Shown: piece by piece, positions 1 to 32,000 of the stretch
Layout of the letters: every line of letters starts with the position of its first letter
Numbering within the stretch: the first letter of the stretch is position 1
Source of the DNA: Thermodesulfobacteriota bacterium
GTDB taxonomy: Bacteria; Desulfobacterota; WTBG01; JAGOGO01
Reading direction: 5' to 3'
Length of the DNA: 32,000 nucleotides
NCBI GenBank assembly: GCA_026625185.1
Contig: CP113000.1
Location: forward strand, 240,001 to 272,000
Notes under the pieces: generated by a model
The model's input: only the letters and a program-made list of their open reading frames with translations
What the model was told of the DNA's origin: nothing
The model's database searches: none
Program-made: the position numbers and the translations under genes

Positions 1-854
1 TGTTTTGTAAGTTGTTCCATGGTTTTTTTAGCCATATTGATGGGAACGGCATACCCAATCCCGATATTTCCGTCTATTGTGGTGTTGATAAGAGTATTAA
101 TTCCAACCACCTCGCCCTGGATATTGAATAAAGGACCTCCGCTGTTGCCAGGGTTGATAGAAGCGTCAGTTTGAATAAAATCATCGTATGGACCAGCGCC
201 GATGGCCCTCCCTTTTGCGCTCACAACACCAGCGGTTACCGTATGATCCAATCCAAAGGGATTCCCAATAGCCATTACCCAATCTCCTATTCTCACCTTG
301 TTAGAATCCCCCAATTTTACCGGCCCGGGAAAGTCAACCCAGGTTTTTGCCTTGATCAGGGCTAAGTCAGTCTTTTCATCACGACCGACAACTTTAGCCT
401 CGTAGGTTTTTTCATTTGCTAAACGGATAATTATCTGCTCGGCTTCCTCAACCACATGGGCATTGGTGATAATATACCCTTCCTTGGAAACAATGAATCC
501 GGAACCCAAACTTCTCTGTTTTTGTTGCGGGAGCTTTCGCCCAAAAAATTTTTCCCAAAAATCCCTTCCAGAAAACTCTTCGAAAGGAGATTGAGGATCG
601 CCAAAGAAATCGGGCGATTTAGCCATTTTTGTGGTGCTGATATTGACTACTGCCGGACTTACCGTGTCCACCAAATCAGCGAAAGAAGGAGGAAAACTTT
701 TAATTATAACAGACGAGGTTGATTTAAAAGGCAATAATTTTTTTAAAAAATCAAGGCTGCCAAAATAATACGCTCCGATAATTCCTAAAATGATACTGAA
801 GGTCAAAATACCAACAAAAAATTTGACAGAAAATTTTCCCGAATTAGATTTCAT
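1..854 (-). CDS. htrA: HtrA/DegP-family trypsin-like serine protease, N-terminal ~284 aa; the 3-prime end runs off the left edge
   Basis: Absent from the ORF track because it is open at the window edge. My minus-strand translation from ATG 854..852 gives [19 protein letters not shown] (membrane anchor/signal). It then gives catalytic-triad contexts TNAHVV, DLALIK and GNSGGPL, and ends [20 protein letters not shown] at position 3. Confidence 0.85.
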
Positions 855-1051
855 GTTTTTAGTACATTATTATTTATTGCTTTTAATAAATTTTTATAGT
901 TTTTACTTCCTTACTCCGTTAGAAATGCCCCGTATGAGAGCCTTCTAACAAGGTTTAATATAAAAAAATTTTCCTTTTATGACAAGAAAATTCCCACTCT
1001 CTTGGAAGGGATCATCTTTTTATGTGAACGATGAGGTTAACTAAAAAGAAG

Positions 1052-1090
1052 TAAAAAGAAACAGCTCCTTCATTGAGCTGCTTCTTTTTT
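1052..1090. terminator. Bidirectional intrinsic terminator next to the displaced tRNA 3-prime end
   Basis: Stem cagctc (1062-1067) pairs with gagctg (1075-1080) around a 7-nt loop. An A-rich run lies upstream and cttctttttt downstream, so the hairpin is followed by a T-run on either strand. Confidence 0.6.
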
Positions 1091-1097
1091 GGGGAAA

Positions 1098-1140
1098 GGC
1101 GGCACCCGGATTCGAACCGGGGAATAAAGGTTTTGCAGAA
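1098..1140 (-). repeat. Displaced 3-prime fragment of tRNA-Cys(GCA), att core copy 1
   Basis: The minus strand reads ttCTGCAAAacctttattCCCGGTTCGAATCCGGGtgccgcc: anticodon loop CU-GCA-AA, T-arm CCCGG/TTCGAAT/CCGGG, then a 7-nt acceptor 3-prime strand followed by U. No complementary 5-prime half follows. It matches 7121-7163 at 42 of 43 positions (mismatch at 1123). Confidence 0.75.
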
Positions 1141-1490
1141 TAACTTTAAGAAAATAAACTTAATAAATACAATGAATGGAAAAACGGGTAACCAGCGGTC
1201 TTTGCCGTAATAAAACGCAACCTATACGCAACCATTTGCCGTAGTTTGCAGAAGTGAAAAAGATTGCCCTGGTCAAGATAAGATTAATTTAGGGCAAACA
1301 AACTAAAGTAAAAAAGGTTTTGAATTGCGGCCCCTTTGTTTTTGAACAGTAAAATACATTCTTACTGGAAACCAAATACAAGAAACACCTTATTTTCACC
1401 ATTTAAATTTTAGTAATATTTTAACGAGTAGTAAAGATTGACTTTTTAATATTTATGATTATCAAAAAGGAAGATTAGAAATTATAAGGA

Positions 1491-1561
1491 GAATATAAAG
1501 TTTTTCTTTTTGTTTAGTAAGGGGATTAACAGAACTAATAACCATATAACGTTATAAGGAG
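1491..1561 (+). repeat. Leader repeat copy A (about 70 nt, ends in ATAAGGAG)
   Basis: gaatataaagtttttctttttgtttagtaaggggattaacagaactaataaccatataacgttataaggag aligns along its length with 1591-1657. The tail ttataaggag also occurs at about 1483-1491. Confidence 0.8.
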
Positions 1562-1590
1562 GGACGCGGCATTCATCAAGTCTTATTGGG

Positions 1591-1657
1591 GAATACAAAG
1601 TTTTTTTATTTGTTAAGGGGATTAACAAAACTAATAGCCATATAACTTTATAAGGAG
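1591..1657 (+). repeat. Leader repeat copy B, supplies the RBS of the 1665 ORF
   Basis: gaatacaaagtttttttatttgttaaggggattaacaaaactaatagccatataactttataaggag, followed by aaataag and ATG at 1665. Confidence 0.8.
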
Positions 1658-1664
1658 AAATAAG

Positions 1665-2021
1665 ATGAAAATTAAATTTATTCTTTTAGCTTTAGTTTTA
1701 GGTTTGTTTTTTGTTGTTTCAACAACCAATGCTGGGTCTGTTTATCATAAATACCTAATGAAAGGTTCGGTTCTTGAAGTTTCGGATAGCATGGCCTATA
1801 TATGCGTAGGCACCAAAGATGGGGCAAAGGCAGGACAGGAGCTTAATGTGGTAAGATACGTAAAAACGGAGGCAACTCCTGGCCCGAAAGAACAGCCCAT
1901 GTTCAAAAGGGAAGAAGTTGGTAAATTAAAAATAGAGAAAATTGTCGACGAACATATGGCCAACGCTAAGATAATATCCGGAGACGTTAAGGTGCATGAC
2001 ATCGTAGAGTTGAAGAAATAG
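1665..2021 (+). CDS. Small secreted protein of unknown function (118 aa)
   Basis: ORF track. AAGGAG lies 8 nt upstream. N-terminal signal peptide MKIKFILLALVLGLFFVVSTTNA. A terminator follows. Confidence 0.7.
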   Translation: MKIKFILLALVLGLFFVVSTTNAGSVYHKYLMKGSVLEVSDSMAYICVGTKDGAKAGQELNVVRYVKTEATPGPKEQPMFKREEVGKLKIEKIVDEHMANAKIISGDVKVHDIVELKK

Positions 2022-2066
2022 ATGAATTAGGCATACCCAACGTTGGCAAAAATTTAATGAAAGAAA

Positions 2067-2091
2067 GGGCCTCGAATTGAGACCCTTTTTT
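2067..2091 (+). terminator. Intrinsic terminator of the 1665 ORF
   Basis: gggcctc gaatt gagaccc (one mismatch in the stem) followed by tttttt. Confidence 0.6.
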
Positions 2092-2237
2092 ATTTCATCT
2101 TAATGAGGGATGTAATGTAATAGGAGAATAGCGGGATTAGGCAGGATATGACGGTAAGTGCCGGGATAAAAAGAAAAAATTAAAACGAGCCGATTTTTTT
2201 GTCGCCACACTGCTACCCGCCAATCCCTGTTTTTTTG

Positions 2238-2258
2238 TAATGAAATCGGCGACAAATT
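2238..2258 (-). repeat. Exact inverted copy of the 21-bp unit found at 6952-6972
   Basis: taatgaaatcggcgacaaatt is the exact reverse complement of aatttgtcgccgatttcatta (21 of 21). A partial oppositely oriented core ttgtcgcc lies at 2199-2206. Confidence 0.9.
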
Positions 2259-2297
2259 TTAAAGGAAATTTTAAACACGTAGTTTTAAAAAAACACC

Positions 2298-2435
2298 TTA
2301 TTTCTTTTTGGGAATTTTAATTGTTTCGACAACGGTGGTTGAGGTTATTCTTTGAGCAACTTTAACCGGAATAAATTTTCCCGTTCCTGCGTCACGCCCA
2401 ACTTTAAAAATTGTATTCCCCGTTTTTTTAGACAT
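2298..2435 (-). CDS. Small basic protein (45 aa from the internal ATG), unknown function
   Basis: The track ORF is 2298..2522. I prefer the start MSKKTGNTIFKVGRDAGTGKFIPVKVAQRITSTTVVETIKIPKKK at ATG 2435..2433. The start choice is uncertain; ATG 2450 is also possible. Confidence 0.45.
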   Translation of the reverse strand: MSKKTGNTIFKVGRDAGTGKFIPVKVAQRITSTTVVETIKIPKKK

Positions 2436-2574
2436 TTTACACTCACCCATAACCTCATTAATTTTACTATATTTTTTTTGCGCGGAGTTCAAACAATACT
2501 TATAGTAATAAATTTGACCCATATAAAAGCCCAGATACTTTATTCAATCCATTAAAAGGGCTATGGAAAAAAAA

Positions 2575-3048
2575 TTAATAAATTGATTTAAACCAGCCGG
2601 TATTTTTATCTATTTGGACTTTATCGACTAAAGAGCCTTCCTTTGTTAAGATATTTACTTCATAAGTTGCTCCTTTGTCAGATATATCGCCAACCTTTAA
2701 ATTCGGATTTTTAATTAACTGCAAAGACTTTTCTAAAAGGGTTTTAGCTTCATCTTGTGTGAGGAGCTTGGTCGGATGCTTCTGGCTTGTATCATGGGGG
2801 GCGCCCAATTTACTCCCGCAGTAAGGGCAATATGCCCAACCGCCTTGGTAACAACCCCATCTTCCTTGCGGTGCCCCTTGTCCTGGTCTCAACGGAGGAC
2901 AACCCCAACCGCCTTGTTGAACCCCTGGCTCTTGTTGCATCCTAGGACAATACCAACCTCCATAATACGGTTGAGCATTGGAATGAGGAATAGCTAAAAA
3001 AGCTAAGGTAAATATTATTACTCCCAGGCCAATAAAAATACGGTTCAT
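2575..3048 (-). CDS. Secreted protein with Gly/Trp/Cys repeats and a PepSY-like C-terminal domain (157 aa)
   Basis: Signal peptide MNRIFIGLGVIIFTLAFLAIPHSNA. Four GGW-type motifs: GGWYCP, GGWGCP, GRWGCY, GGWAYCPYC. The C-terminus GATYEVNILTKEGSLVDKVQIDKNTGW resembles PepSY. Confidence 0.7.
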   Translation of the reverse strand: MNRIFIGLGVIIFTLAFLAIPHSNAQPYYGGWYCPRMQQEPGVQQGGWGCPPLRPGQGAPQGRWGCYQGGWAYCPYCGSKLGAPHDTSQKHPTKLLTQDEAKTLLEKSLQLIKNPNLKVGDISDKGATYEVNILTKEGSLVDKVQIDKNTGWFKSIY

Positions 3049-3371
3049 ATTTTTTCTCCTTTTTTTTAATTATAAATTAAATTATTGCCACTATAAAAAC
3101 CGTATAGCCCAATTTTCCCCTGAATCAATAGTGTCAACCCGGTATTTTAAATACAGGAAGATAGTATTTTGCGCCAATTTCTATAGGCTTTTTTAAATCA
3201 ACATAAGGCGCCGTTGTTAAGAAATTTATAATTTTAGGGACGTGCCCACATTATCCCTCAATTCTAACTTTAAACGTGGTATATCTTTCGGGGGCAGGTC
3301 AGAACCGTTGTTGAAAAAATTGACCGACATTCCCAAATACAATTTACTTTTACTATGGGAGCAACTCCTCA

Positions 3372-4349
3372 TCAATCAAGCTTGTTATTAACCTCAGTTT
3401 CTTTGATCCCTTTCATGCGCTTTCTCCAGGGCCACCACCACTGTTCAGGATATTGTCTTACGAATGCTTCAATTATTTCTGTAAAAGCTTGAGTTATTTG
3501 ATACACATCCTTTTCGCGATTGCCGGATTTTTTAACCGTAATCGGGGGTGTAACAATAATCTTATGCTTTTTCCTGCCAAGCTTTATCATAAAGGCGCAA
3601 AGTATCTCAGCGCCGGTTCTTAGGTGTAATAACGCCGGGCCTTCAACAGTATCCGTTTGGTGATTGAAAAATTCTACGGACACGCCGCCGTCACGTTTTT
3701 TCTGATCGGCAAAAAGAAACAGAATTCCCCCTTTTTTTAACCATTTCAGAGAATCCGAAACCGCCTTGATTCTGGGCAGCGCGGGAATCCATTGTATGCC
3801 GGCTTTTCTCATGCAAATGTGCCAGATTTCAGCCCAGACAGCATTATTGGTATCTTTGATCACGATGTTACAGTGATAACCCATGAGTGATAGCCTGCGC
3901 CCCAGAAAAAGGAAATTTCCAAAATGAGTACCTATACAAATAACGCCTTTTTGGTTTTTTAGCGCTTCATCCAGATGGTGGGCGCCTTCAACCGAAATGT
4001 CCTGTAACAACCCCTTGTTTAAGTCCGGGTGTTTAAAAAGGCGTATGGCAGTATCTACGAGATTTTCAGCGATTTCATGAAAGACTCGCTTTGCCAGCTT
4101 GGTGATTTCCTCTTCAGATTTCTTTTCCCGGTAGACGTTAGTCAGCTGTTTTATGGTGCTGGTGCGCCTTTTGTCCGAAAAAAGAAAATATACGTTGCCC
4201 AAAACGTGAGAAAAACTATAAAGCATTGTTTCGGGAATCAACCTAATAATAATTTTAAAAAAATAGGTATGTATCCATGCAGCCAATTTTTCTATTTTTT
4301 TCTTTAACTCCATATTTTTCATAAAAAAAGTCAGTAGCATACACTCCAC
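3372..4349 (-). CDS. Lysophospholipid / lipid A-type (LpxL/HtrB-like) acyltransferase family protein
   Basis: 325-aa ORF. N-terminal hydrophobic segment, ICIGTHFGNF (an HxGNx-type acyltransferase motif) and FLFADQK. The start may instead be the internal ATG at 4313. Confidence 0.6.
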   Translation of the reverse strand: MECMLLTFFMKNMELKKKIEKLAAWIHTYFFKIIIRLIPETMLYSFSHVLGNVYFLFSDKRRTSTIKQLTNVYREKKSEEEITKLAKRVFHEIAENLVDTAIRLFKHPDLNKGLLQDISVEGAHHLDEALKNQKGVICIGTHFGNFLFLGRRLSLMGYHCNIVIKDTNNAVWAEIWHICMRKAGIQWIPALPRIKAVSDSLKWLKKGGILFLFADQKKRDGGVSVEFFNHQTDTVEGPALLHLRTGAEILCAFMIKLGRKKHKIIVTPPITVKKSGNREKDVYQITQAFTEIIEAFVRQYPEQWWWPWRKRMKGIKETEVNNKLD

Positions 4350-4477
4350 TTTAAAATTTTTCTTTCTTTATCTGTATCAGGGGATATGTTGTTTACTGCT
4401 GTCATCTGCTTTACTCGATCAACAAATCGGTCGGCCTCACCAGGGTTTTGAAACCCGAAAATCTGCAAATTTTTGTC

Positions 4478-4945
4478 CTAATATTCCTGTGAAAGGCGAA
4501 CGTAGCGTTTGTGGTGGCGGCAGATCTTAAGCCAAAAGAAAACGGGGATCGGTCTCAGAAGGGTCCGACGAAATTTCTGCTGAGTTACCGAATTGAGAAA
4601 CCGCTTACCAATGATGCGCTCCTTCAACCGGCATAAAGAGCGGTACAAAAAAACATGCCAAGGGTATTTAAGCAAAATCACAGTGGTAGCGCGGGACAAA
4701 ATAATTTCCTTTATTTTGCTACTGTTATCGTCCATGACCCATGTATTTGTTGCGGTGGCATTCCAAATCAGCATCCTGAACTCGTCGGTTGGTCTTGGTG
4801 TCCGCTTTGGCAAATAATAAATGGCCTCCAATTCGATGTGTTTGACCATCATTATTTTGGCGAGTTTGCGGGCAAAAGTGGTTTTCCCGGAACAAGTCAC
4901 CCCAATGACTACAAGACGTTTCAACTTTTTTTGATCTATTGTCAT
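4478..4945 (-). CDS. P-loop NTPase, adenylate-kinase-like
   Basis: Walker A IGVTCSGKTTFARKLA in the first 30 residues of a 155-aa protein. A 4-nt overlap (ATGA) links it to the upstream ORF. Confidence 0.65.
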   Translation of the reverse strand: MTIDQKKLKRLVVIGVTCSGKTTFARKLAKIMMVKHIELEAIYYLPKRTPRPTDEFRMLIWNATATNTWVMDDNSSKIKEIILSRATTVILLKYPWHVFLYRSLCRLKERIIGKRFLNSVTQQKFRRTLLRPIPVFFWLKICRHHKRYVRLSQEY

Positions 4946-5214
4946 TGGTTATCTTTTTTTTTGTGTCCTTTTTCCAAACCGACTTCAGCGCCACCCAAAA
5001 ATTCGGGTAATTTGAAAGAGATTTTAAATCCGTTATCTAAAAGTCCTTTACCTGCCGTGAGAGTCCCGATGATTTCTTCAAGACAGTGCGGTGGGAGTAT
5101 GACTCCGGAGGAACCTATGGATTCAATAATAATAAGTTCTGCTGGTGTTGAGGGATCATAAAAAGTTTTTTGGGATTGTCCGTTCAGAAGAATAATAGTA
5201 GAAATTATTTTCAT
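4942..5214 (-). CDS. Hypothetical protein (90 aa), translationally coupled to the P-loop gene
   Basis: ORF track. GAAGGAA RBS upstream. The stop overlaps the downstream start by 4 nt. Confidence 0.5.
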   Translation of the reverse strand: MKIISTIILLNGQSQKTFYDPSTPAELIIIESIGSSGVILPPHCLEEIIGTLTAGKGLLDNGFKISFKLPEFLGGAEVGLEKGHKKKDNQ

Positions 5215-5335
5215 TTACGTAAGTTCCTTCTGACAAAGAGCCTTATTTACCTAAAAATGATAAATTTTGAAAGTTAATATATTCACACTACAATTTAAGT
5301 TTTAAGGTGTTTTTTGGCTCATTTTAAGAGCAAAT

Positions 5336-5369
5336 AAAAAGGCCGCTATCTTTCTTCAAGATAGCGGCC
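5336..5369 (-). terminator. Intrinsic terminator (minus strand)
   Basis: Perfect 10-bp stem: ggccgctatc (5341-5350) pairs with gatagcggcc (5360-5369). On the plus strand it is preceded by aaaaa, which is a T-run on the minus strand. Confidence 0.75.
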
Positions 5370-5494
5370 CGACCATCAATCAACCTCCAGAAATGATTAC
5401 CTTTTCTGGACCCTTAAAAATTATTTTTATACATTTTTAAATTTAATACTTTTTTATATATTTTCCCCATTCCCTTGTCAAGTATATATTAACT

Positions 5495-6822
5495 CACTAG
5501 TGTCCGGTTAAGATTGAAATAAATTCAATTGGTTATAATTTGTATTGACCTTGTTTATGTAACTATCAGGCGAAAAGGCCCGTGAAATGGGGATTTTCTC
5601 AAAAAAAATCACGCTTAAAATCTGTAAAATTGTGTAGAGACTAAGGTCTATTTTTAATCTCTTTTTCATTATCGCAACAAGGACATATACTGATATTGCA
5701 ATCCAAATCTGAGTTTTAACGGCATTCTCAGATGTCCCATAAAATGCCTTTATACGCAGATGCTGTTTGATCCATTTAAAGAACAATTCAACGTGCCAAC
5801 GGCATCGATAGAGATCTGCTATAGTCATCGCCGGTAACGTAAACTGATTTGTAAGAAACGTAATTTTCTTGTTTTGCTCTTTGTCAAAATATTTTACCCG
5901 ACGAAGGTTCTCCGGGTAATGTTTTCGAGAATAAAAGCCGCTCGGGGCTATAACTTGATCACATTGAATGCCGGAGCTTTTATCAACCGGCAGAGAATAA
6001 ATCCTTCTAAGGCAAGCATTGGATTTTTCTCTGACGATAAAGGAAGCCGAGTTCTGTTGCAATGCGTAAAGCCTTTCGAAGTCCAGATAGCCGCGGTCCA
6101 TGATATAAATCCCACCTGTTTCTGGAATGAGTTCATCAAGGATATTAACTTCGTGCACCTTGCCGTGCATTATGGCTATAAAAGAGGGGATACTGCCCCT
6201 CAAGTCTAAAAGCGTACGCAGTTTAATGGCGCCCTTACTTTTTCTGAAGCGTGCCCATGGGAATACTGAAAAACATAGATCAATAATTGTTGCATCCAGT
6301 GCATAAACAGTTTCCTGGAGTTGAAGACCAAAGTCCTCATTTATATACAATTGCCTTGCATGGTGAATGAGTACCTGAGCAAAATCGCTATATATACGCC
6401 AATCCCTGGTTTCATTGGCATCTGCCAGGGTACTTTTGGAAACTTTACCTCTGATCCCCATATGGTAGAGCTTCTTTTGTGAGGCACGAAGACAGCATTC
6501 GATGTCCCTTAGGCTTTCTCGATAAGTGAGTTGAGCAAAGGTCATACACAGGAATTGGTCGAAGCATGAAAAATAACGAACCTTATAATTGCCTTGGGAT
6601 CTATCAACGCATTGGCGAAATATTTTCTTGGGTAGAAAATCCATTACTTGAGAGAAAATCGTTTTACCGTGATTCATTTGATGTCTCCTTCTGCTTGTTA
6701 TAATGCAGAAGGAGTATCAATATCATCAGGCTGAATTCAAATCGATCCCCCCAAATTGGCCTATATTTTATGTAATTACAATTTGTTATAAATTTTTTAA
6801 AAATCTTAACCGGACACTAGTG
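5495..6822 (-). mobile_element. Complete IS4-family insertion sequence (about 1.33 kb)
   Basis: Perfect 21-bp terminal inverted repeats: cactagtgtccggttaagatt (5495-5515) and aatcttaaccggacactagtg (6802-6822). They enclose a single DDE transposase ORF. I found no convincing target-site duplication. Confidence 0.9.
5508..6677 (-). CDS. IS4-family DDE transposase (389 aa)
   Basis: DDE contexts YALDATIIDL and IYIMDRGY, plus the IS4 Y-(2)-R-(3)-E-(6)-K signature in YRCRWHVELFFKWIKQ. Confidence 0.9.
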   Translation of the reverse strand: MNHGKTIFSQVMDFLPKKIFRQCVDRSQGNYKVRYFSCFDQFLCMTFAQLTYRESLRDIECCLRASQKKLYHMGIRGKVSKSTLADANETRDWRIYSDFAQVLIHHARQLYINEDFGLQLQETVYALDATIIDLCFSVFPWARFRKSKGAIKLRTLLDLRGSIPSFIAIMHGKVHEVNILDELIPETGGIYIMDRGYLDFERLYALQQNSASFIVREKSNACLRRIYSLPVDKSSGIQCDQVIAPSGFYSRKHYPENLRRVKYFDKEQNKKITFLTNQFTLPAMTIADLYRCRWHVELFFKWIKQHLRIKAFYGTSENAVKTQIWIAISVYVLVAIMKKRLKIDLSLYTILQILSVIFFEKIPISRAFSPDSYINKVNTNYNQLNLFQS

Positions 6823-6951
6823 GGACGGGTAAAATATATTTTTTATCGAGTTTTAAGCGGTGAGGGCCGTTGAATTTGGGGATAAAAATACCTGCTGATT
6901 TTGAGGTAAAAAATCAGACAGGTTTTGTGTTCCCTGAAAAAACCTCCCAGG

Positions 6952-7014
6952 AATTTGTCGCCGATTTCATTAAGTTGTCGCCGTTTTTGTTACAATTTGT
7001 CGCCGATTCTATTA
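6952..7014 (+). repeat. Three contiguous 21-bp direct repeats with core TTGTCGCCG, candidate protein-binding array
   Basis: aatttgtcgccgatttcatta (6952-6972), agttgtcgccgtttttgttac (6973-6993), aatttgtcgccgattctatta (6994-7014). The period is exactly 21 bp. The array ends about 107 bp left of att core copy 2. An inverted partial core (cccgacac) lies at about 7017-7024. Confidence 0.85.
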
Positions 7015-7120
7015 AACCCGACACTTAACCCTAAAATTTAAACCGTAATCCATAGAACTATCCGCAACCAGAAAACAAAAATGGATTAGTGAAAACCGCT
7101 AACCCATTGAAATTACAAGA

Positions 7121-7163
7121 GGCGGCACCCGGATTCGAACCGGGGTATAAAGGTTTTGCAGAA
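7121..7163 (-). repeat. tRNA-Cys(GCA) 3-prime fragment, att core copy 2 (junction of elements 1 and 2)
   Basis: Same 43 nt as 1098-1140 apart from one variable-loop base (7146). It has no 5-prime half and no terminator on its left flank. Confidence 0.75.
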
Positions 7164-7393
7164 GAAATTTTAGAAATAAAATTAAATAAATTCAATATGT
7201 TATCTTGCAAAGATTGTCAAAATTTTACCGCAAAAAGTAACCTATCCGACACCGATTTCCGCAATTTGCAAATGGAAGCAAAAATTGAGATAAAAAACAT
7301 CATATTGTGTAATTAGGGAGATATCTTCGACAAGACGGTTTTCCCCCAGATCGCTTTCCCCGGATTAATAACAGGAGTTCTACGGGAGGCCCC

Positions 7394-7981
7394 ATGGAAA
7401 AATTTAAATTATCTAAGGAACAATGCCAAAGAATAGAAGAGTGTTTTCAAAAAAGAAGCAAAAAATATAACCAAGAAAAAGTTAAAGACTTTATAAATGA
7501 GTTAATCGATTTTGTTTTTTTGATTAATCACATGGAATCGTTTCAAAGCGACCCCGAACCAAGTGCACCGGAATACAAACGCCTTTGTTGCCAAGTTAAA
7601 AAAGTTAACCAGGGGTTAAAAGAGATGGTTTACGGTGGTAAATCTATTTCTCAAAATTCCAGTTATTATTTACGCCGACAAATGAATCCAGGTGATGTGA
7701 GAACAATCAAAGCAATTATAGACATCCTTGGTGAAGTTACCAAAAAATTGGAAGATGCAAGCAAAGGGAAAAGATGGAAACATCCAAGAGTCATTTCAAT
7801 GGATCCTTATTTTATAACCCAATCTTTAGCAAAAGATTTTTATATGCCATATTTTGGAAAGCCTACGGCCTATGATGACGGTTCTTTTATGGGAGTTGTC
7901 CGAATCGTTCTGGAAGCCCTTAACTTACCCGCCGAAGACCCTTCCCGTGCAGTAGCACAAGCAATTAAAAACCTTTCCTAA
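7394..7981 (+). CDS. Hypothetical protein (195 aa)
   Basis: ORF track. GGGAGG lies upstream of the ATG. I recognise no motif. Confidence 0.55.
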   Translation: MEKFKLSKEQCQRIEECFQKRSKKYNQEKVKDFINELIDFVFLINHMESFQSDPEPSAPEYKRLCCQVKKVNQGLKEMVYGGKSISQNSSYYLRRQMNPGDVRTIKAIIDILGEVTKKLEDASKGKRWKHPRVISMDPYFITQSLAKDFYMPYFGKPTAYDDGSFMGVVRIVLEALNLPAEDPSRAVAQAIKNLS

Positions 7982-8137
7982 TTTCACTGACAAAATTCAA
8001 TAAAAAAATTTTAATTTTGTCCCTTATATCATCGTTCTCTTTCCCATAAATATTAACTGCAACCTCAATCAATGTTAGCTACCGGAAGACTGATCTGGAA
8101 GCTTTCTTAAAAACCAAGGTGGTAACAATCTGGGAAA

Positions 8138-8377
8138 ATGAAAAAGATTGTGAATAGCTCTATAAATCCAGCATGGCTAAGGCCAAAAGCCGCTGCTGCT
8201 TATTGTGGTGTTTCGGAAAGAACGTTGCGAAAGTGGCTTTCTGAGGGGCTATCCTATTCGAGAGTGCATGGAGTGATCCTCATTCGAGTTTCGGAACTTA
8301 ACGATTTTATCCACAATTTTGAGGTAAAGGAAAACCAGGTTGATCGCATCACTGCAGAGGTATTGCGTGACTTCTAA
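8138..8377 (+). CDS. Excisionase/AlpA-family helix-turn-helix DNA-binding protein (79 aa)
   Basis: LRPKAAAAYCGVSERTLRKWLSEGLSYSRVHGVILIRVSELNDFI fits the HTH_17 / MerR-like excisionase pattern. It sits immediately upstream of the primase gene, as in P4-like islands. Confidence 0.7.
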   Translation: MKKIVNSSINPAWLRPKAAAAYCGVSERTLRKWLSEGLSYSRVHGVILIRVSELNDFIHNFEVKENQVDRITAEVLRDF

Positions 8378-8434
8378 ACCCGATACAAAACGAACGATTG
8401 AAACTAAAAACTTTTAAAATAAAGGAGGATCATT

Positions 8435-9061
8435 ATGAGCTTAAAACGATCTTTACACCCCGAGCACGTTGAAGATCTACGAAGGAGTGGGCTTTCAGAC
8501 GAAGCAATAAAAGAAGCAGATTGCGAGTCAATCCCACCTGATCTAATTAATCGAGAAATTGGTAATAACCCAAGTATAAAATCAGCCTATAAAATACCCT
8601 ATCCGGGAACTGATGGTTTTTGTCGTTACAAAGTTTTTTATCACGAAGGCAAAGGCGGGCCTAAATATCGTCAGCCCAAGGCTTCCGGCAACCGGCTTTA
8701 TATCGTTGAAGAAACAAGGGCCGTTCTTGGTGATCCTTCAATTCCCATTTATTTCACGGAGGGAGAAAAGAAGACCCTGAAAGCCTGCCAGGAAGGATTG
8801 TATTGTGTTGGTCTTTCCGGTTTATGGAACTGGAGTAATGGGAATAAAGAACTAATCCCAGATTTCGATTTAATTGCTTTTAAAGACAGGGAAGTCTTCA
8901 TTGTGCCTGACAACGACTGGCAAGACTTGAATAAGCATGGCTACCCGAAGAACCTTGAACGAGCCGTTAAGGAATTTGCATATAAGCTTATGGAAAAAGG
9001 CGCACGGGTTTTTATTATTCAGTTACCAAAGGAGGATGACCATTATGAAGATAGGACTTGA
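8435..9061 (+). CDS. Toprim-domain (DUF3854-like) primase N-terminal part (208 aa)
   Basis: AAGGAGG RBS. Toprim acidic motifs YFTEGEKKTLKA and FIVPDNDWQD. It ends just before the expected K-x-G-x-DD-x-L motif, which appears in the next frame. Confidence 0.7.
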   Translation: MSLKRSLHPEHVEDLRRSGLSDEAIKEADCESIPPDLINREIGNNPSIKSAYKIPYPGTDGFCRYKVFYHEGKGGPKYRQPKASGNRLYIVEETRAVLGDPSIPIYFTEGEKKTLKACQEGLYCVGLSGLWNWSNGNKELIPDFDLIAFKDREVFIVPDNDWQDLNKHGYPKNLERAVKEFAYKLMEKGARVFIIQLPKEDDHYEDRT

Positions 9062-10817
9062 TGATTACTTATTGAATCATACTATGGAAGAATTCCAACG
9101 GCTTCCCCGTCCTGAAGTTCTTACCCTTGAGCAAAAAATCAAAAGTGCTACCCCTCAAAGCCTTGACGCTCAACACCTTAAAGTGCTCTTACAAGAAATT
9201 GCTCAGGAATCAAGTGAGAGCCGGAAAAATTTACTTATTAAGAGCTTGTCAAAGAAGCTTAAGATAGGGATAAGGGCATTACAAGCAGACATTAGGGCTT
9301 ATTCGCGGAGAGGTGTTAGCTCAGACCGTAAACCTACAGCTTGCGCTTATTTTCCGTGCCTTGTGGACATCGTGAAAAACGAAAATGGCCAATACCTCTT
9401 TTTGATAAAAGGGTTAGAACTTACACTCGCCACGGAAATTGAGCGAGAAGGGGAAGTTTACGTACCACCAGAGAAAAAACATTGCCGTTTTTTACTTGGA
9501 AACGCAGAAGAGATTAAAAAACATTATGAAATTGATAGCGACCACCAGTTATATTGGGATGTACTTAAACGACTGCAAGAGGTGTCCGTCCTACCGGACA
9601 AGAGCTATTACCACCTGGTGACGGTTTATGTTTTCCTTACTTACCTTTTTGAGCACCTCTCTTATTTCCCCTATTTATGGTTTTTTGGGCAACCTGAGCG
9701 AGGCAAAAGCCGGATAGCAAAAGCTGTCACTCATTTAAGCTACCGAGGGTTTTATACTGAAACCCTAAACGAAGCATTTATTTTTCGATTTGCTGAAAGG
9801 TTTAAGGGCACGCTGGGCCTAGACCTATACGAAATTTCCGAGAAAGCACGAGATAGAAAAAGTTATGATTTGTTTTTGGGACGGTCTGGAAAAGACTTAA
9901 GTGTTCCACGAATCAGACCGGATAAAGAAGGTTTTCCCGATACTGATTTCTATGACTGCTGGGGGCCAACAGTGCTGGCAACCAATGTTGAGATTCCTGT
10001 TCACGATCCCCTGAGAAGCAGGTGTATAAAAATTACTATGCCGGAAGCCCGGGCAAAGTACCCAAACAATAATTCCCCTGAAGCATTAGCAGACCTAAAA
10101 AACCGCTTGATTGGTTTTCGGGCACGAAACTTTGACAAAAAAATTCAGGAAATAGATAAGCCAATAGAAGGGCGTTTAGGTGACATTATGCAACCCCTTT
10201 TTTTCGTGGCTCAATTGTTACCACCAGAAGCAAAAGGAAATCTGATTTCATTAATTGGAGAATTTGAAGGTGAACGAACTCAAAGCGAATCCGAAACCCT
10301 GGCAGGAAGGATTGTCCAAGCCATCTATGACTTGGAAGATGAAGTCGAAAATGGAAAGTTGCCTTTTGAGAAGGTGAGAGAAAAAGTTAATGAGGACATT
10401 GAGGAACGTTACCGTTTTGCACCTCAAACGATTGGACGGGAAATTTCCAGCTTGGGAATCAACCGGAAGAAGTCTGGCGGGTTAATCTTTTTAGTTTGGG
10501 AGCAATCGAAGCTGAGTGAACTTTTTAAAAGATATTTACCCACTGAAAATAATGTCCCTAACATCCCTAATGTCCCTAACGTAGAATTGACGGAGCTTCC
10601 CGATTGGGACGAATTTTTTCAAATGTCCCCGTTATCCCCGAAAATGCCCATAATCAAGGACGAAAAAAGGGAAGCAAGGGAGAAAACAAAAAAAATTTCC
10701 CTGCCCGTAAAATCAATGTTGACAAGGCATAGGGTCATTAGGGACGAAAGGGGCGAAATTTTAAATCCGAAAAAAAATAAATTTTCACCCCCTGAAATTG
10801 AAGAAATTATTGAATGA
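9045..10817 (+). CDS. P-loop NTPase/helicase-like part of the island primase-helicase (about 590 aa)
   Basis: The track ORF is 8937..10817. I prefer the start at ATG 9045 (MKIGLDDYLL), 9 nt after AAGGAGG at 9029-9035. Walker A is FFGQPERGKSRIAKAV. Confidence 0.65.
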   Translation: MKIGLDDYLLNHTMEEFQRLPRPEVLTLEQKIKSATPQSLDAQHLKVLLQEIAQESSESRKNLLIKSLSKKLKIGIRALQADIRAYSRRGVSSDRKPTACAYFPCLVDIVKNENGQYLFLIKGLELTLATEIEREGEVYVPPEKKHCRFLLGNAEEIKKHYEIDSDHQLYWDVLKRLQEVSVLPDKSYYHLVTVYVFLTYLFEHLSYFPYLWFFGQPERGKSRIAKAVTHLSYRGFYTETLNEAFIFRFAERFKGTLGLDLYEISEKARDRKSYDLFLGRSGKDLSVPRIRPDKEGFPDTDFYDCWGPTVLATNVEIPVHDPLRSRCIKITMPEARAKYPNNNSPEALADLKNRLIGFRARNFDKKIQEIDKPIEGRLGDIMQPLFFVAQLLPPEAKGNLISLIGEFEGERTQSESETLAGRIVQAIYDLEDEVENGKLPFEKVREKVNEDIEERYRFAPQTIGREISSLGINRKKSGGLIFLVWEQSKLSELFKRYLPTENNVPNIPNVPNVELTELPDWDEFFQMSPLSPKMPIIKDEKREAREKTKKISLPVKSMLTRHRVIRDERGEILNPKKNKFSPPEIEEIIE

Positions 10818-11212
10818 GAACTAATTATCTGGTTGCTAAAGAAATAAAAGCGAAGTTGAAGGGCGGGAAAGTAGCTTTAATCAGGCCAGGCGAAATTGTT
10901 TCTCTTGATTCAGAAAAAGCAGAACCCTTTATCAAAACTGAAAAGCTAAAGCCCTTGGTAATGGTTGAAAACATGCACCCAGAAGGATGTAGTAAATCCT
11001 TTTTGGCCAAAAAGGTTAACTTGTCTAGTCTCAATGGAGTTATTTATTTTGCTTCAAACGAATGTGTGGCTAAAGAGCTAAGTGGAAAAGGGATCGTTTG
11101 CTACACGGCTGACGAGCTAGAAACGTTAACCAGTAAGCAGTTTCGACACGATGAACTAAAAAAGATTCACGAGATCAAAATGGTATTTCCTGGAAGTAAA
11201 ATTATTCAATGA
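10814..11212 (+). CDS. Hypothetical protein (132 aa), coupled to the helicase gene
   Basis: ORF track. 4-nt ATGA overlap with the upstream stop. Confidence 0.55.
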   Translation: MRTNYLVAKEIKAKLKGGKVALIRPGEIVSLDSEKAEPFIKTEKLKPLVMVENMHPEGCSKSFLAKKVNLSSLNGVIYFASNECVAKELSGKGIVCYTADELETLTSKQFRHDELKKIHEIKMVFPGSKIIQ

Positions 11213-11300
11213 ATTTGTAGCGGTTCAAAGGAAAGTAGACAGATGATGGGTAAAAATACGAGAGGGTTTTAGGTAAAATATAAGCTGATACTGATAAATC

Positions 11301-11987
11301 TTAAGGCCTGGCGTTCATCGCCATAACATTATAGACTGCTGGAAGGGTCAATTCCCTTTTTGAGTCACAATGATCCAAATATTTTTCGGTCACCTCTTCC
11401 CATTTTTTTATTTCATTTGCCATTAAATTAATCACATCTCCTAAATCAACTGTTTGAAAAACCTTTAGCCATTCAGCGTTATCAATGGCCAATACAATTT
11501 CAGGGATAACAGAAAATAATATTTTGCTGGCTCCTACCAGTCCATAGGAGTTTTTACCCATAGTAATGGGGAGTAACTTTTTAAAGGCATTCCATAAAAG
11601 GTGAATGATTTGTTTTTTTGTTTCTTCATCAAGTAATAATAGGGCTCTGGTTCTTGGTTCTATCCTTTTGTTGATAAGAAGAGACTTTACAAAGAGTAAC
11701 TCCTCCTTGGCAGAATCCCAACAGTGCAGCAGCTTGTTCTCCGGGTCATTAACCTGTCCATTTTTATTTTTTATGCCGAACAAGGGGCTTTTTTTAGCCC
11801 TTGTCATTTTAAAATTAGGCAATAGGGTAGCAGCGTTTTTCTTAAATGTTTCCTCTGTAAGGATATTTGAACCTTCTATAATCGTTCTAACCGTTCGATC
11901 ATAGCTTGGGTTAAATTCTGTTATCGCGTTTGTTATCTTCGGCGCAGGTATCGGCTTTCCATTGTGAAAAAGTACTTTGTATTGCAA
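11301..11987 (-). CDS. Hypothetical protein (about 228 aa), divergent from the XRE regulator
   Basis: The track ORF is 11301..12020. AAGGAGG (plus-strand 11997-12003) lies 9 nt upstream of an in-frame TTG at 11987, which I take as the start. No family recognised. Confidence 0.5.
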   Translation of the reverse strand: MQYKVLFHNGKPIPAPKITNAITEFNPSYDRTVRTIIEGSNILTEETFKKNAATLLPNFKMTRAKKSPLFGIKNKNGQVNDPENKLLHCWDSAKEELLFVKSLLINKRIEPRTRALLLLDEETKKQIIHLLWNAFKKLLPITMGKNSYGLVGASKILFSVIPEIVLAIDNAEWLKVFQTVDLGDVINLMANEIKKWEEVTEKYLDHCDSKRELTLPAVYNVMAMNARP

Positions 11988-12150
11988 AAGGAAACTCCTC
12001 CTTCTATTTGCCTTTAGCAATGCACTATAAGCTACAAATATTTACTAATTTTAATGCCAATTGGCGTTACTTGTCAAGATAATAACCGTCAATAGCCTCT
12101 GGTATTCACTCATTCTAAAGTTTATAAACCTTAAAAAAGGAGAAAACGGA

Positions 12151-12489
12151 ATGAGTGACATCAAGGCAATTCTAGGAGCAAGAATCCGTAAGCTAAGAAA
12201 AGAAAGGAGGCTATCTCAAGAGGCATTGGCGGAAAAGGCCAACCTTCATTACACTTTTATTGGGGAGGTTGAGCGAGGCGAAAAGAACATCTCCTTAGTG
12301 AGCTTAGAAAAATTAGCTAAAGCTCTCGAAGTAACCCTTATAGACCTTTTTGATTTGCCTGAATTAAAGGAAAGGCCAAATGATTTCAAAAAGAAGCTCA
12401 CCCAAGAAATAAAAGGCTTCGATGACGAAACAGCAGGGGCATTGTTGAAACTGATTAAAACCATTAAATTGGCTAAACACCGAAAATAA
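12151..12489 (+). CDS. XRE-family helix-turn-helix transcriptional regulator (112 aa)
   Basis: AAGGAG RBS, then ATG 12151. IRKLRKERRLSQEALAEKANLHYTFIGEVERGEKNISLVSLEKLAKAL is a classic HTH_3 pattern. The track ORF starts upstream at a TTG, which I reject. Confidence 0.85.
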   Translation: MSDIKAILGARIRKLRKERRLSQEALAEKANLHYTFIGEVERGEKNISLVSLEKLAKALEVTLIDLFDLPELKERPNDFKKKLTQEIKGFDDETAGALLKLIKTIKLAKHRK

Positions 12490-12537
12490 GCTCCTATGAG
12501 CCATAAAGATAACTTGTAGGAAAATTTTAGCAATCAG

Positions 12538-12561
12538 GCGGGAGAAAAACCCGCTTTTTTT
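12538..12561 (+). terminator. Intrinsic terminator of the XRE gene
   Basis: gcggg agaaaaa cccgc followed by ttttttt. Confidence 0.65.
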
Positions 12562-12714
12562 GTTTTTCTGAAAAGCGGGACTATAGCGGAACAGAATAAT
12601 AAGATAAACAGCAAAAGATTGACTTTAAAATTTTTCTGAATCGAGAAGAGTTTAAATTACCTTGTGAGCAGTACGGAGTTGTGCTGAAGATGCACAGTTG
12701 GATATATTATTGAA

Positions 12715-13347
12715 TCATCTAAAAATGCTCAATAAAAGATAAATAAAACCATAAATCAAGTTCTTAAGAAGATTTATTACCGGATTTAAAAGGCCGGTAA
12801 AAAGTAAAAAAGCCAATATAAAAAAACCGTAGGGTTCAATCCTTGCGAGTTCCTGTTGGGCGTCCCTCGGCAGAAGGCTCATAAGGATCCTTGAACCATC
12901 GAGGGGTGGGATGGGGATCAAATTAAAAGCTCCCAAAATAATATTTATTCTAACTACAATGGAAAGAAGTGTCCCAAAGGCCGTGTTTGTGCTAGTGCTT
13001 TGAAGTTGTAACAGTACTATTGCAATGCTTGCAATAAGAATATTCGTTAAACAACCAGCCAAAGAAACAGCGATCAATCCAAAACGAGAATTGCTTAAAC
13101 GATAATAATTAACCGGTACCGGTTTTGCCCAACCAAAACCTACCAGGAAAAGCATTAGCGTGCCGATGGGATCAAGGTGAGAAATCGGATTAAGTGTTAA
13201 TCGACCATAACGCCAAGCCGTATCATCGCCAAAAAGACGCGCTACCCAACCATGCGCAACTTCATGGAAAATCACTGAATAAAGAAGAATCAGCGCCAAT
13301 AGGATAAATAAGGCCGGATTTGTAAATAAAAGCGATAAGAACCCCAC
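12715..13347 (-). CDS. Site-2 protease (peptidase M50) family membrane metalloprotease (210 aa)
   Basis: HExxH motif in FHEVAHGWVARLFG, then LNPISHLDPIGT and multiple hydrophobic helices. Confidence 0.8.
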   Translation of the reverse strand: MGFLSLLFTNPALFILLALILLYSVIFHEVAHGWVARLFGDDTAWRYGRLTLNPISHLDPIGTLMLFLVGFGWAKPVPVNYYRLSNSRFGLIAVSLAGCLTNILIASIAIVLLQLQSTSTNTAFGTLLSIVVRINIILGAFNLIPIPPLDGSRILMSLLPRDAQQELARIEPYGFFILAFLLFTGLLNPVINLLKNLIYGFIYLLLSIFR

Positions 13348-13426
13348 TTGATGCCTCCTTAAATTTCAATTCTTAGGCAGATGGATGAACCACTTTCCCT
13401 GGGCAGAAAAAGTGGAAGCTGTCAAT

Positions 13427-13702
13427 TTAAAGAGAGTCACGTCCTTCTAATAATGCCCTAATAGCTGGCTTAACATAGATTTGATTAAGACCAAAGTTCC
13501 TTAATGCCTGGACAAAAACTTTTATCTTTTCTTTTTCCGTAGCCTTAGAGTTGATAATCAAAAGATGCTCCCCTCTTAATATGCAAAGGCCGCCCAATGA
13601 GTTTATTGTCTCCTCCTCAAAACTAATTGGCTCATAACGGAACTGAATTCCAAATCCTTTAGCCAATTCCTCAAGCTGATCGATTATGACATAATCTTCC
13701 AT
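13427..13702 (-). CDS. Hypothetical protein (91 aa)
   Basis: ORF track. Same strand as, and tightly spaced with, the flanking membrane-protein and M50 genes. Confidence 0.5.
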   Translation of the reverse strand: MEDYVIIDQLEELAKGFGIQFRYEPISFEEETINSLGGLCILRGEHLLIINSKATEKEKIKVFVQALRNFGLNQIYVKPAIRALLEGRDSL

Positions 13703-13729
13703 GCTGGTTGTGACCCTTCTGGCTCTTTG

Positions 13730-14134
13730 TTAGGTAGTACTTGCTCTTATAGCTTTTTTTCTGAAGATAAGTATGAGCACACCGAGCACAACAGAAAAGA
13801 TGACTTTCTGAGAATAATACCAAACGGGCAGTCCGTAAGGGATACTACCCACAAGGTAAAAAATTCCGAAAGCTATTAACCAGTATGCGGCAAATATTAA
13901 CATTGCTCCATAGTTGAGGGGATTGCGGGCAAGGATTACAAAAAATAATCCCATCATCCCAACTGTCGCCAGAAATAATCGCAATATAAATACTGTTGTT
14001 GGTTCGGCAGTGGGGGGCTGAATACCAGCCCAGTGGTAGATCTTAGTTATAACTGGCCATGGGAGGGCAGCATAAATAAACCCAAGCAGAAAAGATATGG
14101 CACAAATCCACAGAATAATCTTTAAGCCTTTCAT
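13730..14134 (-). CDS. Integral membrane protein (134 aa, about 4 TM helices)
   Basis: ORF track. GGAGG RBS. Four long hydrophobic stretches. Confidence 0.6.
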   Translation of the reverse strand: MKGLKIILWICAISFLLGFIYAALPWPVITKIYHWAGIQPPTAEPTTVFILRLFLATVGMMGLFFVILARNPLNYGAMLIFAAYWLIAFGIFYLVGSIPYGLPVWYYSQKVIFSVVLGVLILIFRKKAIRASTT

Positions 14135-14241
14135 TTCTCTACCTCCTTTTAATAATTGTTGACAGCCAACAAGACCAAACTATTATATGGTCACATGTTA
14201 GAATTTTTTAGTTGGTTGCTATGAAGAGTGAAGCTTAAAAT

Positions 14242-14280
14242 AAAAAAAGCCTATCACCTTTTATCAGGCAATCCGGCCTT
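14242..14280 (-). terminator. Repeat-family terminator hairpin, copy A (downstream of mcrBC)
   Basis: The minus strand reads GGCC GG ATTGCC TGATAAAA GGTGAT A GGC TTTTTTT. It is homologous to the copies at 23486-23525 and 27448-27488. Confidence 0.75.
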
Positions 14281-14685
14281 CTCTAAACATATTAAAATTT
14301 GAACCCCATTTTCTTGCACCATCTTTTAACGATGCCTCTTTTTGGGTTTGTTATTTCTCCTTTTGATAATACTTTATTTGGAAAAAGTCAAACATTATTA
14401 ATAGATTGGGTTTTAAAATTAAGCAGGGGAAAAAAGGCATTACTTTCTTTCATTTCTCATGATTTTTCTCTGTTTTACCTGAAAAAAACTTAAATACACG
14501 TAAATTTTGATAGATATTTAATACCCAATACTTTAATAAGGCCCTTTCAAAACAGCAAAAGTTTTACTTTTAAACTGAAGAAAAGCCCCTTTTAAGGGTA
14601 GAAAAAAACAGAGGAGGAATATTGGAAGGCCTTAAAGGAGATTCGGTTTTATGTCGGGTTTAATCAAGTGGGGTTAATAGATAAT

Positions 14686-15756
14686 TTATGCAGTGCCTAC
14701 ATTTTGCATCCCTGTATTTAATATTTCCAGCATACTTTTGTGAATCTGCTGCCAGGGTTTATTTAAGTTAATAGTCCTTATCATTAACTTATGGCCGCTC
14801 ATCATGTAGTTAAGGTTAACTTCATTACTTACTGTTGGATAGAGTAATAGCCCGGTGCACTGCCCACTAATGTCATTTTTTGCCTCTATATTTTTCAGGT
14901 ATGCAAATATTTGATATAAATTTTGAGAATGAATTTTTTCCTGATCATAATACTCCGCAAGAGCTTCTTTATAATATTTTGCATCAATAATCATCTTAGT
15001 AGTGTTTGATTTAATGGAAATATCAGTTGTCATTTTGGGCAGGTACGAACCAGAAATTTCATCCAAGGCGGTTACATTCCAGCTAATATCCTCACGCCCC
15101 ACATGATAATAGGGTGCTTCTATGATGTAAAATTTTCGTATAAACTCCTCAAAAAGCCCCGCCATTTGTCGTTCATCGCGTAGAAAGTCGCGAAATTTAC
15201 TTTTGCCTGGTTCTTCAGAAACCAATAAGTTATCATAAACTAATTCACATATTTTCAGTAAAAAATCATAAAATGAGTTGTTTTGATGCAATTGCACACG
15301 GTTAAAAAGTACCCCTGTAAGTTTTATGCCATCAATTTCGTGGAGACGACGATAAAGACCAATGAGCTCATTCTTTAAAGTTTTATCTATAGCTTCAATA
15401 CATATCAATTCCCATATGGTTGATTTTATGATTCGATTATGGAGAATGTTGTGGCTGAGTTCATCATATTCACAATGAACTTGAGCCTTAATTAAAAGAT
15501 TACGTTTTATGGTATGATTAAAACTGAATTTTCCTTTTAATGCGCAGGTATCCTCAGAAAACAATAAATAACCTCTATCCAAGCCCCTTTTAAGTAAATG
15601 GTTCATACCTCCGAGTAATACCTTTGAAAAAAGATCAACAAGGTTTGTCGTATCTATTCCGCTAACATTTACCACATCACGCTCGTCGAGCTTATTCCAA
15701 GCATAACAAAGGAGGTAATAAATGTTTTGTATTGGAATCGTTGTGGCGATGTTCAT
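14686..15756 (-). CDS. mcrC: McrC-like subunit of a type IV (modification-dependent) restriction system (356 aa)
   Basis: The N-terminus IQNIYYLLCYAWNKL is typical of McrC. A C-terminal PD-(D/E)xK-type motif lies around MIIDAKYY. 4-nt overlap with mcrB. Confidence 0.85.
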   Translation of the reverse strand: MNIATTIPIQNIYYLLCYAWNKLDERDVVNVSGIDTTNLVDLFSKVLLGGMNHLLKRGLDRGYLLFSEDTCALKGKFSFNHTIKRNLLIKAQVHCEYDELSHNILHNRIIKSTIWELICIEAIDKTLKNELIGLYRRLHEIDGIKLTGVLFNRVQLHQNNSFYDFLLKICELVYDNLLVSEEPGKSKFRDFLRDERQMAGLFEEFIRKFYIIEAPYYHVGREDISWNVTALDEISGSYLPKMTTDISIKSNTTKMIIDAKYYKEALAEYYDQEKIHSQNLYQIFAYLKNIEAKNDISGQCTGLLLYPTVSNEVNLNYMMSGHKLMIRTINLNKPWQQIHKSMLEILNTGMQNVGTA

Positions 15757-18176
15757 TTTAGGAGAATACTTATTTCATTTTTTACTTTTTCTTGGTTATC
15801 AAACCAATACTCACAGAGCAGTGGTTCTATTTCAGAAACAATAATTTTCTTATACCAATTCTCATCATAAACCGTGCCTGTGTTCATTGGGCAAAAATAA
15901 CTATGACCAATTCTATAGCCGGGACCAAGATTTTTTGTGTCTTCACTTATTTTTTCATTCAACTGGCAAAGTCGTTGGATAATTTTATCTACAAGCTCTA
16001 CAGATACCCCCGAACTTCTTAAATACGTTTTAAATTTATCCCCTTCAAACATTGGTTCAAGGCCAATGAAACTAAATCGCCTTCTCAAAGCATAATCAAC
16101 CATCGCCAATGAGCGATCAGCTGTATTCATTGTTCCAATAATATGAATATTAGAAGGTATCCAAAACTGTTCATCAATTGTTTGTGAATATGTAAGTGGT
16201 AGAGCAAACTCTTTTCCCCTTTTATCGGCTTCAATTAAAAACATCAGCTCACCAAATATTTTACTGAGATTGCCACGGTTAATCTCATCAATAATAAAAA
16301 AATAGGAACTATTCTGGTCGGCCTGTGCAATTTTACAGAACTGGTAAAAAATACCATTCTTGAGCACAAATCCCCCACCATCTGAAGGACGGAAGCCCTG
16401 GATGAAATCCTCATAAGAATACGATTGATGAAACTGAATCATAGCGATTCGGGTTTCGTCTTTTACACCCAGCAAAGAATATGCTAAACGCTTTGCTAAG
16501 AAGGTCTTGCCTACACCTGGAGGGCCTTGAAGAATAATGTTTTTTTTATGCTGAAGTCGATCAAGGATATAGTTTAAGTAGATTTCATCTACAAACAAAT
16601 CTTTAAGAGCATCTGCTGTTGTATATTTAATAGTTGGCGGGTTAAGCGGTGGATTAAGTTCGTCAATAACAGATCGAATAATTTCATATTCAGATTCAGA
16701 AAGTTTGAACAGGCTTCCCTGATTGTTAACAATTGGTTCACATGATTTAAGCTCTTCAATGCCTTGCAACCTGCTTAATTCGACAGGTTGTCTGAATTGT
16801 TCAGTTTTTTCTAACTCAATTTCCTCTCCTCCATCAGATTCATGAAGGCCTTTAGTGATCTTGCACATGCCAACAATAGCTTTATCAGGGGAGGCAATAT
16901 ATCCCAAAACAACATCACCAGGTTTAACAACAGTAAAATGCTTATAAATTCGCCTTTTATTACCTTTTTCATTGTATGATGTATAAGTGATCCGGCCACC
17001 GATATTTAATTCATTAAAACTCCATATCTTGGGATTGGCATTCATCCACCAGTAATTAACCTCACCCGCATCAAACAAGGATTCTAGTGTCTCAAAATCA
17101 TTCTTTTCTAATTTAATAATGGTTCTGCCGAATTTTCCCTGCATATTTTCAGGAATTGGAACTCCTTCATGATTAACCTTGTAGTATTTAACTTTAACAG
17201 TGTGCCTATATTCATTACGATTGGGATTAAATATATATCCACTTAAAACTTCCCCAGCGGCCAAAAGATATTTTCTTCCCTTGTTGGTGATAAATTTATC
17301 ACCCGGTTTTATAGTTAAAAAATGCCAAAGCATTGCAACTGAAGCAGTTAATTCTCCGTCTGTATTATTTGGATAATATTTTTTTATTAAGGCTGTAAGC
17401 TCATCCTTTGATTTCCCAGCGAGGTCAGCGTTGATTTCATCCCAGCCAATCGCAGCAATAGAATTTGAATATAAGTCATCCCATAATCTTGCTTGCTCAC
17501 CTGGAGCAATTTGCCAGTAGCTAATCTGAGAAGGAGGTGGTGTTGGCTCTCCTTTTATTTTATTTACCATATCGATTCCTTCTTTTTCCGCACTGATGGT
17601 GTGTAAGAAAGCGTCAACATTATCCAATGTCATATTTAAATCGGGTCTTAACTGGGGAATTTTATTTAGCAGGGTCAAGACCTTTTCATATATAACACCT
17701 TTTGAATCACCTCTATCACCTGCTTTCCAACCAAGCACATCAAATCCCATTTCCGTTTTATGGTTCCATGCACAATACTTATCGGGATTAAAGTCACTAA
17801 GAAATGCAGTAAGAATACCTCTGCCAAACCCACTGATTTTATAACCACCATTTAATATTTCATTTATCCTTTCTTTAATGTCTATACTTTCATCTAACAA
17901 GTAATAAATTGTTTTTCTAAATTGATTTACATCTCTAATGATTCTATCTCTTTGTATTTTGTTAAGATTTTGTTTGTCGCCTACGTTACTATTAAAATAT
18001 TGCAAATAGCGTTCTTTTAATTCATCATCTTGCATTGCCTTTATCACATTAGGCTGAATCCATTTGTGATTTTCCTCAATTCCTTTTTTTCTTTTTTCTC
18101 CCCATGTCTTCAGCATATTCGATTCATTTATAAACCAGCCTAAAAGTTCCTTTATCTGTTCATCTGTTAACCCCAT
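15753..18176 (-). CDS. mcrB: McrB-like AAA+ GTPase with a long N-terminal extension containing PUA/EVE-like modules (807 aa)
   Basis: Walker A LQGPPGVGKTF, Walker B FFIIDEINRGNLSKIFGELMFLIE and the McrB signature MNTADRSLAMVDYALRRRF. The N-terminal ~500 aa includes YWWMNANPKIW...VKPGDVVLGYIASPDKAIVG (EVE-like) and YWQIAPGEQARLW...IKPGDKF. Confidence 0.9.
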   Translation of the reverse strand: MGLTDEQIKELLGWFINESNMLKTWGEKRKKGIEENHKWIQPNVIKAMQDDELKERYLQYFNSNVGDKQNLNKIQRDRIIRDVNQFRKTIYYLLDESIDIKERINEILNGGYKISGFGRGILTAFLSDFNPDKYCAWNHKTEMGFDVLGWKAGDRGDSKGVIYEKVLTLLNKIPQLRPDLNMTLDNVDAFLHTISAEKEGIDMVNKIKGEPTPPPSQISYWQIAPGEQARLWDDLYSNSIAAIGWDEINADLAGKSKDELTALIKKYYPNNTDGELTASVAMLWHFLTIKPGDKFITNKGRKYLLAAGEVLSGYIFNPNRNEYRHTVKVKYYKVNHEGVPIPENMQGKFGRTIIKLEKNDFETLESLFDAGEVNYWWMNANPKIWSFNELNIGGRITYTSYNEKGNKRRIYKHFTVVKPGDVVLGYIASPDKAIVGMCKITKGLHESDGGEEIELEKTEQFRQPVELSRLQGIEELKSCEPIVNNQGSLFKLSESEYEIIRSVIDELNPPLNPPTIKYTTADALKDLFVDEIYLNYILDRLQHKKNIILQGPPGVGKTFLAKRLAYSLLGVKDETRIAMIQFHQSYSYEDFIQGFRPSDGGGFVLKNGIFYQFCKIAQADQNSSYFFIIDEINRGNLSKIFGELMFLIEADKRGKEFALPLTYSQTIDEQFWIPSNIHIIGTMNTADRSLAMVDYALRRRFSFIGLEPMFEGDKFKTYLRSSGVSVELVDKIIQRLCQLNEKISEDTKNLGPGYRIGHSYFCPMNTGTVYDENWYKKIIVSEIEPLLCEYWFDNQEKVKNEISILLK

Positions 18177-18327
18177 AATAAAATTTCTCCTTACAAAGGT
18201 TTTTACGATTTAACTTTCTAAAAGCATCGCGCGTGATGCGTCACTTTCACTACGGATTGTCTCCCAACCCAGAAACAGGGATTGTCCTCAGTAAATTTTT
18301 TTTCGTCGAAATAGGCGAGATGCATGG

Positions 18328-18405
18328 TTACCCTCTTTCCTCCACAATAGCTATCTCTTCTGGTGTGAGGGCATAGAGGTGATATGCCATTTGGTCAATT
18401 TTCAA
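18328..18405 (-). pseudogene. Remnant of the C-terminal tail of an R-M methyltransferase
   Basis: The minus-strand translation LKIDQMAYHLYALTPEEIAIVEERG-stop matches the widespread Y-x-LY-x-LT-x-EEI-x-IVE tail of type I/IIG/BREX-type methyltransferases. The frame is closed by TAG about 12 codons upstream. Confidence 0.5.
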
Positions 18406-18570
18406 AGGCCAACGGCATGCCGTGCTCCTACATTTTTTCTACCACCTCACCAAGGAACAAAAAGACATTACAAAAATTGGAAATGTTTTTCGATTTTTAC
18501 TCCCAACGCTCCCGATTAGGGATTATATTGGACAATGTCCCTCCAAATCTCCCCTCGATTTCATCATAGA

Positions 18571-21138
18571 TCAGTTCGTCGTTAATTGCTGGCCGAGGAC
18601 AATATCCAATTCTGATCTGAATCCTTTGGCCTCTCCAGCACGTAGTTTGATAAAAAACTTATTGAAGTCCTTCGGCGTTATAAAATTCATTTGATAGACT
18701 ATGTTGAGACCTTCTTCCACTAACCACTTATTGAGCTGATCGAAATGAGCATTGGCATATTCACATTTCTTTTGATTTTCCATCGACGGATCGGCAATTT
18801 CGTTGTCATCTTTTATTTCGATCACAAGAATTGTATTACCCTGCTTCATGAAAAAGTCGGGGCTAAATTCACCGCGTTTTGGATGTTCACCTTTCTTCCA
18901 CGCGTATTCTATTGAATAGAATCTCTGCGGTGCATTCTTCAGCCATCCATCAAGTATCGTTGAATTTTCGCGCTCGCAAAGTAAACGTATAAATTTCCGT
19001 TCCGGTGTGGCATCAGCTATCGCCATGTTACAGGGTGTCTTGAAATCATGGGTATTAGCAATCTTCTCACAACCTGAGCGGTAATCGCCATCCGGGTCAA
19101 TCACCGAATTAAAAAAGTCTTTCTGTTCATCGGGAATCGTCTTCCCGGAATTCTGTGTAAAGAAAACTGTTTTATCACCTCGCCGTAATTCTGCAGCACT
19201 GACACTGATAGCTTGCCGTGAGGATGTCTTCACTGGTTGGAGTCTATTCGGCGTGAGTCGGTAAACAACCCGTTTGGCTGATTTGCGCCTTAATGGCCCT
19301 AAGGCTTGGAGTATCTTCTGACGATTTTCTTCTGCAATTCGTCCGCTTTTTATGCCGGCTTTTTTTGCTGAAGACATCACGATTTCATGGCACCGTTCGA
19401 AGGAGAACTTCTTTGCATACTGTGTCTGGTCCTTTGGATCTTCGGCATCTTTGGACTCCTCATCAATAGACTGTAGTCGTCTGTACATCTGTTCAGCAAC
19501 TTCTACAAAAGAATAAGTCTTGTGTTCAATCTTGGTTTTAAACTTCGTATGTTCACCGCTGACCGCGTGTTCAAACTCAATCGCAACGTCCTCAATTTCC
19601 ACTTGAGAAGGCAGGTCAACAAATCCCTGTTCAAGTAGGCGATACTCACCCTTTTTTGTATAGTGGCGTGTGTCTGTCTCTCGGGTGTAATCCAGATTAT
19701 GCAAGTCGAAATGGTAAGATGAGTCCGCAATGACCGATGAAGAAAGTCGGTTCTCCATTTCCAGAATCTCGTCTACAAGATGGCGAATACGCCCTACCCA
19801 GGCATCATGATTAAACACAGTCACGACAGGGTCCGCACCCTGCCACCTATCAGGACGACGTAAGCCACGCCCGAGAACCTGGGCAATTAAGAGCTTACTA
19901 TTGAAAGCGCGCTCCTCATGCGGAACAATCTGAAAAACATTTTTAACGTCCCAGCCCTCATTGAGCATGGCAACTGATACAATCCACTCAACCTTACTCG
20001 CGGGTTGGTCAACTAACTTAAGCCTTACAATATTTGTCTGGTGTTCCGTTGCTGAACTGACCGCAAGGACCTTTCTTTCCGCGTCATCCGCTGATATTTC
20101 CTCCCACTCCTGCAAGAAAGCCTGCAATTCCTCGGCAACAAGTTTGCAGGTTTTGATATCCTTTGTAACGATTATAGTCAGCGGGCGAATGCCTTGTTTT
20201 TTGAGACGCTTCTTCCAATCTTGGTGTCGATTATAGATCAACTGCCATTTTTCATCCGGGTTATCAGTTTGCGGCATTTCTGCGACATACTCTACCATTT
20301 TGACAAACCGCTCTTCAATTGCCTGACGAAGTGAATATCGGCTGACTACATCCGCAAAATACTCATCCGCGACATAGCAAGTACCTGAAACACCTAACAC
20401 GAAGCGAAAACCGTATTCAGGATTAAGAAGGAACTCTTTCCATTTTTTAATATTTGCCCCAGACTCATTCACAATATGGTGGGCTTCGTCATTGAAAACA
20501 GCCACACGCATGCCCTGTCCGAGAAGACTGTCACGAATCGATGATTTCACATGCTGTAAAATCGCATGGTAATTCTCCACGCAGATTGATTCATTAATAA
20601 TGCTCTCTGAAGCGTTGATGATCTTTGGCGCACGCACTTTTGCATCCGTCGGCAAAAGATCACGCAAATCGGCGTTACTCGCTAAATCTTTAAATTTTGC
20701 CAGCAAACCAGCCTCGATTGTATTGGATGGACAGAGTACAAGGACACGGTCAACTAATCCTTCGGCAAGCATAATAGTGGCAAGTCCGTAAAGCACATAA
20801 CTTTTACCTGTTCCTGTTGCCAAATCTATTGAGCAAGCCAACTGATCTGGCAATTGCAAGTGACGGTCCATGCCCGCCCAGGAACCATATCGCCGCTGAA
20901 TCTCTGCATTTTCATTAAAGTTCTCCTTCGCAAGTTCACGCAAGTTCTTATACTGCGCTCCGGCAAACAAGCGCATAACTAATCGGATTGCATCCTTCTG
21001 GTATTCACGATTACCGCAGAGTTCGTCAATGAATGCTTCATATTTGGACTCATTCCAAACAATAGGGTCTATGTTATCCGAGACCTTCAAAACAAGATCT
21101 TCGTTCTTAAACGTCTGTCTATCTCCCCGCGTCGTCAT
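18571..21138 (-). CDS. res: Type III restriction enzyme Res subunit (SF2 helicase plus C-terminal PD-(D/E)xK nuclease), 855 aa
   Basis: Helicase motif [11 protein letters not shown] and motif II FNDEAHH. C-terminal nuclease-like motif SPDFF...VIEIKDD. ATGA overlap with mod. Confidence 0.8.
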
Positions 21139-23219
21139 TTTTTGCTCCTGCTTTTCTTTTTAGGCTTGATCTCGCCGAACTTCGCCGCGTCAATCAGTAC
21201 CCTCGCCTCGTTGCCGTAGATGTCGAGGAAAACCGCCATCATCTTCTTGCCAAGTTGATCGGTCTGAAAACGCACCTTCCAGCCCACCTTTTCCAATGCT
21301 TCGGCATAGTAGACGGCGTCAAGATCAAAAACCTTGCCTGCATCGTTATAGTCTAAATCGAGCATCACCATCGAAAGGGTTTCCAGGGTGCCTTTCTTTT
21401 TGAACGGCTCACGAACAGCAGCTTCGCTCTTGAAGGTTTCGATCTTGATGAACCCTACTTCAGAGAATTCGCCTTTCGCTTTCTCCGTGCCGGTTTTGTA
21501 TTTTAGTTCCGGTGTGCGGATGAAGTCGAAGCCGACTGCTTCCACGGTGTCATTGACGGCCATCTCGTCTGACGGTTGTTTCAGCGCCGTAAATGCTTGC
21601 CGGTGCAATTCATGAATCATCGAGTAGGGAATCCTAAGCGCATAGTAGCGCACCCTATCCAAGTCAATATAGTCCTGTTGAAAGTCAAAGGCCAGCGCTG
21701 GGGCAACAATGAAGACCTTACTTCCAACTCGAGATCCTGCGGCCTCGTGAATCTCCTCAATCGTTTCTTCGGAAATGCAAGCGCCTTTGTGTTTGGTTTC
21801 CATGTGATTAAAGACCAGGACACTTTGACCTTGTCTATAGCCATCGAATAGGATGCCGCCGATCTTGTGTGGTGCATCACGGCAGCCGAACAGTTGCAAG
21901 GCGAAGAATCGCCAATTTAACCAGGGAAGCTCCTTGAGCGTCGAAAAGTCATATAGCCCAGCGTTGTAAAGCGTGAATGGCTTGGCCTCCAGCTTCGCAC
22001 CCTTGTTGCCGATCTTTTCACGAAGATTGAGCATACGTTTTTGAATAGTGTAAATGGATAGTTTGCCGCAGTCGATGCCTATCCAACGTCGTCCGAGTTT
22101 TTCCGCGACGGCCAATGTTGTTCCTGCTCCTGCAAATGCATCAAGAACTAGGTCGCCGGGATCAGAGGAGGCCTTGATAACTCTTTCAAGCAGAGCTTCG
22201 GGTTTCTGAGTAGGATAGTTCGCATTTTCTGCCGATGCAAATTGCACGGGCGAAATATCACTCCAAATGCTCTGCAAGGGACGACCGTGCCTCTCGTCAA
22301 GATACTGCTTCAGGCGCGGCACTTTGCCGCTCGGGGGCCAGTAAATTTTTCCCTGTTTGTCGAGTTGGTCGAGAGTGCTAATTTTCACTTTCCAATGATT
22401 ACCAAGCCTTGCGGGGTCAACTCCGCGCCACGGTCTTCCCGATTCACCATTTCGCAACCCTCGCGCGGTCAAGTCACCAATGCTGAATACTCGACCATCA
22501 GGATCGTAGTAACGGTAGAACTTTTTGATGTACTCTCGCGAGTATTCGGAATACTGAACATTAAATCGAAGGTTCCCCGTTTTTGTGTAGAAGTAGACGA
22601 CATCATGAATGTGGTTATAGGTATGCGAATCGCTACGCGCCGAAAGCCTTTGCCAGATAATTTCGTTTTGAAAATTCGCCTCGCCGAGCACTTCATCCAA
22701 AATGGTTTTGATGTAGTGACACTTTCGCCAATCAAGATGAACGTAAAGCGCCCCGTTATCTGACAGGAGTTCTCGTATCAGAATCAATCGTTTGCGAAGA
22801 AATTCCAGAAATGATGCGCCTGCAATTTTGTCTTGGTAGGCTTTCTGATCTTCCGTGCCTCGGAAGTCCTGCTTTGTTGCAAAGGGAGGATCAATGTAGA
22901 CAAGCCGAACCCCATCAGAACCATCAGCATTGCGGAGTTGGCCATTGCGCTTCATCTCCAGAAGCGTCTTCATTGCCTGAAGATTGTCACCGAAAATAAG
23001 CATGTTGTGCCAATCAATGCCGTTCAGTCCGAAGGTGCGGCCGGGTTGAAGGGGTACGGCCAGCGTATCTGCAATGATATCTTCTTCGCGATCCTTTCCG
23101 TGGTAAACAAGCTCGTACTCCCGCTTCTCCGGCGGGAACAGAATTCGCGCCCATTCGGGCGAGATGCCTTCCCCTTTTTCGAGTAACCTCGCTAATTCTT
23201 TTCTTTGTTCCGGTGTCAT
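21135..23219 (-). CDS. mod: Type III-like Mod DNA methyltransferase (beta-class N6A/N4C), 694 aa
   Basis: [13 protein letters not shown], motif [12 protein letters not shown], then motif [25 protein letters not shown] in permuted beta order. A long C-terminal extension follows motif I. Confidence 0.8.
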
Positions 23220-23246
23220 GCTGTTTTCCTTTTTTCTTGTACCATT

Positions 23247-23411
23247 CTATTTTCTGATTGTGCCTCCAAACGTAAATGCAATTTCGTCCATCAAGCCATT
23301 ATCCGCAAAACTAAAAGTTTTGTCTTCACCAATTATAAAATGATCCAGTAATTTAACTCCGTTGGGTTTCAACGCGGCAAGAACATCTTCTGTAAAGAGC
23401 CGGTATGCAAC
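23247..23411 (-). pseudogene. 5-prime-truncated RadC-like (JAB/MPN) gene remnant
   Basis: The minus-strand translation VAYRLFTEDVLAALKPNGVKLLDHFIIGEDKTFSFADNGLMDEIAFTFGGTIRK-stop matches the RadC C-terminus (LLDHxIIG...S). TAA/TAG stops lie immediately upstream, and there is no HNHPSG motif. Confidence 0.6.
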
Positions 23412-23485
23412 CTATTAAGACTTTTGTTTTACCCTGTTAATTGGAATTAAAATTTCTATTTTTTTAATGAGAGGAATCTCAAAAC

Positions 23486-23525
23486 AAAAAAGGCCTATCG
23501 CCTTTATATCAGGCAAGGTGGCCTT
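23486..23525 (-). terminator. Repeat-family terminator hairpin, copy B (downstream of the OLD gene)
   Basis: The minus strand reads AGGCC ACC TTGCC TGATATAAA GGCGA TA GGCCT TTTTT. Confidence 0.75.
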
Positions 23526-23939
23526 GTTATATGATCGCAATTTATTAAATATTGATTCCTCGAATACATTTTTTAAACCTATACCCCCGTTTGGGTTTTT
23601 CCTTGATTTATTAAATAAATTTAGGGAAAAGTCAATAATAATGAAGCATTCTGGGAATAAAAAACACCACATTTCTGCGGGTTTTATATGGGGTTTTTTT
23701 TAGGCTTATTCTTTATTAGTTTTATTACATAAAAAGCTGAAAGGAGGGCACATAACATGGTTGAAAAATGGGCAGTAGTTTTTGGATACGACATTGACAA
23801 GGATGAGATTTAGTAAAAACCAAAAAAAGGATACGAGGCATGTAGAAAAAAAACCAAGGGGCAGGTCAGAAGTTGAGACGTAGAAAACACTGGAGCATTT
23901 TCCCGTCGATTCTCAAACGACTTGTTATGCTCAGTTCTT

Positions 23940-25871
23940 TTATGTCATTGTGACCTTTCGGGCATGATTAAGTATTCCCACGCACAATTTTTCCAACAAA
24001 CTTGATTTGATGCCCTCATTCCACATATTTTCCAACGTTGCCGAAATTACTAATGGATTCTTCCGACGAACGCCATCCGACAGGGAGTGCTCTTGCCTCG
24101 CTTTTAACTCAGCATTATCCCACTTCTCTTGGCCAATCTCGGCTACAATCTCATCTTGTATCCGAGTGCACCACATTACCAGTGACTCAGAAAAATAGGT
24201 TGAATCGGGTAAGGGATTAGTTTGAAGGTTACATAGATTCAAAATGCACTGATTATCAGTCTTGTGTCTAAATTTTTCCTCTCCAGTCGCTTTATCACAG
24301 TCACCATCAAAAATAACATATGCAGGAATTCCCAAACCTTTAGCAATGGCCAAAGGCCGACTAAGGTTAGTTTTCCCGCCGCATACAACAAAATGACACC
24401 CGCAGCGTCTAAATTCAGACCATTTACCGCTTAGATGTAAATGAGTTGTTATGAACGCTATATCCTCTGGTCCCTCCACTAATACTGGAATCTGTGAGAA
24501 AAAAAGTTCATTTTGGGAAGGCTGCATGATTTGTTCAACAGCCGCCATTATTGATGTTGGGGACGAAGGATCCCCTCCAAGTGCTTTTGAAAGACTTGAT
24601 GACAGCGTTTGGTAAGTTAGGTGGGTCACAATGGTTTTACCGTCTGGTCCGGCCGACCTTGTCATCCTAACGCCTTCAAATCCTTTTGCAGAGATAAAAT
24701 ATGGACTATGAGTTGTTACTATTATTTGAGCATCACCTTTGGAAAGTTCATCGAGCAATGAAGAGAGGTGGCGTGCTTGTGGAGGGTGCTGGTAAAGTTC
24801 AGGTTCTTCAAACCCAAGTATTAAAGTGGGTTGTTCGCCTTCGTGAGTCGACGATAAAACTTGCAATAGCGCCACAATGAATGATCTTTGCATGCCATGG
24901 CCGACTCTAACCATTTCACCAAGAAAAGCACCTTCTCCAATTTTGGCCCTTGCCATAGGATCCGCTACCGATACCGATTTTGAATCATCATAGTGCCAGA
25001 GTAGTTCGACACGAGCTCCTGGGTGCGACCATGCACGCAGTCTCTCTTGGATGGTCTTCCCGATATCTAGCAATATATCTTGTTGGTCCTTTAATAGTTC
25101 TTGGTATTTCTGCCCCATTTCACGTCGCAGTTCTTCTAAAGGGTCTTTGAAATCAATCTGTGATCTGATAGTCCTTTGTAATAACGTTCCGAGAGCAGTA
25201 TTTTTCCCCTCTTGTTGCTCTTCTGTTGGATCTTTCACTGCTGGAATATAGACCCATTGACAATGCTGCTCAAGTAGATTAGCACCTTTGCTCCAACCAT
25301 AAAACTGATCATTACTCTCAACTGGCTCACAAAGTTTAGGGTGTTCTTCCTCATATTTTCTCAAAGCTTGTTGCATGGCATCTTTTGTTGTAGCCGCATC
25401 GATATCTGAGTATTTTTCACGGATTTCTTGAAAAATGTTCTTTAGATCACTAACTTTCGTACCTTCTTTTTCAGCTCTGAAATATTTTGCGAAGTCTTTT
25501 ATTATCTCTCGTGATCCAAATTGTTGGACTTCGGCTGTTTGCGTTTCTTTGTTCCATTCAGCCCTAGCAGATAAAATGAGTTTGTTTTGCCTAACATAGG
25601 CCTTTAAATCTTCTTTCGCTTTTTCTGAAAGATCAGTAAAAGTCGCTGTAATGGTAATTGGCTGCTCAACCTTTTTTAGATGGAAATCCTCTTCGACCAG
25701 AGTGACAACGTTTGATGCAGCTTGAGTGTTTCTAAAAAGAATATTCAAGGCATTTAGTACGGTTGATTTACCAGAGCCATTTGGTCCCACGAAGCAAGAG
25801 TAATCACCAAAATCTATCGTTTCGTCTTCGAATGAACGGAAATTTTGAATGCGAAGTTGGGAAAGCTTCAT
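23940..25871 (-). CDS. OLD-family ATP-dependent nuclease (ABC-type ATPase plus C-terminal Toprim), 643 aa
   Basis: GGAGG RBS before ATG 25871; the track ORF starts 27 codons upstream. MKLSQLRIQNFRSF, Walker A FVGPNGSGKST, Walker B-like LILGFEEPELYQHP, and Toprim motifs VLVEGPEDIAF and YVIFDGDCD. Confidence 0.85.
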   Translation of the reverse strand: MKLSQLRIQNFRSFEDETIDFGDYSCFVGPNGSGKSTVLNALNILFRNTQAASNVVTLVEEDFHLKKVEQPITITATFTDLSEKAKEDLKAYVRQNKLILSARAEWNKETQTAEVQQFGSREIIKDFAKYFRAEKEGTKVSDLKNIFQEIREKYSDIDAATTKDAMQQALRKYEEEHPKLCEPVESNDQFYGWSKGANLLEQHCQWVYIPAVKDPTEEQQEGKNTALGTLLQRTIRSQIDFKDPLEELRREMGQKYQELLKDQQDILLDIGKTIQERLRAWSHPGARVELLWHYDDSKSVSVADPMARAKIGEGAFLGEMVRVGHGMQRSFIVALLQVLSSTHEGEQPTLILGFEEPELYQHPPQARHLSSLLDELSKGDAQIIVTTHSPYFISAKGFEGVRMTRSAGPDGKTIVTHLTYQTLSSSLSKALGGDPSSPTSIMAAVEQIMQPSQNELFFSQIPVLVEGPEDIAFITTHLHLSGKWSEFRRCGCHFVVCGGKTNLSRPLAIAKGLGIPAYVIFDGDCDKATGEEKFRHKTDNQCILNLCNLQTNPLPDSTYFSESLVMWCTRIQDEIVAEIGQEKWDNAELKARQEHSLSDGVRRKNPLVISATLENMWNEGIKSSLLEKLCVGILNHARKVTMT

Positions 25872-26067
25872 TTCAGAACCTCCGAATCTCAATCGTAATA
25901 AAAAAGAATAACCTTGCGTTTCGATGGTTGTATGCCAAGAGCAACTTTCCAATTACGCAATTTTTGACTAAGATTTCAAAATCAAAAAATTGTGCGCATT
26001 AACAATCGACCGCAAACGGTTTGTTATTTGTTCTTAACATTCTTGCATAAAAGTAGTAGCTGCTTAA

Positions 26068-27303
26068 TTATTCTTCTATTGTTTTATCAGGTAATTGCAG
26101 TAAATCCGTTTGGAGTGATTTACCAGCTATTCCCTTAATTGACCCGAATAGAGCTGAAATATTTTCTTGAACCACCCAGATTTGTTTCTCTCTTTCAGCC
26201 CAAATTTTGTGCATTGATTTTTTCTCTGAATTTAGCTGGTTAATCATGCCTTCATAGTTTTCTACAATTCTTTTTATGTTTTGCACAAATTCATTGCTGG
26301 TAAGGTAGTTGTAAAGTAATTCCATCTTGTCACCTTTGTTTTCTTGCGACAGTTTTACAGAATTGATTTTTATTAACATTTCTCGAAGAACAAAAGATAG
26401 ACTCTTAACTTCGTAAAAACTACAAATCCATACACCGTTTTTTTCTCCGAATCTATCCATATCCACAGGGTAAGTTTCAGTAACAATTACAGCAAGATCA
26501 GCCTTGCAAATAATCTGGTCTTGCTTTAATTTGTCTATCCAATCATTCGCAAAATTTTTAGTACGCTTGCTTTCATAAACTATCAAGCCACATTTATGCT
26601 GATTTGAATTAATAACAATTTGTATTGCATCTGCACCACGGACCCCTTTTGGCACTTCTTCAATTGTGTCAAATGGATAAGTTCGAGATAAAAGATCTTC
26701 AAGCGCCAATTCTTGAACTTCACCCTGAAGTTGCATAGAACCCTGCTCTGCTTTCCGTTTCATCTCTTCAGCTAGTTTCTTGTTGTCTTCAATTTGTTTG
26801 AGGAGTTTTACTTTTTCAAGTTCAAAACTTTCTCTTTCCTTTGCTCGGGCTTTATCTTCAATTTCCTTCTGTCTTTCAAGAAGTTGCTTTTCCATTTGCA
26901 AATTCAGGTCTTCTTGCTTTTCTTTTAACTCTGCTTCTTGTTTTAGAAAGGCAACTTCTTTTTCCTTAAGAGACTTATTTTCAGCTTTTCTTTTTTCATT
27001 CTCTTCTTGAAGAGCTTTTATTTTTTCTTCCACTGATTCAAGCACATTTTTTTCAATCTTCGATTTTTCTTGTTCAAGTTTTTTGGCTAGTTCAGTTTGA
27101 AAAAGTTCACCTTCCTTTTCTCGCTGTTGTTCAAATAACCGTTTTTCTTCTTCAAGCTTTCGTTTTTCCTGATTGAATTTTTCGGCTTGTTCAGCCACCT
27201 TCTTTTCATATTCAGTTTTAAAATGAGCTTCTAGTTTTCCCGAAAGCGCTTCTTCAACATTAAAGCTGTGTCCACAGTTAGGGCATTTGATTTCATTGTT
27301 CAT
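26068..27303 (-). CDS. DUF2130-like protein: N-terminal zinc ribbon, long coiled coil, C-terminal PD-(D/E)xK-like domain (411 aa)
   Basis: MNNEIKCPNCGHSF, then about 180 aa of E/K-rich heptad-like sequence, then GADAIQIV...GLIVYESKRTKNF (a D...ExK pattern). Confidence 0.7.
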   Translation of the reverse strand: MNNEIKCPNCGHSFNVEEALSGKLEAHFKTEYEKKVAEQAEKFNQEKRKLEEEKRLFEQQREKEGELFQTELAKKLEQEKSKIEKNVLESVEEKIKALQEENEKRKAENKSLKEKEVAFLKQEAELKEKQEDLNLQMEKQLLERQKEIEDKARAKERESFELEKVKLLKQIEDNKKLAEEMKRKAEQGSMQLQGEVQELALEDLLSRTYPFDTIEEVPKGVRGADAIQIVINSNQHKCGLIVYESKRTKNFANDWIDKLKQDQIICKADLAVIVTETYPVDMDRFGEKNGVWICSFYEVKSLSFVLREMLIKINSVKLSQENKGDKMELLYNYLTSNEFVQNIKRIVENYEGMINQLNSEKKSMHKIWAEREKQIWVVQENISALFGSIKGIAGKSLQTDLLQLPDKTIEE

Positions 27304-27447
27304 ATTTGATGACCTTTATAAAATGGATATTAACTATTTTGTTTTTTTACACAAAACAATGCTTATATGGTTTCTATATGACACGCTTGACCCTTTACAA
27401 CGCATCGACCGGACTCCGCACTCCTTTACCTTCTTCGCAAAAAAAAT

Positions 27448-27488
27448 AAAAAAAGGCCCATCACCTTTGTATCTGGCAATCCGACCTT
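27448..27488 (-). terminator. Repeat-family terminator hairpin, copy C (downstream of the 650-aa gene)
   Basis: The minus strand reads GGTC GG ATTGCC AGATACAAA GGTGAT G GGCC TTTTTTT. Confidence 0.75.
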
Positions 27489-27750
27489 CTTTGTTCTCTC
27501 AAAATAATAAACCCGCTCTCCTCCGATTATATCATTGAGTTTCCGTTTTTTTTATTCAAAGATGAATTTTCTCATTGAAAACATTAAATCTTAACCTGAT
27601 AAAAATCAACTAAAATTTAGCTCCAGATGTCATTTAAGCAAGCCAAAAATATCTCTTGATTTCCTAAGAGAATAATTATAAAAAGCTTCATTACGACTAA
27701 CCATAGGGAGTAGGGATAATTATGGTGAGCAATCAATTTAAATTTCAATA

Positions 27751-27790
27751 AACCCTTCAAACAGGCCTATCCTGCGAGAGGGGTTTTTTC
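27751..27790 (+). terminator. Plus-strand terminator-like hairpin with no annotated plus-strand gene
   Basis: aacccttc (27751-58) pairs with gaggggtt (27778-85). An inner stem pairs cagg with cctg. The hairpin is followed by a T-run. Confidence 0.45.
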
Positions 27791-27886
27791 GCCTTGGTCG
27801 GAGAAAAGGGGGGATCTTTTAATTCTTCCATTTCCTATTCTCTTTTTAATCTCCGGCTTAAACCACAACCAATCTCGCATAGTGCA

Positions 27887-29839
27887 TCATTGGTTGTCGG
27901 AATTGATGCGTTTGTAGACCTCTTCGTTGTTCAAGCCAAGAGCTTTTTGAAGTTTTTTAAGCAAATACGCTTCTAGCAACGAAGACAAGCGATTCACGGG
28001 GTCAATGATTCTGAAGCCGGAAATATGGTGCGCGATGTTAAGTGCAATTAGCAATAATCCGAGAATGCCGGACAGGACGCGCCAGAAAATGCTGGCTGTA
28101 GGCGGTTCGAAGAAAGGGCGATACGAATAGACAAGAAAAAAGATCGCGATTATAATTAATGCTGCACGCACTACAGCGGGCACCAGATGTGCAAGACGCC
28201 GAATGTTGTGTTCTACATTCGAAACCTTACTTTCGCTGACAGTTAGTCTCTGGAGGGCTTTTTGGTGATCGGTACCAACTTGATTGAGTTGGTCCATCAA
28301 GGGGCGTGTAATTTCTTGCTCATGCTGGGCAAGGATTTGCAGTACAATTTGTTCGCTGACTTCTTCTTCGTCCCCCAGGGTCAGGTTCATAAGTTCATCA
28401 CGTACTCGGAGCTCATATCTGAGATATTGATGTTGCTCCGGCGTGATTGTTTTGTCGTTGCGGAGTTTGTCCAACTCGGCCAAGAACTTGTTCCATAGTT
28501 GCTCGGAAGGTTTCAGTATGCTGTAGCAGTGAGCGAGAAGGAGGTGCATGGGGACATTAGGGTTTTTCAAAGGGGACTTGACCCAAACAATATTGGTGAG
28601 ACTGAAGTCAGTTATGACCGGAGAAACATTTTTGAATTCGTGGTACCCACGCCCGTAAGCATACGCAGCCCGGGCAAGAGCTGCGTTATTAGTTAGAACT
28701 AGTGCACGAGATTCCTCAACCCGCTCTGGCGAACTACCTGCTCTCAAAACATACGCACTACGAACAGAGTTGACATCTGCCTTTTTTGCTATTTCGCTGC
28801 GATATTGGAGGCCAACAGCCTCCATTTCTTTCTCCAAGGCGACTTCATCGATCTGATATTTCTCGACGTAACTGGGGGTTTTCTTGATTTGGATCCCTTC
28901 GTCATCCAGGAGATTCTTAATTCGTGCACGGATGAGCGCCACATCGCTTGGCGACATTCCAGCGTCCCGGAGCGCTACTATTACATTGCCGTGCCCTCCG
29001 CTCGGCATTTCGAGATAACGCTCTGCATTCCTGAGGACATGATCAGTTTCTTCCAATGTATGAGAAAATATTTTAAGCTGGGCACCAGCATCCTTGAATA
29101 GATGCAAGATTTCTCGTGTGTATGCCTTGATTTCCTTTCCAACTACCCCGAGTGTTTGCAGGATGAGGGGTGTATCAATATAGATTGCTGTATCTCGGAA
29201 CTTGGCTCCCAGACCAGACAGGTCGGAAGCGAGCAGAGCATTAACAAGCATTCTGCCAGTGAGCACTGTCACGAAATACCGGAAAAGATCCGGTTTTTTT
29301 GACGATATGTGGTTCGCAAATCTGGAAACGATGAACCTCCAGTGCAGTGGCTGACTCCCGCGAATCGGAACCGTAGTGCCTGAAGTGAATGATGCAACAC
29401 ACTCAATGGAGTATTCATCAATGTAATTCAGGAGCCCTGACTCACAATCAGCCTCCGTGAGGTCTTGTCCAAGTTCGTCGCGTGTATAATCCTTAAGATT
29501 GAGGACAACTGCGCGGTAATGAGCCTCCAATTCGGCCTGATTTTTTTTAAACTCTTGTGGTTGGCACTTGATCTTGACGACGAGATACAACTTGTTGTCC
29601 CGCTTGACGATTCTACGTTTGCACATACGCGACAGGAAAAGCTTTACGGTGGGTAAAGGAAGATCGAGGCCAAAATCATTTATGAGCCAATCTTTGAGTT
29701 CCTCTGGTGAAAAACGGTTTGGTGAGTGGTTGAATAGGCACACCTCTGCAAAACAGATGAAGGCGTCAACGATATCACGCTTCTCGAGGTCGAATCTCGC
29801 CTTGAGAAGTGCCAAGCTTGTTAGCGTAACTGAAAGCAT
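27887..29839 (-). CDS. Orphan 650-aa protein: wHTH-like N-terminus, PIN-like central region, coiled coil, two C-terminal TM helices
   Basis: GGAG RBS. KLFLSRMCKRRIVKRDNKLYLV (wHTH-like). AIYIDTPLILQTLG, FSHTLEETDHVL and ALVLTNNAALARAA give a tentative PIN-like acidic pattern. Hydrophobic helices VVRAALIIIAIFFLVYSY and VLSGILGLLLIALNIA. Confidence 0.8.
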   Translation of the reverse strand: MLSVTLTSLALLKARFDLEKRDIVDAFICFAEVCLFNHSPNRFSPEELKDWLINDFGLDLPLPTVKLFLSRMCKRRIVKRDNKLYLVVKIKCQPQEFKKNQAELEAHYRAVVLNLKDYTRDELGQDLTEADCESGLLNYIDEYSIECVASFTSGTTVPIRGSQPLHWRFIVSRFANHISSKKPDLFRYFVTVLTGRMLVNALLASDLSGLGAKFRDTAIYIDTPLILQTLGVVGKEIKAYTREILHLFKDAGAQLKIFSHTLEETDHVLRNAERYLEMPSGGHGNVIVALRDAGMSPSDVALIRARIKNLLDDEGIQIKKTPSYVEKYQIDEVALEKEMEAVGLQYRSEIAKKADVNSVRSAYVLRAGSSPERVEESRALVLTNNAALARAAYAYGRGYHEFKNVSPVITDFSLTNIVWVKSPLKNPNVPMHLLLAHCYSILKPSEQLWNKFLAELDKLRNDKTITPEQHQYLRYELRVRDELMNLTLGDEEEVSEQIVLQILAQHEQEITRPLMDQLNQVGTDHQKALQRLTVSESKVSNVEHNIRRLAHLVPAVVRAALIIIAIFFLVYSYRPFFEPPTASIFWRVLSGILGLLLIALNIAHHISGFRIIDPVNRLSSLLEAYLLKKLQKALGLNNEEVYKRINSDNQ

Positions 29840-30066
29840 ATCAACTCCATCTGTCCGCTTACTGTTTGGTCAGAAGCCGGTGTATATTGTATGGCTGCAA
29901 CAATTTTATGCCTAATCAGGAAAATTATCAAAACTTTTATCAACAACCCTATTAAAAAATGTCGGCTTTTTACACAGAAGGCGACAGCAAAATGACTAAA
30001 CTTTAATGGAACCAGTCAGAAAGGGAAAAGAGAAAAAGAAAACCCTGCAGTGTGTGCTTGCCTTTA

Positions 30067-30094
30067 ATATTAACTTTTAATGAAAACTTAATAT
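30067..30094. promoter_or_regulatory. Near-perfect palindrome in the recombinase upstream region, candidate operator
   Basis: atattaactttt (30067-78) and aaaacttaatat (30083-94) match at 11 of 12 inverted positions around aatg. The core TTAACTTTTAA recurs at 30208-30218, and inverted (ttaaagttaa) at 30172-30181. Confidence 0.45.
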
Positions 30095-30232
30095 CCCCTA
30101 CCCCCTAAAATATCCTCTAAATCTAGTTATTTAAATAAAAATAAAGTAGTTAGAAAGATTTTTCTTGATTTTTAAAGTTAAGTTTAATATATTTTAATCT
30201 AAGATACTTAACTTTTAAAGGGGCAAAATGTT

Positions 30233-30862
30233 ATGACAATAGAACCCAAAAAAGAAGAACCTAAAAGAGGCAACATAAACCATCCCCCAAAAGGTTCCAT
30301 AATCAGGGTTGATCCCATTCGGGAAGAAAAAGACATCAAGGCGATAAGAAAACTTCTTGCCGACAATCCCCGGAACCACCTACTTTTTGTAATGGGGATT
30401 AATAATGGTCTGAGGGTGGGGGATTTATTAAAGCTTAAGGTCGGAGATTTACGGGGAATGAAACCCGGAGACTCTATCACTATCAAGGAGGGAAAGACTG
30501 GAAAGCAGAATATCCTGGTCATCAACAAGACCGTTCATAAAGTCCTTAGTGAATTCTTATCAAGTGCCAAAGTTGAAGATGATGACTACTTATTTAAAAG
30601 CAAAAAAGGCAACCGTGCTTTAACCATCCCAGCAGTCAATGCTCATATAAAGAAGTGGACATCAGTCATTAATCTTAAAGGCAAATTTGGTGCGCATTCC
30701 TTAAGGAAGACTTGGGGCTTTATCCAGAGAACTCATTATGGTGTTGGTTTTGAGCTTATCTGTAAGCGGTTCAACCATCAAAGTCCCGCAGTTACTATGC
30801 GCTACCTTGGGATTACTGATAAAGAGGTGCAGAATATTTTGACCAATAATGAGATTGGTTAA
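30233..30862 (+). CDS. Small (209 aa) tyrosine recombinase, catalytic domain only, FimB/FimE-sized
   Basis: Catalytic contexts NGLRVGDLLKLK (R), KEGKTGK (K), GAHSLRKTW (HxxR), NHQSPAVTMRYLG (H...Y). There is no SAM-like core-binding domain. Confidence 0.8.
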   Translation: MTIEPKKEEPKRGNINHPPKGSIIRVDPIREEKDIKAIRKLLADNPRNHLLFVMGINNGLRVGDLLKLKVGDLRGMKPGDSITIKEGKTGKQNILVINKTVHKVLSEFLSSAKVEDDDYLFKSKKGNRALTIPAVNAHIKKWTSVINLKGKFGAHSLRKTWGFIQRTHYGVGFELICKRFNHQSPAVTMRYLGITDKEVQNILTNNEIG

Positions 30863-30880
30863 ACAAGGAGGTGAAAAAGA

Positions 30881-32000
30881 ATGGGCGTAAAAGTTAGGGA
30901 AATGAAAAAAGGTGAGTGGTGGATTTTTATTTACCATCACGGAAAACATAAAGCCAAAAAGATAGGTAGGGATAAGAGGGTAGCATTAGAGGTGGCTAAG
31001 AAAATTGAGGCTAAGCTTGCTTTGGGGGAAATGGATTTAGAAAAAATGAAAAAACGTGTTCCGACCTTTAAGCAATTTGTTTATGGTTGGGAAGACCATG
31101 AAGGCATGCATCCGGGCTGGTTACATTCCTTGGCAGAGTTATCATTCAAAAATTCAACGCGGACAGGTTATAAGAATATTTTAAGCCGTCATCTTATTCC
31201 TACCTTTGGAAATAACCCCCTTAATGAGATAAATTCGCGCCTGGTTAGCGATTTTACTTATAGGCTTTTCAATGCGAAGTTAAGAAGCGGATCGGTAAAA
31301 AATATTAAGAACTGTCTCAGTTCTATTTTAAGAAAGGGCACCCAGGACGGCTATCTTGAATCAAATCCAGCGCGAGGTGTAAGTGTGCCAAGACCTGAAG
31401 GTGAGCGTTCATTTAGAGAGCCTTGTCCCTTTACCTGGGAAGAACGAGATCATTTTGAATCTACTTTTAAAGAAAAGTTTCCAAGATATTATCCCCTTGT
31501 TGTTTGTGGGTTTAGAACTGGGCTAAGAATCGGTGAGCTTTTAGGGTTACAATGGGGTGACATTGATTTTTTTAATAAGATTATTCTGGTTCAGAGAAAT
31601 ATTACCTTGGGAAAGATCACAACCCCTAAGACCTTATCCAGTAAAAGGATGGTAAGAATGACAACTAACCTGGTTGAGATTTTGGAAAAGCACCGCCAAA
31701 GGATTATCGAGGAAAAGTTAAGAAAAGGCTGGAAGGAAATGCCGGAGTGGGTTTTTGTCAACCAGATAGGTTCGTTTGTTAATTATGGCAGATTCGTGAA
31801 TCACTACTGGCACCGTATAATAACGCTTTCAGGTTTGAGCCGAAGAACACCGCACGACATGAGACATACTTATGCTACCTTACGATTGAGCAAAGGGGAT
31901 TCACTGGCAGAGGTTAGTAAAGAAATGGGACACGGAAACACGGATTTGACGTATAAAACTTATTATAAATGGTTGCCAAAAGAAAGCAGAACGAACATCG
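30881..32000 (+). CDS. int: Phage-type tyrosine integrase with an arm-binding-type N-terminus; partial, runs off the right edge
   Basis: Absent from the ORF track because it is open at the edge. AAGGAGGTG RBS, then ATG 30881. My translation gives MGVKVREMKKGEWWIFIYHHGKHKAKKIG... then RTGLRIGELLGLQWGDID, TPHDMRHTYATL and GHGNTDLTYKTYY. Confidence 0.85.
   Translation, partial: MGVKVREMKKGEWWIFIYHHGKHKAKKIGRDKRVALEVAKKIEAKLALGEMDLEKMKKRVPTFKQFVYGWEDHEGMHPGWLHSLAELSFKNSTRTGYKNILSRHLIPTFGNNPLNEINSRLVSDFTYRLFNAKLRSGSVKNIKNCLSSILRKGTQDGYLESNPARGVSVPRPEGERSFREPCPFTWEERDHFESTFKEKFPRYYPLVVCGFRTGLRIGELLGLQWGDIDFFNKIILVQRNITLGKITTPKTLSSKRMVRMTTNLVEILEKHRQRIIEEKLRKGWKEMPEWVFVNQIGSFVNYGRFVNHYWHRIITLSGLSRRTPHDMRHTYATLRLSKGDSLAEVSKEMGHGNTDLTYKTYYKWLPKESRTNI

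Follow-up and report, generated by a model that had tools for sequence, protein, structure and literature searches.

Three interrupted hairpins in a tRNA-Cys island are members of a family of small, lineage-specific intergenic units in uncultured Thermodesulfobacteriota

What are three similar hairpins doing between the defence modules of one genomic island? The question arises from a stretch of 32,000 nucleotides (the window), in which a first-pass annotation had noticed three homologous hairpins, each followed by a T-run on the minus strand, and had proposed them as portable terminators or insulators, or as joints for module exchange. The three hairpins (A, B and C) are genuine homologous copies. 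A repeat search of the window returned a single family, with three copies (14236-14283, 23481-23528 and 27444-27491), and the degenerate core TTGCCWGATA(N)AAAGGYGATRGGC matched exactly three times, always on the minus strand, with 0 matches expected by chance (none in 100 shuffled windows). Compared pairwise, the copies reach local scores of 42-67, where the null gives 22 +/- 2.5, and a profile search with filters off found no fourth copy in the window. With the core excluded, the flanks of A and B are homologous (score 59 vs 30 +/- 4.4; 0 of 300 shuffles), whereas neither A and C nor B and C gave a significant match, in agreement with the earlier description of shared flanks that weaken in C. 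The hairpins also lie where they were said to, some 390-450 bp past the last gene of a module, with distances to the stop of 401 bp (mcrC), 415 bp (the OLD gene) and 395 bp (the 650-aa gene).

On the minus strand, A, B and C fold at -19.9, -16.8 and -15.2 kcal/mol (z = -4.55, -3.0 and -3.0), and a run of 6-7 U directly follows each hairpin; plus-strand folding was absent for A and C (z = -0.9 and +0.6). The elements therefore have the form of strand-specific intrinsic terminators, and termination at them is predicted. A 2-3-nt internal loop and a 1-nt bulge break up the stem. Differences between copies had been described as preserving the pairing, and the G-U pair of A and C does stand against G-C in B, but this change is one-sided. 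Across the family, 93% of alignment cells in the hairpin are paired, and at the unconstrained stem positions the base facing G is C or U in at least 97% of copies. The search patterns themselves imposed many of the hairpin columns, whose invariance is therefore uninformative. The covariance check suggested by the annotation revealed no compensatory covariation in either hairpin or body. The features of the three elements are collected in Table 1.

Table 1. Features of elements A, B and C (positions in the window; transcripts and boxes are predictions)
Feature	Position	Strand	Detail or evidence
Element A, interrupted hairpin	14241..14285	-	Fold, repeat search, core match, profile search
Element A, stems		-	Outer AAGGCC/GGC(U)UU, inner AUUGCCU/AGGUGAU; U-run 14242-14248
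Element A, predicted small transcript (~117 nt)	14240..14356	-	Body contains GAUGGUGCAAGAAAAUGGGG
Element A, promoter-like box	14363..14391	-	TTGACT 14391-14386, 17-nt spacer, TATCAA 14368-14363
Element B, interrupted hairpin	23490..23525	-	U-run 23486-23491; listed as terminator-like by terminator scan
Element B, predicted transcript (~117 nt)	23484..23600	-	Sub-family III (AAACCCAAACGGGGG ... AUUCGAGGAAUC ...)
Element B, promoter-like box	23607..23635	-	TTGACT 23635-23630, TAATAA/AATAAA 23613-23607
Element B, upstream terminator-like hairpin and U-run	23667..23680	-	CCGCAGAAAUGUGG; z = -3.3
Element C, interrupted hairpin	27449..27492	-	U-run 27448-27454
Element C, predicted transcript (~129 nt)	27446..27574	-	Fold z = -2.6
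Element C, weaker promoter-like box	27581..27609	-	TTGATT 27609-27604, 17-nt spacer, TAATGT 27586-27581
radC remnant without 5' end	23247..23405	-	Last ~52 codons and stop

The hairpins are not mere tails of defence genes but appear to form the 3' ends of small self-contained units with a common plan. A promoter-like box of TTGAC type is followed by ~85-95 nt of variable body, and the terminator, which is conserved, comes last. In ~45 of 79 copies, from sub-families with differing bodies, the unit has its own box (TTGAC-N17-TAAAAR) at a fixed spacing, with TTGAC 109-135 nt upstream of the hairpin. No box is present in ~40% of copies, some of which directly follow a tRNA-Leu or ORF6N gene; one sub-family (L007, L039, L046, L048 and L086) lies directly after the tRNA-Leu gene, without a promoter box and with the family terminator at its end. 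The -10 hexamers (TAAAAG, TAAAAA, TAATAA, TATCAA) lack the canonical final T, and a promoter scan did not call them. The box is predicted to fire, although in sub-family III, where it falls in an imperfect palindrome, it could instead be a protein-binding site. The body is poorly conserved and contains a purine-rich motif of the GAGGAA type, after which an AUG is often found. The RNA may be functional, either as a trans-acting sRNA or as a leader.

Each copy in the window can be placed within this plan. The box of element A, from which the 5' end of its putative transcript was taken, occupies the position common to ~45 of 79 family members, and the transcript is predicted to fold at -35.1 kcal/mol (z = -4.6). 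A profile of the 5' part of the unit matches A at 14338-14439 (E = 1.7e-6) and B at 23554-23675 (E = 6e-17); it gave no match for the box of C, which was read from the sequence and its alignment position. Element B aligns with L017, L030, L034, L044, L065, L094 and others, and its box lies within a 22-nt imperfect palindrome (23591-23635). A CCGCAGAAATGCGGGG-T-run is also found upstream of other sub-family III copies, making the upstream hairpin part of the conserved sub-family III unit; as a predicted terminator, this hairpin would close the OLD gene transcript. The body of C (ACGGAAACUCA..GGAGGAGAG), compared with L092, L009 and L027, resembles sub-family IV and L092. Because they fall into different sub-families, A, B and C are best read as old paralogues, not as recent swapping duplicates.

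The unit is known in at least 85 distinct copies, which come from three Thermodesulfobacteriota MAGs and from metagenomes of sediment, wetland and peat. Among 185,579 species genomes there are 12 genuine matches, all in the three MAGs; one MAG holds eight of the 12, on six contigs, and a profile search added one more, for at least nine copies. The metagenome scan yielded at least 80 loci. From this one incomplete MAG, a genome would carry about 10-20 copies. No Rfam family matches the unit, and a scan of viral contigs gave a single match, by chance. The family is a lineage-specific, multi-copy intergenic unit of uncultured Thermodesulfobacteriota. Its neighbours include housekeeping genes (pgk-tpiA-secG-tRNA-Leu, mscL, argS, ssb), thiolase and GGDEF genes, and defence or accessory genes (PIN, ParE, AbiEii, ORF6N, RhuM-like, Eco57I, Mrr), with toxin-antitoxin, R-M and transposase genes among them. 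Units adjoin ordinary genes and defence genes alike and so are not specific to defence islands, contrary to the role at island boundaries first proposed; they are a general punctuation of the genome, and breakpoints in gene order often fall at the same places. The annotation had reasoned that hundreds of copies at ordinary gene ends would indicate a generic REP-like terminator. Ordinary neighbours were indeed found, but a genome carries about ten or more copies and not hundreds.

A 26-kb island that has integrated at tRNA-Cys contains the whole region, and GC content delimits five modules in it. The three elements do sit between modules, as had been claimed, but two of the GC-defined boundaries, mcrB/res (18177-18570) and OLD/DUF2130 (25953-26067), have no element. 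The reported truncation of radC near copy B was confirmed: the remnant, ending ~80 bp downstream of B, holds only the RadC C-terminal end (positions 87-121 of the 121-position Pfam RadC profile, E = 1.1e-6). It coincides with a GC step and marks a genuine join of the OLD/DUF2130 segment to the type III R-M segment. No alternative arrangement of the island was found; every contig carrying these genes keeps the same order.

The reading we favour, with a probability of roughly 0.55, is that each copy is a self-contained minus-strand transcription unit, as predicted from its parts, of a lineage-specific small intergenic family. A sigma-70-like -35 box (TTGACT) and an A/T-rich -10 region would start a short transcript, and the interrupted hairpin with its U-run would act as a one-directional intrinsic terminator. 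Placed between the operons of the composite tRNA-Cys island, the three units would halt transcription from the upstream modules, which are mcrBC for A, OLD and DUF2130 for B, and the 650-aa gene for C. Each would also set a short RNA just before a co-oriented downstream operon: the 134-aa gene/M50 peptidase operon (A), the radC remnant with type III R-M and mcrBC (B), and DUF2130 with OLD (C). The modules would thereby be punctuated and insulated. Of the proposed portable terminator or insulator, the terminator form and the many unrelated contexts hold good, and insulation would be a consequence. As a secondary effect, scattered similar copies may supply stretches of homology where gene order tends to break.

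Orientation bears on two other explanations. The downstream gene shares the unit's orientation in 53 of 59 cases (90%), the upstream gene in 37 of 55 (67%; Fisher p = 0.005). Free-standing sRNA genes rarely agree so well with the gene downstream, and the bias points to a cis role, for instance as a leader or attenuator at the 5' end of the downstream operon, with a terminator that is bypassed by a ribosome on a mini-ORF, much on the principle of pyrBI-type translation-coupled attenuation. In this scheme, which we consider unlikely, an SD and AUG 21-35 nt before the hairpin would bring the ribosome over the 5' strand of the terminator stem. An SD with ATG at -35 to -21 does occur in 50 of 81 copies vs 16.7 +/- 3.7 in shuffles (a significance overstated by the kinship of the copies), and the mini-ORFs stop just before or within the hairpin; their frames and lengths, however, are not conserved, and 13 of the 50 have no stop before the RNA ends. 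Six downstream ORFs, those identified being RhuM-like, MazG-like, protease-like and ORF6N genes, begin within ~60 nt of the U-run and so leave no room for a separate promoter, and in L029 and L016 the ORF6N gene lies between unit promoter and terminator. Yet the next gene lies at a median of 175 nt, the downstream genes are unrelated in function, and the 134-aa gene has a conserved 5' region of its own whether or not the element is present in the genome. A conserved terminator with a variable body is the reverse of riboswitch-type leaders, and a conserved antiterminator was not found. The same counts weigh on a plain dispersed terminator or REP-like palindrome without its own transcript, which would spread or persist as a terminator and mRNA-stabilising 3' end while the upstream homology hitch-hikes. 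Conservation within the unit is by far the highest in the hairpin, which has terminator form, in some copies directly follows a gene or tRNA without a promoter box, and adjoins a RAYT/IS200-like Y1 transposase gene in L045, L076 and L047. However, one third of copies cannot terminate the preceding gene, because it is not co-oriented, and upstream genes have separate terminator-like hairpins (evident for B and C, with a weak candidate for A). With the unit's own box and an orientation that follows the downstream gene, this also speaks against the earlier view of the elements as ends of long upstream tails. Most copies have the fixed-distance TTGAC box, copy number is low, array copies are direct and never inverted pairs, and no partner hairpin lies beside the Y1 transposase genes; we judge a plain terminator to be decidedly unlikely.

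Gene shuffling of a cassette type, with the units as integron-like or NIME/dRS3-like attachment or junction sites where a site-specific recombinase would insert modules one way and so build element-module-element arrays, merits little credence despite some suggestive patterns. Co-oriented unit-genes-unit arrays occur on other contigs (L016, L078, L092, L085, L049, L021, L035, L107), and ORF6N, RhuM-like, DUF4143 ATPase and MazG-like modules appear in different combinations on different contigs. Counted from the hairpin core, homology breaks at -200, -126 and +35, and it also breaks within the central ATGGTTTCGAGGAAAC motif (GAGGAA); foreign modules of differing GC content lie beside lineage-specific elements, and the integrase genes are divergent from the array. 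These integrases, however, are generic tyrosine recombinases of the tRNA-Cys island (27 bits against a cut-off of 265 with the integron-integrase model), and recombinase genes are not among the common element neighbours. At the one insertion examined (L048 vs L007), neither direct repeats nor a duplicated core were found; one of the apparent breakpoints proved to be a MITE insertion, many copies stand at stable housekeeping loci, and two module boundaries in the window lack an element. The suggested recombination joint is partly supported, in that accessory modules flanked by the unit on other contigs are combined differently, with breaks at unit edges or inside; the probable age of A, B and C and the single island arrangement do not fit it. 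It is hardly probable at all that the stretch is or was protein-coding, such as a duplicated gene-end remnant (frame ...K-A-G-L-P-D-I-K-V-M-G-L-F...). An 85-aa ORF, called by one gene caller, spans copy B (23415-23672), and the variable hairpin positions (CCN, GAN, ATN, GGN) have a period of three, but they are its unpaired or wobble positions. Loop lengths differ by 1-2 nt (GATATAAAGG, GATAAAAGG, GAAAAAGG), so the frame is not kept; it enters the U-run without a stop, upstream frames differ among sub-families, and gene callers disagree on strand and frame.

Several known systems share features with the unit. The Correia repeat-enclosed elements and the intergenic mosaic elements (NIME/dRS3) of Neisseria are dispersed intergenic repeats of 50-156 bp, often upstream of genes, that can affect expression; they form arrays beside variable genes, have been proposed as recombination substrates, and occur in genomes where R-M genes occupy exchangeable slots, the minimal mobile elements (PMC1797815). 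The present unit is likewise dispersed, intergenic and found in arrays by variable genes, but it has an intrinsic terminator, lacks terminal inverted repeats and a dRS3-like 20-bp repeat, numbers about ten or more copies per genome instead of hundreds, and belongs to a different phylum. With REP/BIME/REPIN elements and their RAYT transposases it shares an imperfect extragenic palindrome with conserved unpaired bases between genes; it differs in low copy number, direct copies without inverted doublets, no consistently linked RAYT gene, and a hairpin set within a longer unit of ~120-250 nt. Integron attC sites are also strand-specific imperfect hairpins between co-oriented accessory or defence genes, with a divergent integrase gene, whereas here there is no IntI and no R''/R' GTTRRRY core site, a U-run and promoter box are present, the modules are multi-gene with their own terminators, and copies also occupy housekeeping loci. 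The 3'ETS-leuZ of E. coli, a tRNA 3' external transcribed spacer sRNA, resembles the sub-family after tRNA-Leu and that sub-family only, the three window copies being free-standing. Sibling sRNA families such as LhrC1-5 of Listeria, NgncR_162/163 of Neisseria and the CsrB copies similarly comprise several paralogous units per genome (~110-130 nt), each with its own box and terminator and some in tandem; here, in contrast, conservation lies in the terminator and not in a seed or loop motif, covariation is absent, the transcript is a prediction, and orientation is strongly tied to the downstream gene. Intrinsic (Rho-independent) terminators offer the same G+C-containing hairpin followed by 6-7 U, made one-directional by G-U pairs. 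To our knowledge, ordinary terminators are not sequence families, whereas this unit retains its sequence, down to the bases of the loop, bulge and internal loop, at dozens of unrelated loci in several species.

Elements A, B and C, the three minus-strand hairpin elements of the window that follow mcrC, the OLD gene and the 650-aa gene respectively, are read here as belonging to a family, specific to one lineage, of small autonomous transcription units in which an intrinsic terminator acting in one direction is the conserved module, a reading to which we assign a probability of roughly 0.55. A repeat search of the window returned one three-copy family of ~48 nt. The degenerate core TTGCCWGATA(N)AAAGGYGATRGGC matched three times, always on the minus strand, and had no match in 100 dinucleotide shuffles, and pairwise local alignments of the copies score 42 to 67 against a null of 22 ± 2.5. 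A hairpin profile built from 80 family members and run on the window with all filters off recovered the three copies at E = 1e-16 to 6e-14 and no fourth (next best E = 0.06). The first-pass annotation had described three homologous minus-strand hairpins, each followed by a T-run, and these searches, together with folding z-scores and the 6 to 7 U after each hairpin, bear it out. It also placed them ~390 to 450 bp downstream of mcrC, the OLD gene and the 650-aa gene, and 401, 415 and 395 bp separate the hairpins from the respective stop codons; it further reported a truncated radC-like gene near copy B, of which the C-terminal end alone is found ~80 bp past the hairpin. Its claim of flank homology holds for A and B, which remain significantly similar upstream with the core masked (score 59 vs 30 ± 4.4); for C, where it had called the homology weaker, masking leaves no significant similarity to A or to B. 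As a description of the sequence, the annotation is accurate.

The upstream alignment shows a longer unit, of which the hairpin forms the 3' end. A promoter-like box, TTGAC(T/A)-17 nt-TAAAAR/TAATAA/TATCAA, is present in ~45 of 79 distinct copies, with TTGAC starting 109 to 135 nt 5' of the hairpin core, and is common to sub-families with differing intervening sequence. It is a putative promoter, since its -10 hexamers do not end in the canonical T and were not called by a consensus promoter scan, and since the box of copy B lies within a palindrome. The sub-families differ in the body: ...ATAATCGCAG...ATGGGTGTCACTGAGGAAGGGACTTCCATGAGTGATGAG in I, AAACCCAAACGGGGG...GATGGTTTCGAGGAAACAATATTTAAT in III, GGAGGACAGAGAGACTCCATGATG in IV and GGGATGGTTGCGAGGAAAAAG in VII, with sub-family II lying directly after a tRNA-Leu gene and having no box. 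Copy B belongs to sub-family III, copy A is a diverged relative of it and copy C resembles sub-family IV; the three are thus old paralogues, not recent duplicates. In sub-family III the unit has, in addition, a terminator-like hairpin on its upstream side (CCGCAGAAATGCGGGG and a T-run) and conserved sequence as far as about -200; copy B has this hairpin. Of the genes 5' of the elements, the 650-aa gene ends in a hairpin of its own, and the terminator-like hairpin after mcrC is weak. Almost all sub-families share a purine-rich GAGGAA-type motif, and 50 of 81 copies carry an SD-like motif with an ATG 21 to 35 nt 5' of the hairpin, where shuffles give 16.7 ± 3.7. A small protein encoded by the body (MV(S/A/T)RK... 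peptides) was considered and rejected, because these mini-ORFs vary in frame and length and 13 of the 50 have no stop codon.

Several further observations concern the ends of the units. In element B, the -35 box, the -10 region and the start of the predicted transcript lie within an imperfect palindrome (two 22-nt arms, 77% complementary, 1 nt apart), which may be an operator. The region's best sigma-70 consensus match (TTGACA-16-TATTAT, 11 of 12) faces element A from the opposite side, from where RNA antisense to A could be made. The tRNA-Leu sub-family is found on five contigs (L007, L039, L046, L048 and L086), where the tRNA gene is downstream of pgk-tpiA-secG. Such a copy would form the 3' trailer of the tRNA and stop at the family terminator; right after its U-run, the DNA is different in every one of the five.

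Coordinates of the elements and of other features in and beside the window
Feature	Position	Strand	Remark
tRNA-Cys 3' fragment, 42 nt	1097-1138	minus	one mismatch
Two tandem direct repeats, ~96-100 nt	1488-1657		83-89% identical; 5' of the 118-aa ORF
118-aa ORF	1665-2021		
Stretch between tRNA-Cys fragments	1139-7119		resembles a second insertion, older and degraded, with the IS4-family transposase in it
nhaA-I (Na+-responsive) riboswitch match	5359-5413	minus	44.9 bits, above gathering score
IS4-family transposase	5508-6677		
Three tandem 20-22-nt repeats	6952-7015		AATTTGTCGCCGATTTCATTAA
tRNA-Cys 3' fragment, 42 nt	7120-7161	minus	exact
Island integrated at tRNA-Cys	7162 to ~33161		26 kb
134-aa membrane protein gene	13730-14134		
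Best sigma-70 consensus match	14159-14186	plus	
Element A, ~48-nt repeat	14236-14283	minus	
Element A, implied transcript	14356->14240	minus	5' end predicted from box
mcrB/res junction	18177-18570		394-bp gap
85-aa ORF across element B	23415-23672		spurious
Element B, ~48-nt repeat	23481-23528	minus	
Element B, implied transcript	23600->23484	minus	5' end predicted from box
Imperfect palindrome	23591-23635		
Upstream terminator-like hairpin of B	23667-23680		
OLD/DUF2130 junction	25953-26067		
DUF2130 gene	26068-27303		
Element C, ~48-nt repeat	27444-27491	minus	
Element C, implied transcript	27574->27446	minus	5' end predicted from box
Hairpin ending the 650-aa gene	~27750-27790		z = -2.5
Tyrosine recombinase gene, 209 aa	30233-30862	plus	catalytic domain only
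Tyrosine recombinase gene, 394 aa	30881-32065	plus	
tRNA-Cys(GCA) gene	L101 12930-13003		1.16 kb past right window end, beside tRNA-Gly

The elements have the structural form of an intrinsic terminator, a stable hairpin with an immediate U-run on the transcribed strand. Minus-strand folding energies are -19.9, -16.8 and -15.2 kcal/mol for A, B and C (z = -4.6, -3.0 and -3.0), and plus-strand folding of A and C gives no hairpin. The conserved hairpin sequence is GGAUUGCC...GAUAAA...GGUGAUG and that of its base AAGGCC...GGCCUUUUUU. Standard pairs fill 93% of cells across 80 distinct hairpins, with nearly all variation one-sided (G-C to or from G-U, A-U to G-U). Pair counting over the 80 copies found 1 double change, no better than shuffles, and RNAalifold on 21 sub-family I sequences found 0 compensatory pairs, predicted the terminator as the sole structure and gave no consensus structure 5' of it. 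Pairing conservation does not prove selection on structure, and many hairpin columns were fixed by the search patterns, so that their invariance is not evidence. At the unconstrained stem positions (alignment columns 12, 13, 40 and 41), at least 97% of copies have C or U facing G. Because tandem U-G/G-U pairs are conserved, only the minus (unit) strand takes up the fold, which fits a hairpin at the RNA level or one in single-stranded DNA of that strand. Covariation of a body segment with the terminator's 3' half (GAGUGAU vs AGGUGAU) was looked at by eye and discarded, as the U/C states of the two do not follow one another across copies.

Scanning 185,579 species, each represented by one genome, with the exact pattern produced 14 matches, 12 of them genuine; those in Hyphomicrobiales and Tannerellaceae have neither the flanking GGCC nor the U-run and are chance. 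The genuine matches sit in three MAGs labelled 'delta proteobacterium' or Thermodesulfobacteriota, and one MAG carries 8 strict-pattern copies on six contigs and a ninth found by profile search. With a relaxed pattern, at least 80 loci were found in a metagenome collection, in freshwater-sediment, wetland and peat samples, and the distinct copies gathered in all number at least 85. As the strict pattern matches only 36 of 70 relaxed-pattern metagenome copies, the 8 to 9 copies in the best-sampled MAG correspond to probably ~10-20 per genome, and not to the hundreds of scattered copies by which the first-pass annotation would have recognized a REP-like repeat. Phage origin was set aside, the single match in a viral-collection scan being a chance one that again lacks the flanking GGCC and the U-run. 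No copy (window plus 22 related loci) matches Rfam 15 at gathering or permissive E-value thresholds, and the literature yielded general analogues only; the intergenic family appears undescribed so far, yet of a familiar kind.

Units adjoin housekeeping and metabolic genes (pgk-tpiA-secG-tRNA-Leu, mscL, argS, ssb, thiolase, aldehyde:ferredoxin oxidoreductase, peptidase S58, GGDEF, redoxin) as well as mobile, toxin-antitoxin and defence genes (PIN, ParE, AbiEii, Gp49, ORF6N, RhuM-like, DUF4143 ATPase, Mrr_N, Eco57I, Schlafen-type helicase, transposases), with no family dominant. The nearest downstream gene is co-oriented with the unit in 53 of 59 non-redundant contexts, compared with 37 of 55 for the nearest upstream gene (Fisher p = 0.005), a bias that ties the unit directionally to the gene after it. 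The median distance to that gene is 175 nt, and six downstream ORFs begin no more than ~60 nt from the U-run, those identified being RhuM-like, MazG-like, protease-like and ORF6N. Where the upstream gene is not co-oriented, in one third of contexts, the unit cannot terminate it, which goes against the earlier reading of these stretches as long tails of upstream genes. The supposed specific role at defence-module boundaries likewise gives way before the housekeeping neighbours and two module boundaries in the window without an element. What survives of the proposed portable terminator or insulator is the apparent terminator form, found in many contexts; its specificity to defence islands or module boundaries does not. 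The units are not a defence-specific device, and no new mechanism is shown.

Co-oriented arrays of unit, gene or genes, and unit occur in several contigs (L016, L078, L092, L085, L049, L021, L035 and L107), L016 having three units in 6.4 kb and a fourth elsewhere on the contig, and the modules between units are arranged differently from contig to contig. With c49 and c50 standing for ORF families from clustering to which no identity is assigned, the order is c49, unit, RhuM-like, c50 in L030; c49, ORF6N, unit, MazG-like in L029 and L090; RhuM-like, unit, MazG-like in L094; and ORF6N, unit, DUF4143 ATPase in L059. In pairwise alignments, shared sequence can end at the 3' edge of the unit, +30 to +36 from the hairpin core and directly after the U-run, as happens for instance in L016/L029, in L033/L100 and in five contigs at the tRNA-Leu locus. 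It can also end near -200 or -126, which is the 5' edge, or in a central motif at -30 to -50 (for example L050, L034 and the copies that contain ORF6N). L029 and L016 have the ORF6N gene inside the unit, with the promoter box on one side of it and the unit's 3' half on the other. The suggestion that the elements are recombination joints is therefore upheld as far as breakpoints coincide with units in other contigs, and for the window island no exchange is documented. Units could be site-specific cassette junctions, and this we consider improbable: arguing against a dedicated recombinase, a 1.2-kb insertion right after the U-run (L048 vs L007) has no direct repeats, one apparent break, inside the L016 element, proved to be a MITE insertion with the ends CCCCGTTAGAA...TTCTAACGGGG, and recombinase genes are not common among unit neighbours. 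It would be just as speculative to see in the units the landing pads of a gene-cassette system native to this Thermodesulfobacteriota lineage, with foreign accessory and defence genes inserted one-way into or directly after an expression shell of promoter and mini-ORF-gated terminator, and read-through dependent on translation; if true, unit-cassette-unit arrays would build up as an integron analogue without IntI or attC. The MITE-like element is present in L012, L017 and L016 (oriented ~1960-1990), just 5' of the -35 box in two family units and within the body of a third.

Other readings concern expression rather than rearrangement. A cis-acting leader or attenuator gated by mini-ORF translation is possible, if rather unlikely. 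Riboswitches and leader attenuators likewise lie 5' of a co-oriented gene, whereas they have a conserved sensor domain and an antiterminator fold in place of the unit's variable body, which shows no such structure and no Rfam match. A bare REP-like terminator is doubtful. It would share the hairpin, whereas REP/REPIN-RAYT elements number hundreds of copies per genome and occur as inverted pairs, and the copies in all unit arrays are direct. IS200/RAYT-like Y1 transposase genes adjoin family units in L045, L076 and L047; an inverted partner hairpin was not found at these three loci, even with 4 mismatches allowed. That the hairpin is a coding remnant is very improbable: it can be read in the frame K-A-G-L-P-D-I-K-V-M-G-L-F, and loop indels shift this frame, which also enters the U-run. 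If the units are small autonomous transcription units, as we favour, they would punctuate and insulate successive operons of the composite defence island in the window, each yielding a short RNA ahead of the next operon, and as dispersed homologous sequences they would be sites where gene order breaks.

The island itself can be delimited from the tRNA-Cys gene, the 3' end of which recurs as two fragments in the window. These fragments, the gene and the recombinases near it mark a 26-kb island integrated at tRNA-Cys, which contains all window defence genes, with elements A, B and C within its cargo. Both tandem recombinases are generic Xer-like proteins encoded divergently from the defence genes, and the far end of the segment is occupied by a module of primase, DUF3854 and HTH_17. 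GC content is mosaic (mcrBC 0.35, type III R-M 0.45-0.50, OLD 0.43, DUF2130 0.35, 650-aa gene 0.48), and the elements match two GC steps, near 23.3 kb and 27.6 kb. No element is present at the mcrB/res or OLD/DUF2130 junctions, the gap at the former having no similarity to element tails. The module swapping that had been proposed is not seen across related contigs, as gene order is the same in every contig carrying these genes. MAGs labelled Bacteroidetes, Tissierellales, Omnitrophota, KSB1, WOR-3 and Smithella carry homologues of the DUF2130 gene at 79-93% identity, always in unrelated surroundings, with no element nearby and no OLD partner. This points to a very recent transfer between phyla and, since the element is absent beside these homologues, makes the elements a property of the host lineage rather than of the imported genes. 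The 134-aa membrane protein gene is a 'floating' gene, with 81 homologues in no conserved order; it keeps its own conserved 5' region (GTTATA..GAAACCATATAAACAATAGT..GAAGGAGGTG) with or without the element, which lies 5' of it in three lineages (window, L107 and L120) and is absent in others. No empty site was recovered, and the flanks of the lineages with and without the element are not alignable. An element travelling with its module was rejected on these two cases, the element being missing from the DUF2130 homologues and beside only some copies of the 134-aa gene.

Elsewhere in the window, the three tandem repeats ~100 bp from the exact tRNA-Cys fragment resemble iterons or recombinase arm sites. 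The nhaA-I match is followed by small unannotated ORFs, with no obvious antiporter gene.

For annotation, the ~400 bp that follow mcrC, the OLD gene and the 650-aa gene would be separate small units rather than 3' UTRs, and spurious ORFs across units should be dropped. The family is usable as a clade marker among uncultured sediment Thermodesulfobacteriota and is a candidate sRNA or leader family for metatranscriptomics. With breakpoints and accessory arrays at its units, it also offers a place to test insertion of foreign defence and toxin-antitoxin genes.

Known mobile and recombination elements differ from the unit in several ways. MITE and Correia elements have terminal inverted repeats, whereas the edges of the unit (about -200 and +35) share no inverted termini, and a search of the three window units for inverted repeats gave A/T-run matches only. 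Integrons have IntI beside the array, in contrast to the generic recombinases here: the TIGR02249 integron-integrase model scores 27 bits, against a cut-off of 265, on the 394-aa protein and does not match the 209-aa protein. An attC site has the arrangement R''-L''...L'-R' with a GTTRRRY core, which is missing from the unit hairpin. Duplicated tRNA or tmRNA att sites comprise one gene and near-identical 3' fragments, whereas the three window copies each retain a 5' part and fall into different sub-families; the real att repeats of the island are its tRNA-Cys fragments. These are unrelated to the hairpins, and ARAGORN found no tRNA or tmRNA gene in the window, so a remnant of either was rejected. 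Sibling sRNA families have a promoter and a terminator of their own around about 50-300 nt of non-coding sequence, of which the unit has a candidate promoter box with a non-canonical -10, and they differ in having a covariation-backed structure or seed. In Neisseria, Correia elements frequently precede genes and influence how these are expressed, NIME/dRS3 arrays beside variable genes have been proposed as recombination substrates, and minimal mobile elements carry R-M genes (PMC1797815). By analogy, sibling sRNA families and these Neisseria intergenic repeats would be the closest relatives in kind.

Follow-up and report, generated by a model that had tools for sequence, protein, structure and literature searches.

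OLD-family nucleases are grouped into classes according to their gene neighbours. In class 2 (Gabija), the OLD protein GajA is accompanied by a downstream UvrD/PcrA/Rep-like helicase, GajB; in class 3, OLD is found with a retron reverse transcriptase and its ncRNA; and in class 4 (PARIS), the ATPase AriA is split from AriB. Class 1 enzymes, such as P2 Old, the Thermus scotoductus OLD (6P74) and the Vibrio cholerae Vc OLD, stand alone and are the least understood. They have been reported to be sufficient as single genes (PMC12392090, PMC10568477), and reviews explicitly ask whether they associate with other proteins. Here, we analyse a 32,000-nt stretch of DNA from a Thermodesulfobacteriota bacterium (the window), in which an OLD gene directly follows a gene of DUF2130, a family that has neither a described function nor a literature of its own. 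No mention of DUF2130 together with OLD was found in the searchable literature. A previous reading of the letters alone (the sequence-only reading) proposed that both genes constitute a two-gene system of a kind different from those above, an idea that our results partly support.

The locus and its island

Both genes are intact, lie on the same strand and are directly adjacent, as the ORFs confirm, an arrangement that makes them a candidate operon (Table 1). They reside in an integrase-associated mobile defence island together with a type III restriction-modification (R-M) system and McrBC, and this island is a mosaic in gene content and in GC content, with a GC difference of 34% versus ~41%. 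ARAGORN found no tRNA at the island ends; tRNA 3′-end fragments were seen only inside 77-nt repeats.

Several nearby ORFs were considered and discarded. ORF650 has no domains, and none of the OLD or DUF2130 loci sampled has a homologue of it nearby. The 85-aa ORF at 23415-23672 overlaps repeat-terminator copy B, has no family match and is probably spurious. A small KTSC-like gene, sought as a third partner downstream of OLD, was not found in the window.

Table 1. Features of the DUF2130-OLD locus and its surroundings (positions in the window).
Feature	Coordinates	Strand	Remarks
Two tyrosine recombinase (phage integrase family) genes	30233-32000	+	one island end
ORF650	27887-29839	-	650 aa; no family match; upstream of terminator copy C
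Repeat-terminator copy C	27444-27491	-	-15.2 kcal/mol; downstream of ORF650, 140 bp upstream of DUF2130
DUF2130 leader, ~45 nt	27304-27348	-	kept beside the gene in unrelated genomes (alignment with L081, L171); probable own promoter/RBS region
DUF2130 gene	26068-27303	-	411 aa; CPxCG knuckle, ~190-aa helix/coiled coil, PD-(D/E)XK-type domain; ORF and PF09903
Spacer DUF2130-OLD, 196 bp	25872-26067	-	no intrinsic terminator; no significant fold (z = -0.88)
OLD-family nuclease gene	23940-25871	-	643 aa; ABC ATPase and Toprim; ORF, domain matches
OLD cassette 3′ tail, ~55 nt	23885-23939	-	shared with the 87% and 80% relatives; limit of homology
Repeat-terminator copy B	23481-23528	-	-18.4 kcal/mol, z = -3.6; 411 bp past OLD stop
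Neighbouring defence gene block (Mod, Res, McrB-like, McrC)	14686-23219	-	
Type III R-M Mod	21135-23219	-	neighbouring defence gene
Type III R-M Res	18571-21138	-	neighbouring defence gene
McrB-like, EVE/AAA_5	15753-18176	-	neighbouring defence gene
McrC	14686-15756	-	neighbouring defence gene
Repeat-terminator copy A	14236-14283	-	-19.9 kcal/mol, z = -3.8; downstream of McrC, closes Mod-Res-McrB-McrC block

The OLD protein compared with known OLD classes

Domain matches and invariant motifs agree with the earlier description of the downstream gene as a full OLD nuclease. Its ATPase half matches AAA_15 (E 3e-52, residues 1-393) and its Toprim domain matches the OLD-like TOPRIM family PF20469 (E 5e-12, residues 457-524). 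The ATPase motifs GPNGSGKS (Walker A), EEPELYQH and THSPYF do not vary in 30 relatives, the Toprim motifs read VEGPED and DGDCD, and the invariant residues include K35, E355/E356, H388, E466, D470, D522 and D524, so that both hallmarks of the family are present, an ABC-type ATPase with Walker A, Walker B and H-loop and the acidic metal ligands of Toprim. The best PADLOC models are AriA (residues 1-393, E 7e-54) and Old (E 2.8e-53), and the best-matching solved structure is that of the class 1 T. scotoductus enzyme (6p74, E 1e-21, residues 321-537). The ATG at 25871 has a GGAGG ribosome-binding site, and P0121, the public gene call, matches all 643 aa at 100% identity. Because this ATG is the true start, the distance to the DUF2130 gene is 196 bp, the value already given by the sequence-only reading.

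How does this locus compare with the described OLD contexts? As had been stated, none of the known partners, that is, a UvrD helicase, a reverse transcriptase/ncRNA or a split AriA/AriB, lies beside the window OLD. The locus resembles Gabija in that a second DNA enzyme is encoded next to, and in the same direction as, an ATPase-Toprim protein of the OLD family. However, it lacks GajB, the genes on either side of OLD being DUF2130 and the type III Mod, the scores of GajA models fall far short of those of the Old and AriA models, and the second enzyme is an upstream nuclease instead of a downstream helicase. The match to the AriA model is shared with PARIS, whereas ATPase and Toprim are here fused in one ORF and there is no separate AriB. 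Retron OLDs have the same domain architecture, but no window ORF contains an RVT domain and there is no retron ncRNA, an Rfam scan of the window having returned nhaA-I only; an 80% identical OLD relative is located just after an STM3845 (RcaT-like) and RT pair. With class 1 OLDs, the window enzyme shares the lack of helicase, RT or split partner, and its closest relatives occur alone in varied defence islands. It differs from them in its 643 aa, compared with a range of 500-600 aa (PMC12392090), in lying directly after DUF2130 within a defence island where reviews describe isolated single genes (PMC10568477), and in belonging to a clade with recurrent neighbours, which besides DUF2130 are KTSC and a pair formed by Metallophos and an SMC-like ATPase. 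Judged by its sequence, the window OLD is an intact class-1-type enzyme with both domains in one polypeptide.

DUF2130, a putative PD-(D/E)XK nuclease with a coiled coil

The DUF2130 protein matches PF09903 with an E-value of 2.9e-63 and 214 bits (gathering cut-off 26.7), residues 163-396 aligning with model positions 4-251 of 255; the family is large, with ~8000 matches per search. The N-terminal motif C7-P8-x-C10-G11 is invariant. The CPxCG motif highlighted by the sequence-only reading is thus real, but, just two cysteines being conserved, it does not establish a four-ligand zinc ribbon. The ~180-aa coiled coil also described there corresponds to a long helix predicted at residues 16-208. 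In the C-terminal part, D225 and the E244-S245-K246 triplet are invariant, D225, E244 and K246 being kept in 49 sequences down to ~32% identity. The AF2 model (pLDDT 79) was built on a more diverse alignment, a shallow one having given a nuclease domain with pLDDT <50, and predicts strands at 213-216, 226-231, 237-246 and 270-275 (pLDDT 82-92). DUF2130 would therefore carry the D...(D/E)xK motif on the alpha-beta-beta-beta-alpha-beta core that is typical of the PD-(D/E)XK superfamily, in which it has been placed (PMC3424549). The top Foldseek matches of the model are all PD-(D/E)XK domains (SPARDA DREN, DdmD, Bax1, MspJI), with a best E-value of 1.8e-3, none at E <= 0.001, and TM values of 0.16-0.2 over ~105-137 aligned residues. 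Hence, of the restriction-endonuclease-like C-terminus with a D...ESK signature proposed earlier, the motif stands firmly, while the predicted fold is moderately supported by the motifs and weak Foldseek scores. A PDB sequence search with the DUF2130 profile returned coiled-coil noise only.

The combination of a long coiled coil with a nuclease head resembles that of the RmuC and SbcCD/Rad50-Mre11 type nucleases, and the CxxC with two conserved cysteines is reminiscent of the Rad50 zinc hook. DUF2130 differs from these proteins in that it shows no sequence or structure match to them and lacks an ATPase head. The Metallophos and SMC-like pair found as an alternative neighbour in the window OLD clade is SbcCD-like.

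Repeat-terminators and spacer

A 48-nt repeat family has three copies in the window, all of which fold on the minus strand as a hairpin with a U-run. The sequence-only reading considered the pair to be bracketed precisely by copies C and B. The two copies do flank the pair, but at 140 bp and 411 bp from it, so that 'precisely' is too strong, and the span of 23486-25525 attached to copy B was a typing slip; copy B covers 23481-23528. Two independent systems, Mod-Res and McrBC, also lie within one repeat bracket, and therefore bracketing indicates transcriptional insulation at most. An integron attC/cassette-boundary origin of the three repeats was rejected because they are simple two-tier hairpins with U-runs, lying where operons end and on the coding strand, they have no attC-type core motif, and they enclose a 9-kb block with two unrelated systems. 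A consensus scan, which is uninformative for the host phylum, detected no convincing sigma-70-type promoter in the 196-bp spacer. Transcription probably runs, at least in part, from DUF2130 into OLD, which may have start signals of its own in addition.

Cassette boundaries and nearest relatives

Homology between the OLD gene and its 87% relative extends from ~30 nt before the ATG to ~55 nt after the stop, and the last ~30 nt of the spacer, corresponding to the RBS region, are the only part of it common to OLD relatives. In the case of DUF2130, homology to the 84-91% relatives (L081 and L171, whose proteins are 91% and 84% identical) runs from ~45 nt before the ATG to the stop. Since homology stops 30-55 nt outside the ORFs, the two genes are separate cassettes, each with a short conserved leader. 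The five nearest OLD relatives (87, 80, 78, 69 and 63% identity) occupy five different neighbourhoods, none with DUF2130, and the DUF2130 relatives (70-91% identity) stand by themselves amid metabolic genes, with OLD in 0 of ~10 contexts. A tblastn search of 80 DUF2130-centred genome loci detected no OLD gene, and a single weak OLD HMM match lay 3.1 kb away. The pair is not conserved among close relatives of either gene, and we infer that the pairing in the window is recent and facultative.

Recurrence of DUF2130 beside OLD and other defence genes

A true DUF2130 gene is adjacent to OLD in 6 of the 80 OLD-centred metagenome loci and missing from the other 74, frequencies that are rough because the sample was picked by similarity to the window OLD and has many short contigs. 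Overall, ~17 DUF2130-OLD pairs were found in many unrelated microbes and in both gene orders, 12 of them with gaps <=13 bp. The tight gaps of 1-13 bp (L124, L139, L179, L184, L193, L198, L200, L215-L221) contrast with the 196 bp of the window pair, which is not tightly coupled. In Planctomycetota-type operons, OLD follows DUF2130, the gaps are 3-12 bp, and KTSC may or may not be present. The opposite order occurs as a prophage-borne pair with a 2-bp gap, present in 6/7 close members of its lineage. One locus reads HsdM-HsdS-OLD-like-DUF2130, and on an Aliarcobacter plasmid DUF2130 lies 1 bp upstream of GajA in a bona fide Gabija (DUF2130-GajA-GajB). Scans of viral contigs yielded no Planctomycetota-type DUF2130 and two loci with the window-type profile.

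Swaps of OLD with retention of the pairing were seen twice, the DUF2130 proteins being 61-67% identical versus 25-28% for the OLDs. DUF2130-linked OLDs occur at at least five places of the OLD tree, and in the window's own OLD clade three of the nine members have DUF2130, in three different arrangements. Across pairs, DUF2130 identity correlates weakly with OLD identity (Spearman 0.38, p 0.06), which fits partner shuffling, not co-inheritance. The conserved adjacency suggested as a check is thus encountered in tight operons elsewhere, but not among the nearest relatives of the window genes.

OLD is not the only company of DUF2130. The gene follows type III Res, type I HsdR or a SMODS cyclase at a distance of 13-15 bp, immediately precedes type I R-M on two plasmids, and elsewhere has AbiE, SIR2, Fic or NB-ARC genes in its vicinity; most genomes carry it singly, surrounded by metabolic genes. 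We infer that DUF2130 is not specific to OLD and is a promiscuous, so far undescribed defence-associated nuclease. As a different OLD configuration, it holds as a recurrent pairing, not as a dedicated module in the window. That the locus is one insulated dedicated module is not supported, given the nearest relatives without the partner, the separate cassettes, the 196-bp gap and the lack of OLD specificity of DUF2130.

Discussion

We read the window as two autonomous nuclease cassettes placed head-to-tail in a defence island, with a promiscuous DUF2130 whose cooperation with OLD is optional, and we give this reading about even chances. OLD would be an ATP-controlled nickase/exonuclease acting on invading or replicating DNA, like the P2, T. 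scotoductus and V. cholerae OLDs, and would be sufficient alone. DUF2130 would dimerise through its coiled coil and CxxC tip and might optionally add a second DNA cleavage or end-processing activity, finishing off, or blocking the repair of, DNA nicked or cut by its neighbour. It would repeatedly settle in tight operons beside ATP-dependent DNA-targeting defence enzymes, among them class 1 OLDs from two or more very different clades, Gabija, type I and III R-M systems and a CBASS-like cyclase. Gene neighbourhoods make DUF2130-OLD cooperation plausible. If DUF2130 is a common defence-island resident, part of its association with OLD could be co-residence. The 196-bp gap, the GC difference and the fact that close relatives do not have the pair are compatible with two functionally unlinked genes. 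Conversely, the recurring tight operons and the partner swaps could reflect a stronger, obligate dependence in some lineages.

Is such dependence to be expected in the window? An obligate two-gene system, in which neither gene protects alone and, for instance, OLD would be the ATP-driven sensor/nickase and DUF2130 the double-strand effector, would represent a new OLD context class. It would agree with the shared strand and order, with terminators around the genes and none between them, with the lack of a known OLD partner in the window, and with the tight operons of several lineages and the pairing kept through OLD swaps. We consider it quite unlikely, given that the nearest relatives of each gene occur without the other, cassette boundaries fall right at each ORF, the gap far exceeds that of tight operons, 74/80 of the OLD clade are without DUF2130, and class 1 OLDs reportedly work as single genes (PMC12392090). 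Unlikely too, in our opinion, is that the pair represents pure co-residence of two unrelated single-gene units in a mosaic island, DUF2130 being a housekeeping DNA-repair/recombination nuclease or an independent defence gene. Adjacency in 6/80 OLD loci, ~17 pairs overall and gaps of 2-13 bp in both orders would hardly arise by chance, two lineages retained OLD-type partners across swaps, and three of the nine members of the window's own OLD clade carry DUF2130 in three arrangements. Nevertheless, across many phyla DUF2130 of the window's clade stands by itself amid metabolic genes, OLD is found in 0/80 of its loci, its plasmid neighbours are very varied, the island is mosaic in GC and genes, and the same terminator bracketing lumps R-M with McrBC, all of which would be accounted for by co-residence.

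By analogy, DUF2130 might also be a cellular DNA-end/recombination nuclease that phages inhibit, and OLD a guard that monitors its integrity, much as P2 Old reacts to RecBCD loss, and fires when it is blocked. P2 Old kills recBC cells (PMC10568477), Gabija responds to RecBCD antagonists (PMC12407980), and the other recurrent neighbour of the OLD clade, the Metallophos and SMC-like ATPase, is a coiled-coil nuclease pair as well. This model is highly improbable, since it does not account for a DUF2130 that comes after R-M genes or a CBASS-like cyclase and most OLDs of the clade have no DUF2130. Returning to autonomous cassettes with optional cooperation, a bolder version would see DUF2130 as an unrecognised, widespread accessory or effector immunity nuclease that would plug into class 1 OLDs of several clades, Gabija, type I and III R-M and CBASS-like cyclases, DUF2130 plus OLD as a fifth OLD context class, and both nucleases as needed in the window for full protection; we hold it to be rather unlikely.

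A recurrent neighbour such as DUF2130, which is also found before Gabija and behind R-M genes, is a concrete candidate partner for class 1 OLDs. The pairing gives a first functional handle on the large DUF2130 family. Even if the two genes act independently, DUF2130 would still be flagged as a likely defence-island nuclease.

Results

The two genes and their products

The two genes that a sequence-only reading had picked out as co-oriented are both intact on the minus strand and together occupy 23940-27303 (table below). The downstream one had been called a full OLD nuclease, and this holds: an ABC ATPase (AAA_15) and an OLD-like TOPRIM domain lie in a single protein, which starts at the ATG at 25871 behind a GGAGG ribosome-binding site and is 100% identical to a public protein from a Thermodesulfobacteriota MAG (P0121). 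A comparison of 30 relatives showed Walker A, EEPELYQH, THSPYF and the acidic residues of Toprim to be invariant. The PADLOC models that match best are AriA, which covers the ATPase half only, and Old; the closest solved relative is the class 1 OLD of Thermus scotoductus (6p74, E 1e-21). The protein has the domains that define the OLD family, whereas the defining contexts of Gabija, retron-OLD and PARIS are each absent, as had also been proposed; it files as class 1 by default, though some neighbours recur in its clade.

Coordinates of the main features
Feature	Position	Strand	Description
77-nt repeat, first copy	1097-1173		
nhaA-I RNA match	5359-5413	minus	Rfam RF03057, 44.9 bits, above gathering score
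DDE transposase gene	5508-6677		
77-nt repeat, second copy	7120-7196		
Terminator A	14236-14283		48-nt copy
Terminator B	23481-23528		48-nt copy
OLD gene	23940-25871	minus	intact, 643 aa; AAA_15 + OLD-like TOPRIM domains
DUF2130 gene	26068-27303	minus	intact, 411 aa; Pfam PF09903, E 2.9e-63
Terminator C	27444-27491		48-nt copy
ORF650	27887-29839	minus	650 aa, between integrases and DUF2130
Two tyrosine recombinase genes	30233-32000		

The Pfam match of the upstream gene agrees with its earlier description as DUF2130-like. Its product begins with an invariant C7-P8-x-C10-G11 motif, followed in an AlphaFold model by a long single helix predicted at residues 16-208, broken near 149-158, and by a compact alpha/beta domain at residues 213-321. 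With two conserved cysteines only, the sequences do not demonstrate a zinc ribbon of the classical four-ligand kind, and what survives of the proposed ribbon is its CPxCG motif; a zinc site between subunits is possible. The D...ESK motif assigned to the C-terminus was borne out, D225 and E244-S-K246 being invariant in 49 homologues down to ~32% identity. The model is confident (mean pLDDT 79, nuclease domain 82-92), and Foldseek matches it in the PDB mainly to PD-(D/E)XK nuclease domains of defence and repair proteins (SPARDA DREN, DdmD, Bax1, MspJI and PaqCI), with weak scores (best E 1.8e-3). DUF2130 has already been placed among the PD-(D/E)XK families, with function unknown (PMC3424549). 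PADLOC v2 holds no real model for it, giving only a match of the coiled coil to LmuB and a marginal one to PDC-M10B, and the literature searched contained no link of DUF2130 (COG4487, PF09903) to OLD or defence.

A mosaic defence island

On the minus strand the order is ORF650, terminator C, DUF2130, a 196-bp spacer, OLD, 411 bp, terminator B, the type III R-M genes Mod and Res, McrB-like and McrC genes, and terminator A. On the coding strand each of the three terminator repeats folds into a hairpin followed by a U-run. No terminator or significant fold was found in the spacer, which makes it plausible that transcription continues from DUF2130 into OLD. The idea of an insulated module stands as regards hairpin terminators around the pair and none between; for functional unity the bracketing is weak evidence, because type III R-M and McrBC are also enclosed by one bracket. 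The same terminator sequence is used three times in 13 kb (60-77% identity to the reference copy), each copy roughly 400 bp 3' of the previous stop codon, with dissimilar intervening sequence.

Further left lie genes for a DUF3854 protein, an HTH protein and a DDE transposase, and GC content varies between 34 and 49%. From this variation, the varied gene content, the recombinases and the 77-nt repeats, we conclude that the setting is a mosaic integrative defence island. The direct repeats are 88% identical and contain a tRNA 3'-end fragment (CCCCGGTTCGAATCCGGGTGCCGCCT, minus strand); ARAGORN found no complete tRNA. The repeats resemble the att-type ends of integrative elements in tandem, and the second may delimit a ~25-kb defence island ending at the integrases. 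The nhaA-I RNA match lies close to the transposase gene. ORF650 had no Pfam or PADLOC match, and no homologue of it was found near any sampled OLD or DUF2130 locus.

The nearest relatives lack the partner

Is the adjacency conserved? A survey gave a divided answer: the nearest relatives of both genes lack the partner, but the pairing recurs in other lineages. OLD relatives at 87, 80, 78, 69 and 63% identity each lie in a neighbourhood of their own, none of the five with DUF2130: respectively a Metallophos and SMC-like pair (L164), an STM3845 and RT pair (L168), type I R-M with McrBC, phage-like genes, and a NERD protein. The window's DUF2130 clade is strikingly conserved, with 75-93% identity across distant phyla (Bacteroidota, Omnitrophota, Desulfobacterota, Gammaproteobacteria, KSB1 and WOR-3), and outside the window it is a lone gene amid unrelated metabolic genes. 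We searched 80 genome loci centred on DUF2130, with flanks of 10 kb: tblastn detected no OLD, and the family HMM gave one weak OLD match, 3.1 kb away. The commonest neighbours in these loci were housekeeping genes. DNA similarity to the 87% OLD relative runs from ~30 nt 5' of the ATG to ~55 nt 3' of the stop, and that to the 84-91% DUF2130 relatives from ~45 nt 5' of the ATG to the stop. From these limits close to each ORF, together with the partnerless relatives, we conclude that the two genes are distinct cassettes joined relatively recently. The DUF2130 cassette with its ~45-nt conserved leader (window 26068-27348; P0001-P0120, L001-L004, L081, L171-L178) occurs in unrelated chromosomal neighbourhoods, which, with its identity across phyla, suggests that the lone gene spread horizontally and recently.

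The commonest neighbour of the window's OLD clade is a ~71-aa KTSC-domain gene (PF13619). It lies directly 3' of OLD, in many cases overlapping the OLD stop codon, and was seen at 13 of the 80 OLD-centred loci as well as at others (L096, L099, L104, L105, L108, L109, L111, L116, L118, L124, L125, L139, L161, L179/L180, L194); we found no KTSC-OLD link in the literature. A Metallophos nuclease and a ~1165-aa AAA_27/SMC-like ATPase (SbcCD/YhaON-like) lie 3' of OLD in about seven loci (L164 at 3437-8205, L088, L093, L103, L114, L115, L133, L140), and the ~55-nt OLD 3' tail of the window is homologous in L164 up to the start of this gene unit. In L168 (2973-6959) the OLD relative lies 173 bp 3' of the STM3845 (RcaT-like) and RVT_1 pair, a retron-like unit. 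The two may be co-residents of one island, or they may form a class-3-like arrangement.

DUF2130 pairs with OLD, and with other systems, elsewhere

The 80 OLD-centred loci were metagenomic, with OLDs 43-67% identical to that of the window. A true DUF2130 adjoins OLD in six, making it the second commonest neighbour after KTSC; by a rough estimate assuming at most one DUF2130 per genome of roughly 3000 genes, six in ~300 flanking ORFs greatly exceeds the number expected by chance. Planctomycetota-type loci (L124, L139, L179/L180) read DUF2130, OLD, KTSC with gaps of 6-12 bp, and in L184 DUF2130 is followed after 3 bp by a P2-Old-like OLD. In a prophage-borne lineage OLD precedes DUF2130 by 2 bp in 6 of 7 members (at least 77% identity, with upstream DNA), L198 reads HsdM-HsdS-OLD-like-DUF2130 with a 5-bp gap, and on an Aliarcobacter plasmid DUF2130 lies 1 bp 5' of bona fide GajA-GajB (E 2e-190 and 3e-270). 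Twice the pairing was kept through OLD replacement, the DUF2130s being 61-67% identical and their partner OLDs 25-28%, and DUF2130-linked OLDs fall at no fewer than five separate places in a neighbour-joining tree. The window's own OLD clade has DUF2130 in three of nine members, in three different arrangements. In L083 (567-2501) DUF2130 adjoins an OLD split into two ORFs (331 + 203 aa), which may reflect a frameshift, a pseudogene or an assembly error.

More distant members of the prophage-type lineage lie 13-15 bp 3' of type III Res, type I HsdR or an SMODS/AGS-C cyclase. Plasmid DUF2130 genes are found directly 5' of type I R-M, near Ppl/TrlF, 5' of an RT-like gene, and in AbiE, SIR2, Fic and NB-ARC neighbourhoods; one Planctomycetota relative lacks OLD. 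Loci on viral contigs and plasmids (L225, L229, L235, L199, L203, L207) have DUF2130 after Res, HsdR or a CBASS-like cyclase, or before type I R-M or a gamma-glutamylcyclotransferase and RT-like pair.

Discussion

The DUF2130-OLD pairing in the window is loose. The reading that we favour, at roughly even probability, is a class-1-type OLD able to act alone with an adjoining, optional DUF2130 accessory nuclease, probably co-transcribed as one terminator-delimited unit; the OLDs of P2, Ts and Vc act as single genes (PMC12392090, PMC10568477). The partnerless nearest relatives would also suit pure co-residence of the two genes, which the recurrence elsewhere makes doubtful. That recurrence, and the retention of DUF2130 through OLD replacement, would in turn suit an obligate two-gene system, which we consider unlikely given those same relatives, while a guard relationship between the two proteins seems very improbable beside any of these. 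As an optional accessory, DUF2130 might further cleave or process DNA that its ATP-dependent neighbour has nicked or cut, a role we infer from its partners being nearly all DNA-targeting enzymes.

These varied partners beyond OLD indicate that DUF2130 is promiscuous on mobile elements and not OLD-specific. There it behaves as a nuclease of defence loci with changing partners and looks like an accessory for defence operons in general; elsewhere it is a chromosomal gene that stands alone. This wider pattern is a more valuable lead than the window's own pair.

Follow-up and report, generated by a model that had tools for sequence, protein, structure and literature searches.

What does a 650-aa protein without a named family do between the integrases and the OLD gene of a bacterial island? 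The gene lies in a 32,000-nucleotide stretch of DNA from a Thermodesulfobacteriota bacterium (hereafter the window), which is an integrase-flanked defence island containing McrBC-EVE, type III R-M, OLD and two integrases. The position given by the original prediction holds: two tyrosine recombinase genes are found upstream (30233-30862, and from ~30880 to the window end) and an OLD-family gene downstream (23940-25952), with a DUF2130 gene between the OLD gene and the open reading frame (ORF). The ORF itself is real (Table 1), and it is GC-richer than its surroundings, as had been claimed, with a GC fraction of 0.472 against 0.346 and 0.379 in the flanks and 0.397 in the window.

Searches of the curated libraries agreed with the earlier view that the protein belongs to no named family, since Pfam, NCBIfam, PHROGs and PADLOC returned no usable match. 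The window protein had zero matches at E<=10 in Pfam, PADLOC and NCBIfam, a single meaningless match in PHROGs (E=1), and only a coiled-coil chemoreceptor and noise in sequence and profile searches of the PDB. Profile scans of 51 family members gave nothing usable and no PIN match, and PADLOC-DB v2.0.0 gave only noise (E>=0.005) for 10 diverse members, those of E. coli and Klebsiella included. The word 'orphan' is thus apt as to annotation, the curated libraries being blank, but not as to relatives, of which there are thousands. A homologue search with the window protein yielded 60 homologues, from close to distant and all of conserved length, and the family comprises at least 5,500 clusters at 50% identity (5,542 representatives, E<=0.001), with members of ~640 aa spread over many phyla. 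No family homologue was found in the phage record collection. Literature searches turned up neither the architecture nor the protein accessions in main texts, and the sole mention found is a row of a supplementary table.

Table 1. Features of the gene and of the encoded protein, with window coordinates
Feature	Coordinates	Strand	Basis and details
Promoter match, sigma-70-like, TTGATA-17-TAAAAT	29903..29931	minus	Promoter scan, consensus match 10/12; 64 nt upstream of ATG
Shine-Dalgarno GGAG	29845..29848	minus	Read from sequence; 5 nt upstream of ATG
Complete ORF	27887..29839	minus	ORF list; ATG start, 650 aa and stop codon
Winged-helix-like N-terminal domain, residues 1-90	29570..29839	minus	AF2 H3-19, H23-38, H45-56, H62-74, E78-81, E84-87; pLDDT 76-93
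All-helical linker, residues 94-203	29231..29560	minus	AF2 helices 94-123, 129-153, 167-181, 183-203; pLDDT ~85-95
Diverged PIN-like alpha/beta core, residues 205-425	28565..29227	minus	Core-only AF2 pLDDT 89.3, pTM 0.87; Foldseek
Candidate active-site residues			D222-T223 (end of beta1), E264 (helix after beta2), T383-x-N385 (after beta4), D411 (after beta5)
Helical region past core, residues 431-487	28379..28549	minus	AF2 helices 431-442, 446-462, 467-476, 479-487
Long helix into membrane, residues 496-547	28199..28354	minus	AF2 single helix 496-576, pLDDT 43-87
Predicted transmembrane helix 1, ~residues 548-576	28112..28198	minus	Kyte-Doolittle 19-residue windows up to 2.78
Predicted transmembrane helix 2, ~residues 582-607	28019..28096	minus	Hydropathy windows up to 2.06; AF2 helix 584-607
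C-terminal amphipathic helices, residues 612-649	27893..28006	minus	AF2 helices 612-633, 638-649
Hairpin then U-tract, possible intrinsic terminator	27439..27492	minus	RNA fold dG -17.6 kcal/mol, z -2.24; ~400 nt past stop codon

In the full-length AlphaFold2 model (pLDDT 82.3) the predicted architecture has five parts. A winged-helix-like domain at the N-terminus is followed by a helical linker and by a PIN-like alpha/beta core that is highly diverged; a long stalk helix then leads to a membrane hairpin of two helices at the C-terminus. The winged helix proposed earlier for the first ~90 aa was recovered in this model as four helices followed by a beta hairpin, which is winged-helix topology, and faint Pfam winged-helix matches were seen in a few members (SelB-wing_2 in four, Penicillinase_R in two). 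In the family alignment the motif TLTSLAxLK of this domain is strongly conserved and the conserved columns are T5, S8, L9, A10, K13, F56, G57, P61 and R71, part of which belong to a basic putative recognition helix (FGLxIP...R71). A winged-helix nuclease of the type IV (m6A-dependent) restriction class was considered and set aside, as both the nuclease fold and the membrane anchor are a misfit for that class and none of the results speaks for it.

To what fold does the core belong? When the core-only model was compared with the PDB by Foldseek, the top nine matches were all PIN proteins, with probabilities of 0.98-1.00 and target-normalised TM scores of 0.57-0.64, at E-values that are weak (best 0.014). 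The full-length model returned the same PIN proteins, together with a viral 'PIN like domain' whose E-value is also weak (5.4e-3, the best among viral matches). Over three Foldseek searches, PIN proteins were the sole matches combining high probability with compact superposition, and VapC, PAE2754, PAE0151 and HARP RNase P were the best of them. These models support a PIN domain-like fold of alternating beta and alpha elements, superposable on solved PIN domains and interrupted by ~100 aa of helical insertions. The PIN fold of the original prediction is borne out to that extent, and no non-nuclease housekeeping fold was returned among the convincing structure matches. Moreover, in a divergent branch of the family, sub-threshold matches to Pfam PIN_3 were found in 3 of 20 members (best E=4.9e-4, ~21 bits against a cut-off of 27) and fall exactly on the beta1-alpha-beta2 segment, and one member of this branch matched PF01850 (PIN) at E=0.031; the curated Pfam PIN threshold was reached by no scanned member. 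Alignment of the core by hhalign with a three-sequence VapC alignment, made from fetched loci, was not significant (probability <1%) and served only as a register hint.

Conservation within the family falls on the same elements. The motifs pointed out earlier as PIN-like (IYIDTP, HTLEET and LVLTNN) do exist, and fall on the invariant or nearly invariant columns D222/T223, E264 and N385. Down to 20-24% identity, D222-T223, E264, D355, R366, W419 and K421 are invariant and N385 and D/E411 nearly so; D299 and N416 are also invariant in the core. The position of the canonical third PIN Asp is non-acidic (T383-x-N385 is followed by A-F), so that catalysis is not assured; D355 or D299 might stand in for the missing acidic residue.

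VapC-type PIN domains (PAE2754, 1v8o; PAE0151, 2fe1; M. tuberculosis VapC, 7vwo; R. felis VapC2, 3zvk) and HARP RNase P (7og5) provide the only convincing structural likeness, and the present core shares with them the Asp-Thr ending beta1, the Glu in the helix after beta2, the T-x-N after beta4 and the Asp or Glu after beta5. In contrast to the VapC type, the protein has 650 aa rather than ~130 aa, carries ~100 aa of insertions within the core, reaches no curated PIN profile, lacks the canonical third Asp, and has a winged-helix-like head and a membrane hairpin attached to the core. It also differs from type II toxin-antitoxin systems of the VapBC kind in having no adjacent antitoxin, and no small neighbour recurs among 87 family loci. 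A further PIN protein for comparison is DS-3 (working name PIN8, WP_022645725.1), a validated single-protein split-PIN defence (PMC13092281), which is likewise encoded by one gene without cognate antitoxin and has its PIN domain split by a large insertion, whereas DS-3 is a soluble protein of 340 aa. Homology to DS-3 was rejected, as hhalign of the family profile gave a probability of 0.14 and E=0.43 over 21 aligned columns outside the PIN core.

Past the core, the helical region contains the conserved motifs Y439, P444, H470, L473-R474 and TLGD (487-490) in the family alignment. Residues 496-547, described earlier as a heptad-rich stretch, probably form a coiled coil or stalk; in the PDB search this region weakly matched a methyl-accepting chemotaxis coiled coil (E=0.04), and its sequence is poorly conserved, the alignment being variable and gappy there. 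The two strongly hydrophobic C-terminal helices of the original prediction correspond to the segments at ~548-576 and 582-607. A hydrophobic region recurs at a like position in 51 of 51 aligned members, with two separate peaks in 42 of them, and the transmembrane sequences themselves are unconserved. Due to the short loop between the segments (577-581), a hairpin with both termini in the cytoplasm is the topology expected.

A protein of this shape could also act through the membrane, with the hairpin as the killing part and the PIN-like core only as a sensor. Binding of a phage nucleic acid or protein would then cause oligomerisation through the stalk and permeabilisation of the membrane, in the way proposed for 2TM effectors of CBASS, Pycsar or SLATT type. 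The occurrence of the hydrophobic hairpin region after the long helix in every aligned member is consistent with such an effector, as are the missing third acidic residue and the common view of transmembrane proteins in defence systems as suicide effectors (PMC9122126). One member (P0046) also matches PADLOC RTasSLATT faintly (E=0.0055), but Pfam SLATT families are absent among the matches of 71 scanned members; a SLATT identity of the C-terminal hairpin has that one faint match behind it and no support from Pfam. Against this reading, the hairpin is conserved in position but not in sequence. D222, E264, D355 and R366 do not vary even at 20% identity, a pattern that points to chemistry and not to binding alone. 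Hence we regard killing by the hairpin as quite unlikely.

For a nuclease held at the membrane a precedent now exists. The earlier note had called a membrane-tethered sensing nuclease an unusual architecture; the anchor and the PIN-like core are both supported, but SNIPE, a validated membrane-bound nuclease defence in which the tether prevents self-damage (bioRxiv 10.1101/2025.11.03.685801), means that the arrangement is no longer without parallel. SNIPE and the present protein are alike in placing a nuclease (here putative), a domain that putatively binds nucleic acid and an elongated helix on one membrane-anchored polypeptide. The order is nevertheless reversed: SNIPE has a single N-terminal TM, DUF4041 and a C-terminal GIY-YIG nuclease, while the window protein has a soluble N-terminus, a PIN-like fold and a C-terminal 2TM hairpin. 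Neither DUF4041 nor GIY-YIG was found in the window protein and 51 members, and sequence kinship to SNIPE was undetected.

Where does the family occur? Adjacency to hsdS was counted in 84 species-level loci, and 10-kb neighbourhoods and neighbour clusters in 87 loci. A type I R-M subunit lies <=10 kb away in 36 of the 87 (41%), and in 28 of the 84 the gene directly upstream is hsdS. In these R-M-embedded copies the order hsdM > hsdS > X > hsdR, where X is the family member, recurs across phyla, and the gaps are mostly -4 or -1 nt; such stop/start overlaps on both sides of X imply co-translation with S and R. Clustering of the neighbour ORFs revealed no conserved partner gene besides the type I R-M subunits. 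Other recurrent neighbours are HEPN (HEPN-MNT), Schlafen/AlbA, DUF1016 and GmrSD.

This embedding recalls PrrC, whose gene occupies the same site in the EcoprrI type IC R-M locus (PMC12707154): there, as in a third of the family loci, a nuclease-type gene stands between hsdS and hsdR. By analogy the protein would be a guardian of restriction, bound and silenced by the type I complex and freed as a nuclease once a phage anti-restriction protein disables the enzyme. Taken further, the family would form a second and far wider class of R-M guardians after PrrC. A membrane-tethered PIN nuclease, co-translated with HsdS and HsdR in many bacterial phyla, would watch over the type I enzyme, or over DNA as it enters at the membrane, and would fire once phage anti-restriction proteins disarm that enzyme; stand-alone copies such as that of the window would be derivatives that had gained autonomous triggering. 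The gene order recurring across phyla, the 28 hsdS-adjacent loci and the overlaps on both sides speak for a guardian. However, ~60% of loci lack any type I gene within 10 kb, the plasmid and prophage copies are solitary, and most members, the window copy and its whole clade among them, are not linked to R-M. Unrelated cargo (HEPN-MNT, Schlafen, DUF1016, GmrSD) is present in the same operons, so the S-R junction may be a mere tolerated insertion site. PrrC is moreover a soluble protein made of a P-loop NTPase and a HEPN-like nuclease, domains unrelated to the PIN-like family, which has neither P-loop nor HEPN and no sequence likeness to PrrC; its structural matches are to PIN, not to HEPN as in PrrC/RloC. 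A guardian role for the window protein thus seems unlikely to us, and its extension to a whole guardian class is put at the same low level. A survey of the PIN superfamily (Matelska et al. 2017, PMC5499597) had already noted that some PIN-like nucleases show transcriptional coupling with hsdM/hsdS/hsdR, but those R-M-adjacent PIN toxins are small proteins of VapC type or DUF4411 type recognised by Pfam, whose models miss the present family.

Some copies outside restriction operons occur on mobile DNA. On plasmids, resistance plasmids included, they are lone genes between IS elements (one plasmid copy, of Klebsiella, is WP_258336611.1), and the prophage copies are solitary too, which agrees with the single-gene character attributed to the system. 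The two E. coli copies are each carried by a P2-like prophage, and one of them stands between tail sheath and tail fibre assembly genes. The site of one E. coli P2-like prophage copy is presumably the Z/fun locus, as judged from the P2 map. Defence hotspots of P2-like prophages are documented in the literature, both at Z/fun and among the tail genes. The E. coli members include WP_204691543.1 and WP_096936374.1, and the latter is listed by a published machine-learning screen as 'Predicted novel defense gene', with a DefensePredictor log-odds of ~8.9 against a cut-off of 4 (PMC13092281 Table S10). Its presence in type I R-M operons and P2-like prophages, on plasmids and within islands flanked by integrases shows the family to be defence-island cargo, and its patchy phylum distribution and the GC contrast with the flanks likewise mark it as accessory cargo.

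The clade of the window copy differs from the R-M-linked members. The window has no type I R-M genes; the ORF is surrounded there by DUF2130, OLD, type III R-M and integrases, and the absence of R-M linkage throughout the clade leads us to take the window copy to act alone. The defence association of this clade rests on fewer loci, and many of its copies sit between housekeeping genes, e.g. RNR, PEPCK, UvrA and cytochrome b561.

Such sites raise the question of whether the function is immune at all. If the protein instead regulated or maintained mobile DNA from the membrane, for example as a sequestered winged-helix repressor, in addiction or exclusion, or as an RNA-processing enzyme tied to nucleotide metabolism, this would fit the conserved winged-helix-like head with its basic helix, the five loci in which the gene is directly downstream of ribonucleotide reductase genes, the several copies among housekeeping genes and those between IS elements on resistance plasmids. 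Against this, restriction systems are the strongest and most ordered of the associations, both E. coli copies are in P2-like prophages, the distribution and GC contrast are those of accessory cargo, and a regulator needs no invariant acidic constellation in a PIN-like core. We consider a non-immune role very unlikely.

Because family members accompany restriction systems, plasmids and the defence hotspots of prophages, the gene is a candidate anti-phage gene, and we think it rather probable that it encodes a stand-alone anti-phage or anti-mobile-element protein of a large, horizontally mobile and so far unnamed family. The proposal of a single-gene defence effector has gained support from the island, the R-M-linked loci, the P2-like prophages and the DefensePredictor listing; the window gene is a credible new candidate of this kind, with putative nuclease activity.

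For such a stand-alone effector we suggest the following mechanism. The protein would probably form a dimer or oligomer through the stalk helix, and the membrane tether would hold the nuclease off the bulk of host nucleic acid. The winged-helix domain and the conserved N-terminal motif may recognise nucleic acid, or else a protein of phage or host, and thereby gate the active site, and the PIN-like core would be a metal-dependent nuclease that stays inactive until infection. RNA would be the likelier substrate, since the best structural matches are the VapC and HARP RNases. Cleavage would halt phage development, either because phage nucleic acid is attacked close to where it enters or through abortive infection.

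If validated, the family would be a widespread group of defence genes unseen by current annotation or defence-finder models, with members in E. coli, Klebsiella and Enterococcus plasmids and prophages, and it would be a new family for Pfam and the defence databases as well as a new, very divergent branch of the PIN superfamily. It would also be the first case of a PIN-type nuclease joined to a membrane anchor, and would extend the recent principle that membrane localisation separates self from non-self. The copies embedded between hsdS and hsdR offer a tractable test of whether R-M guardians are common or a PrrC curiosity.

As for expression signals, the original prediction had assigned to the gene its own copy of a repeat terminator (27448-27488). 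A hairpin does fold there, but it lies ~400 nt past the stop codon, was not called by the terminator scan, occurs only once in the window even when up to 3 mismatches are allowed, and is absent from the window's direct-repeat families, so the claim is not confirmed. Rfam returned nothing for the non-coding DNA flanking the gene, and the window has no tRNA genes. Upstream, the sigma-70-like match comes from a region where promoter-like sites are no more numerous than expected from shuffled sequence. The good RBS noted earlier is present as the GGAG directly ahead of the start codon.

The 650-aa ORF encodes a member of a large mobile protein family that occurs in defence-type contexts and combines a winged-helix-like head, a PIN-like core and a C-terminal hydrophobic region. 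GGAG lies 5 nt before its ATG, in line with the ribosome-binding site first proposed, and a promoter scan gave a sigma-70-like match 64 nt upstream. Its G+C content (47.2%, against 34.6% and 37.9% in the flanks and 39.7% in the whole window) is elevated as had been noticed. On one side stand two tyrosine recombinase genes; on the other lie a DUF2130 gene, then an OLD-family gene, and further off a type III R-M system and a McrBC pair (McrB with an EVE domain). These surroundings make up a defence island flanked by integrases, as anticipated. The sole detail of the original prediction that failed was a copy of a repeat terminator belonging to the gene: a hairpin with a U-tract does fold there (dG -17.6 kcal/mol, z -2.2), but it lies 400 nt beyond the stop codon, received no call in the terminator scan and has no second copy within the window.

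Features of the window and of the 650-aa protein
Feature	Position	Strand	Remark
Direct repeat, 77 nt	1097-1173, 7120-7196		88% identity
Near-tandem repeats, 55 nt	1507-1561, 1603-1657		89% identity; end in TAAGGAG
nhaA-I riboswitch (RF03057)	5359-5413	-	Rfam, 44.9 bits (gathering score 37), full model length matched
McrBC-type pair	14686-18176	-
OLD-family and DUF2130 genes	23940-27303	-
Hairpin and U-tract	~27439-27492	-	RNA folding
ORF, 650 aa	27887-29839	-	ORF list
Tyrosine recombinase gene	30233-30862
Second, longer tyrosine-integrase-like ORF	~30880-32000	+	375 aa visible, continues past window end; clusters with integrases of two homologue loci (L005, L083)
Winged-helix topology	residues 1-90		AF2 model; four helices and a beta hairpin
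Helical region	residues 94-203		AF2 model
Core	residues 205-425		AF2 model; strands alternating with helices
Helical region	residues 431-487		AF2 model
Single long helix	residues 496-576		AF2 model; enters first hydrophobic segment
Two hydrophobic segments	residues ~548-576, 582-607
Two amphipathic helices	residues 612-649

In the same island, the McrB-like protein (807 aa) joins its EVE domain to an AAA_5 motor and an N-terminal match to the PADLOC candidate PDC-S02. The OLD-family protein has AAA_15 and OLD TOPRIM domains (best PADLOC models AriA and Old), and the DUF2130 protein before it (411 aa) has a CxxC start, a long helical stretch rich in Lys and Glu, and no model in PADLOC; the two genes may form a module.

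Searches with the window protein gave zero matches at E<=10 in Pfam, NCBIfam and PADLOC, one PHROGs match at E=1, and in PDB sequence and profile searches only a coiled-coil chemoreceptor (E=0.04). The description 'orphan' thus holds for library matches and for names, all public family members being called hypothetical protein, but not for relatives: 60 homologues, conserved in length, came out of a word-indexed search, and at E<=0.001 an exhaustive profile search gave 5,542 representatives (50% identity level), of which 2,586 reached E<=1e-30; nearly all matched end to end over ~640 aa. In a scan of species-representative genomes the distribution was patchy, with hosts in Proteobacteria, Chloroflexota, Planctomycetota, Acidobacteriota, Nitrospirota, Verrucomicrobiota, Bdellovibrionota, Gemmatimonadota and others, and with two copies in one genome. 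Each copy of the two-paralogue Dehalococcoidia genome (OY763929.1; L067 and L085) directly follows an hsdS gene.

An alignment of 51 sequences yielded a confident AlphaFold2 model (mean pLDDT 82.3), which reproduces the predicted N-terminal winged helix, for which a few family members also show faint Pfam matches. The extreme N-terminus carries a conserved TLTSLAxLK motif, and a basic helix within the first 90 residues has an invariant P61 and a conserved R71. Two hydrophobic C-terminal helices were likewise recovered: the region keeps about the same position in 51/51 aligned members, with two separate peaks in 42 of them, and its sequence is not conserved, the pattern expected of a putative membrane anchor. 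Nothing like a signal peptide opens the large soluble part, and only ~5 residues join the two helices; we therefore infer a hairpin with both termini in the cytoplasm.

Foldseek E-values for the full model were weak, and its only high-probability compact matches were PIN proteins (M. tuberculosis VapC 7vwo, PAE0151, PAE2754, HARP RNase P and AF1683); the best viral match was a 'PIN like domain' protein. When the core was modelled alone (residues 200-430; pLDDT 89.3, pTM 0.87), the nine best PDB matches were all PIN domains (probability 0.98-1.00, TM 0.57-0.64 on target, E>=0.014). The three acidic and T-N-N motifs initially pointed out coincide with invariant or nearly invariant positions, namely D222-T223 at the end of strand 1, E264 in the helix after strand 2 and T383-x-N385 after strand 4; D411 follows strand 5, and D299, D355, R366, N416, W419 and K421 are also invariant. 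Plasmid homologues with 20-24% identity retain D222, E264, D355, R366, W419 and K421, with T/S at 223, N at 385 and D/E at 411, and the Firmicutes-type branch agrees with this pattern. The Enterococcus homologue matched Pfam PIN_3 below threshold (E=5.6e-4; residues 226-283, profile positions 1-56), and PIN_3 was the most recurrent match in the Firmicutes-type branch (3/20 members; PF01850 in one), which is evidence independent of the structural model. No family protein scanned reached the curated Pfam PIN threshold, and hhalign gave no significant match between the core and a very small VapC alignment. The canonical third PIN aspartate, the D of T-x-N-x-x-D-F in VapC motifs, is absent; D355 or D299 may take its place. 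The predicted PIN fold is well supported, and catalytic competence of the core is plausible. That the hairpin forms a pore with this PIN core as its sensor appears improbable to us.

For the neighbourhood survey, ORFs were called and clustered in 87 non-redundant loci and recurrent neighbours ranked, the Hsd clusters being identified through Pfam annotation of example loci. The three largest clusters were HsdS (34 loci), HsdM (26) and HsdR (23, plus five fragments), and their placement relative to the family gene was sharply ordered: HsdS occupies position -1 in 28/84 loci, HsdM -2 to -4, and HsdR +1 (13 loci) or +2 to +5, with type I subunits almost absent elsewhere among ~1,300 ORFs. On either side of the family gene, the gaps in these operons usually measure -4 or -1 nt, which implies translational coupling. 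Further neighbours recur that R-M operons typically carry as accessory genes: HEPN (NTase_sub_bind), Schlafen/AlbA_2 with HATPase_c_4, DUF1016/YhcG, GmrSD, and a large methylase together with a UvrD helicase. In EcoprrI the same place in the gene order belongs to prrC, the classical restriction-system guardian (PMC12707154), and a survey of the PIN superfamily lists small PIN toxins coupled to type I subunits, the present family not among them (PMC5499597). A role as PrrC-like guardian of type I enzymes, which would best fit the R-M-embedded clade, we regard as unlikely, though ahead of a pore. In a neighbour-joining ordering of 85 members, one large section of the tree contains the R-M-embedded copies, mixed with stand-alone ones, and the window protein falls in a separate clade with zero type I linkage.

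Two Bdellovibrionales loci (L053 and L054, 11908-13633) have a Peptidase_M78 (IrrE-like) gene and then a 163-166-aa ORF after the homologue; the latter, starting MPYLLDSNIF, looks like a small PIN/DUF4411-type protein. At a prophage-like block edge in L097/L098 (12077-12502), a ubiquitin-like gene (PF00240/Rad60-SLD) lies between the homologue and hsdM.

Contexts in the window protein's clade are mixed: its own defence island, HicAB with an HSDR_N_2 gene, a prophage edge adjoining a type I system, a serine recombinase, islands of unannotated ORFs, and lone insertions between housekeeping genes. In five further loci of this clade the homologue comes right after ribonucleotide reductase genes, co-directional and with gaps of 36-214 nt (at ~10001 in L004, L006, L042 and L044, ~2350 in L036); these reductases are of different classes and phyla, the hosts being Verrucomicrobiota, Gammaproteobacteria (Methylovulum miyakonense HT12) and metagenome contigs. 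This unexpected adjacency may mark a hotspot for insertion or a link with nucleotide pools. A non-immune regulator or maintenance role is the least probable reading.

Homologues were found on 11 plasmids, including those of Enterococcus faecium, Klebsiella and Pantoea, as solitary hypothetical-protein genes between IS elements and resistance genes. The E. faecium copy (L090, 7947-9761) has 604 aa, lacks the C-terminal hairpin present in relatives of 639-662 aa and stops 57 bp short of the IS16 transposase gene, and may therefore have been truncated by IS16 insertion. Among 5,426 complete E. coli genomes two carry a homologue, both in P2-like prophages. In FDAARGOS_1337 it stands between the genes for tail sheath and tail fibre assembly, where no other non-structural gene occurs; on the P2 map this is the Z/fun locus. 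This locus and sites within the tail genes are known P2 defence hotspots (PMC13586616, PMC9122126). The second E. coli homologue, WP_096936374.1, is listed as 'Predicted novel defense gene' in DefensePredictor Table S10 (mean log-odds ~8.9, stringent cut-off 4), with no homology to known defence proteins and outside the validated systems of that paper (PMC13092281). DS-3, a validated single-protein split-PIN system of the same paper, is another family (hhalign probability 0.14).

We consider stand-alone defence by a membrane-tethered PIN-like nuclease the probable function. The protein would face the cytoplasm, probably as an oligomer, and stay inactive before infection, its winged-helix head and N-terminal motif serving as sensor or gate. 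RNA would be the likelier substrate because of the VapC and HARP structural matches. The tether could bring the enzyme to where the genome enters or restrain it from reaching host nucleic acids, a role shown for the unrelated nuclease SNIPE (bioRxiv 10.1101/2025.11.03.685801). Precedents exist for each element, namely single-gene defence by a PIN protein, nuclease defence at the membrane and nucleases embedded in R-M operons; the family combines them in an architecture for which we found neither a database model nor a published description. A machine-learning screen has flagged one member, and the family's defence role is a prediction. Large and found in tractable hosts, the family allows a direct test of the generality of restriction guardians.

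Elsewhere in the window, the first 25 nt of the 77-nt repeat correspond, as reverse complement, to the T-arm and acceptor 3' end of a tRNA (GGTTCGAATCC...), and the pair looks like attL/attR of an integrated element of ~6 kb; ARAGORN found no intact tRNA in the window. The 55-nt repeats lie just upstream of an ORF at 1665-2021.
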